Source: Spirochaetia bacterium (GTDB taxonomy: Bacteria; Spirochaetota; Spirochaetia; DSM-27196; Salinispiraceae). From it: a DNA stretch of 64,000 bases. A program made the position numbers and the translations under genes. Below, piece after piece: positions 1 to 64,000 of the stretch. Numbering within the stretch: position 1 is the stretch's first letter; each line of letters begins with the position of its first letter. The notes below the pieces were generated by a model. That model saw only the letters and a program-made list of their open reading frames with translations, made no database searches and had not been told where the DNA came from. Location of the stretch: positions 75,341-139,340 of the forward strand of contig JBBRCZ010000007.1 of the NCBI GenBank assembly GCA_038204425.1, read 5' to 3'.

Positions 1-1090
1 CAAGCACGGCCGGATCCTCAAGCCTCATCAGACATTCGATTAACCTTTTGCCCAGTCGCAAAAAAACATCTTTAAGACTGGTGCGATCCTTGGGCAAAAG
101 CTGTCTAATTTCATCTACATGGGAAGAGCCAAGATCAGACGCCATAAAGCCAAGCCCGGCGCGACGCAAGACTAGGCCTTCTATTGATTGAGCCAAGTCG
201 TCAGTTCCACCAAAACCCAAGGGGGCGTAGTTTAGAAAAAAATCTGACAGGCTGGTCGTAGCAGCATCTTTGATCCTAAACAGTCTTTCTAGAATCAACG
301 CTTCATTGGCGCCGCGTGAGAAAAACTCTACTTCACGCAAACGAGAACGAAGGGTTGGTATAATTGATTGCGACTGGTCGGAAATCAGGATAAAGTAAAC
401 ATCTTTGGGTGGTTCTTCCAGGATTTTGAGTAGGCTGTTTCGTGAGGTCTCATTAAGCATCTCGGCCGATTCTATAATAATTACCTTTGGCGACTGACTG
501 TCGGCGGTGTGAGCCCAATAGGATAAGTGTCGGATCATGGCTGAGTTAATGCCATCTTGAGGCAATAAGTCCGTCAAGCTATCGCACATTGGGTAGACAG
601 CTTCAATCAAGCTTTTGCGTTGTTCAGCGTCCAAAGACCCTCGAGTTGGCGCTAAGGCATCAAGTGCCTCATCTAGCTTTTCTAGTATCTTAATGGCTTG
701 GGTGTATTTTTTATCATCTTGCCAGAGCATGCCATCAAATCGTCGCACCAGCTTACGCACCGCTCTCAAAAACAAAAAGCGCAAAGGTTCTCGGTCTTCG
801 GACATGAGACAAGCACCGCAGGCATGTATTTCTCTATAAAAGTAGCGACTACCAACCATTATCACATAGGGACTAAGTAGGTAGCGATTTTGGTTGCATG
901 AAACACAAGTGCACGACCATGGAGCTGTTGGCGTCTTGCAAGAGATAACTCGCGCAAACTCCGCAGCTGCGCTCAACTTACCGCTGTAAGGCGCACCATA
1001 AAAAAGCATACTCTGCGGTACTTTGGAACTAGTAATCAACTGCGACAGATTGTTGACTACACGTTCTTGAAATAAAATATTCTCAAACAC
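1..1090 (-). CDS. holB: DNA polymerase III delta' (HolB)-like clamp-loader subunit, 3'-truncated by the window edge
   Basis: Manual translation from GTG at 1090 (overlaps the cvpA stop): MFENILFQ...MLFYGAPYSGKLSAA (Walker A-like), Cys cluster C..W.CTCVSC, and KVIIIESAEMLNETSRNSLLKILEEPP...LRSRL. Absent from the ORF track because it runs off the edge. Confidence 0.85.
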   Translation of the reverse strand, partial: MFENILFQERVVNNLSQLITSSKVPQSMLFYGAPYSGKLSAAAEFARVISCKTPTAPWSCTCVSCNQNRYLLSPYVIMVGSRYFYREIHACGACLMSEDREPLRFLFLRAVRKLVRRFDGMLWQDDKKYTQAIKILEKLDEALDALAPTRGSLDAEQRKSLIEAVYPMCDSLTDLLPQDGINSAMIRHLSYWAHTADSQSPKVIIIESAEMLNETSRNSLLKILEEPPKDVYFILISDQSQSIIPTLRSRLREVEFFSRGANEALILERLFRIKDAATTSLSDFFLNYAPLGFGGTDDLAQSIEGLVLRRAGLGFMASDLGSSHVDEIRQLLPKDRTSLKDVFLRLGKRLIECLMRLEDPAVL

Positions 1091-1589
1091 TAACCACTCC
1101 ATCCACTAGGGCGTGAGCATCTGCCAAAAAAGGAGAAAGCAGTGTCCAAGTCCAAGAATCTGTCATAAAACTCTTAATTTCGGGATTGGGCAAGAGGCTT
1201 ACTACAACGATCAGGATAAAAACCAGAAGCAAACCTTCAACTATTCCAAGAAAAAACCCAAGAAAGTGGTCAAGAATAGTCAGATTAAATCCTTCTACGA
1301 TAGTCGTCAATGCATTGCGCAAAAGCAAGACCAGTAGGAAAACCACGGCAAAAATTACCACAAAAGCCAAGACTTGATTAAAGACGGAAGGCCCCCACCA
1401 CGACTCAATAAGACCCGCCAAAAGCCCAGAGAAGGCCATACCGGCGAGTGCGCCGCCGAGCAAAGTGGCGACAGCTAAAAACTCGCGCACAAAACCACGT
1501 AGAGCCGCACGTAAGGCAAAGATGGCTATTATAATCAAAGTAACTGTGTCTAAAGCGCCAATTCCTTGGCTTACGACGGCCGTCTCCAT
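1083..1589 (-). CDS. cvpA: CvpA (colicin V production) family membrane protein
   Basis: 4 TM helices; motifs LD..IIIAIFALRAALRGFVRE and LDHFLGFFLGIVEG; SD GGGAG upstream. Confidence 0.85.
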   Translation of the reverse strand: METAVVSQGIGALDTVTLIIIAIFALRAALRGFVREFLAVATLLGGALAGMAFSGLLAGLIESWWGPSVFNQVLAFVVIFAVVFLLVLLLRNALTTIVEGFNLTILDHFLGFFLGIVEGLLLVFILIVVVSLLPNPEIKSFMTDSWTWTLLSPFLADAHALVDGVVSV

Positions 1590-1592
1590 TGC

Positions 1593-3848
1593 TTATCTCC
1601 CTTTGCCTTCCATGAACCATGCCATAGCCACTGCTCCGAGCAAGGCTAGTACTGCGATGACCACAATTGTCGTACCGATTTCTAAGAAAAGCACCAAGCC
1701 TGCGGCTATAAGCGGCACTATCGCTGCATTTAATCGCTCAAGCAATTGAAAAACGGGCATCGATTCTAGGTTATTTCTAGAAGACCACGTAGGATAGGCA
1801 AAAAGAGCCTTGGTACTCAAGCCGTCTCCAAGCAGCGCGCTCAGACCGACGCACAAAACCGCCAATGCAATCGTTAGATTGTCCGGACTAAAAATCATGG
1901 CAAGCAAAGAAATACCGCACAAAAGATAGGCAGCCATCAAGAAGATACGTTCCTGTCGATAGCCTTCCAAACGACGTCTAACAATGGGACCTGCCATAGT
2001 AATCAAAGCGTATATGCTTAGAACACGAGCGATCAAAGCAAAATTAAGGCCAAGTCCGGTCATATAGACAGGAAAAATAAAGTAAAAGACCCCTGCGCTT
2101 GCCAACTGCAAGGGTAGCATAAGTCCGAGCAGTAACAACACCGCTGCTAGGCCTGATTTTCTCTTACCCCGTGCAAAGACTTGATCTCTTATGCCAATCA
2201 AATGCAAGCGCGTGCCGGCAAGTGGTCTCAAGACTATCAACAAGACATACAGGACGCCCATGGCGATTGTCGAAACCTGAAGTACCTGGCCGGGGCTAAA
2301 TCTTGAATAGGCTAGCACACCCATGCAAAGCCCAACAACTAGTCCAGACGAGAATCCAGTGCTAATTTGTCGTCTCCACAAGGTTCTAAGTCGTTCTGCA
2401 GCAGAATTGTCGCCTTCTTCTACGCCGTTTAGAGCCACGATTCCGCCATGAGCTAATCCGGCGATCAGGCGTGACAGCCCCAAAAGCAATCCGTTTTGAT
2501 AGCCCAACATACAAACGAAGGTGCCAATAAACGCTGCAAGTAAAGTGATTTCGGTGGCACGTTGAGCGTTGCTCAAGGCAGTCAGGCGTCGCATTAGCAA
2601 GCCCCCACCTGCAACCCCTACGAGATACAAACTCACCATACCCAAGCTTGCTTGTTCATTGGTCCAAGAAACCCCAAATGAGACAAAATTGACCACAAAA
2701 AAGAAGAAAACCAGCCCTCTCATTACTAAGAAACTGCGTACTTTGGGCGCCATTGAACGCTGCTTGGCCGCCCAGGTTAGAAGAAAACGTTCAGAAAATC
2801 TCCTAAATACTACTAAATGCAATTCTAGTGCGATGAGTATCGAAATTAGCACCAGGCTAAGTAGACCCAAAATCAATCCACTTTGATCTGCAAACTGCCG
2901 ATCAGCTTGCAGATCAACAGCCAAGTAAGCGACGGCAGCGCCGTCAATGCTTAGCTCTTTGACTATAGATTTTGCATCATTGTGGAAGACTTGGCGCTCG
3001 ATCGGTAAAGTTGAATCTGAACTAAAAAGAATTCGCTTATCGGGATCCAAAACATAGACAAGGGTTGAATCTGCGGCTTCTCCCAAACGTAAGGCAAAAT
3101 CCTTGTCGGCGCCAAACCACTCGGACGGCAAGATGCCGTAGTCTAAGAGTTTCTGATAGGTCTCAGAAATCCTTTGGACAATGAACTGCTTGTTGCTGTT
3201 TTGAACCAAAGTAAGATCTGTTTGCATGGCGACCAGCACCAACACAGCAAAAACCAATTGGCCAACCACGATGGCGCCAACTAAACTACGCCTACGCTTT
3301 TTCTGGCCAATTGAAGGCCATAGCCACAAAAAGACACAGCTCACCACAATAATTACCAGCACCGCACTTGCAGTATGTATGGCAAACAGCTGCTTGAGTA
3401 TTGTGTTTTGCTCAATTAAAAACGCTGCTTCTAAAGTTCCGCCACCTGCAAGTTTAAGTGCTATGATCTGCTCCGGCGCCTGTACTGGCGCTTCAGATTG
3501 TACTGCGTCTTTGATTGCCCTTGGGTCAATAAATTCTTGCTGGGCTTTTTCGTCTTGGTCAAAAAGGCTAAGTTTGGCCAAACCGGGCTCTAAATACTTA
3601 ATTTGCAAAAAAAGTCCGGTCAAGTCGCTTTTTTCTCTATTCTTGAGCCGCGCTTGTGCAGAAAAATCGAGGTCCTCAAGCGCCGATGAAACGGCAAACT
3701 TGAGCCGAATTGCGGACACTCGCTCAATTTCTGTCCAGTAAACCGACTGAACCATAAACATCTGACTAACTAGACCCGCCGCCAGCACAAAAAATCCAAA
3801 GAGCAAGGCAACAGATCGACTTTTGAGCTCTTGCTTCTTTTCAGTCAT
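1593..3848 (-). CDS. Large membrane protein: N-terminal periplasmic/sensor-like segments fused to an MFS-like C-terminal domain
   Basis: 751 aa. The first ~350 aa have a few TMs around two soluble loops; the rest is ~12 hydrophobic segments with MFS-like LSRLIAGLAHG and LERLNAAIVPLIAAGL. Confidence 0.6.
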   Translation of the reverse strand: MTEKKQELKSRSVALLFGFFVLAAGLVSQMFMVQSVYWTEIERVSAIRLKFAVSSALEDLDFSAQARLKNREKSDLTGLFLQIKYLEPGLAKLSLFDQDEKAQQEFIDPRAIKDAVQSEAPVQAPEQIIALKLAGGGTLEAAFLIEQNTILKQLFAIHTASAVLVIIVVSCVFLWLWPSIGQKKRRRSLVGAIVVGQLVFAVLVLVAMQTDLTLVQNSNKQFIVQRISETYQKLLDYGILPSEWFGADKDFALRLGEAADSTLVYVLDPDKRILFSSDSTLPIERQVFHNDAKSIVKELSIDGAAVAYLAVDLQADRQFADQSGLILGLLSLVLISILIALELHLVVFRRFSERFLLTWAAKQRSMAPKVRSFLVMRGLVFFFFVVNFVSFGVSWTNEQASLGMVSLYLVGVAGGGLLMRRLTALSNAQRATEITLLAAFIGTFVCMLGYQNGLLLGLSRLIAGLAHGGIVALNGVEEGDNSAAERLRTLWRRQISTGFSSGLVVGLCMGVLAYSRFSPGQVLQVSTIAMGVLYVLLIVLRPLAGTRLHLIGIRDQVFARGKRKSGLAAVLLLLGLMLPLQLASAGVFYFIFPVYMTGLGLNFALIARVLSIYALITMAGPIVRRRLEGYRQERIFLMAAYLLCGISLLAMIFSPDNLTIALAVLCVGLSALLGDGLSTKALFAYPTWSSRNNLESMPVFQLLERLNAAIVPLIAAGLVLFLEIGTTIVVIAVLALLGAVAMAWFMEGKGR

Positions 3849-4945
3849 GGCTGCGCCACCGTTCTTTTACTGCTTGGTCGCGGTAGAGTCTCCCGTAAGC
3901 CAATAACACTTTCGGCCGCAAGAATAAACGTTATAGGGGTCTTTACATCACAAAGACGCAGGTTGTTGAGATTTATCGAAAAACGCCAGTCTACGTCGCC
4001 AGAAAACGCGGCTTGAAAACGGTCGTTTTCTATGCCAATCTTTTCCAAAAGGTCGCCTGCATGGAGCACCTTAAGCTCATGTTTGGAGCCAATGCGTATA
4101 GACGCTGCTGCGCCAAAATAAAGTAGTTCTGTTTGGTTAAAGGCGAACACAGGCTTTTTTGCTGACAAAAGCACTTGACTTAAGAGCTTAGCCGACGGCA
4201 ACCATTTGTCGGTGTCTATCAAGAGGTAGGCGTCACTCTCAAAAGCCGCGCTATTTTTGATTAGAAGCTCGGGGCCGAGATCGCTATGGTCACGATCCGA
4301 GCTTACGATAGCGATAGTGGGCAGGGCAAGGGATTGCTTGAGATGGTCAACTATGTTTTGGCTGGAGCGAAAAAGCACGTCATTATAGTTTTGCTTGTTG
4401 GCACTTTCTGTGACCTCAAAAATAGGTGGCAGTGCACGAGGTGTTGTGGTTTTAAGCAGGTCTGCGTCGCCAAGAACCAACAAGGCATCGAGCTCTTGGC
4501 GCTGGTTTGTACAGCGCTTCAAGAAGCTAGACAAAGCCAAGGGCTCTGAGCTTAAGTCCAGATAATATAATTGACTAAAGACCAACTGGGGTCCACGTTC
4601 TATGCTCGTACCGGCCGCTTCAAAGAGTGTTTGGCTAAGTGTTTTATAGTTGCTCATTGGAAGCGAATAGTGATCAAAAGCAAAGTAACCAAGCTCTCCC
4701 AAACCAAACAAAAGGTTTTGTAATGCCTCAAAGGCCACTTGGTCTGAGTCTGCCTTTATCAGCGCAAATCTTAGCGGTCTTTTTGGCACCTTCTGATCAA
4801 TAAAAGATTTCTCAGTGGGCAGGGTTGAGCCTTGCACAGAGGCCTGTTGAGTTTCAAAACACGCACCCAAAAAAAGACATGCCACGGATAAAGTCGCTAG
4901 GTTGATACCTGCCCAGCCGACAGGTGCCAACGCTCGTAGTCCCAT
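3845..4945 (-). CDS. Putative lipoprotein, substrate-binding-protein-like (ABC_sub_bind/YfiR-like C-terminus)
   Basis: Preferred start ATG 4945 overlaps the murG stop (TAATG). Lipobox FLGAC. C-terminal FSINLNNLRLCDVKTPITFILAAESVI resembles the ABC_sub_bind tail. Confidence 0.55.
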   Translation of the reverse strand: MGLRALAPVGWAGINLATLSVACLFLGACFETQQASVQGSTLPTEKSFIDQKVPKRPLRFALIKADSDQVAFEALQNLLFGLGELGYFAFDHYSLPMSNYKTLSQTLFEAAGTSIERGPQLVFSQLYYLDLSSEPLALSSFLKRCTNQRQELDALLVLGDADLLKTTTPRALPPIFEVTESANKQNYNDVLFRSSQNIVDHLKQSLALPTIAIVSSDRDHSDLGPELLIKNSAAFESDAYLLIDTDKWLPSAKLLSQVLLSAKKPVFAFNQTELLYFGAAASIRIGSKHELKVLHAGDLLEKIGIENDRFQAAFSGDVDWRFSINLNNLRLCDVKTPITFILAAESVIGLRETLPRPSSKRTVAQP

Positions 4946-6048
4946 TATGATTGCCGCTCGGCAATCGTCTCGAGCACTAGCTTGGCTATATTTTTTGCCG
5001 CTGAGGGTATATAAATTGAGGCCCATGCTGAGGCCATGCGAGCGCGCCGCTCTTTGTTGTGAGCTAGGTCAATTAAGGTGGCTACAAGTTGACGGTCATC
5101 TGCGGCCGGATCTGGTAAAAGTTGAAATAGTTCGCAAGCCCCAGCGCTGACACACAATTGGGCATTGAGTAGCTGGTCACCACGGCTGCCTCTGGTGAGT
5201 GGCACAAGCACGGCCGGTATAGAACGGGCGGCCAACTCCCAAATGCTACCTGCGCCGGCGCGACTAAGAACTAGGTCTGCACTGGCGAGCACATCTGCGT
5301 AGTTTTGGCTAAAAAAGTCTCGCCTAAAATAAGCTGCATCGATATCGATCACATTTTCTTGCATGCTTCCGCTCTGATGGACAATGCGATAGTGTTGCAA
5401 GAGCACCTGCAAATGATTGTTGACAATTTGGTTTATTTGGCGCGCGCCGAGGCTGCCACCTTGGACAAACAAAACAGGTTTGTCGCTAGGCAAATCACTA
5501 AAGCCCACGGCGCTTAGTCCACGCTGCCGTTGCCCAAGAAAAATCTCTTTTCTGACAGGGTTACCGGTTAGTATTGCTTTGTTGGCGGGATAGTGGGACA
5601 AACTGGCGCTATAGGGTACACATACCTTTGAAGACCAACGCAGATTGAGGCGGGTTGCTAGTCCTGGATCGCTATCTGACTCATGGCTTATAACTGCTAT
5701 GCCCAAGAGACCTGCTGCAAGCACGGGTGGCACACTAACATAGCCGCCTTTAGAAAAGACTATCACTGGCTTAAGCTTGCGCAGGACAGCAATAGAACGA
5801 AAAATACCGGCCAGGGTTTTAAAGACGTCTATGATGTTTTCTAATGATAGGTAGCGTCGTAGTTTGCCGGTTGGAATGCCAATAAAGCGGATTCCCCAGC
5901 GGCGCACCAGTTGGCGTTCTATACCTTTGGTGCTACCTATCCAGACCAAGTCATAAATGCCAAGAGCGGCAAGTTCTTCGGCAAGAGCAAGAGCAGGAAA
6001 TACATGGCCACCGGTACCGCCACCGGTAATGACAATAATTGGCTTCAT
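4945..6048 (-). CDS. murG: MurG, lipid II N-acetylglucosaminyltransferase
   Basis: GGGTGGHVFP, KGGYVSVP, HESD, TGNPVR, GGSLGA, SRAGAG and DQLLNA motifs; start placed at MKPII (6048). Confidence 0.95.
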   Translation of the reverse strand: MKPIIVITGGGTGGHVFPALALAEELAALGIYDLVWIGSTKGIERQLVRRWGIRFIGIPTGKLRRYLSLENIIDVFKTLAGIFRSIAVLRKLKPVIVFSKGGYVSVPPVLAAGLLGIAVISHESDSDPGLATRLNLRWSSKVCVPYSASLSHYPANKAILTGNPVRKEIFLGQRQRGLSAVGFSDLPSDKPVLFVQGGSLGARQINQIVNNHLQVLLQHYRIVHQSGSMQENVIDIDAAYFRRDFFSQNYADVLASADLVLSRAGAGSIWELAARSIPAVLVPLTRGSRGDQLLNAQLCVSAGACELFQLLPDPAADDRQLVATLIDLAHNKERRARMASAWASIYIPSAAKNIAKLVLETIAERQS

Positions 6049-6066
6049 AACTATACTTAGGTTATC

Positions 6067-6966
6067 ATGATTCATACAACTGCGTCTAAAGCTCAAGCTT
6101 TAAAAAACGGCCGATTGCTAGCAATTGCACTTACTTGCTTTCTCTTGTTGGCACCGAGTCTGGCTGCGGACTTGTCTGCACAGAATAGAGCCGGTCCTTC
6201 CACAAGACCAGCTTACCTACTGCCCGATGCTGCGCTGGCAGATAGTCTCTCTTTGAGCGCCAGTAACAGAGACAGTTTTTTGCGTACTGGGCAGGTGATG
6301 GTTCTGTATGACGATCAACCAAGCACTGTTTTGTCTCCCAATCCCGGGCGCAACAAAGCCATCTACCAAGACATGAAGAAGGTAGGCCCAAGTTTGGGTA
6401 TGGAATTGCTGGCGGCCTATCCCATGCCAAAAAAGCTAGCCCAGGCAAGCAACCGCGAGCTCTTGATCTACACGCAACTTCAGCAGTTTAAAAGTATGGA
6501 AGGCATCACCTATTGGTCAGCTAGTCGCGCCGAAAATCGCGTGTTCTATATTCGATCTAGTCTTGTGGACAACCCTAGCCAACGCAGGCCACTGCAGGAC
6601 CCGGTGCCCAAGTCCATCGAAGCAGTCAAAACAGCTTGGCTCTTGCAAGAGGACTCGTCTTTTGGCAACAACCTTTACAGCATGCGCATTCAGGCTCCCG
6701 AGCCAGGCTACCTCGAGCTGGACTTGCTCAACTGGGAGCAGATTTGGTACGGTATAGCACCAGTTTTGGGACCACAGGGTTTGATTTGCAAAATATCAAT
6801 CAGCATGCGCGGGCAGTATCTGCTATTCTATGGCAACACAGCCATCAATGCGGCCCGTGTTTTTGGCTTGGACGAAAAAGCGCGCACAAGCTATACCAAC
6901 CGTATGCTGGCGCTTTTTTGGTGGTTTTGTGGACGTTTGGAGATTCAGGAAAGCCAATTGCCCTAG
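6067..6966 (+). CDS. Exported protein of unknown function
   Basis: 299-aa ORF with a signal-peptide-like segment (LLAIALTCFLLLAPSLAA); SMEGITYWSASR recalls conserved spirochaete hypothetical proteins. Confidence 0.7.
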   Translation: MIHTTASKAQALKNGRLLAIALTCFLLLAPSLAADLSAQNRAGPSTRPAYLLPDAALADSLSLSASNRDSFLRTGQVMVLYDDQPSTVLSPNPGRNKAIYQDMKKVGPSLGMELLAAYPMPKKLAQASNRELLIYTQLQQFKSMEGITYWSASRAENRVFYIRSSLVDNPSQRRPLQDPVPKSIEAVKTAWLLQEDSSFGNNLYSMRIQAPEPGYLELDLLNWEQIWYGIAPVLGPQGLICKISISMRGQYLLFYGNTAINAARVFGLDEKARTSYTNRMLALFWWFCGRLEIQESQLP

Positions 6967-6990
6967 TTCTTCTGACGGCTTGTTCACGAT

Positions 6991-7033
6991 CTGACCAAAT
7001 TTTCACCAATTTTTAACAAATGACGCCCACTAT
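6991..7033 (+). promoter_or_regulatory. Candidate Pho box and -10 element upstream of phoU
   Basis: Hexamers CTGACC (6991), TTCACC (7002) and TTAACA (7013) at exact 11-bp spacing, then CACTAT at 7028-7033. Confidence 0.6.
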
Positions 7034-7092
7034 TGGCCAAACAAGGATCAGCCAAGGGCCAGCGCCACCAACAAGAAAAGGATGTCACTTTT

Positions 7093-7752
7093 ATGGAAAC
7101 ACGTCAGAGATTTTCCCATCAGATGGCAGACGTATACCAAGTCTTGCTTAGGATGGGTGCCTTGGTAGAAGAAGCTCTCTACAAGGCCCTGACGGCTGCC
7201 AAGCTGCATGACAAGGAACTGGCCGATGAGGTAATCAACAAAGACTACTTGATCAACGAATGTCAGTATCAAATTGAAGATAAGTGCACGCTCATTATTG
7301 CTACTGAGCAGCCAGTCGCCAGTGATTTGCGAGAATTGATTACTTTAATAAAAATAGTCAGTGACCTGGAACGTATTGGCGACCATGCCAGGCATTTGGC
7401 AAAAATCGTGCATAGCGTTAGAGAAAGCCTCTTGCTTAAGTTTTTGCCCAACATTATTGAGATGACCGAGCACGGCATTCAGATGGTGCATCTGTCGCTC
7501 AACGCCTTAGTCAACAAAGACTCCCAACAGGCTACGGTTGTTGCCAAAATGGATGCCCACCTCGACCATATGCATGAACAGTGTTTTTTAAAAATAGTCG
7601 CCGTGATGAAGGAATCTCCTGAACAAGTAGAGGAAGGAACCTCTCTAATTTTTCTCAACCGCTTCTTAGAAAGACTCGGCGACCATGTAACCAATATTTG
7701 TGAATGGATTGTGTATGCCAGAACGGGCAAACACACTGAGCTGAACGACTGA
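7093..7752 (+). CDS. phoU: Phosphate signalling protein PhoU
   Basis: IATEQPVASDLR, SDLERIGDHA and FLERLGDHVTNICEW motifs; ATG 7093 follows AAGGA. Confidence 0.95.
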   Translation: METRQRFSHQMADVYQVLLRMGALVEEALYKALTAAKLHDKELADEVINKDYLINECQYQIEDKCTLIIATEQPVASDLRELITLIKIVSDLERIGDHARHLAKIVHSVRESLLLKFLPNIIEMTEHGIQMVHLSLNALVNKDSQQATVVAKMDAHLDHMHEQCFLKIVAVMKESPEQVEEGTSLIFLNRFLERLGDHVTNICEWIVYARTGKHTELND

Positions 7753-7765
7753 AAGGCGGGCGACT

Positions 7766-8515
7766 ATGTCAAACAAACTTATTGTTGTAATTGATGATGA
7801 AGCAGATCTCTTAGAACTGATTCGTTACAATTTTGAGCAGGAAGGTTATCAGGTTATGACTGCCGAAAACGGCGAGAGTGGACTTGCTTTGGTTCAATCG
7901 CTGGCGGCCAAAACGCCTCCGGCCTGCATTTTGCTTGACCTGATGCTACCGGGTATGGATGGCATGAGTGTCTGTCGCAAACTCAAGGCCAAGGAACTTA
8001 CCCAATCGATTCCGGTAGTAATGTTGACTGCCAAGGGATCAGAATCAGACATTGTTGCTGGCTTGGAGCTCGGCGCCGATGACTATGTTAGCAAACCATT
8101 TAGCACCAAGATTTTAGTAGCTCGCGTCCGAAGCGCAATTAGGCGTCAAGAAGATCGCGCTGATCAAGAACAGCAAGCGCCCTTAAGTCGCCCGAGCGAA
8201 GACAGTCAAGAGAACCAAACTCAGCTTGTGGTCGGACTTATCAAAATGGACCTGGCTCGGCATCAAGTCTGGGCGGCCAATCACGAGGTCGAACTATCTG
8301 CAACCGAGTTTATGATACTCGAATTTTTGGCCCGCAATCCAGGTTGGGTTTTTAGCAGAGCACGCATCATCGATGGCATTCGTGGCAAAGACTACCCAGT
8401 AACCGAACGATCGGTAGATGTGCAAGTCTTGGGGCTGCGCAAGAAACTCGGCCCAGCCGGTGGACAGTTGCAAACTATCCGCGGTGTTGGCTATCGACTG
8501 CAAGACAGCGTATAG
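7766..8515 (+). CDS. phoB: OmpR/PhoB-family response regulator (PhoB/PhoP)
   Basis: REC domain (IDDE, LLDLMLPGMDG, GADDYVSKPF) plus winged helix (RSVDVQV, IRGVGY); lies between phoU and a kinase. Confidence 0.88.
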   Translation: MSNKLIVVIDDEADLLELIRYNFEQEGYQVMTAENGESGLALVQSLAAKTPPACILLDLMLPGMDGMSVCRKLKAKELTQSIPVVMLTAKGSESDIVAGLELGADDYVSKPFSTKILVARVRSAIRRQEDRADQEQQAPLSRPSEDSQENQTQLVVGLIKMDLARHQVWAANHEVELSATEFMILEFLARNPGWVFSRARIIDGIRGKDYPVTERSVDVQVLGLRKKLGPAGGQLQTIRGVGYRLQDSV

Positions 8516-8521
8516 TCCTTA

Positions 8522-10234
8522 ATGAAATTTAAAGAACTGCTCCAACAATATGCCAGAGAACTTGTCAGTGCTTTTTTTCTTTGTTTGATCCTGCCTTGGC
8601 TGTTTAGCTCAGTCCTTAGCAGGCTCATACATTACGAGGCAGTTAGTCAACTTATTGCGATGGACCGGTTTTTGGAAGAAACTCAAGCCTTAGTGCAGTT
8701 CTCTTATCAGAGCAAAACAGCACGTCCAGAAGCACCAGAACTACGAGAGTTGACAATTTCCACTTACAAGCAACTTGTGGACCAGCAGTCCGCTCTGCTC
8801 TTGGTTCCTGAAGTACAGGAGGCCCTGCTCGTGGGCCAAGCAAGCTCATTGCATCAGCTTGACAGTCTTGGTCTGGTGACTAGCCTAGCGCGCTTTGACG
8901 CCACAAGTCAACGAGTTTTTTTTGCACGCTCGTCGCACCTTGGAGCGGAAGCACTGAGGACTTGGGCGATACTGATTGGACTTGCGCTTGGCCTAGCTTT
9001 GCCAGCCTGTCTAGCAATCTTGCGCTTGGTCCAAAAGTCTCGTCAAGAACGAGAGCTTGATTTTGTAGTCCACAACGCCAAAACCTTGCTCAGCAACGGC
9101 ACTCCGCCTCTGCCTTCTCATCTCAGTCCGCAGCTCGCACTGATACTCGAGCAGTTGCGCAGTGCCTTTTCAAGCATCTGGCCCGAGCGGCTTAGTTTGA
9201 TCAAACGCAAAGCCGAACTTGAACTAATTTTGCAAACTATGGACGAAGGAATTGTGGTGCTCAATGGCCAGTGCCGCATCAAGAGTATCAATCAACAAGC
9301 GCGCTTGCTTTTGGACTTGCATCATGAAGAACTACGCGGTCAAACTCTAGTTCACTTGGTCAGAGTTCCGATGGTGATGGAATTGCTTGAGCTTTGCCTC
9401 AAAGGCGAAGATCATTTAGAACGCGAAGTTACCCTGTATCGAAAAAATCCGCTCCACCTGCGGCTGACCGTGCATAGAATTGTAGCCAACAAAGAAAACT
9501 CTGGTGGCATCCTACTGATAGTTGCCAACGTAAGCAGCCTCAAGCATCTTGAAGAAGTGCGACGAGATTTTGTCGCCAACGTTAGTCACGAGCTGCGTAC
9601 GCCAATAACTGCCATCAGGGGTTTTGCCGAAACGTTGGCTGACGGTGCCAAAAATGATCCACAGCAAAACAGTCGTTTTATAGATATAATTTTTCGTCAG
9701 AGCAAACGCCTTGAGTCCATAATTGATGATTTGCTCACCCTATCGCAAATTGAACAAACCGGAACGAGCATTCAAACCGAGCAAGGCAGTTTTGGCGACT
9801 TGGCTGCGGAAGCAATTGAGTTAGTAAAACCACGGGCAATAGAAAAAAACACTACCATTGTAGTCGAGGGCCAAGACTGTAAAGTACGTGTCAACCGAGC
9901 CTTGTTGGAACAGGTTCTGGTCAATTTGATTGACAATGCAATTAAGTACTGCCCCGATAAAAGCGAGATCAGGCTTTTGTGGCACAAGAAGGATCAAAAG
10001 CTTTGGATTACGGTAGAAGACAATGGCCCCGGCATACCCATAAAAGATCAAGCACACATTTTTGAAAGATTTTATCGCATAGATAAGGCGCGCAGTAGAA
10101 CCATGGGTGGCACGGGACTGGGTCTTTCGATAGTCAAACATATCGTCATTGCCCATGGCGGCAAGATAGAGCTAATGAGCGTGCCCGGTGAAGGCGCTAG
10201 ATTTCTTATTTGGCTACCGCAAACAAATAAGTGA
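8522..10234 (+). CDS. phoR: PhoR-like sensor histidine kinase (TM, PAS, HisKA, HATPase)
   Basis: RRDFVANVSHELRTP, NLIDNAIKY, DNGPGIP, IFERFYRIDKARSR and GGTGLGLSIVKH. Confidence 0.88.
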   Translation: MKFKELLQQYARELVSAFFLCLILPWLFSSVLSRLIHYEAVSQLIAMDRFLEETQALVQFSYQSKTARPEAPELRELTISTYKQLVDQQSALLLVPEVQEALLVGQASSLHQLDSLGLVTSLARFDATSQRVFFARSSHLGAEALRTWAILIGLALGLALPACLAILRLVQKSRQERELDFVVHNAKTLLSNGTPPLPSHLSPQLALILEQLRSAFSSIWPERLSLIKRKAELELILQTMDEGIVVLNGQCRIKSINQQARLLLDLHHEELRGQTLVHLVRVPMVMELLELCLKGEDHLEREVTLYRKNPLHLRLTVHRIVANKENSGGILLIVANVSSLKHLEEVRRDFVANVSHELRTPITAIRGFAETLADGAKNDPQQNSRFIDIIFRQSKRLESIIDDLLTLSQIEQTGTSIQTEQGSFGDLAAEAIELVKPRAIEKNTTIVVEGQDCKVRVNRALLEQVLVNLIDNAIKYCPDKSEIRLLWHKKDQKLWITVEDNGPGIPIKDQAHIFERFYRIDKARSRTMGGTGLGLSIVKHIVIAHGGKIELMSVPGEGARFLIWLPQTNK

Positions 10235-11762
10235 TCAGCACTTGAATAGTGCCAATACCAAAACCCAAAATCGCACCAAAAACGTTAATCCAAGCAAACT
10301 CGCGGCCGACCAGACCGATTATTAGCCCTTCAAGTTGTGCCATATCAAGCTTGGATACTTGTCCTTCCACCATTTTTTGTAGATTAAAACCGTTGACCAC
10401 TTTGGGCAAAACTTGGGCAAGCACCGAGCTGACCGACTCAAGCAGCAGGCGGTCAAAGGACTCTTTTTGGCTCATAAATTGTGGACGTAAGGCGGCAGCC
10501 AAGCCGGGCTGTAAGTGCACTTTGCCGACTACTATGCCCACCACAAGTGTAACCAGCTTTTCTGCAAGTGCTGGCTTTCTTGCTTGAAGAATCAAAAAGG
10601 CCGACACTTGTCGCGCCAAAACCTGCTTTCGCTTTTGATCGATGCCAAACAGTTGAGCAAAGCTTTGCGCCTCCCCACCCCCCTGGACAGGTTTACTGGC
10701 GACAAAAAGTCTAACTAGACCGCCTTCTTGCAAAAACTGGCCGACAGCCTGGTAGGCCTTAAAGGCGAGATCCTTAAAAGAAAATCCGTAGCGTTCTTCT
10801 AAGTCTGCCAAGGGCAAAGTTCCAATGTGGTCCAAAAAATCGGCGACAATCTTGGGCCAAAGCGCAATTGTCTGTTGGGAAGCAAGGAAGGACTCCAGCT
10901 CAAGCAAGGTCTGGTCAACAAAGCCAGGAAGAATCTTGTGCAAAGACGCCTCGTAGTTGCCAAGGCGCATCAAGCCTCGTTGCAATGGATTGAGTTCTTC
11001 AATGGCTTTGCTCAAAAGTCGCTTGGCACGGGAGACTAGGTCGGTCTTAATTTCTGTGGTACTCAAGGCGTCTATTAGGGCCTTTGTCAAAAAAGGATAA
11101 CTGCGGGAAGCAAGATTCTTAGCCAGTCCCACTATCTCGCTCACCAAGGACGGAGACAAAAGTCTTGGTCGTTTGCCCAGAGTCATAGCCATTAAAGCCA
11201 TGAGCCTCTGACTTGCTTGTTTACTGTGCTTATTGCTCAAAAATTTTGATAAGAAGCTTTGCAGACGGCCTATGCTTTTGGCAGAAACACCAAGGCCCTG
11301 CGGGCTTAGTGCCAACAAAAGGTCAAAAAGTCCACTCAAGATTTTTTTTAGGCCTTGCTCAAAGCGTGGTGAGCCCAAAAATGTTTTGAGAAAATCAACA
11401 CTAAGTGTTTTGGTGTCGAGACTTAGCTTATCTGCCTTGGCACCGTCATCTGTTTGTGTCGAACCAAAAATACTTGAGGTGAGCCCAGAGATTGCCTTAT
11501 AGAGTACGTCCTGAACACCAGGATCACCAAGATGAGCAAGTAATCCTTCTTTCTCAAAGAGTTGTTGTGAAACCATCTTGCCAAGTGAGACTGCTAGGCG
11601 ATCGCGCTGGCGCGGAATAATGCCTGGTGTAAAGGGAAGTTTAAATCTTCCAATATAGTGAGCCTTGTAGGGCCTAAAAAGCATTTTGATAGCAATTGCA
11701 TTGGTTATGTAGCCAATTGCCGCGCCAACGAGACCGGATAGTAGAAACATCCATAGGTTCAT
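10206..11762 (-). CDS. DUF445 (YheB-like) membrane-anchored protein
   Basis: N-terminal GAAIGYITNAIAIKMLFRP..TPGIIP and C-terminal REFAWINVFGAILGFGIG are the DUF445 ends. Confidence 0.85.
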   Translation of the reverse strand: MNLWMFLLSGLVGAAIGYITNAIAIKMLFRPYKAHYIGRFKLPFTPGIIPRQRDRLAVSLGKMVSQQLFEKEGLLAHLGDPGVQDVLYKAISGLTSSIFGSTQTDDGAKADKLSLDTKTLSVDFLKTFLGSPRFEQGLKKILSGLFDLLLALSPQGLGVSAKSIGRLQSFLSKFLSNKHSKQASQRLMALMAMTLGKRPRLLSPSLVSEIVGLAKNLASRSYPFLTKALIDALSTTEIKTDLVSRAKRLLSKAIEELNPLQRGLMRLGNYEASLHKILPGFVDQTLLELESFLASQQTIALWPKIVADFLDHIGTLPLADLEERYGFSFKDLAFKAYQAVGQFLQEGGLVRLFVASKPVQGGGEAQSFAQLFGIDQKRKQVLARQVSAFLILQARKPALAEKLVTLVVGIVVGKVHLQPGLAAALRPQFMSQKESFDRLLLESVSSVLAQVLPKVVNGFNLQKMVEGQVSKLDMAQLEGLIIGLVGREFAWINVFGAILGFGIGTIQVLITYLFAVAK

Positions 11763-12178
11763 TGTGGCTGATCTAGTACCGAAGTTGAGGAGCTTAGACG
11801 GCGCGCACTAAGTTGTGCCTTGGCCTTGAGATCATAGAGGCTAATACCTCGCAGCTGTACCCACAGTTCTTGTTCTACCTTAAAGCTGCTTCCGGCATCG
11901 AGCACTTTGCGCCAACTCTCTTCTGCTTCGGACTGCCCCATCGTGTCGGTGGAAATCTGCAAGAGGTCTCCAGCACGGAAAACCGTTACAATGGTGGCTT
12001 GGTTGCTGGCCTGGGAATAGGCTTTGAGATAGGGTTTGTTGACCACTGCCCAAGCAGGACTGGCGATCAAACTGGGAGTTTCTGGCAGGACCAAGCCTTT
12101 ACTTTCTTGCTGCTGACAGGCACCAGAAAAGAAAACTAGTGCCAAAATCACTAGCACCACAGAGCCTTTCTTTTTCAT
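11759..12178 (-). CDS. Small lipoprotein, possibly SH3b-like
   Basis: MKKK..VLVILALVFFSGAC lipobox; start set at ATG 12178. Confidence 0.65.
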   Translation of the reverse strand: MKKKGSVVLVILALVFFSGACQQQESKGLVLPETPSLIASPAWAVVNKPYLKAYSQASNQATIVTVFRAGDLLQISTDTMGQSEAEESWRKVLDAGSSFKVEQELWVQLRGISLYDLKAKAQLSARRLSSSTSVLDQPQ

Positions 12179-12185
12179 AGCCTCA

Positions 12186-12214
12186 AGTATAGGAACTTTA
12201 AGCATTGTTGTCAC
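12186..12214 (-). promoter_or_regulatory. Sigma70-type promoter, probably giving a leaderless mRNA
   Basis: GTGACA-17 bp-TATACT, with ATG 7 nt downstream. Confidence 0.55.
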
Positions 12215-12226
12215 CGTGGATTTTGT

Positions 12227-14218
12227 TCATTTGTTTCCCTGACCTTTTAGTCGTTCGATTTCGTCTCTAACCAAGGCGGCCTGTTCAAACTCGAGATTTT
12301 TTGCGTGCTCAAGCATCATGTCTTGCAGTTCTCTAAGGTAGGCTTTGCGATCCTTGGCTTCCAGCAAATTGTAGCGCTTTTGCATGATCTCTATGGTCAT
12401 GGTTTGCACTTCTATCTTTTCTTGCTTCTGGCGAATGAGCATGTCATGAATAGCTTTTTTGACGGTCAGTGGAGTAATTCCATGCGCAGTGTTGTATTGC
12501 TCTTGAATAGTGCGCCGACGAGTAGTCTCGTCAATTGCTCGTCGCATAGCATCGGACTCGCGGTCTGCGTACATGATTACCATTCCGTTGACGTTACGGG
12601 CAGCGCGCCCAATAGTCTGGATTAGACTGGTTGCCGAACGCAAGAAGCCAATTTTATCGGCATCCAGAATCGCAATTAGACTTACCTCGGGCAAGTCCAA
12701 GCCTTCGCGCAATAAGTTGATGCCAATCAAAACATCAAAAATACCCTGCCTTAGTTGGGTCAGAATTTCTACTCTCTCAATAGTTTCTATTTCTGAATGC
12801 AGATAGCGCACTTTGAGTCCCATGTTGGCAAAGTAAGTACTCAAGTCTTCTGACATTTTTTTGGTAAGCGTTGTCACCAGTGTTCGTTCGCCAGCCGCTA
12901 TTCTGCTTCTAATTTCTCCATACAAGTCTTCTATCTGCCCTTGGCTGGGACGCACAACTATCTGAGGATCAAGTAGCCCGGTTGGCCTAATCACCAACTC
13001 AACCTCTTGCTCGGCGCGCTCGGCTTCTTCGGTACTCGGTGTAGCCGAGACAAAGACAGTTTGGTCCAATAGAGAAAGATACTCGTCGTAAAAAAGTGGT
13101 CGATTGTCGAGCGCCGACGGCAGCCTAAAACCAAACTCAACCAGGTTGAGTTTACGCGATCGGTCACCAGCATACATACCTCGCACCTGCGGCAAACTGA
13201 CATGCGACTCATCAACAAAGGTCAAAAAATTGTCGGGAAAATAGTCAATCAAGACGGCAGGCCTTTCGCCTTCGATGCGCCCTGTTAAGTGGCGACTGTA
13301 GTTTTCTATGCCAGAACAATAACCGACTTCGGTCAACATTTCTAAGTCGTACTCGGTTCGACTCTTGAGTCTTTGCGCCTCAACTAAGCGATTGGCGCCT
13401 TCCAGTTTGTCAACTTGGGTTTGCATCTCTTGCCTTATACGGTCAATTGCTGGTGCCACAGCCGTTTCTTCCATCACAAAGTGCTTGGCAGGATAGAGCA
13501 TTAAAGACAAGGGTTCTTCAAGAATTTCACCAGAAATGGGATGCAAAACTTTGATCTTGCCAATGTGTTCAAAGTCGAGCTCTATACGGTAGATAGCGTC
13601 AGCGTAGGCCGGGTGGATCTCGAGGGCCTCGCCTCGCACGCGAAAGTCTCCTCGCTCGAGAACGGCATCGTTGCGTTCGTATTGCAGTTGAATAAGTCTA
13701 ATCTTGATGGCCTGCAGATCCAAGGTTTGGCCAACGTCCAAGCGCAGGCGCATTTCGCGGTAGTCGCGCGGACTGCCCAGTCCATAGATGCACGAGACAG
13801 TAGCGACGACAATCACATCGGGTCGTTCGAGCAAGCTCGCCGTAGCCGCCAAGCGCATTTTGTCGATCTCCTCGTTGATCGAGGAGTCTTTTTCTATATA
13901 GAGGTCTTTTTTGGCCACGTAGGCTTCTGGTTGATAATAGTCATAGTAAGAAACGAAGTATTCGACAGCGTTGTTAGGAAAAAAATCCTTAAACTCGCGA
14001 TACAGCTGGGCTGCCAGCGTCTTGTTGTGGCTCATGATAAGGGCCGGTTTTTGCATCTTCTCGATGATTTTGGCCATAGTATAGGTCTTGCCCGAACCGG
14101 TGACGCCTTTAATGGTCTGAAACTTCATGCCCTTGTCCAGCCCCTCGCAAATCTTCTCAATAGCGTTGGGCTGATCCCCCGATGGTTCAAATCCTGCATG
14201 CACCACAAACTTGTTCAT
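12227..14218 (-). CDS. uvrB: Excinuclease ABC subunit B
   Basis: GVTGSGKT, FVSYYDYYQPEAY, DESH, GINLLREGLDLPEV, QTIGRAARN and a C-terminal UVR domain. Confidence 0.98.
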   Translation of the reverse strand: MNKFVVHAGFEPSGDQPNAIEKICEGLDKGMKFQTIKGVTGSGKTYTMAKIIEKMQKPALIMSHNKTLAAQLYREFKDFFPNNAVEYFVSYYDYYQPEAYVAKKDLYIEKDSSINEEIDKMRLAATASLLERPDVIVVATVSCIYGLGSPRDYREMRLRLDVGQTLDLQAIKIRLIQLQYERNDAVLERGDFRVRGEALEIHPAYADAIYRIELDFEHIGKIKVLHPISGEILEEPLSLMLYPAKHFVMEETAVAPAIDRIRQEMQTQVDKLEGANRLVEAQRLKSRTEYDLEMLTEVGYCSGIENYSRHLTGRIEGERPAVLIDYFPDNFLTFVDESHVSLPQVRGMYAGDRSRKLNLVEFGFRLPSALDNRPLFYDEYLSLLDQTVFVSATPSTEEAERAEQEVELVIRPTGLLDPQIVVRPSQGQIEDLYGEIRSRIAAGERTLVTTLTKKMSEDLSTYFANMGLKVRYLHSEIETIERVEILTQLRQGIFDVLIGINLLREGLDLPEVSLIAILDADKIGFLRSATSLIQTIGRAARNVNGMVIMYADRESDAMRRAIDETTRRRTIQEQYNTAHGITPLTVKKAIHDMLIRQKQEKIEVQTMTIEIMQKRYNLLEAKDRKAYLRELQDMMLEHAKNLEFEQAALVRDEIERLKGQGNK

Positions 14219-14293
14219 TACAACCTCTGACCATAAAATACGCTATTTTAGATGCATTGCCCACTGGCAAATTGGGCTCGGATAAAGAGGGTG

Positions 14294-14322
14294 TTGACAG
14301 CACTTGCAAGTCCCCTTAGGAT
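14294..14322 (+). promoter_or_regulatory. Sigma70-type promoter, probably giving a leaderless mRNA
   Basis: TTGACA (14294-14299)-17 bp-TAGGAT (14317-14322); ATG 6 nt later; no SD. Confidence 0.65.
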
Positions 14323-14328
14323 ACGCTC

Positions 14329-15126
14329 ATGGACAGCAAGCGTTCCCTCACGCGCAGTATTTTTTTGGCAGTTGGCACATTTTTTTTGTTTCATCTGGCT
14401 GTTTTTAGTTTAGTGTTTGTCGGCTACCAAATGGCCACTGACTATCTGCTTTGGTACCTTGCCAGTTCATTGGGTCTTCATCTGGCTTTGCTGGTGGTCT
14501 TATTGCTTTCTCGCAAAGACTTTTATCTTATCAGCGATGGCAGCCATCTTTCTCGCGTCAATAGTGCCAACTTGCTCACTATGTTTCGCATCACAAGCCT
14601 ACCTTCCATGCTGGCCCTGCTTGGCACCGTGCGTGTCTATCCGGTGGTTGTTTTTCTGGTCGCCTATACGGTGCTGGCCTTTGTAACCGACTACTTGGAT
14701 GGTTACGTTGCGCGGCGTTTTGGCCAAGGCACTCGCGCTGGCCAGTACCTGGATAGCATGAGCGACTACGCGATCCTAATTGCTATTGCCTTTGCGTTTG
14801 CTCAGTTTGGCTTGGTAACGCAATGGTTCTTTATTTTTGTACTGGCACGCTTCTTTATCCAATGGGGCCTAATGTGTATTTTGTTCTTGGTTCTCAAAGA
14901 CAAGATGGAACCGCGCACTTCGCTCTTGGGTAAGGGCTCGGTGTTTATGACGATGATAGTTTTTGCTTGTTATTTACTCAAACTGTTTGCTTGGTTTGAC
15001 CCGATTCTTCCCTATCTATTTATACTAGAGTTATTTACTGCCGGCGTTTTAATCGTGAGCATGATAGAAAAGTTTATAGTCTTTGCGCGCGACCTACGCA
15101 ACGCCACTAAAACAGCTAAAGTCTAA
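14329..15126 (+). CDS. CDP-alcohol phosphatidyltransferase family protein
   Basis: ANLLTMFR and TDYLDGYVARRFGQGTRAGQYLDSMSD match DxxDGxxAR..G..LDxxxD. Confidence 0.9.
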   Translation: MDSKRSLTRSIFLAVGTFFLFHLAVFSLVFVGYQMATDYLLWYLASSLGLHLALLVVLLLSRKDFYLISDGSHLSRVNSANLLTMFRITSLPSMLALLGTVRVYPVVVFLVAYTVLAFVTDYLDGYVARRFGQGTRAGQYLDSMSDYAILIAIAFAFAQFGLVTQWFFIFVLARFFIQWGLMCILFLVLKDKMEPRTSLLGKGSVFMTMIVFACYLLKLFAWFDPILPYLFILELFTAGVLIVSMIEKFIVFARDLRNATKTAKV

Positions 15127-15421
15127 GTCCGGCTTTTGCCAAAATTCCGTCATGGTCATCGAGCCTCAATCCTTCTTGGCGCTCTTTAAAGTAAGAGTAC
15201 AAGACCTGGTAGCTTTTGAGCTTTTTGACCAAGATCCAACGTATCATTTGGTTTTTTGCTGCCAAACTGGCAAACTCATAGTGTCGATTGCGGCCACCTT
15301 CTGGACTCAGACCCCAACGCACCGTCAGCGAAAAAGGTGCAAAGAGCTGCGACTGCCTGTCGTCAATTGAGTAGTAGTGTTTGCGGCCATCAGGCTCAGT
15401 TCGATACAGAATTACCAACAT
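15116..15421 (-). CDS. Small basic protein, WGR-domain-like
   Basis: HYYSIDDRQSQLFAPFSLTVRWG resembles the WGR pattern Y...Q..LF....L...WG(R). Confidence 0.5.
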   Translation of the reverse strand: MLVILYRTEPDGRKHYYSIDDRQSQLFAPFSLTVRWGLSPEGGRNRHYEFASLAAKNQMIRWILVKKLKSYQVLYSYFKERQEGLRLDDHDGILAKAGLRL

Positions 15422-15466
15422 CTTACTTGAGCATCGGCAGGTTTGAGTCTGCGCCCAAGATCATGA

Positions 15467-16306
15467 CTATTTTTTCTTCTCAAAGCGAGTAGCTGCTGTT
15501 GCGTAGATATTCCAAACATGGCCGTCCATACGCCTTTGATCCAAGACTAGCTTTTTTGCCTGAGCTTGCCATGACTCTGGAAGTCCCGCAAAATCTTCTT
15601 GGCTGTACAAGCCTAGCCAGTCAGGGCCGTAGATCAGACGCAGAGCACCCTGAGGGTTAAATCGCAGTTGGTAAAGCACGAGTTCAGTATCCGCTGTCCA
15701 AGCAAGACTTTTGCTCTCTTGGCGATAGTCCAAGTTCCAAACCCACTTTTGCACGGTTGGCTGAGCTTGAGCTTCGCCCGTCAGCCCTTGGCCGGTACCC
15801 TCTTGATTAAGCGCTAAGGAAACACTTGCAATCGGTCGGTCGCCAGCCTCAGCTGTCACTGCTTTCATAGAAAGAGAAGCCAGGTTCGACTGAAACAGGG
15901 CTGCACTCACAAACCAAAGCGTGAGCACAAGGAAAAGACTTGGCCACCATAGCCATGTCAAAAGCGTGGAAACTAGTGCCGTAGACAAAAAACATAAGAT
16001 CAGCCAGACCCAGGCTGGCTCTGTTTTGGCAAACAGGATTGCCATGGTCAGCACAGCGCCACAGGCCAGCGCCATTAGCACCATTGACAAACCGCGCCAT
16101 ACCGAGCCTGGGGGTGCAGAGTTTGGCACCCGATCTAAACTGGCGCCAAGCCCAGACAAGCGCGCCAGACCACGGCTACGGCGTAGTATCAAGATAGCTT
16201 TGATACTAAAACCCAATCCTGCGCCAGCGCAAAGGCCAGCTAGACTGGCCCAAAATTCGGCCTGACTGGCTAGTCGAACTATGGCTTGCAAAAAATCAGA
16301 GATCAT
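15467..16306 (-). CDS. Hypothetical membrane protein
   Basis: About 4 TM segments plus a soluble C-terminus; start overlaps the upstream carboxypeptidase stop. Confidence 0.6.
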   Translation of the reverse strand: MISDFLQAIVRLASQAEFWASLAGLCAGAGLGFSIKAILILRRSRGLARLSGLGASLDRVPNSAPPGSVWRGLSMVLMALACGAVLTMAILFAKTEPAWVWLILCFLSTALVSTLLTWLWWPSLFLVLTLWFVSAALFQSNLASLSMKAVTAEAGDRPIASVSLALNQEGTGQGLTGEAQAQPTVQKWVWNLDYRQESKSLAWTADTELVLYQLRFNPQGALRLIYGPDWLGLYSQEDFAGLPESWQAQAKKLVLDQRRMDGHVWNIYATAATRFEKKK

Positions 16307-17846
16307 ACAGTTGAGTATACTTACGATTGAGGTAATTCATAAACGGTTGATGATCCAAACGCACCCCACAAACTTCTTGTACCAACTCTGATGGCAATAC
16401 AGCCGCTCCAGGTTGATGAATCTTGCTGCACAGCCAGTTCTTGAGCGGTAAGAATTGACCTTGTCCCACCTGGGCCTCCAAGTCTGGAATGTCATAGCTG
16501 GCTTGTTGGTAAAACATGGCAGCATAAAGGTTGCCCAAGGCATAGGTGGGAAAGTAGCCAATGCTGCCCATCGACCAGTGAATGTCTTGCAAAACACCTT
16601 GGCTATCAGTCGGTGGAACTATGCCCAGCAGTTGGCGGCTTTTTTCTCGCCAGGCCTCACTGAGATCCTTGACCTCAAGCTCACCACGCATAATGCCAAG
16701 CTCCAATTCAAAGCGCAGCATTACATGCAGACTGTAGGTTACCTCGTCAGCGTCAACGCGAATAAAGCTGGCCTTGACCCTGTTGGCTGCTTGGTAGATT
16801 TCTTGCAGACTGAGTCCAGCAGTCTCGGGCAAAAAGTTTTGTAGTTGTGGCAAAAAGTGGCCCCAGAAGGCACGACTTCGGCCAACCATATTCTCCCAAA
16901 GCCGCGACTGGCTCTCGTGAATGCCAAGCGAGCAGCCGTTTGATAGCATTAGGTGCAAATCAGGGTGCACGCCAAGTTCGTAAAGCGCATGTCCTGCCTC
17001 GTGAACTATGCTCGATATGCCGGCAAAGAAGTTTTTTTGGTCATAACGCGTAGTGATACGCACATCTTTACGGCCCACCGTTGTGGTAAAAGGGTGTGCA
17101 GATACATCCAGCCGCCCACTATCTGTTGGGTAGTGCATAGCTGCGAGAATAGCCCTACCAAGTTGTTCCTGGCCAGCTTGCAAAAAGTTTTTGCCAGCTA
17201 GCGCATCAAAAGCATAAGCAGGTGAGCTCGACTTTTGCCCGATAGCCGCCACCAAAGGCACCAGTTGCTCGCGCATTTTTGAAAACACGGTGGCTATTTC
17301 TGCAGCGCCCATGCCCGGTTCGTACTCGTCAAGCAGCGCATCATAGGCTTCGGCGCCGCCCCCAACGAGACTAGCTTCTTGCCGTTTGAGTTCTATCAGT
17401 TTTGAGAGGTAAGGTGCAAAATGAGCAAAGTCATTGGCATGTCGGGCCTTGATCCAGTTAGCTTGACCAAGACTTGCCGCAACCGACAACTGACTCACAA
17501 AGTCGGCATTTAAACAGGCCGCTCGCCGGTGGCTGCGCCCGAGAGAGCGCAACAAACGTTGGTCTGCCCAGCTAAGCTGCTGCGTGCCAAAAGGCCTTGC
17601 TGGGCTTGCACCCAGCTCGTCCAAACAACGCGCCATTTCGTCTCCAGCCAAGCGCTCATGCATCAAGCGCGCCAAGAGTGCCTGCTGCTGGGCGCGTTCA
17701 TCAAGAGCGGCTTCGGGCATATAGGTTTCTTGATCCCAGCCAAGTAAAGACGAACTATGGCTCAAGAGGCCAATTTCATCAGCAAGTTGGGCTGCCCGCT
17801 TGAGAGCAGCTGGGGCATCTCCTGCGTGTTTATAACGTTGACTCAT
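16296..17846 (-). CDS. M32 metallocarboxypeptidase (carboxypeptidase Taq family)
   Basis: [49 protein letters not shown] and GYFPTYALG. Confidence 0.95.
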
Positions 17847-19624
17847 AACAGTTTAAGTCCTTCTTTGCTAGCAATTTTGTCTTTGGCGAGCACTATAAAA
17901 TCACTCAGGGCAACAGCATTGGCCTGTTCATTGGTGCGGGTTCGGATAGAGACAGTGCCCGTCTCAAGTTCCTTGGCACCGATGATGAGCATGTAGGGCA
18001 CTTTGACGGCCTGATGCTTACGGATTTTGTTCTGCATCCTGTCCTCGCTGAGATCAGCTAGGCAACGCAAGCCCTCGGCCTTAAGCGCTTCAGCAATCTT
18101 TTGTGCACCAGCCTCAAAGTCAGGCCCGACTGGAATTACCACAACTTGGGTAGGAGCCAACCAAACCGGAAACGAACCAGAAAAGTGTTCAATCAAAATT
18201 CCAATAAAACGTTCAAGGCTTCCCAAGACGGCGCGATGCAGCATAACTGGGTTGCGTCTCACGCCTTCGTTGTCTATGTAGCCAGCGTCCAGTCTTTCCT
18301 TGCTGGGCAGTTGATAGTCCAATTGGATGGTACCGCACTGCCACTTGCGCCCCAAGGCATCAATCAAAGTAAACTCAAGTTTGGGACCGTAGAAGGCACC
18401 CTCCCCAGGGGCTTCAAGATAGTCAAACCCTGCCGCTTTACAAGCTAAGCCAAGCGCAGACTCCGCTCTATCCCAGCTTTGGTCGTCGCCTAAGCGGACC
18501 TCTGGTCGCAGGGCAAGCCTAACCAAGACGTTCTCGCCAGTAAATCCAAAATCCGCATACATTGAACTCAAAAGTTCACAAAAATCTTTAACTTCGGTTT
18601 GGACTTGTTCTTCAGTACAAAAAATATGGGCGTCATCTTGCACAAATCCCCTAACCCGCATGATGCCATGTAAGGCCCCCGAGGCTTCGTTGCGACAACA
18701 ACTGCCAAATTCTGCCATGCGCAACGGCAAGTCACGATAGCTCTTGATACCTTGGCGAAAAATCTCAATATGGCCTGGGCAGTTCATCGGCTTAAGCGCA
18801 AACTCACGCTTTTCGCTTTCGGTAACAAACATATGGTCGCGGTACTTTGCCCAGTGGCCAGATCGCTCCCAAAGGCTCTTGGGCATAACCGAGGGAGTTT
18901 TGACCTCCTGATAGTTAGCAATGCGCAAACGGTTGCGCACGTAGTCTTCTATGCTGCGGTAAATTGTCCAGCCGTCCGGATGCCAGTAAATTTGCCCTGG
19001 ATTGTCGTCGTCGATATGAAACAAGTCCAAGTCTTTGCCCAGCCGTCTATGATCACGACGTTCGGCTTCTTCCAAAAATTGCAGGTATTCTTTGAGCTGT
19101 GGACCATTGTGAAAACAGTAGGCATAGATTCGTTGTAGCATCGGGCCTTTTTCGTCACCACGCCAGTAGGCGCCTGCAATCTTGGCCAGCTTAAAACTGC
19201 CGCTATCCAGCACGCCCATGTTGTCCACATGAGGCCCGCGACAAAGGTCGACAAAAGCGTTGCTGTAGTAGAGGCTAATTTCTTCGTCATCAGGTAGCTT
19301 GTCCAGCAGATCTTGTTTGTAAATTTGTCCTTCAAGAACCTGTCGTGCCTCGGCCTTGCTGACCGCCTTGCGTATAAAATCAGAACGAGTTTTGATGATT
19401 TCCTTCATCTTAAGCTCAATGGCTTCAAGATCCTCGGGCTTGAGACTGCGTGACAGCTCAAAGTCGTAGTAAAAACCGTTGTCCACTGGCGGACCTATGG
19501 CTATCTGGCCATCTGGAAATAGTTGTAGGACAGCTTCGGCCATAATGTGAGCCAGGCTATGACGTTTTTTGTAGAGCGCTTCATCTTTGGCAAGGCGTTC
19601 TTGGGCGGCATGAGTTAAAGCCAT
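17843..19624 (-). CDS. thrS: Threonine--tRNA ligase
   Basis: [56 protein letters not shown] and [16 protein letters not shown] 19624 follows GAGGAGG. Confidence 0.97.
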
Positions 19625-19950
19625 GCGAGACCTCCTCGTGCACCTAGTGCACACAGCAAATGCTGCGTAAGGACGAAGAACAAAGTCCTCCGCGGTCCCA
19701 CCTTACTTCAAAACAGGCTCGATACCTGCCGCCCTCGTCGTCTGTTACGTAGACCAACGGTCTCCCATACTCGGCATGCACAACCGTTCTATCAGATCCA
19801 ACAGTAAGCAAGCGCCTTTGAGCGAGACAGCTCTGGAGTGGTTTTGGCTTCTATCGTTCCCAAGTCCCTTCCAGCCACTTGTGCACTGCGCACAACCTGG
19901 GAACTCTCTCTCGCGGGTCGTTTTAGAGCTACTCTTCTCCTTCGTAGCCG
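19625..19950 (-). ncRNA. T-box riboswitch, Thr (ACC specifier)
   Basis: Stem I with GA motif, AGTA, AGAGA and GCTG; specifier ACC (19840-19842); stem II with AGTA; CCGTT F-box; stem III; T-box AAGGTGGGACCGCG (19691-19704) pairing with CGTCCTT (19669-19675). Confidence 0.93.
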
Positions 19951-19959
19951 ATAAGGCCT

Positions 19960-19988
19960 ATAGTAACCCTACGAGGCGAGACTGGCAA
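19960..19988 (-). promoter_or_regulatory. Sigma70-type promoter of the T-box-thrS unit
   Basis: TTGCCA-17 bp-TACTAT directly upstream of stem I. Confidence 0.65.
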
Positions 19989-20080
19989 GCCACCTGTTTA
20001 GACACTACAATTAGACGTAATGGATCTTTACCGTATCGTTATTCGATGATATGCTACGGTGCTCGGAGGGGTTGTACTTC

Positions 20081-21211
20081 ATGAAGACTGTCATTTTTAG
20101 CAGCAAAGAAGCAGAAATCAAGGATGTTCTGCTGCTCTCAACCTCGTTTGACATCAAACTATTTACAGAAAAAGTCTACTTTGCAGAAAATGAAGCCGAT
20201 GCCGACTTGGTGATTGTAATTGACAAGGATGTCTACGACGTTCTGCCTGCCAATCTCATTACCGCCATTACAACCAGAATTCGCAAAACACCGTGTCTGG
20301 TTTTGGTACATTTCAGGATGGCAAGCGAGCAATCTGAGCCCTACAAAGAACTTGGACTCAGCCTCTTTCACTATGAAAAAGGCTCGCCTGTTTCGCAAGA
20401 AAACCTAATTACCCAGATCGAAAGTTTGGCGGAACGCACCACTTTGTACCGGCGCCTGGATTCATATATTCGCGACTCGTTTAGAGACATAGTAGACTCG
20501 AGTCTGCTACAAAAACAAAAAGAAGAAATTGAACTGCTCAACCGCAAACTGGAATACATTAGCCGCGTCGATCACCTTACCAACCTGCTCAATCGCCGAG
20601 CATTGCTCGAAGCTTTTGAACTAGAAAAAAGACGCGCTCTGCGCAATCGCTGGCGCCTCAAGCAAGTTGGCGGTTTTGGCGATCCCGACGAAGGCAAGTC
20701 AGTAAGTGAAGAGCTGAGAGAATTTTCGCATGCCAGCAAGGGCACCATTACTGAGCACATTGGCAATTTTGCCTGCATGATCATGGACATTGATCACTTT
20801 AAGCTGGTAAACGACAGTTACGGCCATTTGATTGGCGACAAAGTTTTGCATCACATGGGCGAACTGCTCAACCAAAAAGGTTTGTTTAGAGACTGTGATG
20901 TCAAGGGCCGCTACGGTGGAGAAGAATTTATTGTACTCTTGTCAGAAACCAACAGTGCTAATGCACTGATTCCGGCCGAACGACTGCGTAAATTGCTCAA
21001 AGAGACCACTTTTGAAGGCGAAGCAGGTCAGAAGTTTAATGTTTCGCTGAGCATAGGCATTGCTGAGTTCTTGCCAGAAGAAGTAACCAGCGAAGAAATG
21101 ATTAAACGAGCGGACCAAGCCCTCTACTATGCAAAGGAACATGGCCGCGACCAAATATGTATCTACGAACGCGTCAAGGGCCAACTCTCAGCCCTTGAGC
21201 ACGGACATTGA
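20081..21211 (+). CDS. Diguanylate cyclase (GGEEF) with degenerate N-terminal domain and coiled coil
   Basis: DHLTNLLNRR, DIDHFKLVNDSYGHLIGD, RDCD (I-site)...RYGGEEF, RADQALYYAKEHGRD; ATG 20081 follows GGAGGG. Confidence 0.92.
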   Translation: MKTVIFSSKEAEIKDVLLLSTSFDIKLFTEKVYFAENEADADLVIVIDKDVYDVLPANLITAITTRIRKTPCLVLVHFRMASEQSEPYKELGLSLFHYEKGSPVSQENLITQIESLAERTTLYRRLDSYIRDSFRDIVDSSLLQKQKEEIELLNRKLEYISRVDHLTNLLNRRALLEAFELEKRRALRNRWRLKQVGGFGDPDEGKSVSEELREFSHASKGTITEHIGNFACMIMDIDHFKLVNDSYGHLIGDKVLHHMGELLNQKGLFRDCDVKGRYGGEEFIVLLSETNSANALIPAERLRKLLKETTFEGEAGQKFNVSLSIGIAEFLPEEVTSEEMIKRADQALYYAKEHGRDQICIYERVKGQLSALEHGH

Positions 21212-21237
21212 ACACGTCGATAGACACGGACATTAAA

Positions 21238-22185
21238 CTATAGCTTTTTGGCTGCCTTAGATGCCTCGGTGCTGCTCAAGTAGAGTGCCTCCAGAGCATT
21301 GTCCTCCGCCATACTACGAACCGATAGATTGAGCTTAATCAAAAGAGTCATCAGCGCCTGTTTGGCTTGGTTATAATGCTCATCGTCTTCAGCGTCAAAA
21401 CTTAGTGCGTAGCTGCCAAGCGACTCTTGGTCTTGGACACTTTTGATGCCAAGCACCGCATTTAGCTGGGCTCGTTCGCTCGTTTCTAGTGCTCGAGTCA
21501 GAACAAGCGTCATCGAGCGCTGGGCACGCGAGATATCAAGCACCTTTCCACTGCTGCCAATCTTGCCAGCACTCAGCATGGTGACTTCGTCACAGAGATC
21601 CTGCATTTCGTCCATGTCATGAGAACTTATAATCACACTGGTATCGGCCTTGAGCTTACGAATATAAGAACGAATAGTCTTGGCACTTGCCAAGTCAAGT
21701 CCTGTGCATGGTTCATCCAAAATGACTAGCTTGGGTTTGCCCAAAAAGGCCTGCGCCAAACAAAGTCGCTTGTATTGACCATGAGACAGCGTAGCCGAAT
21801 TTCTGCCTAAAAGTTCGCTAAAATCAACCAAGTCAAGTACACGCTCAACTTCGTTCCAAGCATCGTTGTGCGTCCAACCAGATACCTGCAAGAAGAACAC
21901 TAGTTGGTCTACTACCGATACGCTGGCTTGGAAGCGTGCATCTTGCGGGAGGATGCTCATTTGACCACGTATCGAATCCAAACTGTCGTGCCCCAGCACG
22001 CGCACGGTTCCAGAGTCGGGCTTAAGAAAGCCAGCGATAATCGAAAAAAGCGTGGTCTTGCCGGCCCCATTGGGGCCAATAATGCCATAGATGCAATGTT
22101 CTGGAATGTTGAGAGAGACATCATTGAGCGCTTTAACCTGAGAAAAGGTCTTACTTATTGCCTGTATGCTTATACAATCTGCCAT
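21238..22185 (-). CDS. ABC-2-type transporter ATP-binding protein
   Basis: GPNGAGKTT, LSHGQ signature, ILDEP and SSH. Confidence 0.92.
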   Translation of the reverse strand: MADCISIQAISKTFSQVKALNDVSLNIPEHCIYGIIGPNGAGKTTLFSIIAGFLKPDSGTVRVLGHDSLDSIRGQMSILPQDARFQASVSVVDQLVFFLQVSGWTHNDAWNEVERVLDLVDFSELLGRNSATLSHGQYKRLCLAQAFLGKPKLVILDEPCTGLDLASAKTIRSYIRKLKADTSVIISSHDMDEMQDLCDEVTMLSAGKIGSSGKVLDISRAQRSMTLVLTRALETSERAQLNAVLGIKSVQDQESLGSYALSFDAEDDEHYNQAKQALMTLLIKLNLSVRSMAEDNALEALYLSSTEASKAAKKL

Positions 22186-22200
22186 ATGTTTACTCCAAAC

Positions 22201-23547
22201 CTAGAGGTTACGGCGTTCAAAGATTTTGAGACCGCCAAAATAGAAGACGAGGCTATAGGCCGCTACACTTGCCAGGGCCACAAGAACATAGGCCGGCTCT
22301 GGATGCAGCAGGTAAAATGCAGCCTTTTGAGGTAAAAGAAACTCAATTACTCTTATTTCCTTGAGAGCACTACTTGCCAAAAGCGTAATACCTGGCACCA
22401 GCAAGATGCCAAGTCCGGTCAATAGCGAACCCGCCACAGAGTTGATGACAGCACTAAGCGCAACTGCCAAAACACAAAAAGGAAGGCTTGCTAGCACCAT
22501 GGCAACAAAGCCACGCAATGTCCACAAAAGTAGCTCACCGACTTGATAAACCTCGGGATACTTAAGTGCGGTAAAAACAAAGGTTAGTACAAACACCAGC
22601 AAGGTTAACATGGTGTTGATGAGTGCCACCGCCGCAAGCTTGCCATTAAAAATGTCTCTACGGCTGGTCCTGAGCAGGACAAATCGCAGTCCTTTGTTCT
22701 GGTTATCCGAGGAGATAGCCGATGCGCCAATCAACATGGTCAAAAATGGCAAGAGAGAAGAAAAAACCAAAAAACTAAGCGAGGCAAAGCCAGGACGATC
22801 AAGCAAAATAAAGCGCGCAAAATTATTATCTGGTGTCGTCACTCCAAGCAGCTCGGCTATGGTTCCTTGAATAAACTGAAGAAAGAGCGTGTTGCCCTGA
22901 CCTTGGGTACCTTGGGCTGCAATCATCGCGCCAAATTCGCTCTTGGCAATCCACTCAAGCGGTACATAGATCAAGTTAGCGACACTCAGCACTACAAAAG
23001 CACCAAGCGTATAGGTCAAAAACGTGGCTGCGCTACGCATTCGTTGCTTAAAACTAAACGACGATATCAGATGCCAAGCTGATAAAACCTTATCGCCGCC
23101 TTGCAAGGACCCTTTTTTGCCCGAAGCAGACCAAAGATCTGCAAAGACAAAGCTAAGGAATACAATATTGCAAAGTGGAAAAAGCATGGTGCTGATGTCA
23201 CCGAGGCTAATCTGATAGCCAACCGTAGAAGGCAAGACAAAACGCAAGACTATTCCGAGTAAGGCAATTAGTGCCGCAACAATGCCTATAACTCTACCCG
23301 ATATTTTGTGAAGCTTAACAAGCCCACTAGCCGATATCAGGTAGAGAACACCAGAAACTAGTGATGCGATGCTGTTAACCAACTCTCCTGGGCCATAAGT
23401 GGTACCATCGGCCGTCACAATCGACAGGCAAGAAAACCAGATCAAAGATCCAAAGACTTGCAGGCCACCAACGATGAAACTCATGATACTTATGGCTTTG
23501 ATGCCACCTGGCCTGATACTAAGTGAAGCAGTGCTCATAGTGTCCAA
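22201..23547 (-). CDS. ABC-2-type permease with extra N-terminal 4-TM domain
   Basis: AISSDNQNKGLRFVLLRTSRRDIFNGK is the ABC-2 permease loop; extra hydrophobic N-terminal ~140 aa. Confidence 0.8.
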   Translation of the reverse strand: MDTMSTASLSIRPGGIKAISIMSFIVGGLQVFGSLIWFSCLSIVTADGTTYGPGELVNSIASLVSGVLYLISASGLVKLHKISGRVIGIVAALIALLGIVLRFVLPSTVGYQISLGDISTMLFPLCNIVFLSFVFADLWSASGKKGSLQGGDKVLSAWHLISSFSFKQRMRSAATFLTYTLGAFVVLSVANLIYVPLEWIAKSEFGAMIAAQGTQGQGNTLFLQFIQGTIAELLGVTTPDNNFARFILLDRPGFASLSFLVFSSLLPFLTMLIGASAISSDNQNKGLRFVLLRTSRRDIFNGKLAAVALINTMLTLLVFVLTFVFTALKYPEVYQVGELLLWTLRGFVAMVLASLPFCVLAVALSAVINSVAGSLLTGLGILLVPGITLLASSALKEIRVIEFLLPQKAAFYLLHPEPAYVLVALASVAAYSLVFYFGGLKIFERRNL

Positions 23548-23550
23548 CTC

Positions 23551-24429
23551 CTAATTTTTTTGACCATAGAGATCTGATTTTGATAAAGGCTTGCCATTGA
23601 CGCATAGTTCTTGTTCTTGGCTAAGCTGCTTTTTACTTCTGTACAAAAACTGACACAAAGATACTAGTCCAACTGCAGCAAGTGCAAGCGAGAACCACTG
23701 CCCGGTAGCAAGACCGCCAAAACTACCGCGTAGACTATCAGCTCGAGTCATTTCTACCGCAAAACGCAACAATGCGTAAGACAGACAATAGAGACTTATT
23801 ATCAAGCCTCGTGCACGAGTTTTTTTGAATATTAAGAGCAGAACTAGTCCTATTAACAATAGCCCGGCAGCTTCGTAAAGTGGCGAAGCGTGCCTCGGCC
23901 CGAGCACAAGATCCGGGTTGTCAGGAAGCATGAGCCAATTGTTAGGATAGGTAATTGCAAAAGGGTTTTGCGCAGAACATACTTCGCCAAAACAACAACC
24001 GTTAAACATGCAACCTATTCTGCCAAACATGTGCGCAAACGGCAGCGCCACTGCCATAGCATCCAGTGTCTTCCACGTAATAATCTGATGTGGGTCCAAA
24101 CGAGTGTAGACCACAATAGCAATTAAGGCACCCACCAAACCCGTGGTTACCGTAGACCCCGACTGAGCAATCACCAGCCACCATGGCTTAGCATTATTGG
24201 CCGGGTCCAAAAGCTCTATAATAGCTTGGCCAAACTTGGCAGAAAACGCCGCTGCCAAAAAAACCACCGACAAAAAGATGACATAGGCCAGAGGTTTCTT
24301 TTTTACCTCGTTGTTGAGGGCCACTAATATTAGTACAAAGGTAGTGATTGCCACAATTACCAATAAGCCAAAGGTCGGCAAGGCAAGTGGTACACCGCCA
24401 AGCTCCCCCGATATCAAAAAAGGAAACAT
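23551..24429 (-). CDS. lgt: Prolipoprotein diacylglyceryl transferase (Lgt)-family protein
   Basis: GRIGCMFNGCCFG, RHASPLYEA, YALLRFAVEMTR and GQWFS. Confidence 0.8.
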   Translation of the reverse strand: MFPFLISGELGGVPLALPTFGLLVIVAITTFVLILVALNNEVKKKPLAYVIFLSVVFLAAAFSAKFGQAIIELLDPANNAKPWWLVIAQSGSTVTTGLVGALIAIVVYTRLDPHQIITWKTLDAMAVALPFAHMFGRIGCMFNGCCFGEVCSAQNPFAITYPNNWLMLPDNPDLVLGPRHASPLYEAAGLLLIGLVLLLIFKKTRARGLIISLYCLSYALLRFAVEMTRADSLRGSFGGLATGQWFSLALAAVGLVSLCQFLYRSKKQLSQEQELCVNGKPLSKSDLYGQKN

Positions 24430-24452
24430 TGTCTATCACCTCATTTAAAACG

Positions 24453-24477
24453 AAAAAAGGAGCCGTTGAGGCCCCTT
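24453..24477 (-). terminator. Intrinsic terminator
   Basis: AAGGGGCC-TCAAC-GGCTCCTT followed by a T run. Confidence 0.7.
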
Positions 24478-24497
24478 CCTATTCAGTAAGTAATAAG

Positions 24498-24893
24498 CTA
24501 TTGCAGAGTAGCTTCTGTCATAGTTTTTAAACCATCCGACATTTCTTGCAATCCCTTTTGTACCTCTGGATCTTTAATTGCATCACTAAAACTGTCTGCC
24601 ATACCTTGCAGGCCACCCGCGCCACCCACAAGAGCACCAAGAGCAGCCAAAGCCAATGCGGCCAAGACTATCGAAATACCTTGGAAGACAACACCGATGA
24701 TACCAAGCACCAAGGCAGCGGTATACATTCCCTTCTTCTCTGGCTCGGTCTTCTTACCTTTATTGGCAAGAACGATAGCCACAATACCAGCTACCAATGC
24801 GATCGCATTGGAAACAAACGGTACGGGTAAAAAGCAAAGCACCCAAGGCAAAGCAATAGAAACAATACCTAGAATCAACGCAGCAACAGCCAT
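24498..24893 (-). CDS. Small membrane protein (DUF4190-like)
   Basis: MAVAALILGIVSI...KKGMYTAALVLGIIG; SD AAGGAGG. Confidence 0.75.
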   Translation of the reverse strand: MAVAALILGIVSIALPWVLCFLPVPFVSNAIALVAGIVAIVLANKGKKTEPEKKGMYTAALVLGIIGVVFQGISIVLAALALAALGALVGGAGGLQGMADSFSDAIKDPEVQKGLQEMSDGLKTMTEATLQ

Positions 24894-24932
24894 AATATTC
24901 CTCCTTAAGCCGTCAATATCATATCATTGATT

Positions 24933-24961
24933 AGCATAGGTTATGGCGTATGCGTTGTCAA
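24933..24961 (-). promoter_or_regulatory. Sigma70-type promoter
   Basis: TTGACA-17 bp-TATGCT. Confidence 0.6.
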
Positions 24962-25015
24962 TAATTGTACCTGATTTTTTTACTGGTTGTATAAGCTCCT
25001 GAAAATATGCGCCAA

Positions 25016-25942
25016 TTAGACCCCCTGAACTTCCTCTAAGTCAAAGAAATGCTTAATAGGTAAGATTCGACCCTGTACCAAAAGTGGGTAGTTTAATAAG
25101 TCGCGAGGATTGTTAAGACTTGGGCCGTCAAAACCAGCGCTGTCAGATTTTGCACTGTAAGCTTAGGAAAATGAGCTATGATTGCGCGCCTGGGGCTTAA
25201 GATAAGGTCGAGCGCGGGCGTGAGCGATGGACTTTAGACGTACTTTGGCCTCAATTTCCTGCGCCCGCGCCATGCGCAGCACAAAGTATCGCACTAATGT
25301 GCGGTGCAGATAGAATCACTGGGCCGGTGTTGACGACGTTCTTTATGTGGCGGTCTATAAACTCTGCAGGATCGACCAAAGCGATGGCACTGACCGATGG
25401 CAAGAGACCATTGGCAATCGCTTTATCAACGAGCTGCTTTACCTGCATACAAAGAGTACGGCCGTTTTTAACAAGCACGACGATATTCGCCAAAAACTAA
25501 CTCAACACCGTCTATGCCTTGTAAAAGATTCTCAAGTTCGGTGCCCCAAGCATCTCCAAAGTCCACTTAGTCTTTTCGGTCGCCGCCAGTTTTCTGTTTC
25601 AACTTCTACTTTGACAAACTGGCCGAGGTTAAGTGTAGTGTTGCGGGGAAATTCAAAGACTACGGCCAACAAACCGGAGTTTCCTTGTGGTAGCAAACTG
25701 CGCTGGCGTAGACTCGCGCAAAAAAGGAACATCCTTATCGCTTACGACAGTGGCTGGGGCAAAGTCTCGGTTGACCAGTTTTGACCAATACTCTTTCTAC
25801 TTGGCCGGCAAAAGGTGCAGGATGAGACAAGGTAGCCCTTGGTCCCAAGCGACCGGCAAACTTAATCGTGTGCTTGGCTTGGGACAAGGCCATGGTTCTG
25901 ACTTGTACACTCGGTACTGCCTAAACAATTTGGGCCTGTCAT
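25016..25942 (-). pseudogene. Eroded remnant of an RND efflux operon (membrane fusion protein + AcrB-like permease)
   Basis: Broken-frame fragments: MFP-like (PFAGQVERVLVKTGQ; LAVVFEFPRNTTLNLGQFVKVEV) and AcrB-like (ENLLQGIDGVE; LVDPAEFIDRHIKNVVNT; DLLNYPLLVQGRILPIKHFFDLEE). An AGGAGG-ATG start survives at 25942. Confidence 0.6.
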
Positions 25943-26023
25943 GTTCTGTTCCTCCTACGAATCATAGCGAAAAAAATCCCCTATAGCGTCGTACGCAGAA
26001 TAAACCACAAGAGGCCTAGTTCG

Positions 26024-27304
26024 TTACGCGCCGATACGAGAACCTTTGCCATAACGCTCAGAATTGTACGAACCACCAGGGTGAGGAACAAAGGTGAGCG
26101 CAATGCCAGTCTTGCCCGCGCGACCAGCACGACCAATGCGATGAATATAGTCAGACCAGGTAGTTGGTGTCGAGAAGTTAATAACGTGACTAATGTCAGC
26201 TACGTCAATGCCGCGTGCAGCAACATCGGTCGCAACCAAAATTCGGACTTCGCCAGCCTTAAACCGTGTCAAAGCTCGTTGACGTTGAGCCTGACTCTTG
26301 TTGCCGTGCAAGGTGTCTACTTTAAAGCCACGTTCCATCAACAACTTGCCCAGTCGCTCAACCCCGTGCTTGGTATCTTCAAAAACCAAAACCTTGCCGG
26401 TGTTGTCACCAATAAGTACATCGTGTAGACGGTCGATCTTCTCTGATTCGGCCTGATACATAACCACATTTTGGTCAACGTTGTCTGAGGTTTCGCCATG
26501 TACAACCGAAACACGCACCGGATCCTTGCTAAAGTCACCAATTAAGGCGTTGATCGATGATTCCATAGTTGCTGAGAAAAACAGCGATTGACGAACTGGT
26601 GCAACCCTGGCCAAGAGCGCTCTAATGTCTCGCACAAAACCCATGTCGAGCATGCGGTCTACTTCGTCGAGCACGATTAAATTGGTTGAACCCAAGCGTA
26701 AAGTACCCTCTTGAACATGGTCTTTAAGTCGACCCGGAGTGCCAATGACGATGCGAGGATTAGACTGCAAAGCGCGAATCTGCGGTCGCATGTTGGCACC
26801 ACCAATGATGATAACCGAGTGCAAGCGAGTTCCGCGGCATAAGCTGCGAAATTCCTCATCAATTTGCACAGCAAGCTCACGAGTGGGAGCCATAATTAAG
26901 GCGCGACTGTTGGGTTCGTTCAAAAGTTTTTGAATCACAGGGATAGCAAAAGCTGCTGTTTTGCCCGTACCAGTGTTGGCCAAACCAACTACATCGTGAC
27001 CTTCTAAGCTCGACCTTATGGTTTGGTCTTGGATGGCGGTTGGAGAATCATAGCCCTTGTGCACAATGTTGTTGTAGAGCTGAGTGTGCAAGCCAAAGTC
27101 GGCAAAAGTGGTGCTGGAAACATAGGCTTCCATGGTGACCGGTGTGGCCTTGCGGATAAAACGGTCAAGCGGAATGTACTGCTTTACCGGACCCTGACGA
27201 CGACCGTTGCCGCCTCGTGGTGGCTGGCGATTGCCAGAGTTGGAACTGTGTTGGCGAGGACTTGCCTTGGCCGACGAATAAGTAGAAGATGCTGCGCTTC
27301 GCAT
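26024..27304 (-). CDS. DEAD-box RNA helicase (DEVD variant)
   Basis: Q motif, ANTGTGKT, PTRELA, TPGRL, DEVD, SAT, ATDVAARGID and HRIGRAGR. Confidence 0.95.
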   Translation of the reverse strand: MRSAASSTYSSAKASPRQHSSNSGNRQPPRGGNGRRQGPVKQYIPLDRFIRKATPVTMEAYVSSTTFADFGLHTQLYNNIVHKGYDSPTAIQDQTIRSSLEGHDVVGLANTGTGKTAAFAIPVIQKLLNEPNSRALIMAPTRELAVQIDEEFRSLCRGTRLHSVIIIGGANMRPQIRALQSNPRIVIGTPGRLKDHVQEGTLRLGSTNLIVLDEVDRMLDMGFVRDIRALLARVAPVRQSLFFSATMESSINALIGDFSKDPVRVSVVHGETSDNVDQNVVMYQAESEKIDRLHDVLIGDNTGKVLVFEDTKHGVERLGKLLMERGFKVDTLHGNKSQAQRQRALTRFKAGEVRILVATDVAARGIDVADISHVINFSTPTTWSDYIHRIGRAGRAGKTGIALTFVPHPGGSYNSERYGKGSRIGA

Positions 27305-27718
27305 AAATTCCTTTGGGACAAGTGCATAGAAGCTTCTCTAAGCTCTAATGCTTGTGCCCGATGTGAGACGAAAAAAATAACATTCCGGAAACGGATAAAC
27401 AGCCCAATGAGCGGGCACATCAAAAGTAGAATCAACCAATGCATGTTTTCAAAACAGGGTTTTGAAAGCCACGCAATTAGTTTCAACTTTACATGATAGG
27501 GAAAAAGGCGGGGGTAAGCCGACACATTCCTTTGCGAAATCCGAATAGGGATGGCACTATTGCCGCCTATGTAAGATACCCCGAAATAAGACGGGGACGC
27601 AGGAAGGTTTTGGATCTGTTCAGGGAACTCTTCGGTTCTAAACCGACTGATGTTTTTGCGGCAAATCCTGCTGACCGCGCCACACCATTTCCTGGGACCC
27701 ACTTTTACAAAAAAGTTG
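27305..27718 (-). ncRNA. Candidate long structured 5' leader of the helicase gene
   Basis: About 410 nt between the predicted promoter and the ATG, with many hairpins (TTTCAAAAC/GTTTTGAAA, TCGGTT/AACCGA, CCCCG/CGGGG, a long stem just before the SD). Confidence 0.5.
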
Positions 27719-27723
27719 TACAG

Positions 27724-27752
27724 ATAATGTAGTAAATGACTATTTTTGTCAA
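27724..27752 (-). promoter_or_regulatory. Sigma70-type promoter of the helicase
   Basis: TTGACA-17 bp-CATTAT. Confidence 0.55.
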
Positions 27753-27913
27753 GCGATCTTCTAAAGTTGACCAAAAATCATGACAAGGTTGCTAAGAATT
27801 ACTTGAATCTGGGGGCATAGTCGGCCATAGTTGTAGGTATGAAGAAGTCAATAGTTTTTAGAGCATTTTTGGCGCTTACCAGTTTTTGGTTTGGTTGAGG
27901 CACCTGTAGCGCC

Positions 27914-28894
27914 ATGCGAGTAGCAATTGTGGGCCAAGGTGTAAGGGGAGCCGGCCACGTGGGGCTTGCCCAAGCTCTGTGTCTGGGGTTTGCCCAAGAA
28001 GTTGAGATAGACATTTATCTCAGTCCAAGCCTTTTTAACAGCGACTTTGTTAAACGCCACCAAGCCGACAAGTTCCAGTTGATAGAACTTGAGGATCCTC
28101 AAGTTCTGGCTGGCTGGGCGAACAGTGGGCAGCTAAACCAAAGCGTGCTGTTTGCCGCGCTTAGCTCACAGCCCTACGACGTGGTGATAGGCATCCAGTT
28201 TTGGTTCAACTTACAAATTTTGTCGCCAGCCTTGCATAAACTGGGTACGCGACTCTATTTGGTGGCCTACCATGCCGACAGACGCCTGTACAATGCCGGG
28301 GCTTTACATGACCCCCAGAGCGGATTTTCTTTGTCATTTGACCAAAGTCTTTTTGATGCCTGCTTTGCGATTGAGCCATTCGACTACCCAGACGGCTTTA
28401 TCCTTGTACCACCACTTACATCAGTACGCGAACACTTGCTGCTCGGCAAGCAAAGTGCGCGCGCAAAGCTGCTATCCATGGCTGGGCGGGAGGATAACGG
28501 TAAGCCATTGGCCTTGATAGCGAGCAATGGTGTGCCTGGCGAGTTTGCTCGCCTCTTGCAAGACTATCAGTATTTGGAAAATGAGAACTACCTCTTAGTG
28601 GGGGCGTGTAATATTGCCCAAGAAATTCCCGCAAGGCTTAAGCACATCTCGGTGCTCAACATCTTTCCACTTTGGCCTTACTTCCGAGGATTTGATTTGT
28701 TTATCGGTGCTGCCGGCTATGGTATGTACTGGGAAGTTCGTAAGTCCGGCATCCAAGCAATCTTTGTGCCCATGCCGCGCAATTGGGAGGACCAAAGCTA
28801 TCGTTTGGAACATGGGTCCAAATGCCCAACGGAAGGCCAAGGTGCTCAGCAGATAGTCGAGCACATTACGCGCCATACATTACTTGCAAACTAA
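27914..28894 (+). CDS. GT-B fold glycosyltransferase-like protein
   Basis: N-terminal GxGH and C-terminal DLFIGAAGYGMYWEV...FVP...EDQ (GT28_C-like). Confidence 0.7.
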   Translation: MRVAIVGQGVRGAGHVGLAQALCLGFAQEVEIDIYLSPSLFNSDFVKRHQADKFQLIELEDPQVLAGWANSGQLNQSVLFAALSSQPYDVVIGIQFWFNLQILSPALHKLGTRLYLVAYHADRRLYNAGALHDPQSGFSLSFDQSLFDACFAIEPFDYPDGFILVPPLTSVREHLLLGKQSARAKLLSMAGREDNGKPLALIASNGVPGEFARLLQDYQYLENENYLLVGACNIAQEIPARLKHISVLNIFPLWPYFRGFDLFIGAAGYGMYWEVRKSGIQAIFVPMPRNWEDQSYRLEHGSKCPTEGQGAQQIVEHITRHTLLAN

Positions 28895-28979
28895 GCTATT
28901 GTGGGTGTATGCTTAGAACAGTGCATACCGTTTGTCGGTCCTCAGTCCCTAAAATTTTGGGACCGGCTGGAGTTGAGTT

Positions 28980-30437
28980 ATGAAAAGATCCCTTGGGTTT
29001 CTGTCTTTGATGTCTACTGCCTTGCTTTTGCTAACAAGCTTGAGTTGCAATCTTGCAACAAACACCAAAGCTTCGATTAGTCTCAGCCTTGGGCCAACAA
29101 GTGCCCAAAGCCGAAGCGCTTCTTCGTTTCTGCCGATGAATTACCAGTGGCAATCGATTACTGTAGTAGTCAGTGCACCCGATATCCAGACCATTGCTCA
29201 GACCTTTACCTTGACTTCTACTACAAGCAACAATCAAATAGAGCTGCAAGTACCCACTGGCTCCGCCAGAACTTTTAAAGTGAGTGTAAAACCCTTGGAT
29301 CCTGAGGGCATATTTGCTGTAACTGAGTTTGCTGCAAGTCAGACAATTGACGTGCTTGCTAACAAAGCTAACCAACTTGATCTACAAGTCAAACCTTCCA
29401 GCAGTCGGATTGTTATCCCTGACGCCCGCAACCAACGCCTTGTGATGATAGACTCACTTGCCAGCGGCTCTGCTACCTGGAAGACCCTGACAGCGACAGA
29501 TATTAATACCGACACGCAACTGGCGACGGATTTCTACCCGCACGATGTGGAGATAGACGAACAAGGCAGGATAATTGTTGCCTATGGGAAAAGTGCAAGC
29601 GGGGCCTCTTCCGGTGGCATTATTGCAATTGACCATTTTGTTTCTGGTAGTCAAGTGATCGCCTACGCAAACATAGCTACTTTGCCAACGGTTGGCATTG
29701 CCTACAACCCGAGCAACCAAACACTCTATGCTCTGGAAAGTACACAAACATCTGTTGTTATCACTAAAAAACTCAAGGCTTACAATCTTTCGACAAATTC
29801 TATTAACGGCGTGGAAATCTCTCCAACCCTGGAGCCGCCGGATGTGTTACTACTACCACCTTTTGCTAATGCGTATGCACAACCATTTAATTTCGTTTCT
29901 AACGGAGCATTGGCCGTTGGGCCAGATGGAAGCATCTACACCACATTTTCTGGAACTGCTCCGCCTAACACCCAGTATCTCGCAAAAATACACCCAAATG
30001 GTATCTTTGACGTTTCAAAAACCTTTAGCGAAATTGGACTGGAGGCTGGTCAAAGGATAAGTGACTTGCGCTTTGTCGATGCCAAACTGTACGGACTTAG
30101 TTTAAGCACAAGTTACTATACGCAAGGTCAACTTGTAGAACTCAACCCCAATACTCTGGACGTAATAAGAAGCTATGGTTATTCAACAGTCCCGCTCGAC
30201 TTGCCAAGCGACGCTAACACTACACTCAACTTAATTCAACCACGAGCCTTTGCTGCTGTACTCAACAAAAAACTGGTTATTGTAGATGAAGGTGGCGTTT
30301 ATATTTCTAGCACCAAGTTTGACCGACTGCTGGCCTTGGACTCAGAAAACTTTACCGGTGCCGAGATTTTTGGCCAAACAGGTGATGGCAATGCTGGTTC
30401 TGGGAAATTTAAGTTCTACACTGAATTTTATTGTTAG
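28980..30437 (+). CDS. Lipoprotein, probable Ig-like plus beta-propeller domains
   Basis: Lipobox LSC; repeated blade-like segments (PHDVEIDEQGRIIV, GIAYNPSNQTLY, ALAVGPDGSIY). Confidence 0.75.
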   Translation: MKRSLGFLSLMSTALLLLTSLSCNLATNTKASISLSLGPTSAQSRSASSFLPMNYQWQSITVVVSAPDIQTIAQTFTLTSTTSNNQIELQVPTGSARTFKVSVKPLDPEGIFAVTEFAASQTIDVLANKANQLDLQVKPSSSRIVIPDARNQRLVMIDSLASGSATWKTLTATDINTDTQLATDFYPHDVEIDEQGRIIVAYGKSASGASSGGIIAIDHFVSGSQVIAYANIATLPTVGIAYNPSNQTLYALESTQTSVVITKKLKAYNLSTNSINGVEISPTLEPPDVLLLPPFANAYAQPFNFVSNGALAVGPDGSIYTTFSGTAPPNTQYLAKIHPNGIFDVSKTFSEIGLEAGQRISDLRFVDAKLYGLSLSTSYYTQGQLVELNPNTLDVIRSYGYSTVPLDLPSDANTTLNLIQPRAFAAVLNKKLVIVDEGGVYISSTKFDRLLALDSENFTGAEIFGQTGDGNAGSGKFKFYTEFYC

Positions 30438-30458
30438 AGCTCAACACTTTACCTGGAT

Positions 30459-30500
30459 AAAAAAGGCTGTCTGGGAACTCATTCCCAGACAGCCTTTTTT
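30459..30500. terminator. Bidirectional intrinsic terminator
   Basis: AAAAAAGGCTGTCTGGGAA-CTCA-TTCCCAGACAGCCTTTTTT between convergent genes. Confidence 0.9.
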
Positions 30501-30503
30501 CGT

Positions 30504-31310
30504 TTAAAGAACTGGACTGATAAAGACTGACTTTTCTAAGTTGATGGTGTCAAAAACTAGGCCTTTGATGCTACCTTCGATTACGACGCCTTCTTTTGAG
30601 CTTGGTTCTGGTGGTGGGTTGTCAAAGTGACAGCCAGCAACTTTGTTGCCTAGTGCATCGGTAAGGTCTACGCGGTGAGAGGTTCCATAACTGTTGCTGG
30701 AAGTTGTGACCCCCCAGTAGTTTCCGCTAATGCGAACAAGCTTGCCTTCCCAGCCAAAGTAGTCAGCAAACAACGAGTCCAGCGAAAAGATACTGTCGGT
30801 TCCTGCCATTGGGTCGGCCTTGACGGTACTTGGCACAGTTTCTCCAAGATCTACTATCACTGCGTCTTTGACTTGGATGGCGCCATCCCAACTGCCGCTA
30901 ATAATACCTTCTACAACCAGCAAAGCTGTGTTTGATACTTCCTTGCCATATTCTGCGAGCAGTGTTACCAAAACTTGCTTGCTCGTTTTGGCTTTGCGGT
31001 CGGCGGCTGCGTCAGCTCTTAGACTAAACTCGGTTTTGATAGTTTCGCTATCAAAAAAAGTATTGGTATAACCAGCTAAACGGACTTTTTTGCCTTCCCA
31101 CACTGTGTAGGCAGCCAAAAGCGCTGCTGCATCCAGCACTTGCCCGGCTTGGTAGCTATCCGGTGCCAAGCGTTGCATTTTGGCCGGGCCAGCGTCCCTT
31201 AGGCCGGCTTGTCCACTTGCATTGTTGTCGACCTTTGCTCCACACGAACCTAGACCCAGCACCATTACAAGCGCAAGAGCCATAAAGATATAACTAATTC
31301 TGTTGAACAT
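30504..31310 (-). CDS. Lipoprotein with two internally repeated OB-fold-like domains
   Basis: Lipobox LGSC; repeats LLAAYTVWEGKKVRLAG / LFADYFGWEGKLVRISG and VVEGIISG / VIEGSIKG. Confidence 0.75.
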   Translation of the reverse strand: MFNRISYIFMALALVMVLGLGSCGAKVDNNASGQAGLRDAGPAKMQRLAPDSYQAGQVLDAAALLAAYTVWEGKKVRLAGYTNTFFDSETIKTEFSLRADAAADRKAKTSKQVLVTLLAEYGKEVSNTALLVVEGIISGSWDGAIQVKDAVIVDLGETVPSTVKADPMAGTDSIFSLDSLFADYFGWEGKLVRISGNYWGVTTSSNSYGTSHRVDLTDALGNKVAGCHFDNPPPEPSSKEGVVIEGSIKGLVFDTINLEKSVFISPVL

Positions 31311-31460
31311 AAAAATCTCCCTTGGACTTTAGTTTCGCAAGCGCTGGCCATGCTGTCAACCAATTATTGACCATTGACCAGAACTAGCATATGGTTTGCA
31401 CGTATTGGAAATATTTTGTGTTTAAACATTAGGTTTAGACAAAAAGTTATGGAGAATTAA

Positions 31461-32228
31461 GTGCGCGTAGCAGTCCTTGTTTTTTGCTGACCAACACTCT
31501 CTTTATGGCCTCGGCTCAGGACCTACAAACGAGCGCCATTGCGCAGACAATGCTGCCGGTGGGACCACTTGCCGAGCTTGGCTCTAAATCGCTTTTTGAC
31601 AGCGACTTTGGACTTGCTGCAAGGTTGGGCTATCTGGGTTGGATTGCACCTCAAGAATGGCCTGATAGTTTAAATATGATTGATCTGACAGCCCTTGCTT
31701 CGTATAATTTTAAGTTAAGCGATGCATTTAGCCTGGCCGCTCAACTTGGCCTTGGTACAACGCTTACCTTTGTAGAGCAAGCGCAAAGCTTAAACCTTGG
31801 TTTGATGTTTTTGGCAGAACCTGGACTTGCTGCCGAGCTAAAACTGGACACTACAGTGAGTCTGCAGCTTAAATTCGCTTGGCGTTTTTTGTTTGAGAGT
31901 CAGGCGAGCTACAGTGGACTGATGATTGGTTTTGGGGCGGCCTCAGAGCACCTGATGTTCGCCAAGATGACTTGGCTGCTGCGCTGGCAAATCCCAGCTT
32001 TCAACGCCCACAGGATCAAGCCCTTGATGCCCTGTTGGAGTTTGAAAGCATCAACGTTTTTCGTAGTCGCAAGACAACCCGTATTGTCTTGACCGACAGC
32101 TTTGCTTCCAGCGGTGGCAGGACATTCCTACTAAGGGCATGGGCAAGTCAAATCCGATAGCAGACAACAACAGCCAAGAAGGGCGTAAAAAGAACCGACG
32201 TTTGGAAATCGTTTTGACCTTTGAATGA
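31461..32228 (+). pseudogene. Degraded outer-membrane beta-barrel + OmpA-C protein
   Basis: GGAG-GTG start is out of frame at the T6 run (31480-31485); barrel-like middle; the terminal frame reads KGMGKSNPIADNNSQEGRKKNRRLEIV, but most of the OmpA domain is missing. Confidence 0.7.
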
Positions 32229-32241
32229 TAGGAGACTTTAC

Positions 32242-32880
32242 ATGAAGAACCTTAAATTGCTCATTTGGTGCTTTTTGCTCACAATTGGCAGCAGTGCCTG
32301 TGGCAATGTTATCTCTTCTGCTCTTGAGGCTGCCAAGCTTGTAAAGCCCGAGCTTGTTGCCATTAGCTCTATCATTGCTGGTGCACGTATCCGTTACACC
32401 AACGATGGCTCAAGTGCCCGCTCTTACTGACCTCGCTTATCAGGCTACTATTGTTACGCCAGCCTAGCCCAGTGACAGTCAAGCCTATTTTGCCGAGCAC
32501 GAAGTGACGCGTACTCAGCTTTTTGCAACAAGCTTAGCTTGGTTGAAGGTCTGACTCCTGTCTAATCAGTGGCTGGCGTTAACTTTGCCAGTCTTGCCTA
32601 TGCAAGTATTCCAGTAACCGGCGCTAGTGGAATTGAGCTTGCTAAGTGGAACGGTGCAAGAGCCGCTTGGAATGGTACTGGGCCGCCATGGGCGCCCCTC
32701 GAAACGGTCAGGGCGGCACCACCAACACGACCGGCTACAGCAAACCCTTTGCGGGCAGCAACAGAACTAACGCGATAGCAGCTTACGCAGTGTTTGGTCA
32801 CTGGGATCGTTCGATACGTGATGCAACTAACAAGGCTCCAAGTGCCATTGAGAAGGGGGTGAGGCAAGACCTTGGCTTGC
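32242..32880 (+). pseudogene. Degraded lipoprotein with IRYTxDG (chitobiase/Fn3-like) and FGE-sulfatase-like domains
   Basis: AGGAG-ATG, lipobox SAC, IRYTNDGS; later fragments FAEHEVT and EWYWAAMGA...GYSKPFAGSN lie in other frames with stops between. Confidence 0.6.
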
Positions 32881-32881
32881 C

Positions 32882-35800
32882 TCAGGGGGAAGGCCTTCCC
32901 CCAACTACAATGCTTACTTGGTGAACGCTATCATCGTCAATCAAATCTATAGCCGTGCCGGGCTGGTCTTTGCCGTCGAGACTCATGTGGGCCTTTCTTG
33001 CCAGACTGTCCTGCTTGATTTCTATCTGATAGGTGCTTTGTCCGTACTGGTAGCTCAGGCTAAAGCCGTCCCAGTCTGCGGGCAGGCACGGTTGCAGGTG
33101 CAGCTGTTTTTCTGTTCGGCGCAGGCCAAGTAGCGACTCGAGCAGCAAGCGGTACATCCAGCCGGCAGAACCTGTGTACCAAGTCCATCCTCCTCGTCCG
33201 GTGTGGGGTTGTACGCCATAAACGTCGGCGGCCATTACGTAGGGTTCTACTTGGTATCTGTCCACTTGCTCGGCGTCGAGGCTATGTCGGATGGGATTGA
33301 TCATGTTTGCCAGTTCCCAGGCGCGTTGTGAGTCATTTGATTGTGCAAAGGCCATGGCTGCCCAGATTGCAGCGTGGGTATACTGGCCTCCGTTTTCGCG
33401 CACGCCGGGCAGGTAGCCTTTGATGTAACCTGGCTCGAGGTCTGAGCTGTCAAAGGGTGGGTCCAACAACAACACTATGCCTTTGTCGCGGTCAACGAGG
33501 TGGGTGTCGAGCGACTGCATGGCTTGCTTGCTGCGCTTGGGCTCAGCGGCTTGCGACAAAACTGCCCAACTTTGGGCAATGGAGTCGATCCGGCATTCGC
33601 TATTTTTGGCCGAACCGAGCACTTGGCCGTTGTCAAAGTATGCTCTGCGGTACCATTGGCCGTCCCAGCCATTTTTTTCCAATGCGTTTTTGATGGTAGT
33701 CGCTTCGGCTCGGCATTTGCTTGCATAGTTAGTCTCATTGCGCATCTGAGCAAGGTCTGCAAAGTCTTGCAGGGTCTTGTACAGGAAGAACCCCAGCCAG
33801 ACGCTCTCGCCTTTGCCTTGATCACCGACGGTGTTCATGCCATCGTTCCAGTCGCCACTCCCCATCAAGGGCAGGCCGTTAACGCCGTAACGTTTGCCGT
33901 GTTCTAAGGCGCGCTGGCAATGCTCGTAAAGGCTTGCAGTTTCGCCAGAAGAAGCTGGCAGGTCGTAGTAACTCTCCTCATCACGATTGAGCTGGCGACC
34001 GGTGATAAACTCCAGCTCTTGGTCGAGGATGCTTGTGTCGCCTGTGCAATTGACGTAACGTGCAACAGCCAAGGGCAACCACAAAAAGTCGTCAGAGCAG
34101 CGCGTTCGCACGCCTTTGCCACTTGGCGGATGCCACCAATGCTGCACGTCACCCTCTACAAATTGATGCCTTGCGCACAAGAGGATTTGTTGTTTTAGTA
34201 GCTCCGGCTGGGCATGCACCAGCGCCAGCGAGTCTTGCAATTGGTCACGAAACCCAAACGCTCCACCTGACTGATAGTATCCGCTGCGGGCCCAGAGTCG
34301 AGCCGCAATCGTCTGATAGAGTAGCCATCCGTTTACCAAGAGGTCCAGGGCGAGATCAGGAGTTTTTACTTGTACCACGCCGAGTTGACGTGTCCAATGT
34401 TCTTTAACTTTGTCGAGCGCTTGGTGAACGGCGTAGGGTCCACGATATTTGCGCACCAAGCGACTGGCATGGTGCTTTTCGCTGCCAAGGCCTAGGCTAA
34501 AGCAGAGCTCACTTTCTGTGCCATCAGCCAAGCTTAGTTGGCTCTGCAGCGCCGCGCAGGGGTCCAGGGCAGCGCCGACTCGTCCAGAAAGGTGCGACTT
34601 GAGCATAGCGGCGGGGCAGCAGAGCTGACCATTGCGACCCAAAAATTCGCTGCGGTCGGCACCATAGCTTGCTTGATTGTCGTCACAGGCAAAAAAAGCT
34701 ACCCTATTCTCAAAGTCCATGCTGTAGTTGTTGCGGGCCAAAATAGCACTAGAACTCGGGTCAAGCTCGGTAACCAGGTGCATGGCAGTTTTGGAGCGCA
34801 GGTCGCCCAAGACCCATTCCACATAGCCGGTAACTGACAAGTGCCGTTGGCGACCTGAGTGATTTTTCAATTTTACCAGGCTAAACTTGACGCTGTCGTC
34901 GAGGGCCACAAAAACTGTCACTTCACAAATGATGCCATTGTAGTCGCCTGTAAAGACGCTGTAGCCAAAGCCGTGCCTTACTTGCAAGGACTGGTTTTTG
35001 TCTTTGTCGGGCACCATCGGCATCCAAAACTGGCCGGTTTCTTCGTCTCTGACGTAGATGCATTCGCCGCTGGGGTCGCCTATCGGATCATTGTGCCAAG
35101 GGCTTAGGCGAAACTCGTGGGCGTTTTCTGCCCAGGTGTAGGCACTACCCCCAGCACTTACTACGGTTCCAAAATGGGGGTTTGCTAAGACGTTTACCCA
35201 AGGCATTGGACTTACTTTGCCTTCGCTTGAGTTTATTACATATTCGCGACCGTCGGCACTAAAGCCACCATGTCCGTTAAAAAACAACAAGTTGGCATTG
35301 CTGGCAACTGCTACATTTGCATGCTCGTTTCTAATGCCTCGGCTGGGCAAAAAGGCGGGCGCAGATTTTCTGACGCTACGGCTGCGATTCAGTTGTTCTT
35401 CCAAAGTGCCACGACTATCAGATAGGATCACGCGTGCGCTGGCTTGGATCAGAATGCGATCCTCAACCGAAATCTGGTCGGATGACCTAAGATAGACGCC
35501 ACCTGGTGTGCCATTGAGACTTGCTTGAGCGCCAGTTGCCAAAAGACCCATGATTTGGTCGTTAAGAATCTGTCGGTAACCGGCGTGATCTTCGTTCCAA
35601 ATTACTAAGTCTACTGTCAAGCCTTTGAGACGCCAGTATTGGTGGGCTTGGATAACTTGTCGCACCAGCTCTAAGTTGCTGCTGTCTTCTATCTGCACCA
35701 AAACTATCGGCAGGTCGCCTGAGATTGAGTAACCCCACAAGCCCGACTGTCCACGCTTGTTTTGGCTAATTAGTGCTGGATCGGCTCGCAATTTACCGTT

Positions 35801-38800
35801 GGCAAAAATAACCGCCGCCGCCAACTGACAGTACAATTGCGCCTCAATTACCGAGACATTGAGCTGGCGCAAAACAACGTGGCTGTGTGACCAGGAGAGG
35901 TCAAAGACCCGGTCGGCCATGCGCTGATCCTGATATTTGCCAATCAAGTTGGACGCCCCATTGCGCGTGGCAGCTATGCCTTGAATAATATCTATGGTGG
36001 CAACTTGGTCTGGTTCGAGTACTATTTTGTAGCGAATCGCCACCACCGGATCCAAGACCGGACCCACTGTGCCGGAAAGTGGTTCGTGACCTTGCATGGC
36101 CAATGGATTGGCGGGACTGCGACCACGCCCAATAAAACGGGCCCTGTCAGTTTCGTATGATATGCTTTGGGCATCGGCACCGTACAAGTTCATTTGTTGA
36201 AAAAACCAAGGCGACTTTTCATCCTTGGAGCGCGGCCTACGATGTCCGAGTAAGGCATGTCGCACGCTATCCAACTCAGTTTGAACAAAGAGATTGCCAA
36301 AGGCTGGATGCTGGGCATCAACTCCAATTGGCGACAAGACCAACTCTGCATAGGACGTGATCTCTATCTCGCGTCTTACGCGACTGCGATTGTTGATCTT
36401 GGTTCTTCGCAGTTCGATATCGTCGTCGGGAGAAACCAAGACGGTGGTATGGCAGTCCAAACCAAAGTCACTGCGCATAATTTCGGCACGGCCTTCAGAA
36501 AAGATGACTTCGTAGCTTCGTGGTTTTTTGAGCGTTGGTTGAAATCCAAGCGACCAAAACTGGCCAGTGCCAAGGTCGCGCACATAGGCAAACGAACCCC
36601 AGTTGTCAGCCGTAGTATCTTCACGCCATCGAGTTAGTGCCATCTCATTCCATCGGCTATAACCGGCACCACTGTTGGTCAGCATCACGTGGTAGCTACC
36701 GTTAGACAAGAGTTGCACCTCGGGCGTTGTGCTATCGGCATTGGAAAACAGTCTTACCGGCAGGTCTGGTTTGTTGTAGTTGAGTTTGATCTCGGCCGAT
36801 TCGCTGGCATGACTGTACATAACCATGTCTTTTGGCATGCGTTCTTGCAGCAACAAGGTGGTAGCTGCAAACATTGGTTCGGCCACAAAGCGCTTTTGCA
36901 TAGGCTGACCATGAAGTACGTAGGAAAGTGCGAGCAGACTCATGCCTTGGTGATGGGCCATAAACGACTTGACTATCGCTTTGCTCTCGCCGTGTAACAG
37001 CCGACCAGTGGTATAATCTACCGCCTCATAAAAGCCAAACTCTCCCTCAAAACCCTCGTCAGTCATTCGTTCTAAATTATCGCAGGCCGCTTTAGCGTCT
37101 ACCATGAGCGCCATAGTGGATGCGTAGGGCGCAATCACCAGATCATCGGCAAGCCCGCGCTTGAGGCCAAGGCCCGGAATGCCAAAGGCGCGATATTGGT
37201 AATTCTGAGCTGCGTCAATCAAATAGTAGCCCGATTCAGATACACCCCAAGGAATGCCGCGCAGTTTTCCGTATTCAATCTGGCGTTTTACGCAGGAACT
37301 ATAGGTTTGATCGAGCAACGAATGGTCGTAATTGGGCATGAGCAAAAGTGGCATCAGGTACTCAAACATAGAACCACTCCAGGACAACAAAACCGAGCAG
37401 GTCCCAACGCTAGTAAGTTGGCGCCCGAGGGCAAACCAGTTCTCCTGCCCAATTCCGCCCTGAGCAATCGCCACAAAACTTGCCAGCCGTGCTTCGGAGG
37501 CTAGCAGATCATAAGAACCTGCGTCACAACGGCGCTGGTCAACATTGTAGCCGATCGAGAAAAGCTTCCGTCCGCCATCATACAAGAAGCCATATTCCAT
37601 AGTGGCAAAATCGCCAGCTGTTTGCGCCAATTCTTCTAGTTCTTCTAAGCGAAGAGAGGCCTTTTCTGCTGAGTTGGCAAGCATTTCACCTAGGCGGCCA
37701 GCATCGTCAATTCCTTGCGCTCTCAAAATTGTCTGCCCCAAAGTCTGGGCAAGCTGTCTGAGGCTCGGTACGTTGTTGAGTCCACTCAATGCCAAAGCTT
37801 CGGCCGGCTCGCTGCACCAAGGCGCAAAAAATTGCAGTTGTTCCAGAGCACGCTCGGCTTGACCGAGCATGGCCGCAACACCAGCACGCAAGTTCTGCTC
37901 GCTGCCTTGCATCTGAGTGTTTAAGCTTGTACAGGCATGAACCACATCGGTCATGGCCTGATAAAGCTGGGCAAGACTTAGCGTTGGTTGGGTGCTTTGA
38001 CCGTTAGATACCTTACCGCTTAAAGTGCTGGAAAAACTGCTTAGTAGTTTTTCGAGTCGTTTGTGTAAGTCGACAGTGATGGGGCTTGGAGCAAATTCTA
38101 TGAGCGCCAGACTATCTGCCATACCCTCAAAAAACCGTGGCGCTACAATCGGGTCGTCGGCCGCAGACTTTAGTCCTGACTTTAGAACAAGCAAGTAACC
38201 AGCCAAGTTGCCGCTGTCAACTGTTGAGACGTAGCGTGGATTGAGTGGCCTAAGTGATTGCGTATCGTACCAGTTGTAAAAATGACCTCGATAGCGTTCT
38301 AAACCGGCCATGGTTTGCAATGTTTTTTTGCAGCGTTCTTGGCAATCAAGCAGAGTCTGATAGCCAAAGTCATAAGCGCTCAGGTTGTTTAACAATGAAA
38401 AACCAATATTGGTTGGTGACGTCCGATGAGCAACTGTCCTGACAGGATGTTCTTGAACATTGTCTGGTGGCAACCAATTATCTTCTTCGCCAACAAAAGT
38501 CTCAAAAAATCCCCAAATCTTACGTGCGAGCCTTCTCAAATACAATCGCTGCTGATCATCAAGGTCAACTCTTTTGCGCACTATTGGACGGCTGGCTTGC
38601 CAGGTAATAAAAGGGGATGCAAACCATGCCAACAAGAACGGACTTGCCACCAAAAGACTTAAGGGCGCAAGGAATGCCAAAACACCCGTCAAAAGCCCCG
38701 AAAAAAGTGACGCAACGCCCATTTTTTTTATTGAATCCAAGAGACTATTATTTTTGCTGATCCTTGCGCTGGCCGCAGTATTCCACTCAAGTAAGCGGGT

Positions 38801-41623
38801 GTGCGATACCATCATGCGCCATAAACTTTTTAGCAAGGAAAGTAAGCTGTAGTAGGCTTCGTACGGTAAGATCGCCAGCGCAAAGGTCAGATTTGCAAGT
38901 CTCTTGATCATGGACTTTCCTACCACTATAGCGTGCTGGCGCCATAAGACATCGATCGACTTTCTTATCGTTTCGAGCGTTCCGTCGATAAGTGCCGGAA
39001 GCACACTGATTGCCAGCACGGCCAAAGTCCACAGCCAAACCGGTTTTAGCAGGGTCCAGCCAATTACCAAAAGCAGCAACTGGCCTATCGGCATAAGGCT
39101 GCGGCGCAGATTGTCAAGAATTTTCCATTGCGAAAGGCCCGAGAGAGGGTTTTTTATGAGTTTGTGCTTGGCGTCGCGCACAAGCGGCAATACCCAGCCA
39201 AGGATTTGCCAGTCGCCTCTTATCCAACGCTTGCGGCGCTTAACATCAGCCTCAAAACGTGAAGGGTGTTCTTCTAATAGCTGTACATCGCTTAGAAGGC
39301 CGGACCGGACATAGGCACCTTCCAAAAGATCGTGACTGAGTACCAAGTTTTCAGGAATTTTTTCGCTCATCGCCTCTTCAAAGATGGCGATGTCGTAGAT
39401 TCCCTTACCTGTAAAGGAACCCTCTGCAAACAAGTCTTGGTAGACGTCAGAAACCGTTCGCGTGTAGGGGTCCATACCCGGTTCGCCACCACTAAGTTGG
39501 GCGTAACGAGACCGGTTGGATCCTTGCAAGATCTCGGTCATGCGTGGCTGCAAGATACCGTAACCCTCGACTACCCTACCCTTTTTTTTGTCAAAGACAG
39601 CTTGGTTAAGCGGATGACTCATAGCAGCTACCAGCTTATGGGCCGAGTCTCGAGGCAACTGGGTGTCACTATCAAGCGTAATTATGTAACGCAGTCCAAG
39701 GATGGCACTGGTATCACCAACAATCAACTCAAAGGCCTTAGCATCGCCGCCTAGGATAAAAGCATTGAGGTCGGCAAGTTTGCCGCGCTTGCGTTCGTAG
39801 CCCATCCATTTTTTTTCGCGCTCGTTCCACAAGCGAGGCCGATGAAACAAAAAGAAACGGTCAGTCTTGCCGGCATATTTTTTGTTTAAATCCTTGATCA
39901 AATTTTGTGCAAAAGAGAGCAGAATTGGGTCATCGGGGCAGGTCTGACTGTCATTGTCGAGAAAGTCAGTCAAAAGGCAAAAATAGAGCTGCTCATCTTG
40001 ATTGGCCAAAAAGCGAATCTCTAGGAGCTCAACCATCTCAGAGGTGTCAGCATTGTCAATTAGCATTGTTGGAATAACCACCAGACTTCTCGACTGTTTG
40101 GGTATGCCCTTAGAAAAATCCAGACGTGGCAGCGGGTGCGGACTGAGTCTAAACATGGCCAGTCTGTTGACCACAGCCAAGGACAGTTGTGTAAAGACTA
40201 GTCCCAAAAAGATCATCAAGATTAACCAAGTCCAACCTTCAAATACTGAACCCGCAGTAAAGGGCGAAAGTAGACCTGCGAAGAGCACATTGAGTACCGT
40301 GATGGCGCCCGAGTAGATGACAAGGGGGAAGCGCCGGATAAGACCCTGTAGGCGTCGACTCAAGTTGCGCTGCATGTCCACTTTGGCTTCTAGTAGTGGT
40401 CGTCCCTTGTCTATCAAATAGTAGCCCACATGGGCGCGACGGTCTTCTACTCCGTGCGTTTCCGTAGCAGCCAAGCTGAGACGGATTGACTCTTGCGCCA
40501 CCTCAAGCTCACTTTGTGTACTGGATCTTGCTGTTTTTTCTATGACGTGCCGGTAGCGGTCGCGCGTAGCAAAATCCATCTGTACAAAGAAACCACTTGG
40601 ATCAGTGGCGAGTGTTTGATTGACAGGGCTCATGTCTTCGACAAAGTCGTGCCAATTGCTGGCTCCCAAAAAACGCAGACTGGCGATACTGTTACTCATG
40701 GAAACTTGGTTTGCTGCTTGCTGTTGAACTTCGACTTGCACCAAATGCTTGATAGACAAGCCTGTTTCTGACAATCGCTGTTCTATCCAGTTGAGTGGCA
40801 ATGCCAAGTTTGCGCTTTGACCTTGTAGCCGTCGCGCCATCTCGGCCACAAACGCGCTTTGTAGTGGTGGATCGGACTTGACCATCTCAGCCACTACCAG
40901 GATGAGACTCTTTTTGCTATTCTCCGCGGTCTCCATCATGCGGTCGGCCCATTGGTCAGCGCGACTTCGCTCAGCCATGTCTTTGGCAATCAAAGAAGCC
41001 ACTCGGCGCAAGTTTTCAATCAAAGATAAACGCAACATAATAGGAATAGCCCACAGTTCGCCCAAATTAAGGATACTGATAGTTTGGTAGGCCGCTACGA
41101 AGCTTTCTAAGTTTTCGCTGTCAACACGCCCGTCGCCGTGAGAGATTGTTTCCAGCGCAATGTCGTAGACCCGTGGCAGGCCGTGAGAGCTGCCGGTGCG
41201 CAACCTGGGCAACTCGCGGCTATAGTTGCGTGGCAAATGGCGCTTTGAAGTATGAATCTGTTCTTCTATTAGGTAAAAATTGTCCAGAAGCCACTCGGCG
41301 GCCGGTGTGATTCGCCGGTTGACTGCCAGGGCAGCCCCCAGCAGCTCGCGAACTTCCAAAAGCACCGCCTCATTACGGGCCAGTCTTGAGAGCAGCAGGT
41401 TGTCGATAACACTGCCTGAGTAAAAGACGTGCCCCGAGGCCAACGAGGCACCGTGCTTGCGCATTTGCTCTGCGTTAAGTAAAGCAGAACGAAGTGGCGC
41501 TTGATCAAAGCTATGTCTGGGCAAAAGCACCTTTTGGATGGAGGAGCCCAGTCGAGACTTATGTTTGGCTTTAAGTGATTTTTGCATGGAGTCCTTATTT
41601 AGTCTTAGATCGCCAATTTTCAA
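32882..41623 (-). CDS. ndvB: Cyclic beta-1,2-glucan synthase (Cgs/NdvB/ChvB; GT84 + GH94-like)
   Basis: 2913 aa; EWLLDNFY, GYERKRGK, ITLDSDT, SHDLLEG, RWIRGDWQ, HRTSPTNIG, YDLLASEARL, SWSGSMFEYLMP, QSGGAFGFRDQLQD, GDWNDGM and GGWTWYTGSAGW. Confidence 0.95.
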   Translation of the reverse strand: MKIGDLRLNKDSMQKSLKAKHKSRLGSSIQKVLLPRHSFDQAPLRSALLNAEQMRKHGASLASGHVFYSGSVIDNLLLSRLARNEAVLLEVRELLGAALAVNRRITPAAEWLLDNFYLIEEQIHTSKRHLPRNYSRELPRLRTGSSHGLPRVYDIALETISHGDGRVDSENLESFVAAYQTISILNLGELWAIPIMLRLSLIENLRRVASLIAKDMAERSRADQWADRMMETAENSKKSLILVVAEMVKSDPPLQSAFVAEMARRLQGQSANLALPLNWIEQRLSETGLSIKHLVQVEVQQQAANQVSMSNSIASLRFLGASNWHDFVEDMSPVNQTLATDPSGFFVQMDFATRDRYRHVIEKTARSSTQSELEVAQESIRLSLAATETHGVEDRRAHVGYYLIDKGRPLLEAKVDMQRNLSRRLQGLIRRFPLVIYSGAITVLNVLFAGLLSPFTAGSVFEGWTWLILMIFLGLVFTQLSLAVVNRLAMFRLSPHPLPRLDFSKGIPKQSRSLVVIPTMLIDNADTSEMVELLEIRFLANQDEQLYFCLLTDFLDNDSQTCPDDPILLSFAQNLIKDLNKKYAGKTDRFFLFHRPRLWNEREKKWMGYERKRGKLADLNAFILGGDAKAFELIVGDTSAILGLRYIITLDSDTQLPRDSAHKLVAAMSHPLNQAVFDKKKGRVVEGYGILQPRMTEILQGSNRSRYAQLSGGEPGMDPYTRTVSDVYQDLFAEGSFTGKGIYDIAIFEEAMSEKIPENLVLSHDLLEGAYVRSGLLSDVQLLEEHPSRFEADVKRRKRWIRGDWQILGWVLPLVRDAKHKLIKNPLSGLSQWKILDNLRRSLMPIGQLLLLVIGWTLLKPVWLWTLAVLAISVLPALIDGTLETIRKSIDVLWRQHAIVVGKSMIKRLANLTFALAILPYEAYYSLLSLLKSLWRMMVSHTRLLEWNTAASARISKNNSLLDSIKKMGVASLFSGLLTGVLAFLAPLSLLVASPFLLAWFASPFITWQASRPIVRKRVDLDDQQRLYLRRLARKIWGFFETFVGEEDNWLPPDNVQEHPVRTVAHRTSPTNIGFSLLNNLSAYDFGYQTLLDCQERCKKTLQTMAGLERYRGHFYNWYDTQSLRPLNPRYVSTVDSGNLAGYLLVLKSGLKSAADDPIVAPRFFEGMADSLALIEFAPSPITVDLHKRLEKLLSSFSSTLSGKVSNGQSTQPTLSLAQLYQAMTDVVHACTSLNTQMQGSEQNLRAGVAAMLGQAERALEQLQFFAPWCSEPAEALALSGLNNVPSLRQLAQTLGQTILRAQGIDDAGRLGEMLANSAEKASLRLEELEELAQTAGDFATMEYGFLYDGGRKLFSIGYNVDQRRCDAGSYDLLASEARLASFVAIAQGGIGQENWFALGRQLTSVGTCSVLLSWSGSMFEYLMPLLLMPNYDHSLLDQTYSSCVKRQIEYGKLRGIPWGVSESGYYLIDAAQNYQYRAFGIPGLGLKRGLADDLVIAPYASTMALMVDAKAACDNLERMTDEGFEGEFGFYEAVDYTTGRLLHGESKAIVKSFMAHHQGMSLLALSYVLHGQPMQKRFVAEPMFAATTLLLQERMPKDMVMYSHASESAEIKLNYNKPDLPVRLFSNADSTTPEVQLLSNGSYHVMLTNSGAGYSRWNEMALTRWREDTTADNWGSFAYVRDLGTGQFWSLGFQPTLKKPRSYEVIFSEGRAEIMRSDFGLDCHTTVLVSPDDDIELRRTKINNRSRVRREIEITSYAELVLSPIGVDAQHPAFGNLFVQTELDSVRHALLGHRRPRSKDEKSPWFFQQMNLYGADAQSISYETDRARFIGRGRSPANPLAMQGHEPLSGTVGPVLDPVVAIRYKIVLEPDQVATIDIIQGIAATRNGASNLIGKYQDQRMADRVFDLSWSHSHVVLRQLNVSVIEAQLYCQLAAAVIFANGKLRADPALISQNKRGQSGLWGYSISGDLPIVLVQIEDSSNLELVRQVIQAHQYWRLKGLTVDLVIWNEDHAGYRQILNDQIMGLLATGAQASLNGTPGGVYLRSSDQISVEDRILIQASARVILSDSRGTLEEQLNRSRSVRKSAPAFLPSRGIRNEHANVAVASNANLLFFNGHGGFSADGREYVINSSEGKVSPMPWVNVLANPHFGTVVSAGGSAYTWAENAHEFRLSPWHNDPIGDPSGECIYVRDEETGQFWMPMVPDKDKNQSLQVRHGFGYSVFTGDYNGIICEVTVFVALDDSVKFSLVKLKNHSGRQRHLSVTGYVEWVLGDLRSKTAMHLVTELDPSSSAILARNNYSMDFENRVAFFACDDNQASYGADRSEFLGRNGQLCCPAAMLKSHLSGRVGAALDPCAALQSQLSLADGTESELCFSLGLGSEKHHASRLVRKYRGPYAVHQALDKVKEHWTRQLGVVQVKTPDLALDLLVNGWLLYQTIAARLWARSGYYQSGGAFGFRDQLQDSLALVHAQPELLKQQILLCARHQFVEGDVQHWWHPPSGKGVRTRCSDDFLWLPLAVARYVNCTGDTSILDQELEFITGRQLNRDEESYYDLPASSGETASLYEHCQRALEHGKRYGVNGLPLMGSGDWNDGMNTVGDQGKGESVWLGFFLYKTLQDFADLAQMRNETNYASKCRAEATTIKNALEKNGWDGQWYRRAYFDNGQVLGSAKNSECRIDSIAQSWAVLSQAAEPKRSKQAMQSLDTHLVDRDKGIVLLLDPPFDSSDLEPGYIKGYLPGVRENGGQYTHAAIWAAMAFAQSNDSQRAWELANMINPIRHSLDAEQVDRYQVEPYVMAADVYGVQPHTGRGGWTWYTGSAGWMYRLLLESLLGLRRTEKQLHLQPCLPADWDGFSLSYQYGQSTYQIEIKQDSLARKAHMSLDGKDQPGTAIDLIDDDSVHQVSIVVGGRPSP

Positions 41624-41772
41624 TTCTTTGGCGTATTTTACTATAAAATAATAACTAAATTAAAATAAGTCAAAATCTTCAAAAGACTAAAAACTACCGA
41701 AGCAAAGGGCATAGACGTTTACTGCCCCCTGAGCTATTGTGAATTCTTTAAGCACAGTGCTATTCTGTGGCC

Positions 41773-43329
41773 ATGATTCAATTAATCGATCAGACGAGCA
41801 AAATCTCAAAACAGCGCGCCACAAAAATTTTGTTCGGTGCCTACATTGTGTATATCGGGGCAAATGCTTTAAGTTTCTTGATGGGCATGATACTGCTCGA
41901 GTCTTTTTTGCCTGATTATCTAAAACAAATTTTTTACGAGTTTAGGGCGAGTTTACAACGTGATCCTATCATGATATTTCTAAATATTGGCCCTTTTCCG
42001 ATAGTTTCAGTTCTGGTTTTTATGTACTTTAAACCGTTGCTACGTTTCTTAGGTTTTCGAAATCGCAAGATTGAACTAAAAGCCACAGCGCAAAGGCGAA
42101 TTTTAAACTCACCCTTGGCACTTACCTTTATTACGGCCCTATCATGGATAATGGCGCTGACCCTTATCCAAGTCTACATTCAAAGTTCGTATCAACATTT
42201 TCCTGCTGACTATAGATTTAGGGCAGTTTTAGTGTTTTCGATGTGCGGACTATTTGCTTCAATTTTGTGTTTTAATCTTTTTGATTACATGTCTAGAAAG
42301 TGGTATATTCCTTGGTTTTTTTTGGGCCAAGAACTCAATGAGACACGCCCTTGGTTTACCATTTCTTTAAGTCGCCGCCAAATGATTGGCTGGCTTGGTT
42401 TGAGCCTCTTCCCCATTTCGCTCTTTGTAATCTACATTTCTGGTTTCCAGGCTTGGCCAGTGCTTATGTTGACCGTAGTAGGGATTGGTCTGTTTTTGAC
42501 CTTTTTGACTTACATCTTGGCTCGATTATTTGCAGTTACGCTGCGCCTTTCTTTAAATGAACTGACAGCTGGCGTCAAAAAAATTCAAAATCAAGATTAT
42601 TCGGTCATTGTACCATTACGCAGCCAAGATGAAGTCGGTATTCTGGCTCAAGCTGTCAATCAGTTGGCACGATCGCTTTCTACCGAACAGCAGCTTCAAC
42701 GTACCCTTGGTCAGGTAGTCGATCCACTGGTTCGCGATCATTTGCTTTCCAATCCGCTGGACTGGGGTACAAAAACGGTGGAAGTGAGTGTGCTCTTTTG
42801 TGACATAAGAGCTTTTACCAAGTTTTCATCAACGCGCGGTCCGCAAGAGGTTACTGAGTTTCTTAATGATTTTTTTGAGCTCACGGCACCTGTCGTCGAG
42901 AAGCATGGGGGCCATATTAACAAATACTTGGGTGACGCGTTTATGGCGATTTTTGGAGCGCCCAACACACTCGAAGACCCCAAAAAATCTGCTTTGCAAG
43001 CTGGCCTAGAAATTTTGTCTTTAGTATCTGGTCTTGATAAAGTGGATGTCGCTCTTGGCATTCACTGCGGTCCTGTCTTGGCAGGGGCAGTAGGTACGGC
43101 CAAACGCCGCGAGTATACCATCATTGGAGACACCGTAAACTCGGCCAGCCGATTTGAGTCGTTGGCAAAAAGCATGGACTACCAAGCCGTTATTTCCCAA
43201 GAGCTCATCGGCGCTGGCCAGGTTCCAGGGCCCACTCAACTTGGCCTGTGGCAAGACCTTGGCCTGGTTGAGATTAGAGGCAAAGACGATTCCATGCGCC
43301 TATGGGGACTAAAGACTAAGCCTGAGTAA
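41773..43329 (+). CDS. Membrane class III adenylate/guanylate cyclase with HAMP domain
   Basis: About 6 TMs, HAMP (DEVGILAQAVN), VLFCDIRAFT, KYLGDAFMAIFG and YTIIGDTVNSASRFE. The K/T specificity residues point to ATP. ATG 41773 lies 6 nt after TATTCT. Confidence 0.9.
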   Translation: MIQLIDQTSKISKQRATKILFGAYIVYIGANALSFLMGMILLESFLPDYLKQIFYEFRASLQRDPIMIFLNIGPFPIVSVLVFMYFKPLLRFLGFRNRKIELKATAQRRILNSPLALTFITALSWIMALTLIQVYIQSSYQHFPADYRFRAVLVFSMCGLFASILCFNLFDYMSRKWYIPWFFLGQELNETRPWFTISLSRRQMIGWLGLSLFPISLFVIYISGFQAWPVLMLTVVGIGLFLTFLTYILARLFAVTLRLSLNELTAGVKKIQNQDYSVIVPLRSQDEVGILAQAVNQLARSLSTEQQLQRTLGQVVDPLVRDHLLSNPLDWGTKTVEVSVLFCDIRAFTKFSSTRGPQEVTEFLNDFFELTAPVVEKHGGHINKYLGDAFMAIFGAPNTLEDPKKSALQAGLEILSLVSGLDKVDVALGIHCGPVLAGAVGTAKRREYTIIGDTVNSASRFESLAKSMDYQAVISQELIGAGQVPGPTQLGLWQDLGLVEIRGKDDSMRLWGLKTKPE

Positions 43330-43538
43330 AGATTTACCCACATTATTGGATTCTTGTAAGTGCCACCGGCCGGGCGCCAAGGAACTAGCCAGATTCCAAA
43401 CTTTTCTGCGATCTTTAGCGGCTAAAGCTTGCCGCCAGCTACGCAAATTAATACCTTAAAAGAGACACACTAAGTAAACAAGTTAGGTTTGCTCCAATTA
43501 GTGATGTCTGCGAATTTGCCAGCCAAGGAACTTAGCCA

Positions 43539-43949
43539 GTGAAGAACGTTCTGATTTGCGATGATTCCCAATGGATGCGCGGTCTAATTAGAAATGAGCT
43601 CAATAAATACGCTCAAGAAGGCAAGAATCACACCGTGATGGAAGCCTGCAATGGCAAAGAAGCGCTGGAACTTCTCAATCGAGATAGGTTTGACATTGCC
43701 TTCTTGGATTGGACCATGCCACTGATTGACGGCTTAGAAGTGCTCAAGCGCTTACGTCTAAGCTCCAAGCATCTTGACCTCAAGATAGTGATGATCACCG
43801 CTCTTTCTGGCAAAAGCGACGTCATGCAGGCCCTAAAAGAAGGCGTAGACGACTACATTACCAAGCCAATTAACAGTCGCCAAGCCAGTGCACGATTTAA
43901 GGAGGCACTTATTGACGTCGGTTTTGTGTCACAAGGAAGCGTATTATGA
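43539..43949 (+). CDS. Single-domain response regulator (CheY-like)
   Basis: ICDDS, FLDWTMPLIDG, VMITA and YITKP. Confidence 0.9.
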   Translation: MKNVLICDDSQWMRGLIRNELNKYAQEGKNHTVMEACNGKEALELLNRDRFDIAFLDWTMPLIDGLEVLKRLRLSSKHLDLKIVMITALSGKSDVMQALKEGVDDYITKPINSRQASARFKEALIDVGFVSQGSVL

Positions 43950-44449
43950 CCCGCGAAGAAGTCTGCTTACCATTTATTTCTGCCTGTAGCTCAATCTTTG
44001 ATCAGCTACTCGACATCAAACTAAGCCAGAAGAACCCTCATTTGCAAGACATCAGCGAAGACCGACCCGATTGGGAGCTATGTTCGCTAATTGAGATCCG
44101 CAATCTAGAAGACCTTAGTTATGGCTACATTTCTCTCAACCTCAAGAACTCAAGCGCGGACAAGATTGCTCGCAAAATGATAGGCAGACCGATTGGTACA
44201 ATAAGTCAAGAGCTGGTCTTTGACACTTTGGGCGAGCTCGCCAACATAATCGTCGGGAACGCCAAAAAGGACTTTGAAGACAGTCCATTGAAAATATCCA
44301 CCCCAATGCTGATCAGCGGCCAAAAAATTAGGCTTCACAACCCGGCCAAAATCCACCGAGTAACCATAATTCCCTTTGAATTTATCGAGGCAGGCGAACT
44401 GGACTTTTTTGACCTTTCTATTTCACTTGACCTCAAGTATTTTGTCTAA
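43946..44449 (+). CDS. cheX: CheX-like phosphatase
   Basis: PFISAC, DTLGELANIIVGNAK (ExxN) and ISTPMLISG. Confidence 0.85.
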   Translation: MTREEVCLPFISACSSIFDQLLDIKLSQKNPHLQDISEDRPDWELCSLIEIRNLEDLSYGYISLNLKNSSADKIARKMIGRPIGTISQELVFDTLGELANIIVGNAKKDFEDSPLKISTPMLISGQKIRLHNPAKIHRVTIIPFEFIEAGELDFFDLSISLDLKYFV

Positions 44450-44459
44450 AGGACTGCAT

Positions 44460-46469
44460 ATGCGCCACGTTGAAAAAGTTTTCTTGAATCTCATGTATAG
44501 CGGCCTCTATAATACCGAGCTTGACGAAGAAGCCAAGTCTCGCGTTCTTTTTCTCAATTTATCTATTTTGATAGCTGGTTTTACGCTCACTTTTATGGCT
44601 ATTCAATCGCTTTTTTTGGCAAATTTCAACTTTGGTGCCGGTCTGCAGTCGATCGACATCATTATGGCTGCGGTTAGTTTTGGCGCGGCTTTCTTGATGG
44701 TTTTTTTGTTAATCTACCTTAGGCGCAACAAAAACAGAGTCTTTATTAGCTACTTTATGTCGATCGCGCTTTTGCTCTTCTGCTTGGTGATGATCTACCT
44801 TGGCAGCTACCGCAATACTGGCTACGAATGGATCGCCGCCTACCCAATAATGTCGGCTATGCTGCTAGGCTGGCGAGGACTTTTCTTGACCGTCATACTT
44901 CTTGTGGCGAGTTTGGTTATGACAATATTTGGCATTGGTGTTGCGACTGCGGACTTTACAACCATGCGGTTGGGCACCATTTTTGGCGTGGCGGGGGTAG
45001 TACTTGCTTTCTCGATTGGTTTTGAACTCTCAGTAAGTGCATCAATAAGAAAGATCAAGCACATTAACCAAAAGCTACAACAGTCAAACACACTCAACCG
45101 CTTGATCAAGGAAAATGGTGACTCAGTTTGTCTGATAGACGCAAGCTTGGTTATACAAGCGGAATACTCACAGAGTTTAGAAACCCTAATCGGCGATCAA
45201 GACTTGGGTGGCAAGAATCTGATCGGGCTTTTTGCCAAGCATACCGAAGACAACTTTGAACTAGAAGATTTTGAACAATACTTGTCCTTATTCTTTCAAG
45301 AACGAACCAAAGACAGACAGCTTGAGAACCTAAATGATTATCATCAAGTCAAACTGTACCCTATCCAGAACTTACCAAGTTCTAAGAAAGTAATTGACCT
45401 AAACTTTAAGCGCATTCACTATCAAGACACCATCTTGATCCTGTGCTTTTTTAAGGACATTAGTGAACAAATCCGTCTCGAGCAACGACTCACTCAAGAG
45501 CGCCTCGTAGACGATCAAAAACTCAAGGATTTACTCAAGATAGTGCACCTTGTCAAAAGAAACCCCGTCGAAATAGAGGAGTTTCTAACTGAGACAGAAA
45601 CCAGCATTGACGAAATCAACCTTAACCTCAAGTCAGGCAAGAAATCAAACAATCGCAAGATACTGTTAGACAGTTTTGTTATCATTCACGACATCAAGAG
45701 CACTGCAGCTTATGTGCTCAACATAGACAGCATTACTCAAAAATTTCACGACTTGGAAGAAGAAATTTCTACCGTTCTCAAACTCAACACCGATGCTGAT
45801 ATTGAGTCCACACAATTACGAAAGACAATTTACTCTCTTGGCGATTGTTACGAAGAAATCCAAAGTATACGAGGAACCTTGGCTGACATCTTTTCGGTAA
45901 GCACTGATGGATTTGGTGGTAATGTGTTTGCACTTAACCTTGAGTCCCTTGTTACTAGGCTCAACCAAAAACTGTCGATGGCCGTCAGATTGGACTTATC
46001 AAACTTAGATAGTGCAAATATTCCCAAGGCATATAAGAAAGCAGTCAAACAGTCCTTGGTTCAGCTGATTAGAAACTCATTTGCCCATGGCTTTGAAAGT
46101 GCAGAACAAAGAATGGCGCTCGCCAAAAGTGAGTATGGCCAGATAAGCATCTCATCGCAATCGTCCGATGGCAAATTTCGCATAGTCTACCGCGACGACG
46201 GGCAAGGGCTTGATGTGGATAAAATAAGACAAGTTGCTCTTTCCAAGCCAAATTTCGCAAAAATGGACGTCAAGGATCTAAGCGATAAGCAGTTACAAAC
46301 GCTCATTCTCTATAGCGGTTTTAGCACTTCCGAGTCAGCAGACTTTAACTCCGGCAGGGGTTTGGGTATGAGCATAGTCTCGCGCAACATTAAGGCAAAC
46401 AGCGGCGCCATCAATATCAATTCGGTTCGCGGGCAGTATTGTCAATTTGCGCTAAGCTTTCCAGCCTAA
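44460..46469 (+). CDS. Membrane-bound CheA-like histidine kinase (TM, PAS-like, Hpt, HATPase; no CheW domain)
   Basis: About 6 TMs; Hpt IHDIKSTA..FHDLEE; CheA-type QLIRNSFAHG, DDGQGLD, GFST, SGRGLGM; the protein ends right after the HATPase. Confidence 0.85.
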   Translation: MRHVEKVFLNLMYSGLYNTELDEEAKSRVLFLNLSILIAGFTLTFMAIQSLFLANFNFGAGLQSIDIIMAAVSFGAAFLMVFLLIYLRRNKNRVFISYFMSIALLLFCLVMIYLGSYRNTGYEWIAAYPIMSAMLLGWRGLFLTVILLVASLVMTIFGIGVATADFTTMRLGTIFGVAGVVLAFSIGFELSVSASIRKIKHINQKLQQSNTLNRLIKENGDSVCLIDASLVIQAEYSQSLETLIGDQDLGGKNLIGLFAKHTEDNFELEDFEQYLSLFFQERTKDRQLENLNDYHQVKLYPIQNLPSSKKVIDLNFKRIHYQDTILILCFFKDISEQIRLEQRLTQERLVDDQKLKDLLKIVHLVKRNPVEIEEFLTETETSIDEINLNLKSGKKSNNRKILLDSFVIIHDIKSTAAYVLNIDSITQKFHDLEEEISTVLKLNTDADIESTQLRKTIYSLGDCYEEIQSIRGTLADIFSVSTDGFGGNVFALNLESLVTRLNQKLSMAVRLDLSNLDSANIPKAYKKAVKQSLVQLIRNSFAHGFESAEQRMALAKSEYGQISISSQSSDGKFRIVYRDDGQGLDVDKIRQVALSKPNFAKMDVKDLSDKQLQTLILYSGFSTSESADFNSGRGLGMSIVSRNIKANSGAININSVRGQYCQFALSFPA

Positions 46470-46475
46470 AGATTT

Positions 46476-46505
46476 AAAAAAAAGCTGCCATTGTTACCTG
46501 GCAGC
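46476..46505 (-). terminator. Intrinsic terminator of the dehydrogenase operon
   Basis: GCTGCCA-8 nt-TGGCAGC followed by T8. Confidence 0.75.
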
Positions 46506-46514
46506 CGTTAGATT

Positions 46515-47777
46515 TCAAATACTCGGCGCATTGGCCAAGAGATACTCTTCTGCTTCTCGGTTCCAAAGCATATTATGTTTTTTGACAAATTGATCAAGTT
46601 TGGCATAAAACGGATTAGTCTTGCCCTGCTCAGCAAAGTCAGTCAGCGCAACCAGCTCCAAATTTTTGTGGGTGTAGATTAGTTTTTTGCCACCCGGAAT
46701 CTTGTCGAGTTCTATGGTGGTGTGGGCCACGGCATTGAGCCCGCCAACATGGGTAACCATCATAGCGGGATTGAGAATTCCTCGTCCCATCAGGTCAAGT
46801 GACTCAAGCATGTCGTCGTTGTTGCCGCCTGAGGTTCCAACGATGTGGTGCGATTCATAGTGGACGTTGTAGAAGTTAAGCGAAGCACTAAAGCTTGTGT
46901 CAGTTGGCCCTGCAAAAAAGTTGAGGCAACCATCGAGCCCCAAAATTTTGTCACCCAGCTCGAGCACTGGTTTTACCGGTGCAAAAACAAAGACATCGTC
47001 GTAGCCCTTGCCGCCGTTAGCAGCTTTAATGGTTTCTACCGGATCTTGCACATCTCGCGTGTTGAGGTAGACCAGTTTGACACCGTTCTTGGCGGCCTCT
47101 TCTACCGTCAAAATACTGGCAGCGCGGTCCAAACGGGCTTGGTCTATGTCGGTAACTACCAACAAGCTCGGCCTTCGGTCGCAATGCAAAGCGTAGTCTA
47201 TGGCACCAAGACCCATCGGGCCGACCCCTGCCAGCAGAGCCATCGCTCCGCCTTTGACTACGCCCATGTCATGCACGTAGGAGCCATTTTTGGTGTGATA
47301 CTGGGCGTGAAAAGCGCCAACGATGCAGCTGACTGGCTCAGACAGCGAGCCCATAAAAAAATTATCAGCTTTGTATTCAAGCAAACAGTCCATTTCCATA
47401 ACTTCATTAGGTATAAGAACATAGGTGGCATCACCACCAATAAACTCATACGAATATCCTGGTGCCCAGAGCGTGCCTTGGTAGTTAAGCGCAGGTTGGA
47501 TGGCAAACTTTTGGCCGGGCTTAAACTTGTGGGCCCATTTTTTTCCTACTTGCTCAATAATGCCGCAAAACTCATGCCCAATCATGATTGGGTGAGTGCT
47601 AAGGTCGTGACGCACACGTTTATGCTTGGCGCCCTGCATGGCCAGTTTGTGGCTCGACATACAGATCGAATCCGACACTACTCGAGCAATTATTTCGTCA
47701 TCACCCATGTTTGGAAGTTCAAAATCATCGAGGCGAAGGTCATTTTCGCCGTGTATCCGGACTGCTTTAGTCTTCAT
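46515..47777 (-). CDS. Zn-dependent MDR oxidoreductase, L-sorbose-1-phosphate reductase (SorE)-like
   Basis: SDSICMSSHK, GHEFCG, GYSY, LSEPVSC, GVGPMGLG, GTSGG and IPGGKKLIY. Confidence 0.85.
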   Translation of the reverse strand: MKTKAVRIHGENDLRLDDFELPNMGDDEIIARVVSDSICMSSHKLAMQGAKHKRVRHDLSTHPIMIGHEFCGIIEQVGKKWAHKFKPGQKFAIQPALNYQGTLWAPGYSYEFIGGDATYVLIPNEVMEMDCLLEYKADNFFMGSLSEPVSCIVGAFHAQYHTKNGSYVHDMGVVKGGAMALLAGVGPMGLGAIDYALHCDRRPSLLVVTDIDQARLDRAASILTVEEAAKNGVKLVYLNTRDVQDPVETIKAANGGKGYDDVFVFAPVKPVLELGDKILGLDGCLNFFAGPTDTSFSASLNFYNVHYESHHIVGTSGGNNDDMLESLDLMGRGILNPAMMVTHVGGLNAVAHTTIELDKIPGGKKLIYTHKNLELVALTDFAEQGKTNPFYAKLDQFVKKHNMLWNREAEEYLLANAPSI

Positions 47778-47779
47778 TG

Positions 47780-49291
47780 TTACTCCTTCTTTTCTTCTGC
47801 CAGTTTGAGCCAGGCAGCTTTGTAAGCGTGATAGTCTGGTAAGCTGGTCTTAGCGACCAGTTGAAAATCTATAGTTACTTGCGCCGAAAGCGTTTGCAAG
47901 CTTTCTCCGCTTAGTGCCATGCGGGCTGTCATGGCGGCACCAAAGGCACTTGCCTCGGCCAAGTCTGTCAAAAAGCAAGGGTTGTCTGGCAAGATGGAGG
48001 CCAAAACTCGATTGTAAGCGGCGTTGATTCTAAAACCACCCTCAGTAAAGACGCTGGCCCCGGGCATCAGCCCAAGCCGTTGTAGACTTACTTCTGTCTG
48101 AATAACCAAACTCAAGGTCAAAACCGCGCAGGCAGTTTCAAAGTCCTTAAAAAAATCAGGGAGGTGCTCTCCAGACTCAATTTGAGCCGGGTTATAGCTC
48201 GTGCCATCGGCCACAACCCGTGCCACAGATTGCGTAAACTGGCCTGAACCAGCAATCAACTCTGGCAGGACAAACTGAGTTCTGTCGCGCAATATGCGTT
48301 CAAAGACATCCTGCCTAAATTCCTTAAACTCAGCTTTTTTGCTATGTTGTTGAATTATCTTAAAGTAATAGCCAAACTCGTAGCCACCCAAAAATATCGC
48401 AATCTTGAGTGGCGTCATGAGTGCCGTCTGGTTAAAGAAGACCACTTTGCCGAGTTCTTCTTTGGCAAAAACAAAATCCTTGGCCGGATGCATGAGCACA
48501 CACCAGGTTCCGGTAGAATTGAGCACAAAGTCTTTGCCATCCTGCTTACTCAAGTAAGGCAAGAGGGCAGCACTTGAGTCGTGCATGCCCATGGTCACTA
48601 CCGTCTGAGGGTCGAGCCCCGTCGTGGCAGCTAGCTCAGCACTAATGCAAGCAAGCTTTTCCCAAGACTTTTGCAACCGACTTGCAAGCAGATGCCTGAT
48701 GCCGAGTTTGTCTACCAAGCTGGAATAATCGTTTTTGGCAAAGTCCCAAAGATAACTATGGTTGCCAACATAAGTCGCCTCAAGCCCCACCTGTCCGCTT
48801 AGCCTAAAGCCCCAATACTGGGGGTAGTTGAGCAGATATTTGGTCTTAGCAAACTGACTGGGAAAACGCTCTTGAGCAAACATTATTCCCTTGGCGGGAT
48901 TGATGAGTGACTTAAAAGAAGCACTGCCGGTCTGCGTTTGCAATTGTTCTGGACTTCCCATGGCTTGGTAAAATCTGTCGTGGAAGTCTCCACCTGGTTC
49001 ATGGGTGTAAAAGACACAAGGTACGCAAGGTTTTCCGTCTTGGCCTATACAAACAAAGCTTGCGCCATGGCTACTCACGGCCAAGGCTTTGATGGCGTGT
49101 TTTTGGCCCAAAGCGGCCAAAGATTCAATAAACCAAGCTTCCATGCCAGCCAAATCATGCAGCTCAAGACCCTCAAACAGCAAGGGTTCAAAACTGCGAT
49201 ATAGACTGTCAATTTGAACCAAGTCCTGATCGTAAACAGCGATTTTTTTGTTGGTCATGCCAATATCTATCACGGCGATTGCATAGCTCAT
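47780..49291 (-). CDS. FGGY-family carbohydrate kinase
   Basis: IDIGMTNKK, SSHGAS, GMHDSSA, NSTGTW, EGGF and EASAFGAA. Confidence 0.85.
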   Translation of the reverse strand: MSYAIAVIDIGMTNKKIAVYDQDLVQIDSLYRSFEPLLFEGLELHDLAGMEAWFIESLAALGQKHAIKALAVSSHGASFVCIGQDGKPCVPCVFYTHEPGGDFHDRFYQAMGSPEQLQTQTGSASFKSLINPAKGIMFAQERFPSQFAKTKYLLNYPQYWGFRLSGQVGLEATYVGNHSYLWDFAKNDYSSLVDKLGIRHLLASRLQKSWEKLACISAELAATTGLDPQTVVTMGMHDSSAALLPYLSKQDGKDFVLNSTGTWCVLMHPAKDFVFAKEELGKVVFFNQTALMTPLKIAIFLGGYEFGYYFKIIQQHSKKAEFKEFRQDVFERILRDRTQFVLPELIAGSGQFTQSVARVVADGTSYNPAQIESGEHLPDFFKDFETACAVLTLSLVIQTEVSLQRLGLMPGASVFTEGGFRINAAYNRVLASILPDNPCFLTDLAEASAFGAAMTARMALSGESLQTLSAQVTIDFQLVAKTSLPDYHAYKAAWLKLAEEKKE

Positions 49292-49316
49292 TGTGACAAG
49301 CTCCTTGATGTCGACA

Positions 49317-50552
49317 TTAGTGCAACATCACTTGCCCGCCCGTTACGGGCAGGGCTTGACCGGTTTCGTACTGTTGTTCGACCAGATAAAACAGAGCTCT
49401 CATGACATCTTGACCTGTGCAGCCGCGCTTCATTGGCACCTTATTTTCATAAAAAGTCTTTACGTCAGCAATAGTTAGCGCTCCTGGCACTTTGCCAGTC
49501 CGCAGATACTGCACAAAGAGTCCTTTTTCGGGGTCAGACCACAGTGGCCCATCAAAAAAGTTGCCGGGGCATATCGCGTTTACTTTGATCCCATACTGGA
49601 CTAGTTCTAGCGCAAAGCTTGCAACCAATCCAATGCCGCCAAACTTGCCACCAGCGTAAGCCCCGTTTTTGTTAGAACCTTCTAGACCGGACTTGGAGTT
49701 AATTTGCACGATGTCAGTCGTCCATTGTGGTGCCATACTGTTTTGGGCCTTTAAGAGTCGCCCAGCGTGCTTGCTGACTATAAAAAACCCGGTATAGTTT
49801 ACATCCGTTACAAACTTAAAGGCCGCCAAATCTTGCTCGAGCACGCTGCCCGCCTTAAGCACGCCAGCGTTACTGACGCACAGATCTAGCCCGCCAACAC
49901 TGCGCGCGATTTGGCCAAACATGGCCTCCACCGAAGCTTCGTCGGCGACATTTGAAGCAATGGCGATAGCTCTTGTACTGCCACTCGCTTTGTTGAGTTG
50001 GTTTGCAAGCTGATTTGCTTTGTCGAGGTTGAGGTCAGCGATGTAAACCAAACATGTTTGGGCTACCAAACCGCGTACGATTTCTTCGCCAAAACCTTGC
50101 GCTCCACCAGTTACTAGGGCGATGCGGTTTTTGAGCAAGCGGGCGGGCTGCGTGCTGTCGTCTAGGTGAGCGTCAAGCCTCCAAGCTTGTGCATCGCCTG
50201 ACTTTTGGCGCGCTATGGCTTGATCGTATTCTTCTGCAATCCAAAAAGCCAGGCTTATGGCCTTGCCCTTGATAAAGACACAGGATGGAATACTAATCTG
50301 TTGATTGTCTGGCTTCTGCGTCAGGCGCCAGTTTACTAAACCCTCTTTGAGCTTTTCCGATAAGATTGACAAAGTTTCTGTATCAAGATTTTCGCTGCTT
50401 AGTTGGTAGTCAACTTCAATCTGCAAGGCATGTTTGGGTGCCGTCGCGAGAGTTTCCGCAACAACAAGCAAAGGAACCGAGGCAACATCCAAAATGAGCC
50501 CGCGCACACGCGGACAGAGAATTTCTAAAAGGGCATTTTCCTCGCGACTCAT
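49317..50552 (-). CDS. SDR, sorbitol-6-phosphate dehydrogenase (SrlD)-like, with ~135-aa N-terminal extension
   Basis: VTGGAQGFG, QINSKSGLEGSNKNGAYAGGKFGGIGL, VPMKRGC and TGQALPVTGGQVM. Confidence 0.85.
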   Translation of the reverse strand: MSREENALLEILCPRVRGLILDVASVPLLVVAETLATAPKHALQIEVDYQLSSENLDTETLSILSEKLKEGLVNWRLTQKPDNQQISIPSCVFIKGKAISLAFWIAEEYDQAIARQKSGDAQAWRLDAHLDDSTQPARLLKNRIALVTGGAQGFGEEIVRGLVAQTCLVYIADLNLDKANQLANQLNKASGSTRAIAIASNVADEASVEAMFGQIARSVGGLDLCVSNAGVLKAGSVLEQDLAAFKFVTDVNYTGFFIVSKHAGRLLKAQNSMAPQWTTDIVQINSKSGLEGSNKNGAYAGGKFGGIGLVASFALELVQYGIKVNAICPGNFFDGPLWSDPEKGLFVQYLRTGKVPGALTIADVKTFYENKVPMKRGCTGQDVMRALFYLVEQQYETGQALPVTGGQVMLH

Positions 50553-51916
50553 TCTTGTTTCTCCTTGAGTATACGGTCAGCAATGGTTCTGGCAGATTTT
50601 TGTACCGCCTGGACATCGAGTTCTTGACCAAACTCGGCATAGCGAGACAAACGCTGACTAAGCGATAGACGCGCCAGCGGGTTATCGTGGGCAAACAATG
50701 CAAGCTGAGCGTCGGCACTGGCCAGCTTTTCGTGGGCAATCAAGGCCCAAGTTGTAGCGATCAAGTGCTTAAACTCGTCTTGCAAAACTTCTGGACAGTT
50801 GAAGGACTGGCGCGAACTATTGATGTCCACCCCAGAAATCTCCATCAGTCCGTGCTTTTCGCAAAGACGCCTAATGCGCAGCAGTTGTTCCACCGTATTG
50901 CGTGGCGGCATGTAGGTCACGGCCTGGTAACCAACTTTTACTAAGGTTTCAAATAGCTGGTCAAGAAAATCGTCTTCAAACTTTTCGGCTTTTTTGTCGC
51001 CGGTTGGCGACTCGCCCACATCACCAAGATAAGCGTAAGCAGGTATAGCTGACAGCGAGCGAGCAAAAGCAACCACTTGAGCTACCGGCAAACATTCGTC
51101 CTGAGCGGGTTGGATAAAGACTCGTTCCAAATAACCCGCTTTTAAGAGCCCAATCAGATCGTATTGATAGTGAGCATTGGTGGTGTCGGCGAGCAGACTC
51201 TGCAGTTTTGCGCTCACCTCAACGCCAAGCTTGGCTAGTGCCTCAAAGATAGCCTTGCCTGGCTTAAAGTTGCGCATCAAGAGTAAGGCTAAGGCCGAAC
51301 ATAAGTGGCGCTCGGTTATGCTGCCGCCTTGCTTGGACATGGACAGTGGCACCACATCTCGCTCAAAGTCCAGGCTTTGTAGTCCAAGGCCCGATGCAGA
51401 GAGCGTTTGGTTGATACGCTCGAGAATAGCTTGACTGCGGCGATTGCGCACCAGGTTCAGCGGTGCCAAAAACGCTTTGACCAAGGCAACTGACTGTGCA
51501 GGCACGCCTTGGATGGTCATGTAGGCGATGCCAGTTGAGTCTGGGTTGTTTATTTTTTTGCTGGCTATAAAAGAATCAGCTTCTTCAAAGTCAACCCTAA
51601 GCTCAAAGCCACAGGTGCTTGCGATGCCAATAATCTGACAAGCTTCCAACATTTCACGGGCAGCACCAATCGAATCGTGGTCAATGCTTCCGGCTGCCAT
51701 GAGGCCAGCCTCTCGGGCTTTAAGGGCCGCCATGGCCGGGGTGTAAGGGCTAAAACTGTAGACGCTATGGATATGGTTGTTGACCTCTTGCTTGAGCGCA
51801 GGCCACAAGGGCCCGCCTTGCACAAGCAGGCTCAGGGCCTGCAAGCGCTCAGCAGAGCTTACGCTTGGATCATTAACTTTGTCGCGCAGCAAGTCCATAG
51901 ACTTAGAACTGTCCAT
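50549..51916 (-). CDS. PHP-domain metallophosphoesterase-like protein
   Basis: NNHIHSVYS, DHDS and GFE motifs; C-terminal SGVDINS in place of the usual GSDxH. Confidence 0.8.
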   Translation of the reverse strand: MDSSKSMDLLRDKVNDPSVSSAERLQALSLLVQGGPLWPALKQEVNNHIHSVYSFSPYTPAMAALKAREAGLMAAGSIDHDSIGAAREMLEACQIIGIASTCGFELRVDFEEADSFIASKKINNPDSTGIAYMTIQGVPAQSVALVKAFLAPLNLVRNRRSQAILERINQTLSASGLGLQSLDFERDVVPLSMSKQGGSITERHLCSALALLLMRNFKPGKAIFEALAKLGVEVSAKLQSLLADTTNAHYQYDLIGLLKAGYLERVFIQPAQDECLPVAQVVAFARSLSAIPAYAYLGDVGESPTGDKKAEKFEDDFLDQLFETLVKVGYQAVTYMPPRNTVEQLLRIRRLCEKHGLMEISGVDINSSRQSFNCPEVLQDEFKHLIATTWALIAHEKLASADAQLALFAHDNPLARLSLSQRLSRYAEFGQELDVQAVQKSARTIADRILKEKQE

Positions 51917-51960
51917 AGTTGTTTAGACTCCCAAACGGTTGCGGCGCAGCAAGTCCATAG
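51884..51960. repeat. 17-bp direct repeat, 60 bp apart, across the E1/PHP junction
   Basis: GCGCAGCAAGTCCATAG at 51884-51900 and 51944-51960. Confidence 0.85.
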
Positions 51961-54379
51961 CTGTTTGTACCGTCTTTGGAGAGTGGCCTTTAAGTGGCAG
52001 GAGACGCTCGTGGATGGTGTCCACAATCCAGTCTATTTGAGGAAAGTAGTATTCTTCCATTTCTGCTGCCGGGGTTATCCAGTTTCGGCTGCCAACCACT
52101 GCTACCGGTGCATCCAAGTGATTGAATGCCAAGGTTTGCACATTAGAAGCTACCGTGTGTAGAAATGAGCCCCGTTCTGCAGCGTCACTTGCCAAGACGA
52201 GCTTGCCGGTCTTTTTGACGGAGTCGACGATTTTTTCGTAGTTGAGAGGATTGATATAGCGAAGGTCGATAACCTCAACCGAGAGGCCGTACTGGGTCTC
52301 AAGAATCTTTGCGGCCTCAAGAGCACGATACAAAGTGGCTCCAAGAGTTGCAATCGTTAGATCCGTACCTTGTTTTCTAACAGCTGGTTCACCTTCGGGT
52401 GTTTCGTAGTAGCCTTCTGGCACGCCGCCTTTTTCAAACTGTTCGCCAATGTCGTACAAAAGTTGACTTTCAAAGAAGATGACCGGATCCGTGCCTGCTA
52501 AAGCTTGATTGAGCATGCCTTTGGCATCGTAAGGAGTGGCCGGAAACATAGCTTTAAGACCTGGAATGTGAGCAGCCAAGGCGGCCCAATCTTGCGAGTG
52601 TTGAGCACCGTACTTGTTGCCAACCGAAACGCGCACCACCAATGGCATTTTGAGAAGTCCCGCAGACATAGCCTGCCACTTAGATACTTGGTTAAAGATT
52701 TCGTCACCGGCGCGTCCCATAAAGTCACAGTACATAAGTTCTACTACCGCGCGACCGCCAGAAAGAGCGTAGCCAACGCCGGCGCCTACGATGGCACCTT
52801 CGCTAATGGGACTATTAAACAGACGATTGTAAGGCAAAAGCTCAGTTAAACCACGGTAGACGGCAAAGGCCCCACCCCAGTCGCGATTCTCTTCGCCCCA
52901 GGCGGCCATGCTTGGGTCTGTTACAAAACGGTGCGCCATGGCTTCAAAAAGTCCGTCACGATACTGGTAGAGCTTGTTTTTTCCAATTGGTTTGCCTTCG
53001 GCATCAAACGCATAGCGACTCTTGCCAGCTAAAGCCACAACACGGGCATTTTCGGCCAAAGGTTGCAGCAGTTCTGGCTTAGCATCACCGTGCTTTTCTA
53101 CCTTGCCACGGGAGAACATTACCGACTCAATAAAGGCTCCATTGACGCGCAAGCTAATGCTATCGTCGGTAGCGAGTTTGACAATGTTGGTCAGTTTTTG
53201 GACCACGCCTGCGCGTTTGGTATCAAGCTCTGAGGTGCTGATAACGCCGTTTTGGACCAAGTAGGCGCCATATGACTCGATCGGGTCTGCGTCTTGCCAC
53301 AATTTGATCTCTTCACTGGTGCGGTACGACGAGGCATCAGATGGCGAGTGACCAGAGATACGGTAGGTCAAAGTGTCCATCAATACAGGGCCCTTGCCTG
53401 CCAGCAATAGTTCTTTTTTGCGCACAATAGCATCGGCAACTGCCAAAGGATTGTAGCCGTCAACGCGCTCTGAGTGCATATTGTCGGGATTAACGCCGGC
53501 ACCCACTCGAGCCAAAATTTTGTAGCCCATGGTCTCGCCGTGGGTTTGACCGCCCATGCCATAAAAGTTGTTAAAGAAGTTGAACAACATGGGTGGTGCA
53601 CCACCTAAGTCCTTGGGCCACAGGTCGCGGTACTGGTCCATCGAGGCAAGCATCATAGCTTCCCAGACTGGACCACAACCCATCGAAGCATCGCCGATGT
53701 TAGCAATTACTATACCTGGCTTGCGATTGATACGCTTGTAGAGGGCAGAACCAGTAGCGATATCAGCCGAACCGCCAACTATAGCGTTGTTAGGCATAGA
53801 ACCAAAGGGAGTAAAGAAGGCATGCATAGAACCGCCCAAACCGCGGTTTACACCAGCTCGGCGGGCAAAGATTTCGGCCAAGGTTCCGTACAAAACAAAG
53901 TTTTCGGCCAGGTCCTTTACACCTTTGTAGGCAGCCTTTTCGGCTATTGCCAAGGTTTCGCCATCCAAAAAGTCCTTCATTATGACGTTTAGTTGCTTGT
54001 CATCGAGCTTGGCAATAGCCGAGTAACACTTTGCAAGAATTTCACCATGGCTACGGTGGCTACCAAAAATGTAGTCGTCAGTGTTGAGGTTGAGACATTG
54101 TCCTACGGCCGAGGCTTCCTGACCTATCGACAAGTGGGCTGGTCCCTTGTGATTGTACTCGATGCCATTCCAAGCACCTTGGGTCTTGATGGTGTTGAGC
54201 ATGGTTTCAAATTCTCTAATAGTGACCATGTCATACCAAATTTTAATCAGCCCATCTTTGCCATAGCGTTCAAGTTCTTTTTTAAAATCGCTTTGGTACT
54301 GGTTTACGGGAATATCCTTGATCTTAATAACCTGACTCTTACGAACTTCTTTTGGATCAATCACTAGTGCCTTGGGCAT
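51923..54379 (-). CDS. Fused E1 alpha/beta TPP-dependent dehydrogenase (2-oxoacid/acetoin dehydrogenase family)
   Basis: HLSIGQE, SHRSHG, GGSMH, GDA..NN (TPP binding), YRISGHS; beta part [18 protein letters not shown]. Confidence 0.92.
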
Positions 54380-54406
54380 TTTTTTTCTCCTGTATAATTG
54401 TGCGGC

Positions 54407-55792
54407 TTAAATCAGCCAGCTTGCTTCTCTAATTACTTCACCAACGGTTGGGTGTGGAAAAACCAACTGCTTTACGTCGCTGATGCACATTTCTTGTTCT
54501 ATTAAAGCTGCGCCGCCCCAGATAAACTCTGAGGAATAGGCGCCAACGGCGTGCACGCCCAAGACACGACCACTTACTGCGTCACTAATGATCTTAACTG
54601 CTCCAGGGCCGGAGAAGGTGTTTTCGGCCACAAAACGACCCGACACCTTGAGTGGCAGTGATCCTTTTTTGATGGCTATGCCGCGAGATGCTGCTTCTTG
54701 CTCGGTCATACCAACACCAGCGGCCTCGGGGATGCTGTAGACTGCCCATGGAATTGCGTCAAAACGCATGAGGTCCTTGCTCAAGGCCTTACCGTCAAGT
54801 TTGGCCACCATGTCCGAAACTGCCACCTCAGCCATTCGATAGGCCGAGTGAGCTAGCTGGCTCTTGCCGGTAATGTCACCGGCCGCCCAAATGCCTGGCA
54901 AATTGGTGCGCATGCGCTCGTCTACATTGACACCTTTGGGGCTGGTGTCTAGGCCAATTTCTTGGGCACCCCAACCTTGCAAATTGGGTCGGCGACCAAC
55001 CGCCATCAGCACCAAGTCTGCTTCTACTTTTTCGGCAAGGCCAGCCTTAGTTGTGTAGTGTACGGTTGCGCCTTCTAACTTTTCTACCTTGCAACCAAGC
55101 TTAAACTCAACGCCGCTCAGGGCTTTGCGCAAGAGTGGTGCTTGATCTTTGTCCATAAAGGGCACGATTTCGTCCATCATTTCTACGACTGCCACTTTGC
55201 TACCGAGGGCGGCAAAAAGGCTGGCAAACTCGACACCAATCACCCCGCCGCCGATGACGGTTAGGCGTTTGGGCACGGCACTTATTGCCAGCAGTCCCGT
55301 GGAATCAACAACTGATTTATTGTCTTTGCTACCCAAAATCGGTGGCATGGCAGGCGATGAGCCTGTGCAGATCAAAATTGCTTTGGTACCGTATTCCCCT
55401 GAAGCTGCACTGTCAGTTGCACTTACTTGTACTTTGCCAGGCGCAAGAATACTGGCAGTACCGGCAATTACCTCAACGCCAAAGCGCTTCATTTGGCCGG
55501 CAATACCGGCCCGCAACTTAGTAACTACTTCGTCTTTCCATGCCATCATAACTTTAAAGTCATAGCTCAGGCCTTCTATTTTTATGCCAAAGTGGGCGCC
55601 TTCTTTGGCATGCAGATAGTGCTTGGCCGAGTTGAGAAGCGTCTTAGTGGGAATACAACCCCAGTTTAGACAGGTTCCACCCAGATATTCTTTTTCTACC
55701 AGCAGCACTTTTTTGCCCTCATGTCCGAGGCGCTCTGCTGCCAAGTAACCGGCGGGCCCACCACCGATAATGATTACGTCGTATTCTTTCAT
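54407..55792 (-). CDS. lpdA: Dihydrolipoamide dehydrogenase (E3)
   Basis: GGGPAG, GGTCLNWGCIPTK, GGGVIG and HPTVGE. Confidence 0.95.
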   Translation of the reverse strand: MKEYDVIIIGGGPAGYLAAERLGHEGKKVLLVEKEYLGGTCLNWGCIPTKTLLNSAKHYLHAKEGAHFGIKIEGLSYDFKVMMAWKDEVVTKLRAGIAGQMKRFGVEVIAGTASILAPGKVQVSATDSAASGEYGTKAILICTGSSPAMPPILGSKDNKSVVDSTGLLAISAVPKRLTVIGGGVIGVEFASLFAALGSKVAVVEMMDEIVPFMDKDQAPLLRKALSGVEFKLGCKVEKLEGATVHYTTKAGLAEKVEADLVLMAVGRRPNLQGWGAQEIGLDTSPKGVNVDERMRTNLPGIWAAGDITGKSQLAHSAYRMAEVAVSDMVAKLDGKALSKDLMRFDAIPWAVYSIPEAAGVGMTEQEAASRGIAIKKGSLPLKVSGRFVAENTFSGPGAVKIISDAVSGRVLGVHAVGAYSSEFIWGGAALIEQEMCISDVKQLVFPHPTVGEVIREASWLI

Positions 55793-55794
55793 CG

Positions 55795-57225
55795 CTATTT
55801 TACCATCCATACATCAAGATCAGCCACCACGTCGCACAGTGCTTTGAGAAATCGAGCGGCTGGAGCACCATCAACTACCTGATGGTCTATGGTCATACTA
55901 AAGCCAATATGGGGAACAAAACTGACCCCACCATTTTTATTTTGGGCATCAAAAACTGGTTTGGGCTGTATGCCACAAACACCCAAAATTGCAACTTCTG
56001 GTGCATTGAGAACAGGTGTAAAGCTCTCAATACCCAAACTTCCGAGGTTGGTAATCGTAAAGCTGGAACCAGACAAGGCCTCTGCCTTGATGCTTCCAGC
56101 TTGGCACGCAGCTGCCAATCGTTTTGCTTCAGCTGAAAGCGCGCCCAAACTCAGCGTTTCTGCGTTGCGAATCACGGGTACCATAAGTCCCCGTGGCGTA
56201 TCCACGGCCAAACCCAAGTGCACTGATTCGTAGGTCCGGACGGTGTCGCCAAGCTTGTGGGCGTTCATAAAAGGAAATTCTTTAAGCAAGCGCGAGACAG
56301 CAAAGAGCACTAGGTCGTTAATCGTCACCTTAGTCAGGCCAAGGTTTTCGGCCGAGGCCTTAAAGCGCGCTCGCAGCTCCTGTAGCCTTAAGGCCGAAGC
56401 GCTGCTGTTGAGGGTAAACTGTGCACTATTGGCCAAGGACTGTGCCATGCGTTCGGCAATAACCTTGCGGATACCCTTAAGCTGGACATCGGTATAAACA
56501 CCCAAGGCCGCGCTTGCAGAAGCTGCTACACCTTGTGCGCGTGGGCTTGCTGTGCCTGCGCTAAGTTGTGGCGCATTGGCAAGGTCGGAAGCAGTTATAC
56601 GCCCACCAATTCCGCTGCCATACTCGGGCAGCACCACCTGAGCGCCTGAGGCCAGTGCCGCCTTAGCAGCCGCAGTTAGCGGTGGTCTGCCTTCCAAAGC
56701 GGCCTTAACATCACGTTCTATAACTCGCCCCTCTGGTCCAGTTCCGCCAAGCAAGCTGGTATCAAGTGCGTTTTGAGCAGCAAGGTTGCGCGCTCGAGGC
56801 GAAATGCCACTTTCTTTGTCTATAGCACTACCTGTGGTATTGTCTATAGCACTACCTGTGGTATTTTCTGTAGCATTAACGCTGGGCTTGATAGCCAAAC
56901 CAGTAGTTTGAGCTATGGTTGCTGGGGCAGTCGCTGTTTCAGAAGCCGTGCCTGGGGCAGTCCCAATGGCTGCCGACCAATCTTCGCCAGCGTTGCCAAT
57001 AACGGCAATCGGCTGCAGAACCGGCACATCGGCACCGGCTGCATGCAGAATTTTTAGCATGATACCGGCTGCCGGCGCAGTCACTTCAAAACTTGCTTTA
57101 TCAGTTTCAACTTCACAAACAACCGCATCGGCGGCCACAGTATCGCCTTCTTTGACCTTCCAGCCAATGATTACGCAGGACTCAACCGTGTTACCCTGTC
57201 GGGGCATGTTTAAAACATGTGCCAC
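55795..57225 (-). CDS. Dihydrolipoamide acyltransferase (E2)
   Basis: Lipoyl site ETDKA; two E3-binding-like segments (GTGPEGRV, GSGIGGRI); TITNLG; catalytic DHQVVDG. Confidence 0.93.
   Translation of the reverse strand: MAHVLNMPRQGNTVESCVIIGWKVKEGDTVAADAVVCEVETDKASFEVTAPAAGIMLKILHAAGADVPVLQPIAVIGNAGEDWSAAIGTAPGTASETATAPATIAQTTGLAIKPSVNATENTTGSAIDNTTGSAIDKESGISPRARNLAAQNALDTSLLGGTGPEGRVIERDVKAALEGRPPLTAAAKAALASGAQVVLPEYGSGIGGRITASDLANAPQLSAGTASPRAQGVAASASAALGVYTDVQLKGIRKVIAERMAQSLANSAQFTLNSSASALRLQELRARFKASAENLGLTKVTINDLVLFAVSRLLKEFPFMNAHKLGDTVRTYESVHLGLAVDTPRGLMVPVIRNAETLSLGALSAEAKRLAAACQAGSIKAEALSGSSFTITNLGSLGIESFTPVLNAPEVAILGVCGIQPKPVFDAQNKNGGVSFVPHIGFSMTIDHQVVDGAPAARFLKALCDVVADLDVWMVK
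56816..56865. repeat. 24-bp tandem duplication in the E2 linker
   Basis: TTGTCTATAGCACTACCTGTGGTA twice, encoding NTTGSAID twice. Confidence 0.9.
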
Positions 57226-57253
57226 AAATCACCTCCCTACAAAAAATAGAATC

Positions 57254-58009
57254 CTAGACAAGTCGGAATCGCACCCCTGCCGACTCCAGTTCGGCCGCAC
57301 TCTGGGCCGAAAGTTTGTTATCAGTAATAATTAGACTCAAATCTTCTAAGGGCAAAATAGACGCAAAGCCAATCTTGCCGTACTTGCTCGAGTCGGCCAC
57401 CAAGATGGTTTGTTGAGCGTGGGCGTGCATAGCGCGAATAATTTCAGAGCCCTCCATCAAGTGAGTAGTGATGCCGCGAGCCAAGGAGAAGCCATCGGTT
57501 CCTACAAACGCAAACTTAACTTGCAAGCGCGCAATGCTATCGATTGCCATACTACCTGCAAAGGACTCGGTGCTACGGCTAAACTCGCCGCCAATCATAC
57601 TCAACCTAAGCGCGGGGTTGAGTCGGGCATGAGAAAAGGCCAAGTTGGAATTGCTCACCACGTGGACGTCGCGCTTGCCCGACAGAAACTTAGCAATCAA
57701 TGCAGTTGTGGTTCCTGCTTCTATCATAATCACGTCGCCGTCGCTAACCATTTCTGCCGCTGCCCTGGCAATCTGGGTTTTTTGTTCTGAGAAAACGTTC
57801 TGTCGTTCTAAAATATTGCGGTTTATGGCACCCTCAGCCCCACCGCGCGTTCGGTTAAGCAGCCCTCTTTCGGCCAAGGACTTGAGATCCGATCTGATGG
57901 TAACTTCTGACAGACCAAGGTCTTGTGCAAGCGTGACGACCGACAGCGAGCCATGCTCAGCTAACTTGCTGAGGATAGTTCTGTCCCTTTCGTTTAAACT
58001 ATCAAACAT
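57254..58009 (-). CDS. DeoR/GlpR-family transcriptional regulator
   Basis: HTH LSEVTIRSDL..RTRGGA; EAGTT; VADSSK. Confidence 0.93.
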   Translation of the reverse strand: MFDSLNERDRTILSKLAEHGSLSVVTLAQDLGLSEVTIRSDLKSLAERGLLNRTRGGAEGAINRNILERQNVFSEQKTQIARAAAEMVSDGDVIMIEAGTTTALIAKFLSGKRDVHVVSNSNLAFSHARLNPALRLSMIGGEFSRSTESFAGSMAIDSIARLQVKFAFVGTDGFSLARGITTHLMEGSEIIRAMHAHAQQTILVADSSKYGKIGFASILPLEDLSLIITDNKLSAQSAAELESAGVRFRLV

Positions 58010-58077
58010 TTTCGTTATGCTTTCGGAACGCTTTCGATACCACAAGTCACTATAACAATCAGCTCAGACTTTTACAA
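58010..58077 (-). promoter_or_regulatory. Promoter plus candidate DeoR operator
   Basis: TTGTAA-17 bp-(TGn)TATAGT (58077-58049); three CGAAA boxes at 11-bp spacing (58010, 58021, 58032). Confidence 0.6.
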
Positions 58078-58103
58078 GTATCATAGGGAGACTCTTTGCT
58101 AAT

Positions 58104-58871
58104 CTAAGCTGTCAATGCGTCACGATACTCACGTGGCGTTAGTCCGTATCGATCTTTAAAAACACGATTAAAATGCGAGATATTTTTGTAGCCCAGTTTG
58201 TCAGCTACTTCGTAAATTTTGAGTTGCGAATCTTTAAGCATCACTTTAGCTCGTTCCAAACGATGCAGGGTTAGATAGTCAGAAAAGAACTTACCCGTCT
58301 CCTGATGAAAAACAAACCCAAGATGATTTGGCGTTACTCCAAATCGAGCAGCCAGCTCTTTGAGTGAGACACCCTGTTCCAACTCTTCTTCTACCGCCCG
58401 CTTAACGTCCCGTATAATCAACCGCTCATGGCCTCGAGCTTCGGCTGGCTTTGCCTCACCATCTTCGGTACTAAGAACACCATTTTTTGCAGAAAGTTTA
58501 TCAAGTTTGAGCACTACACTTTTTAGAATTTCACTAAGTTCGGCATCGTCAACAGGCTTGAGAATGTAAGCTGCGGCGTTTTCTCTGATAGCGCGCTTGG
58601 CGTAAGAAAAGTCAGCGTGTCCAGAAATAAAGACAGCCAACAAATCTGGCTTATATTCTTTGCCTCTGGAAAAAAGATCCAAACCAGACATACCAGGCAT
58701 TCGGATGTCGCTTACCAACAGATCCACCGCCTCACGTTGGATAATCTCCAATGCTTTTGCCGCCGAATTGCTAGCCCATTGCGCCTGCATACCAAAACTT
58801 TCCCATGGCACCAGAGTCTGCAATCCTTCCAAATCGGGCGCTTCGTCATCCACCAATAAAACTTGATACAC
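58104..58871 (-). CDS. YesN-like response regulator (REC + AraC HTH)
   Basis: LVDDE, SDIRMPGMSG, YILKP; KIYEVADKLGY...FNRVFK..YGLTPREYR; GTG start follows GAGGAG; own promoter TTGACA-17-TACCAT (58920-58892). Confidence 0.92.
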   Translation of the reverse strand: MYQVLLVDDEAPDLEGLQTLVPWESFGMQAQWASNSAAKALEIIQREAVDLLVSDIRMPGMSGLDLFSRGKEYKPDLLAVFISGHADFSYAKRAIRENAAAYILKPVDDAELSEILKSVVLKLDKLSAKNGVLSTEDGEAKPAEARGHERLIIRDVKRAVEEELEQGVSLKELAARFGVTPNHLGFVFHQETGKFFSDYLTLHRLERAKVMLKDSQLKIYEVADKLGYKNISHFNRVFKDRYGLTPREYRDALTA

Positions 58872-58935
58872 TATGGACTCCTCACTAGACGATGGTATGA
58901 GCAAGCCTGCATGCTGTCAAGTCAGCCAGTCCAAC

Positions 58936-58967
58936 AAAAAAAGGGCCGTTTGCAAGCAAACGGCCCT
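58936..58967 (-). terminator. Intrinsic terminator
   Basis: AGGGCCGTTTGC-TT-GCAAACGGCCC followed by T7. Confidence 0.88.
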
Positions 58968-58985
58968 CTCAAATCTCTCAACAAT

Positions 58986-59028
58986 ACTATTACTTTGCAG
59001 TAACGTAAAAACTATTACTTTGCAGTAA
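58986..59028. repeat. 18-bp direct repeat duplicating a gene end
   Basis: ACTATTACTTTGCAGTAA at 58986 and 59011. Confidence 0.85.
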
Positions 59029-59746
59029 TGCTATGAATCAAAATGTGGGATTTGGGCGAAAGATCATTGCGATCTTCTCTATTGGTTGAAATCATGCCAA
59101 CCAACAAGCGATTGTTAGGGTTGGGACGTACAGTTTGGCCATACTTGTTGTCCAAAACACTAACCATCTCTACACCATTGATCTTTACTATCATGCGAGG
59201 AAATCGGTCTTCTTGAATAATGCCGTAGCTTACGGTGACTTCTTGTCCTATAGGAAAGGTCTTAAAGCCCAAAGCTGGAAAGTCTGCGTAGCGAAAAGTC
59301 AAGTTTGGATTGTTACCCTTGCCATGTTTTTGCACTTCTATCTTGTCACCCTTGAGCAAAAGTGCATAGCACTGTTGTTGCCAAAAGATGCTGCCAACGC
59401 TGCTTCCACGTTGCACTAAGGCTATAAAGGATGCCTCGCCAGAGGTAAAGTCACCATTAAAAGTAAGTTTATAATCCACAAGTTTGTTTTCAAACTGCTT
59501 TGACAAAGCTGCCTTTAGACCATAAATGCTTTCGGTAGAAACGTACGATCCCATCAACTTAAGGCTATTTGAGGACTGTGCAATGTAGTCAGGGACTGCT
59601 TTGCGTTTACCAGCTACTATTGAAGTGCCTTCCCAGTTACTTGCCTTAACTACTTCTGGTACTTGGGCAAAACTTGCCATTACCGATACCAAAGTCAGCA
59701 CCAGGACAGAAGCGATTTTTACCATAAAACGTGTCTTTGTGTTCAT
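59015..59746 (-). CDS. Exported protein of unknown function, paralog 2
   Basis: Signal peptide ending ASFA; aligns end to end with 59771..60547; SD AAGGAG. Confidence 0.85.
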   Translation of the reverse strand: MNTKTRFMVKIASVLVLTLVSVMASFAQVPEVVKASNWEGTSIVAGKRKAVPDYIAQSSNSLKLMGSYVSTESIYGLKAALSKQFENKLVDYKLTFNGDFTSGEASFIALVQRGSSVGSIFWQQQCYALLLKGDKIEVQKHGKGNNPNLTFRYADFPALGFKTFPIGQEVTVSYGIIQEDRFPRMIVKINGVEMVSVLDNKYGQTVRPNPNNRLLVGMISTNREDRNDLSPKSHILIHSITAK

Positions 59747-59770
59747 CTTGTTCTCCTTACAGATGGTTAA

Positions 59771-60547
59771 TTACTCAGCACTCAAGCTGGTAATGGTTAT
59801 CGACGACTTAGGGCTTAGGTCATTTGCATCTTTATTATTGGTGGCCTGCAAACAGATTAAGACCCTGTTACTATTGCTAGGCTTGATCGTAGCGCCCCAT
59901 TTGTTGTCCAATACATTCGCAATTTCTATGCCGTTAATTTTGACGACCAGACGTGGCACTGTGCCTTCATCAATAACAGCAAAGCTGAGTTCTACTTCTT
60001 GACCAATAGGAAGACTAGTAAAACCGAGTTCGGGGAAGTAATCGTAGGCAAATCTAAAGCTTTCCGGTGGCGAAAAATTCCGCCCACGTTCAATTTTGGC
60101 CAGTTGGACAGCCTTTTCGCGGACGATTACCGCATAGCCAGTCTGATTACGTAGCGATGTCGCTATAGCTCCAGCGCGTAACGAGACAGCAATGTAGGAA
60201 CCTTCCTTGTAGTTCTCTCCCTCGCCTCTTGGAAAGCTTCCGTCAAAAACAAACTTCATAACCAAGGCTTTGTTGGTAAACTGAGCTGATAGTTTTTGAT
60301 CTAAGGCGTACTGAAGATCATTCTGAAACCCGGGTTTACCGCTATCTGAAGGGTGCGCACCCATGAGCTTTAAGCCTGTTTCGGTTTCAAAAATAAAGTC
60401 TTTAACAGGTTTTCTGATGGATCTGATATCCCAGGATGCCGCCCAGTTTGACGCCTTGAGCAGTTCTGGTACCTCCTGTGCAGACAATCCTGCAGCAGCA
60501 ACTACTACAGTCATCAGCAAAAACGACACTATTTTTTTTGTGTTCAT
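59771..60547 (-). CDS. Exported protein of unknown function, paralog 1
   Basis: Signal peptide ending LSA; shares VPE..KASNW, LKLMG, PIGQEV, VKING.E...VLDNK.G and NDLSPKS with its neighbour. Confidence 0.85.
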   Translation of the reverse strand: MNTKKIVSFLLMTVVVAAAGLSAQEVPELLKASNWAASWDIRSIRKPVKDFIFETETGLKLMGAHPSDSGKPGFQNDLQYALDQKLSAQFTNKALVMKFVFDGSFPRGEGENYKEGSYIAVSLRAGAIATSLRNQTGYAVIVREKAVQLAKIERGRNFSPPESFRFAYDYFPELGFTSLPIGQEVELSFAVIDEGTVPRLVVKINGIEIANVLDNKWGATIKPSNSNRVLICLQATNNKDANDLSPKSSITITSLSAE

Positions 60548-60583
60548 CTTGTTCTCCTTGTGGGCCTCATTGGCCCAATTAAT

Positions 60584-62206
60584 TTAGTTTGCTTTTTCGG
60601 CCAGACTCTGCAAGAGAGCCTTGCGCTTGCTCCATTCATTATTGTGGTAGTCCAAAAACTTTTGGTAGCCTTCTTTGTCCATCTCTTCTTGGGTTTGATC
60701 CAAAATTTTGATAACTTCGGCATCACTGGAAGCAAAAAGGGCGTCTGCTAAGGCTTGGTCATAAAAATCCGCTATTATGGTATTTACTTGTCCAAGGTCG
60801 CTTGCAGGATCTGGTTTGTCATAAGCAAACTCGTTTTCGTTACGAACGTACTTCCACAATACTCGGCCTTGCCATTCTACCATCTTGTCGCGCTTATCGG
60901 CGGGCAGTCTTAAGTTGGCAGCAACCTTGGTTTTATCTACCCAGGAGGTGTTACCTACCCAGTTCCAGTTAAATATACGCGACTGTTGACGTTCTTGGTC
61001 ACTGGCATTTTCGTACTTGGCATTCCAGTAAGGTATGCCGTTTTCGTCCATTTCGTCCCAGAAGAAACCCTTTGGTCCATAGACCAAGGCTCGTTGACCT
61101 TCTTCTCCGGTTGACCAATCCAAGTAAGCAAGAATCTCTTTAATGCGAGGTTCCGCGTTCTTGGTAAAGACGTTGACGTTCCAACCGAGTGTGGCGTAGC
61201 CGGCCAAGGTTACTTGCTCGCCATCTATTCCGGCGCGGTGCGGAGGAGCAATTACGTCATAGAGGTTGACGTCTATCTTGTTGTTGTCGTTGGCGGACTT
61301 GATCATATTGCCAAAGTCCCATGAGGTCACCACAGCTATCTGTCCATTTACCAACTTTTCCATTACCTGGTCACGGGTTTGGGCAAAAACGTCTTGGGTC
61401 ATCAGACCCTTACGCATCAAACGTGATAGGTAAGAAAAAGTGTCTCTAACATTGGGGTCTTTAAACATCTTGGTAAACTTGCCGTCTTTTGGCGTACCGA
61501 GCAGGTTGTCCATGTATGAAAACAGTTGTTCGCCCATGCCTCGGAAGACCAACGTTTTGGCTTGAAATCCGTCGCCAACTTCAAGTGGCACCATATCAGG
61601 GAACTTTGCAGCGACCTTCTCTAGGTAAGCTTCCAGTTCGTCATAAGTTCCAATTGATGGCGAACCCAATTCTTTGTAGACTTTGGTGTTGATCGCCCAA
61701 CCTGCGTTACCATTGCCTGATGTGGCGTCGGGACTGATGTACCAGTTTGGAAACTGATAGAGCTTGCCATCTTTGTAGCGCAAGAGCTCCAAGTTGACCG
61801 TACCAACGTACTTCTTTAGGTTTGGCATACTATCCAAGTAAGGATCGAGTGGAAGCAGTAAGCCTGCATCAATGAGGCTTGCTACTTTGGCGCCGCGGTC
61901 CAAACAGATAACGTCGGTAAGGTCACCTGTAGCTATCATTAGGTTGAGCTTGTCGCCGCCAGAGCCAGATGGTGAGACCCACTCAATGTCTACCTTTTTG
62001 TTTTCTTTGAGCCAAGCCGAAACCACATCCACTCCCCATGCATTGGGTGGAGACCACCAGTCATATCCAACATACCAGCTAAACTTTAAATTGCCACTGT
62101 CGTCAGCCAAGTCAGCATCACTGCCCTCTTCGCTCGGACAGGCCATAAGTGTACTTAGCAGTATCAAGATGCCCGCTAACAAACCCAGTCGTTTTAAATT
62201 GTTCAT
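60584..62206 (-). CDS. Carbohydrate ABC solute-binding lipoprotein (LplA-like)
   Basis: Lipobox LMAC; KLNLMIATGDLTD, DGKLYQFP and YLDWSTGEEGQ..YGPKG. Confidence 0.88.
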   Translation of the reverse strand: MNNLKRLGLLAGILILLSTLMACPSEEGSDADLADDSGNLKFSWYVGYDWWSPPNAWGVDVVSAWLKENKKVDIEWVSPSGSGGDKLNLMIATGDLTDVICLDRGAKVASLIDAGLLLPLDPYLDSMPNLKKYVGTVNLELLRYKDGKLYQFPNWYISPDATSGNGNAGWAINTKVYKELGSPSIGTYDELEAYLEKVAAKFPDMVPLEVGDGFQAKTLVFRGMGEQLFSYMDNLLGTPKDGKFTKMFKDPNVRDTFSYLSRLMRKGLMTQDVFAQTRDQVMEKLVNGQIAVVTSWDFGNMIKSANDNNKIDVNLYDVIAPPHRAGIDGEQVTLAGYATLGWNVNVFTKNAEPRIKEILAYLDWSTGEEGQRALVYGPKGFFWDEMDENGIPYWNAKYENASDQERQQSRIFNWNWVGNTSWVDKTKVAANLRLPADKRDKMVEWQGRVLWKYVRNENEFAYDKPDPASDLGQVNTIIADFYDQALADALFASSDAEVIKILDQTQEEMDKEGYQKFLDYHNNEWSKRKALLQSLAEKAN

Positions 62207-62462
62207 CGTCCAACCTCCTCACCTATATTATGCTACTTTTAATCGTACCACGGCTCAGCTATGGCACAAGCAACGTATTCAACGATAAGTGTCCTCAAAC
62301 AGGGACGCCAAACGGCCAGGATCTCCTGCCGTTGTTTTTGCCTATAAATCCTTCTTTACAAAGTTCTGTTTAGGAATTGTAATATAATAAAGACTGCTAT
62401 AGGTGTATTTGTTTGGCAACTATGCTAAAAATACCTATAGACTTAATTTGGAGGACATTTAG

Positions 62463-63713
62463 ATGAAGAACTTTTTGACTGTGCTCATGCTCTGTATGGC
62501 GGCACTTCCCACTTTTGCTGCCGATATAGAGAAATCAGACACGCAAATTCAGCTTGAGGCCAGCGCCACGTTGGGGTGGCAGATGAATTTGGACACCTAC
62601 GCTAATGGTTTTAACAATACCGCAAACCTAAAGTTACAGTTTCCGCTGCTCTCGTACCAAAGCCTGGCAAAGACCCCAAGTGATTTGTATGGCGCTTTGG
62701 ACATTAGCAACTTATCATGGATTTTTGGTGACACTGTGAACGATGGTGATCCAACAATCGCAAACATTACCGGTACCATTGGTGCAAAACTGGTTTTTAA
62801 GCCGTTTGAACTCTTGATTTACAGTGCGCCTAGTTTGGGTGGAGATCTTAGCACTGCTGCTTTAGATGGTATAGCCGATGTATTAACGATTAAACTCCCC
62901 GATTTTACCTATGGAACATCGCTAAAGCTTCAAACTGATGAGCTACCTTTTGATGCCGAAGTAAAACTACTTTCTTTTGGCAACACTTTTACTTCAAACA
63001 CTGAACTTTATTATGCACTTGGGCTCGACCTTAACTTTTTTGTGGTTCCTGATCTGCTAGACATAAGAACTAGGATGTCAACATATCTCAACGGAACCGG
63101 CAACTTTAACCTTTCCATTGCACTACCACTAACGTTTGATGTTGCAGAAGGCCTAACGCTTACACCTGCTTCAGACATGATAATAACTGAAACAGCATTT
63201 GAATTTGACGCAAGTCTTAACACCCAACTCAAGCTGACTCAACCAAATAATGGTGGTACTGCGGCAGCTGTATCGTACGTCGCGTTTCTCGGCAAAGACT
63301 ACGATCTTTCTATGGGTGTTTCGTTTAGCGAACCAGCCGATGGAGGCCTGATAGATTTTTTGGGTTTTGATGCCGCGTATTCAATTGTAAATTTCATCTT
63401 TAATGCTGACCCTGCACAAAAGATAACGGCAAACTCAAGAGTTTTGATTGATCTTGACGACTTTAACGTGTTGGTACCACAGATTAACTTCACCTATACA
63501 TACCCCGGAAGTGGCGCGGCAGCCACCAAGTCCTTGTTTGCCAGTCTTGAGTACAGAAACAACGCCATAGATAATACATCAATTGTAATTAACTGGAAAC
63601 CAGGTGCTGACATTCAAGGCCTCTATGACCTCAACGGAGAAGGGTTTTTAGTATCGGACATTAAGAATTTTTCCTTTGGTACAATTGCCGTAGCCATTAC
63701 CATTACCTATTAG
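62463..63713 (+). CDS. Msp/MOSP-like outer-membrane (outer sheath) protein
   Basis: Signal peptide; ASATLGWQMNLD...GFNNTANLKLQFPL resembles MOSP_N; amphipathic beta strands; terminal aromatic residue (ITITY). Confidence 0.7.
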   Translation: MKNFLTVLMLCMAALPTFAADIEKSDTQIQLEASATLGWQMNLDTYANGFNNTANLKLQFPLLSYQSLAKTPSDLYGALDISNLSWIFGDTVNDGDPTIANITGTIGAKLVFKPFELLIYSAPSLGGDLSTAALDGIADVLTIKLPDFTYGTSLKLQTDELPFDAEVKLLSFGNTFTSNTELYYALGLDLNFFVVPDLLDIRTRMSTYLNGTGNFNLSIALPLTFDVAEGLTLTPASDMIITETAFEFDASLNTQLKLTQPNNGGTAAAVSYVAFLGKDYDLSMGVSFSEPADGGLIDFLGFDAAYSIVNFIFNADPAQKITANSRVLIDLDDFNVLVPQINFTYTYPGSGAAATKSLFASLEYRNNAIDNTSIVINWKPGADIQGLYDLNGEGFLVSDIKNFSFGTIAVAITITY

Positions 63714-63762
63714 CACATACCATCAACGCGCTAATTGAACGATGTGACTGCGGTTCTTAAGT

Positions 63763-63793
63763 AGGCAGCCCAAATGCGTGGGCTGCTTTTTTT
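63763..63793 (+). terminator. Intrinsic terminator
   Basis: AGGCAGCCCA-AATGCG-TGGGCTGCTT followed by a T run. Confidence 0.85.
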
Positions 63794-64000
63794 ATAGGTC
63801 TATCTAATCACCAACAATCACCAATGATCAAAAACTAGGTATCCTTGAAATTGATCATCATTAGTTGATTTCAAATTTTATTTGTAATTTCGTTTGCATT
63901 TAATACCAACTTCGATTTATACTGGTGTTTGAGACAATTGAACTACGTCGTAGCTCACTGTATCAATTAATCGCCTTCAAAAGATTGCGGTTATAAAAAA

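Follow-up and report, generated by a model that had tools for sequence, protein, structure and literature searches.

A full-length threonine T-box without a terminator upstream of thrS in a spirochaete, with a predicted role in translation initiation

Introduction

How would a T-box leader that carries no terminator control the gene for threonine-tRNA ligase in a spirochaete? In T-boxes, Stem I grips the anticodon and elbow of a tRNA, and the UGGN sequence pairs only with the 3' end of an uncharged one. To our knowledge, the translational T-boxes tested so far are confined to one gene in one phylum, the actinobacterial ileS.

Translational T-boxes were predicted for actinobacterial ileS in PMC1262725, and their reversibility is disputed: the review PMC7583486 treats their states as interconverting, whereas the single-molecule work on Mycobacterium tuberculosis ileS describes the rearrangement as large and nearly irreversible (PMC12647780). 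For TBDB, the search for class II elements is described as covering Actinobacteria and matches with truncated Stem I, and sequestrators were not predicted (PMC7778990). The leader analysed here lies in a window of 64,000 nucleotides, the whole stretch of DNA under study, on the minus strand between thrS and a divergently oriented GGDEF gene; the genome carrying the window (G000) is hereafter called the host genome.

The thrS leader contains a full-length T-box

Run in E-value mode, the Rfam model RF00230 matched positions 19954-19666 (-) over model positions 1-219, that is, the full model, with 66.4 bits and an E-value of 3.2e-14, which bears out the proposal, made from the letters alone, of a full-length Thr T-box with specifier ACC before thrS and gives the outcome of the Infernal search suggested with it. 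This score falls under the RF00230 gathering score of 93 bits, which is why a default Rfam scan of the window at gathering scores returned zero matches. The match in the thrS leader was the only significant one to RF00230 across the host genome. The regulated gene (thrS, 17843..19624, -) encodes a threonine-tRNA ligase of 593 aa, identified by its Pfam domains and by TIGR00418 (675 bits, cut-off 384); a TGS domain was not found among the Pfam domains of this 593-aa protein, and its relatives are similar in length. Judged from its sequence, the element is a genuine member of the T-box family with a class I-type aptamer.

A putative sigma-70 promoter (-35 TTGCCA, 17 nt, -10 TACTAT) was located by consensus scan at 19960..19988 (-); the scan gave 3 sites with 3.7 expected by chance and is weak alone. 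TTGAC-type hexamers were seen by eye at a similar distance upstream of the T-boxes of many relatives, and transcription presumably starts near 19953 (-). The promoter-like sites of both strands overlap near 19982-19988, and some 60 nt separate the start of the divergent GGDEF gene (20051..21211, +) from the putative thrS promoter. On the other side of thrS, a gene for an M32 carboxypeptidase (16296..17846, -), recognised by its Pfam domains, begins with an ATG that overlaps the thrS stop codon (ATGA, 17846-17843), so the T-box may govern the peptidase too, by coupling.

The long Stem I (19830..19948, -), delineated by the RF00230 alignment and a constrained fold, comprises basal K-turn-type GA motifs, the specifier loop, the AG bulge and the apical T-loop. 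At the Rfam specifier position stands ACC (Thr; 19840..19842, -), the partner of the anticodon of tRNA-Thr(GGU); this cognate tRNA, with U73, is encoded on contig C2 of the host genome, and the ACC context is present in 75 of 79 leaders checked. Fold and sequence place an extra 6-bp hairpin (19879..19895, -) within the apical loop of Stem I; the GGCUGGAA T-loop (19876-19869), which is retained, follows on its 3' side. The Rfam alignment assigns 19740..19828 (-) to Stem II, with an S-turn (CAA/AGUA) and a long insert, followed by the IIA/B region, whose bases, read from the sequence alone, are compatible with a pseudoknot. The purine string and Stem III occupy 19712..19736 (-) in the RF00230 alignment. 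A run of four U lies directly 3' of Stem III, upstream of the bulge (19730-19708, -), and might serve as a pause site, though not a switchable one.

The antiterminator or antisequestrator (19667..19706, -) is defined by the RF00230 alignment, folding and covariation. Helix A1 has 6 bp (19706-19701 with 19672-19667), helix A2 has 8 bp (19693-19686 with 19680-19673), and the 7-nt T-box bulge UGGGACC (19700-19694, -) separates them. The view that all T-box hallmarks are present stood for the aptamer, specifier, AG bulge, T-loop and antiterminator; it did not for loop E, where AGUA is kept and the GAA strand reads CAA in both Stem I and Stem II, nor fully for the bulge, whose UGGG offers U73 of tRNA-Thr(GGU) only a G.U wobble, a pair that TBDB permits. 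The GAA to CAA change in Stem I also occurs in several relatives.

Between A1 and the gene, two spacer hairpins (19638..19666, -) are predicted in both states, one at 19666-19653 (5 bp) and one at 19652-19638 (6 bp); these, the apical hairpin and the other motifs quoted in the sequence-only reading are all where that reading had placed them. Sequence and folding then give a Shine-Dalgarno (SD) motif GAGGAGG (19637-19631), 30 nt downstream of helix A1, and a C-rich spacer (together 19625..19637, -). No hairpin followed by a U-tract was found between the bulge and the AUG, as had been claimed, and the sole window with 6 of 8 U falls inside helix A2; the leader lacks the intrinsic terminator that serves as a criterion for class I T-boxes. 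U-tract terminators were counted at 69 of 1006 ORF ends in the host genome, against 1-3 in three shuffles. The expression platform (19712-19612) is structured beyond its composition (z = -4.6), with 0 of 200 shuffles equally stable.

A spirochaete host and the spread of T-boxes in its class

FlaA is a marker of spirochaete flagella. Four matches to FlaA (PF04620) over the cut-off were found in the host genome, on contigs other than that of the window, and none in 14 control genomes. The best named ThrRS relative among the matches listed belongs to a Spirochaetales MAG (69%); 79 of the 80 listed ThrRS loci are not named as spirochaetes, being mostly proteobacterial, and these 79 were excluded from the leader set described below. 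The UvrB encoded in the window is 69-70% identical to those of two genomes of the same family. These data support the earlier suggestion of a spirochaete host, and given the FlaA matches together with the best named ThrRS relative among those listed, we reject a Firmicute.

The host is not an unusual one, as had been thought. RF00230 found matches in 39 of the 99 genomes from the order (5 above the cut-off) and in 76 of 151 genomes sampled from the class (15 above it), so T-boxes are frequent in the class and the host genome is an ordinary place for one. Among the matches listed, nearly all class T-boxes that we inspected lie upstream of thrS. A second, high-scoring T-box (L113, G053:C20:62364-62601; 110.8 bits) has specifier AUC and a compact terminator and precedes a gene other than thrS, which may be ileS. 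That about half of the sampled class genomes carry T-boxes differs from an early survey, Table 3 of which gives no T-boxes in 6 spirochaete genomes (Wels et al., PMC2494555), and from the account of Sun et al. (PMC3766115), in which T-boxes are described as confined to Firmicutes, Actinobacteria, Chloroflexi, Thermus/Deinococcus and Geobacter. Our literature search found no paper on spirochaete T-boxes; those above the Rfam cut-off may well be present already in the Rfam or TBDB tables.

Terminator-less leaders and the ThrRS tree

For comparison we assembled at least 173 distinct T-box thrS leaders from genome loci and from a metagenome pattern scan, which contributed at least 119 stretches with a pattern biased toward short leaders. 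Identical bulge-to-start sequences were merged, and leaders with N near the switch were dropped. The U-tract (terminator-type) controls are the 129 leaders with a window of at least 6 of 8 U, 52 of them from genome loci of the host's phylum and the remainder from unclassified contigs. Fifteen leaders without a U-tract share one ThrRS type with the host genome and are called clade leaders; they are kin, not independent cases. The others comprise 7 leaders without a U-tract elsewhere, 21 unclassified ones and a single terminator-type member of the clade (L352 of genome G703).

In a quick ThrRS tree of 53 rows, the host ThrRS nests in family f17, and that of G703 is sister to all terminator-less members (SH-aLRT 97-99); the origin of translational control was thus probably a terminator. 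The thrS expression platform, as far as the sequences tell, probably descends from a terminator-type leader within the same ThrRS clade. The same quick tree places further terminator-less leaders in genus g4 and family f12 and next to the terminator-type G017, and these scattered positions suggest several origins. Six metagenomic leaders (L173, L187, L217, L249, L271 and L276) have a terminator whose 3' strand includes the SD, with the U-run between SD and start codon; they are possible intermediates that act as both terminator and sequestrator. In three terminator-type spirochaete thrS T-boxes (L121, L123 and L137), helix A2 carries insertions of 60-150 nt.

Constraining the host ThrRS to five ThrRS of its own family was rejected (p-AU 4e-6, 20 rows) in a topology test that was post hoc to the first tree and omitted G007 and the divergent G002 copy. 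The host ThrRS is 64-69% identical to those of 10 of 12 f17 genomes and 62-64% identical to those of 6 of 7 own-family genomes, and the affinities of UvrB lean the opposite way, towards the own family. It is likely that thrS and its leader were transferred together, probably from the f17 lineage to the host.

The antiterminator remains the consensus fold of the 15 terminator-less clade leaders. Of its 17 consensus pairs, 14 of them in A1/A2, 10 show two-sided changes, and this covariation indicates that the element is not in decay. In the upstream DNA covered, the thrS copies of three f17 genomes (L293, L295 and L302) showed no bulge motif; one of them sits on a short contig end, and for L293 the stretch ahead of the conserved motif is just 388 nt long. 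Genome G678 has another thrS start that carries a T-box (L333).

A rough pattern parse, which covered 44 of 53 U-tract leaders and 8 of 15 clade leaders, gave apical inserts in Stem I in 21 and 3 of these, respectively. The apical hairpin is, on this comparison of sequences, a lineage trait unrelated to regulatory mode, and we rejected it as a mark of the translational mode since terminator-type relatives have such inserts as well.

A predicted switch between the bulge and the start region

Free folding of the platform gave a minimum free energy (MFE) of -43.8 kcal/mol, against -38.3 kcal/mol with the antiterminator forced. Both the MFE and the centroid structure correspond to a fold in which 19637-19634 pairs with the A1 3' strand (CCUU:GAGG, around the two small hairpins) and 19632-19625 pairs with 19701-19694, the bulge. 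This SD-sequestering OFF fold is predicted to be exclusive with the antisequestrator and more stable, with a gap of 1.0-8.4 over 16 windows, and its pairing of bulge with spacer has P 0.71-1.00 in 16/16 windows. Blocking UGGN alone flips the predicted structure to the antiterminator. The bulge duplex (-12.9) ranks 3/777 and 4/1010 among start regions of the host genome, in sets that probably include thrS itself, and stands out against shuffles with p 0.035 and 0.018.

We compared the ensembles of the 15 clade leaders and 130 U-tract leaders in windows reaching to AUG+15. Helix A2 was kept in 12/15 clade leaders and 5/130 U-tract leaders, the A1 3' strand lay on the SD in 12/15 and 0/130, respectively, and UGG lay on the start region in 13/15 and 13/130. 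An opening gain at the ribosome-binding site (RBS) of at least 2 kcal/mol was predicted for 14/15 clade leaders versus 25/130 U-tract leaders, and the median OFF-ON gap was 7.4 versus 14.1. With windows ending at the AUG, 6/15 clade and 35/130 U-tract leaders reached the same gain.

The two helices of the OFF fold fared differently across the clade. Pairing of A1 with the SD reaches 67.8% versus 61.0% in shuffled alignments (4/500), with covariation at 8/500, values of a kind that related sequences attain in 5-25% of null cases. Ranks within genomes favour a swap helix in the host genome and in G052 (2/28), G692 (1/56) and G643 (2/62), the last two ranks being those of the A1:SD helix and the kin genomes being partially sampled; in partial samples of G624 and G726 there was no enrichment among their own start regions. 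For the bulge helix, a single fixed register for the whole clade was rejected, as it was no better than shuffled (65.3% versus 64.2%, 145/500) and showed one two-sided change. L138 and L198 have the same bulge helix as the host leader in the same register, with U-A replacing G-C, and these are the three of 15 clade leaders that beat their own synonymous shuffles. In members of genus g236 the partner of the bulge slides to codons 2-5, a pairing that C-rich composition explains. Clade leaders L033 and L291, whose fold differs, do not form the bulge helix; a hand-drawn bulge helix for L033 was discarded, not being the MFE structure.

The predicted range of the switch depends on how much of the gene is folded: across windows, the RBS opening gain of the host leader runs between -1.0 and +5.8 kcal/mol. 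When Stem III was fixed and the bases upstream were kept unpaired, the gain was 5.5 for a transcript that stops at the AUG and 2.5, 0.8, -1.0 and 0.1 for longer ones, about zero once 10 or more coding bases were added, since in the ON fold local hairpins lie over the start. One hairpin around the start codon (GCAUG with CAUGC, 19627-19607, -), which the tRNA-bound fold is predicted to contain, may restrict the regulatory range.

The last base of UGGN is A, Watson-Crick to U73, in 1/15 clade leaders versus 106/129 U-tract leaders, and tRNA-Thr(GGU) has U73 in the host genome and in 5/5 kin. The shift fits either a second role for this base or weaker tRNA sensing. UGGG also occurs in 4/129 U-tract leaders, and for this reason we do not take it as proof of compensation.

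Among the seven terminator-less leaders outside the clade, a gain of at least 2 kcal/mol was predicted in 1/7, and their pattern differs from that of the clade. The three from genus g4 (L004, L005 and L006) have no U-tract, and in 2/3 a local hairpin about 110 nt after the antiterminator covers the SD in both predicted states. For L150 the folds predict a clear switch, in which the bulge pairs near the AUG; for L145, L216 and L012 they predict none.

Proposed mechanism

The folds suggest the following course of events. In the absence of uncharged tRNA, helix A2 would remain intact and A1 alone would open. The A1 3' strand (CCUU), thus released, would form pairs with the SD's 5' half; the bulge (GUGGGACC), likewise freed, would pair with the final two bases of the SD plus the entire spacer up to the AUG. 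Since the bulge would pair with the SD-AUG spacer, the NCCA end of the tRNA and the start region would compete for the same bases. Uncharged tRNA-Thr would reclaim the bulge, A1 would re-form and the start region would be released, the effect being greatest at the time the start codon is transcribed.

In agreement with the first reading of this locus, translational control is the likeliest mode. Taken broadly, to include also the other sequestrator and the ribosome-gated Rho termination weighed below, control of a translational type appears likely to us. That the T-box acts at translation initiation specifically through the exchange of A1 and the pairing of the bulge is a narrower claim, for which we see the chances as evenly balanced. 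More tentative, and taken as a whole rather doubtful, is a wider proposal: that translational thrS T-boxes of spirochaetes are independent of those in Actinobacteria and had more than one origin from terminator-type ancestors, and that in the clade of the host the bulge would serve as an anti-RBS and the start region would imitate the tRNA 3' end from within the mRNA, competing for UGGN. Such a mimic is literal in L138 and L198 (ACCA) and has a wobble version in the host leader.

Other explanations

The sequence-only reading had drawn another sequestrator. In it helix A2 is undone, and GGACUU/CUUCGU forms a duplex with ACGAGG/AGGUCU that spans the SD completely; such a helix would descend directly from the terminator helix. 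Its 12 pairs can be drawn and bury the SD fully, the A2 3' strand that it uses forms the terminator in relatives, and it ranks 41/777 and 48/1010 among start regions of the host genome. Its energy of -34.2 kcal/mol is nevertheless above that of the forced antiterminator, and over 16 windows the fold sits 6.6-12.9 kcal/mol higher than the ensemble; in 16/16 windows it has a probability of no more than 0.001, and it requires the second small hairpin to be shortened from 6 to 4 bp. Nor does the clade favour it: the median duplex is -6.0 in terminator-less and -8.0 in U-tract leaders, the covariation check suggested earlier gave pairs in 59.0% of cells of the 15-row alignment versus 58.4% when shuffled (219/500), and it was top-ranked in only 2/6 genomes tested. 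We consider this version of translational control improbable as the working switch; its place in the top 5% of start regions means that it may form as a transient fold. A third possibility within the same regulatory logic is Rho-dependent termination as the main output: the fold of the leader would control the loading of ribosomes or uncover RNA for Rho, and transcripts would end in early thrS. Rho is present in the host genome (TIGR00767, 707 bits), the first 100 nt of thrS contain 30 C versus 20 G, and coupling of this kind has been described for an M-box (PMC12810186). The C excess in thrS is small, though, the leader, with C 54 and G 82, is rich in G and structured, and the Rho route would probably still require an SD switch upstream; it seems only marginally less improbable than the sequestrator just described.

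Somewhat easier to entertain, although still unlikely, is a T-box that binds tRNA but exerts its effect on mRNA processing or stability, or one whose regulatory range is small. The ON fold retains hairpins over the start, so that the range predicted can shrink to nothing; the Watson-Crick partner of U73 is rare in the clade, the loop-E strands have changed, and the three f17 thrS copies mentioned above come without a bulge motif. Against this, A1 and A2 retain compensatory changes across the terminator-less clade, and A1 is lost in the tRNA-free ensemble (AUG+15) of 15/15 clade leaders, which implies two states. Transcription attenuation by a hairpin without a U-tract we regard as very unlikely: the multi-branch OFF fold is stable enough, to judge from its z value, but it is complete only at the AUG and no U-tract follows, the host genome does use U-tract terminators, and the energy gap of the U-tract relatives is far larger than that of the clade.

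Comparison with known T-boxes

With the class I transcriptional T-boxes (RF00230; Bacillus subtilis thrS, tyrS and glyQS) the host leader shares the long Stem I, AG bulge, apical T-loop, Stems II and III, the 7-nt bulge between A1 and A2, a synthetase as target and the specifier ACC, which according to TBDB Table 1 is that of 60% of Thr T-boxes (PMC7778990). It differs from them in the missing terminator and U-tract, the two CAA strands of loop E, the apical insert, the score of 66 bits and the smaller OFF-ON gap. Closer relatives in its own class, the terminator-type thrS T-boxes (L352 of G703, and those of G001 and G002), resemble it in aptamer, gene, apical inserts and the hairpins within the OFF helix; in them, unlike what is predicted for the host leader, A2 is opened by the OFF helix, at whose end a U-tract stands, upstream of the SD.

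The class II translational T-boxes of actinobacterial ileS (M. tuberculosis, Nocardia) are similar in that SD sequestration replaces the terminator (PMC1262725), in a small energy gap, that of M. tuberculosis ileS being given as smaller than that of glyQS (PMC11297988), and in a possible co-transcriptional window (PMC12647780). The host leader differs in being of the Thr rather than the Ile type, in preceding thrS rather than ileS, in belonging to a spirochaete and in having a long rather than a short or intermediate Stem I, which section 6.2 of PMC7583486 says is kept by 'a few' translational T-boxes. The M. tuberculosis switch, by its description, is a large rearrangement into a long stem-loop (PMC12647780), whereas for the host leader A2 is predicted to be kept and the bulge to act as anti-RBS.

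Our literature search found no fold with the bulge as anti-RBS, and a bulge that doubles in this way would, if true, be a new switch design working with small energy steps. It would make the leader a low-barrier, reversible switch that leaves A2 intact and travels between lineages together with thrS. The terminator-type and terminator-less Thr T-boxes, placed on one tree and built on the same long Stem I, form a natural matched pair for the shift from transcriptional to translational control.

Follow-up and report, generated by a model that had tools for sequence, protein, structure and literature searches.

Eight open reading frames on the minus strand of the window (the whole 64,000-nucleotide stretch of DNA analyzed) form a compact array encoding a DeoR-family protein, the E2 and E3 components of a dehydrogenase complex, a fused E1, a PHP protein, an SDR, an FGGY kinase, and a SorE-like enzyme (Table 1). 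The gaps from the DeoR gene to the SorE-like gene are 28, 2, 27, 6, −4, 25, and 2 bp, the second of these if E3 starts at the ATG at 55792; use of the first ATG would give a 16-bp overlap. Gene number, order, and spacing below 30 bp all agree with the original prediction, as do its family assignments, which held in profile and homology comparisons, and the lack of any PTS or aldolase gene among the eight ORFs.

The promoter-like site is not above chance by itself (10 such sites in the region versus 13.9 in shuffled sequences), but the call is backed by the three CGAAA boxes that accompany it (at 58036, 58025, and 58014) and that are conserved in orthologues, 17 of 44 upstream regions of orthologues having at least two boxes versus 0.4% of shuffles. 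Two of the genome's eight CGAAA box pairs lie at the operon, and these are the only pairs located at a gene start. Tandem repeats of 10 to 11 bp are typical of the DeoR-type RhaR (PMC3870299). The DeoR protein probably starts at the ATG at 58009, which gives 251 amino acids, as in orthologues, rather than at the TTG at 58045. The operon had been credited with one promoter, but no terminator was found between the upstream AraC gene and the operon, and read-through from the AraC side, with its promoter-like site at 58920, is therefore possible. The one predicted terminator likewise corresponds to a hairpin with an 8-bp stem and T run, but such consensus matches number 22 in the region versus 17.5 in shuffles. 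The end of a convergent gene at 46469 faces this hairpin. Co-regulation of fucU by the same operator was considered and rejected: no box pair is found in the 236 bp present upstream of fucU in this genome, and the single pair across 22 fucI loci is at background level.

Table 1. Genes and putative regulatory features of the operon, by position in the window
Feature	Coordinates	Strand	Remarks
Sigma70-type promoter-like site	58049..58077	−	TTGTAA-17-TATAGT, extended TG; consensus match
CGAAA direct repeats (3), 11-bp period	58010..58036	−	Between −10 element and start codon; likely DeoR operator
DeoR-family repressor	57254..58009	−	ORF 57254-58045; probable start ATG 58009
E2 dihydrolipoamide acyltransferase	55795..57225	−	One lipoyl domain; ETDK and DHxxxDG motifs intact
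E3 dihydrolipoamide dehydrogenase	54407..55810	−	Probable start 55792; TIGR01350, 454 bits versus cut-off of 409
Fused E1 alpha/beta ThDP enzyme	51923..54379	−	Catalytic motifs intact; proposed 1-deoxy-F6P-cleaving E1
PHP-fold protein, YciV/RNase AM shape	50549..51916	−	Reduced metal site; proposed ketose-1-phosphate 3-epimerase (or aldolase)
SrlD-like SDR (polyol-6-phosphate 2-dehydrogenase)	49317..50552	−	140-aa RhaE-like fusion remnant
Divergent FGGY kinase	47780..49291	−	Proposed fuculo/rhamnulokinase
SorE-like zinc dehydrogenase (ketose-1-phosphate reductase)	46515..47777	−	48-50% identity to annotated SorE
Intrinsic terminator-like hairpin	46483..46506	−	8-bp stem and T run; consensus match

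Enzymes encoded by the operon

The E1 carries a ThDP motif (G229-D230...N271) and the catalytic residues E527 and H594, the E2 the motifs ETDK and DHQVVDG, and the E3 the disulfide motif GGTCLNWGC, a combination (ThDP motif with catalytic Glu/His, lipoyl E2, and disulfide E3) that places the complex broadly among the 2-oxoacid and acetoin dehydrogenases. A lipoate ligase family protein is also encoded in the genome. Nevertheless, E1 lies below every NCBIfam cut-off, including those for the PDH alpha and beta subunits (TIGR03182, 169 versus 394; NF006667, 235 versus 321), for transketolase (NF004559, 69 versus 488), and for DXP synthase (TIGR00204, 51 versus 466), and E2 scores 66 against the AcoC profile NF011457 (cut-off, 307). 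The genome encodes pdhABCD on contig C1, sucAB, and another fused E1 elsewhere, and the operon E1 is only 33% identical to the genome's own PDH. By a quick tree method, E1 falls in a long-branch clade of its own, with R499 and K589 as clade-specific residues; aligned by eye, it has no clear counterpart of the phosphate-binding Arg of transketolase. In agreement with the original prediction, these comparisons indicate that it is not an ordinary PDH or BCKDH, nor the housekeeping PDH. Relatives of this E1 carry the automatic names 2-oxoisovalerate or alpha-ketoacid dehydrogenase. In AcoAB chemistry, a methyl ketol is cleaved oxidatively to acetyl-CoA and an aldehyde.

The PHP protein retains the barrel with its helical insertion (structure comparison with 3e0f: Z, 25.9; rmsd, 2.9; 277 residues aligned), and a PDB profile search with the PHP alignment reached only 3e0f. 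Residues R160, R203, and R339 are invariant. Of what we take to be the nine ligands of the canonical PHP three-metal site, H48, H50, H80, E105, and D364 are kept, and four are replaced (F55, Y132, Y296, and N366 for D, H, H, and H), as mapped by motif alignment to the genome's canonical PHP proteins rather than from coordinates. We know of no epimerase in the PHP family.

The SorE-like enzyme aligns over 100% of its length, at 48 to 50% identity, with three annotated SorE proteins. The SDR scores 224 against the SrlD/SorD profile NF009050 (cut-off, 307), and its only PDB match under 1e-25 is SrlD (5o3z). It contains a 140-aa stretch that is the remnant of a lost aldolase fusion; the class II aldolase domain itself is absent. 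The SDR fused to an intact RhaE-like aldolase occurs in 12 genomes, 11 of them with rhamnose isomerase and none with FucI, whereas 31 of the 33 genomes with the short SDR have FucI. The kinase scores 36.5 against the FucK profile TIGR02628 (cut-off, 471), and in locus L255 a kinase of this type is located after rhaA and a RhaE-like gene; spirochaete rhaA loci have a stand-alone RhaE-like gene, mostly without a kinase. With the known stereochemistry of SorE and SrlD, only the L-sorbose skeleton leads to D-fructose and D-erythrose, and fuculose requires a single inversion, at C3, to fit it. A sorbose PTS is found neither in the operon nor among the recurrent neighbors of 80 loci.

Association with deoxyhexose genes and radical enzymes

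FucI, RhaA, or RhaI is encoded in 59 of the 62 genomes carrying the E1 clade, and the three without an isomerase match are all MAGs. In a 301-genome sample of the phylum, FucI was found in 8 of 13 E1-positive versus 44 of 288 E1-negative genomes, counts that include kin and are not independent. In genome G185 (locus L145), the operon directly adjoins fucU-ABC-fucI in a back-to-back arrangement, and its genes follow rhamnose genes in loci L155 (rhaB-rhaA-PHP-SDR-SorE) and L183 (rhaS-rhaI-rhaM-rhaB-PHP-SDR-MDR-...-E2-E3-E1). The link of E1 to sugar genes is conserved across phyla in the neighborhood comparison, in line with the original prediction. Here, FucU and FucI are encoded on contig C18 (42151-44483), with fucU 236 bp from the contig end.

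In the roughly 8 kb around fucI, a class II aldolase is encoded in none of 22 loci from E1-positive genomes versus 7 of 20 from E1-negative genomes, and none was matched in the whole genomes G185 (99% complete) and G340. In this genome (95.6% complete), the only class II aldolase found is AraD, which is also the match to the FucA profile TIGR01086 (48 versus a cut-off of 400). Two Fe-ADH homologues, possible counterparts of FucO, are encoded elsewhere in the genome, neither adjoining fucI. Class II aldolases adjoin the module in loci L070, L151, and L153. Altogether, the operon very probably serves deoxyhexose catabolism.

The radical enzymes YbiW and PflD, which act with FsaA/B in anhydroglycolysis, make 1-deoxy-F6P (PMC13450708). 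Of 79 loci with PflD-like radical enzymes (GREs), 5 (4 of 36 clusters at 90% identity) have a member of the E1 clade next to the GRE; E1 was not seen in the other 74, many of which are on short contigs. In the near-identical loci L278 and L279, the order is GRE-activase-E2-E3-E1, whereas a gut cluster has GRE-activase-FSA, so that E1 stands in the position that the F6P aldolase (FSA) takes in other clusters. The neighboring GREs are assigned to PflD by best match only (645 and 592 bits versus 551 for glycerol dehydratase); the truncated copy in L079 is ambiguous, and the full-length protein ranks PflD first. The E1s beside GREs fall at four places in the quick tree. A YbiW-type cassette without FSA sits inside the operon in genome G333. 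Among eight kin genomes with a YbiW-type cassette, six have E1, only one with both adjacent, and two such cassettes lack FSA although no E1 could be detected in their genomes. Operon neighbors considered as transaldolases proved to be of the FSA type. The association of the E1 clade with PflD/YbiW-type enzymes is an independent pointer to 1-deoxy-F6P, a compound obtainable with FSA from hydroxyacetone and GAP. The one GRE of this genome, 27 to 31% identical to the YbiW and PflD types, was rejected as a feed because it is of a distant type and lies in a NanE locus.

A candidate route and its alternatives

These observations suggest a DeoR-repressed route for fucose and rhamnose in which the sugar is turned end for end and its methyl end becomes acetyl-CoA, a scheme that, taken whole, we hold to be about evenly balanced between right and wrong. 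In this genome the substrate would be L-fucose, which FucU and FucI would convert to L-fuculose and the FGGY kinase to L-fuculose-1-P. The PHP protein would then invert C3 to give 6-deoxy-L-sorbose-1-P, the SorE-like enzyme would reduce C2 with NADH to give 1-deoxy-D-glucitol-6-P, and the SrlD-like SDR would oxidize the opposite end to 1-deoxy-D-fructose-6-P, a methyl ketol that phosphofructokinase could not use. E1 would cut it between C2 and C3, as acetoin dehydrogenase cuts acetoin; E2 and E3 would yield acetyl-CoA and NADH, and D-erythrose-4-P would pass to transketolase. Organisms that use rhamnose may first convert rhamnulose-1-P with a RhaE-like class II aldolase, by C4 epimerization or by cleavage and re-condensation. 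Action of E1 on a 1-deoxy-ketohexose-6-P is probable, while the exact order, with the PHP step before SorE, has roughly an even chance of being correct. More tentatively, with the balance tipping slightly against it, the widespread E1 clade may comprise sugar-phosphate dehydrogenases converting 1-deoxy-D-fructose-6-P oxidatively to acetyl-CoA and erythrose-4-P and forming a hub on which unrelated modules converge: the end-for-end route, radical ring opening of 1,5-anhydrohexitols, and perhaps fucitol via GatZ.

The same end chemistry could be reached in another order, with SorE converting fuculose-1-P to 1-deoxy-D-galactitol-6-P and the SDR converting this to 1-deoxy-D-tagatose-6-P; either the PHP protein would then epimerize C4 before E1 acts, or E1 would cut the tagatose form and the PHP protein would convert D-threose-4-P. 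The direct route does give tagatose and threose skeletons, the SorE-like (about 50% identity) and SrlD-like (below cut-off) enzymes are distant enough for altered specificity, and in L053 an in-clade E1 has a GatZ-family tagatose-6-P epimerase, a kinase, and a zinc dehydrogenase at a distance of 7 to 10 kb. However, L053 is a single locus, and two enzymes would have to leave their known stereochemistry, versus none in the preferred model, which makes this order unlikely, if worth keeping in mind. It is rather improbable that the complex disposes of lactaldehyde, with RhaD/RhaE or the PHP protein splitting a ketose-1-phosphate and the complex oxidizing L-lactaldehyde, e.g., to lactoyl-CoA. Such a step was proposed for Athe_0702-4 (PMC8579813), RhaEW is a proven aldolase/lactaldehyde dehydrogenase (PMC3870299), and rhamnose loci encode intact RhaE-like aldolases, but this would leave SorE and SrlD without a role and would not account for the proximity of E1 to PflD/YbiW-type enzymes, from which no lactaldehyde arises, and the class II aldolase count (only AraD here and none in G185 or G340) also speaks against it.

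The original prediction was of a general ketose/polyol route. In the version considered here, F6P would be formed from sorbose, glucitol, or L-galactose, and the complex would release glycolyl-CoA from F6P, Xu5P, or a sugar 2-oxoacid. This reading draws on the SorE and SrlD homology, on a sister clade of fused E1s that adjoins mtlD, transaldolase, and FBP aldolase, and on the activity of FucI with L-galactose and D-arabinose, as given in the title of a work cited in PMC3637100. Its core, oxidative cleavage of a ketose phosphate by the complex, is also our best reading, but its substrate and product seem highly improbable: neither F6P nor Xu5P calls for a dedicated cleavage step, the genes that recur next to E1 are those of deoxyhexose metabolism, and no gene handling glycolyl-CoA recurs there. 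The genome comparisons favor 6-deoxyhexoses over sorbose or glucitol, a substrate class that the original prediction did not consider, and therefore a methyl-ketose phosphate and acetyl-CoA rather than glycolyl-CoA. D-Arabinose or L-galactose as the main substrate was rejected because no E1 is required to bring these sugars to Xu5P or F6P. We give very little credence to cleavage of 1-deoxy-F6P by FSA, with the complex turning the released hydroxyacetone into acetyl-CoA and formaldehyde; hydroxyacetone resembles acetoin and FSA of the YbiW-cassette type adjoins five operons, but E1 stands in place of FSA in L278/L279, and an FSA/transaldolase match is absent from four of the five genomes searched (G000, which is this genome, and G185, G152, and G030). 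It is equally hard to credit that the complex is a pyruvate, branched-chain, or acetoin dehydrogenase of the usual kind whose only tie to the sugar genes is shared regulation. The automatic names of its relatives would fit, and in 9 of 32 loci with full flanks no sugar gene of the set lies within 10 kb of E1, but PHP is present elsewhere in the genome for eight of these nine, and the profile scores, the identity to PDH, and the separate clade argue otherwise.

Fucose and rhamnose are abundant in mucin and in pectin, algal, and bacterial glycans, and in the textbook view anaerobes discard half of each sugar as propanediol. If the end-for-end route is correct, it is a further 6-deoxyhexose catabolic route using all six carbons, yielding by our arithmetic about 3.7 ATP per sugar versus 2, at the cost of more reducing equivalents to remove; spirochaetes that export hydrogen or live syntrophically would be well matched to such a trade-off. 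The route would also extend the substrate range of PDH-type complexes to a sugar phosphate, give the PHP family its first epimerase, and provide a function for an unexplained Caldicellulosiruptor cluster.

Relation to known systems

No paper on this route was found among open-licence PMC papers and bioRxiv; subscription papers could hold more. The chemistry can still be called undescribed, as predicted, but the gene set has been published: Caldicellulosiruptor has it as a cluster induced by rhamnose, to which no function was assigned (Csac_0865-0876/Athe_0698-0704), with SrlD-like, SorE-like, lipoate ligase, and acetoin-dehydrogenase-like E2/E3/E1 genes and a DeoR regulator (PMC4187192, PMC8579813). 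The correspondence is by gene set only, and that cluster includes an aldolase, whereas the window operon does not. There, SrlD and SorE were filed under “Sorbose?” and the complex was guessed to act on lactaldehyde (PMC4187192, PMC8579813). In Caldicellulosiruptor saccharolyticus, in which the set is rhamnose induced, growth on rhamnose gives propanediol, acetate, H2, and CO2 at 1:1:1:1 (PMC4187192), and propanediol is also made from fucose (PMC3637100). The 1:1 propanediol yield speaks against much of the sugar passing along the proposed route, since a large flux through E1 would raise acetate and H2 and give no propanediol.

The proposed route shares the isomerase, mutarotase, and FGGY kinase steps with the FucIKA-O, RhaABD, and RhaEW pathways, and its rhamnose variants also share a RhaE-like domain; however, FucA was not found in this genome, and the SDR is SrlD-like, not RhaW-like, and has lost the aldolase domain. 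From the L-sorbose pathway (SorE with SorD/SrlD) it has homologues of both enzymes and the end-for-end logic, but it lacks the PTS, adds the kinase, PHP protein, and E1-E3, and stands in a deoxy-sugar context. The PHP protein has the fold, helical insertion, and HxH, Glu, and Arg motifs of the YciV/RNase AM/Cv1693 phosphoesterases, from which it differs in the four substituted ligands. Anhydroglycolysis (YbiW/PflD with FsaA/B) shares the proposed 1-deoxy-F6P intermediate, and the modules are neighbors in several other genomes, but a YbiW/PflD-type GRE and an FSA match are both lacking in this genome, and in anhydroglycolysis an aldolase cuts 1-deoxy-F6P at C3-C4 to hydroxyacetone and GAP (PMC13450708), whereas the cut proposed here is oxidative and at C2-C3. 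The acetoin dehydrogenase system (AcoA/B/C/L) has the ThDP E1, lipoyl E2, and E3 in common with the operon, for which oxidative cleavage of a methyl ketol is likewise proposed, but the operon E1 is fused and in a separate clade, and its proposed substrate is a sugar phosphate. The E1 clade would in this respect be an oxidative counterpart of phosphoketolase.

Operon architecture and identity of the dehydrogenase

The eight genes of the operon are separated by gaps of 28, 2, 27, 6, -4, 25, and 2 bp, and Pfam and NCBIfam assign their products, in order, to a DeoR regulator, an acyltransferase (E2), a dihydrolipoamide dehydrogenase (E3), a fused ThDP dehydrogenase (E1), a PHP protein (a weak match), an SDR whose nearest family is SrlD, an FGGY kinase, and a zinc dehydrogenase that is 48 to 50% identical to annotated SorE. 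Among these proteins, only E3 passed a curated NCBIfam cutoff. Open reading frames, gaps, and family matches agree with the original prediction of a single run of eight genes of these families. It had also proposed one promoter and one terminator; consensus matches to both exist, but they are no more numerous in this region than in shuffles. The stretch from the -10 element to the likely start of DeoR contains three CGAAA boxes that repeat every 11 bp; of the 44 upstream regions of orthologs, 17 have at least two such boxes, versus 0.4% of shuffles. Tandem repeats of this kind are bound by DeoR-type rhamnose regulators (PMC3870299). No operator box was found upstream of fucU in the same genome (G000), which counts against coregulation.

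Features of the window and of related loci, by position
Feature	Sequence	Coordinates	Orientation	Content
Operon	Window	58045 to 46515	Minus strand	Eight genes, DeoR to zinc dehydrogenase
Likely DeoR start	Window	58009	Minus strand	
Upstream genes	Window	58104-62206	Same strand as operon	AraC-type response regulator, family-1 sugar-binding protein; absent from the recurrent neighbors at other E1 loci
Two secreted-looking proteins	Window	59015-59746 and 59771-60547		No Pfam match; paralogous-looking by eye; also upstream on the operon strand and likewise absent from the recurrent neighbors
Downstream genes	Window	43539-46469	Convergent	Response regulator, CheX-looking gene, membrane protein with CheA-like HATPase end
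2913-aa protein	Window	32882-41623		GH94 and glucoamylase-like domains, arranged as in a cyclic beta-1,2-glucan synthase
759-aa glycyl radical enzyme (L243)	G000, contig C6	29942-32218		Unusual Cys loop; 27-31% identical to YbiW/PflD types; neighbors NanE, ROK kinase, DeoR, PIG-L deacetylase, lacto-N-biose phosphorylase, GH35
Kinase-dehydrogenase set	Locus L053 (G313)	48-12448		FGGY kinase, zinc dehydrogenase, and GatZ-family protein 7-10 kb from in-clade E2-E1; SorC-type regulator

The genome (95.6% complete) encodes separate pdhABCD and sucAB and another fused E1. The operon E1 is 33% identical to the PDH of this genome, 54 to 82% identical to 83 sequences of its own clade, and 33 to 38% identical to 16 more distant fused E1s. 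It retains the ThDP motif, the catalytic Glu, and the two His residues, and in a quick tree the 38 sequences of the clade are separated from the rest by a long branch (support of 100). On sequence grounds, the operon E1 is not the housekeeping enzyme. The best 80 of at least 568 relatives, which were kept from a genome scan, span Spirochaetota, Actinomycetota, Chloroflexota, Myxococcota, Gemmatimonadota, and Lentisphaerota. Complete 10-kb flanks were available for 32 loci, of which 22 contain the SDR gene, 22 a PHP gene, and 20 a SorE-type gene; nine contain none of these, and for eight of those nine, PHP is encoded elsewhere in the genome. The flank conservation and these distant PHP genes therefore bear out the link between E1 and sugar genes on which the original prediction depended.

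The more distant fused E1s (L223-L238, in G007, G022, G035, G036, G048, G060, G080, G120, G127, G134, and G148) form a sister group at 33-38% identity, often with two or three per genome. They neighbor mannitol-1-P dehydrogenase together with DeoR, or else transaldolase, FBP aldolase, a long Fe-ADH, an E2 fragment, or a glycyl radical enzyme (GRE), and they are possibly further sugar-phosphate-cleaving enzymes. Long-branch E1 copies at L199 (G479) and L200 (G429) are linked to, or fused with, remnants of E2/E3, and the L200 protein lacks both catalytic His motifs. No PHP or SorE gene was found in the fetched DNA at either locus, and these are possibly decaying operons. Two genomes, G313 (L053, L079, and L155) and G330 (L081 and L156), each have two in-clade E1 copies in differing contexts, either joined to or apart from the PHP-SDR-SorE module.

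Association with fucose and rhamnose genes

Recurrent neighbors of clade loci include RhaA, RhaI, RhaB, RhaM, RhaS, FucI, and FucU. We searched 62 genomes, comprising G000, 12 from a phylum sample, and 49 reached via 50 of the 80 loci, which were picked because their flanks were long; 40 gave a match to FucI, 37 to RhaA, and 14 to RhaI, and 59 to at least one of the three. Across the 301-genome phylum sample, in which kin are not independent and a p-value is therefore given no weight, FucI occurs in 8 of 13 E1-positive versus 44 of 288 E1-negative genomes. The operon of G185 lies back to back with fucU-ABC-fucI, and in G000, where RhaA and RhaI gave no match, contig C18 ends with fucU-fucI. 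The FGGY kinase gene is part of the operon or else neighbors the isomerase gene. The sole class II aldolase of G000 is AraD, within araBAD, and no class II aldolase match was found in G185 or G340. Near fucI, such an aldolase was found at none of 22 loci of E1-positive genomes versus 7 of 20 of E1-negative genomes. Class II aldolases do adjoin the module at three loci, which counts against the proposed route. A role in deoxyhexose metabolism is very probable.

The SDR occurs in two variants. One, which carries a fused RhaE-like aldolase whose motifs are intact, is found in 12 genomes, 11 with rhamnose isomerase and none with FucI; the short variant is found in 33 genomes, 31 of them with FucI. 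These counts omit G235 and G331, where SDR length is unsettled, and 15 genomes without an SDR in the fetched DNA. Short-SDR spirochetes with rhaA carry a stand-alone RhaE-like gene beside it in 10 of 12 fetched regions. This division by isomerase, together with the stand-alone genes, indicates from gene content that an aldolase-fold enzyme accompanies rhamnose and is dispensable for fucose, with PHP kept in both. RhaEW is a proven aldolase/lactaldehyde dehydrogenase (PMC3870299); unlike RhaEW, the window SDR has no aldolase domain.

At four loci of E1-negative genomes (L206, L213, L215, and L220), an SDR gene and others come after fucI, and neither a kinase nor an aldolase was matched there; this set perhaps represents a nonphosphorylating route.

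Predicted route, PHP protein, and radical-enzyme neighbors

SorE and SrlD turn a ketose-1-phosphate end for end, as is established for sorbose. Acting on a 6-deoxy sugar, they would produce a 1-deoxy-ketose-6-phosphate, an acetoin-like methyl ketol that phosphofructokinase would be unable to phosphorylate. In our best model, fucose or rhamnose would be converted to 1-deoxy-D-fructose-6-phosphate (1-deoxy-F6P), which E1 would cleave to acetyl-CoA and erythrose-4-phosphate. With the known SorE/SrlD stereochemistry, the L-sorbose skeleton leads to D-fructose and, after C2-C3 cleavage, to D-erythrose, and the fuculose and rhamnulose skeletons lead to D-threose. Reaching 6-deoxy-L-sorbose-1-phosphate takes one inversion (C3) from fuculose-1-phosphate and two from rhamnulose-1-phosphate, a difference consistent with fucose needing one additional enzyme (PHP) and rhamnose two (a RhaE-like protein and PHP). 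At the motif or family level, G000 apparently encodes transketolase, acetate kinase, phosphotransacetylase, and lipoate ligases; a search of it for transaldolase gave no match.

The PHP structure model (pLDDT of 94; 63-row alignment) matches 3e0f, Cv1693, and RNase AM. The protein retains H48, H50, H80, E105, and D364, along with invariant R160, R203, H204, and R339; motif mapping, which used what we take to be the canonical metal-ligand list, places F55, Y132, Y296, and N366 at the ligand positions of the canonical PHP proteins of G000. The replaced ligands and kept Arg residues suit a one-metal, sugar-phosphate-binding enzyme rather than a three-metal hydrolase, and we infer that it is an epimerase, which would supply the C3 inversion. 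It may instead be an aldolase or phosphatase, and we know of no epimerase in the PHP family.

Radical enzymes give a separate indication of what E1 acts on. YbiW and PflD produce 1-deoxy-F6P from 1,5-anhydrohexitol-6-phosphate, and aldolases go on to cleave this product (PMC13450708). The operon of G333 is interrupted by a cassette that encodes an activase, DeoR, a ROK kinase, and a YbiW-type GRE (889 bits versus 604 for the next family) but no F6P aldolase (FSA). Seven other YbiW-type cassettes include FSA in four cases and adjoin E1 in none, and FSA of the YbiW-cassette type adjoins five operons. PflD-like GREs, a best-hit assignment (592 and 645 bits versus 551 for glycerol dehydratase), were found at 79 metagenome loci, with a clade E1 within 10 kb in five (one being the query's own DNA), FSA in 13, and a second, YbiW-type GRE in nine; after clustering at 90% identity (36 clusters), E1 accompanies four and FSA two. 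The gene order is GRE-activase-E2-E3-E1 at L278 and L279, where SorE, SrlD, and PHP are absent, and GRE-activase-FSA in the gut cluster. GRE-adjacent E1s fall at four places in the quick tree. With GRE functions assigned by homology only, the simplest product shared by the deoxyhexose and GRE modules would be 1-deoxy-F6P. Cleavage of a methyl-ketose-phosphate to acetyl-CoA appears likely, and we give the exact proposed route an even chance.

Around the PflD-like GREs (L191 and L259-L337), 25 of 79 loci also encode a ROK-like protein that lacks annotation, 13 have a gene resembling shikimate dehydrogenase, and 4 have a GMC oxidoreductase; a Gig2-like gene recurs as well. The gene set at L053 could constitute a fucitol route to 1-deoxy-F6P.

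Comparison with known systems

By gene set, the operon resembles a Caldicellulosiruptor cluster. The C. saccharolyticus cluster is reported to be strongly induced on rhamnose, with propanediol, acetate, H2, and CO2 formed at 1:1:1:1 (PMC4187192), and this organism converts fucose to propanediol and D-arabinose to ethylene glycol (PMC3637100). The 1:1:1:1 yield and the propanediol from fucose count against our model. Because C. saccharolyticus has an aldolase as well, we suggest that in this organism the E1 route may serve as a minor branch or one used at low H2. In PMC8579813, Athe_0698 (SrlD) and Athe_0699 (SorE) are listed under "Sorbose?", a lipoate ligase is listed as well, and Athe_0702-4 are considered a new enzyme resembling acetoin dehydrogenase, with a guessed role in handling lactaldehyde. 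A lipoate-protein ligase gene likewise ends the operon at L048, L145, and L149, as in Caldicellulosiruptor. No paper on the proposed route was found among PMC and bioRxiv listings and the opening portions of abstracts.

Judged from its genes, the module is real, widely conserved, and catabolic, with a predicted function. The operon would work as if an acetoin dehydrogenase were coupled to the SorE/SrlD redox pair of the sorbose pathway, and it belongs to neither system.
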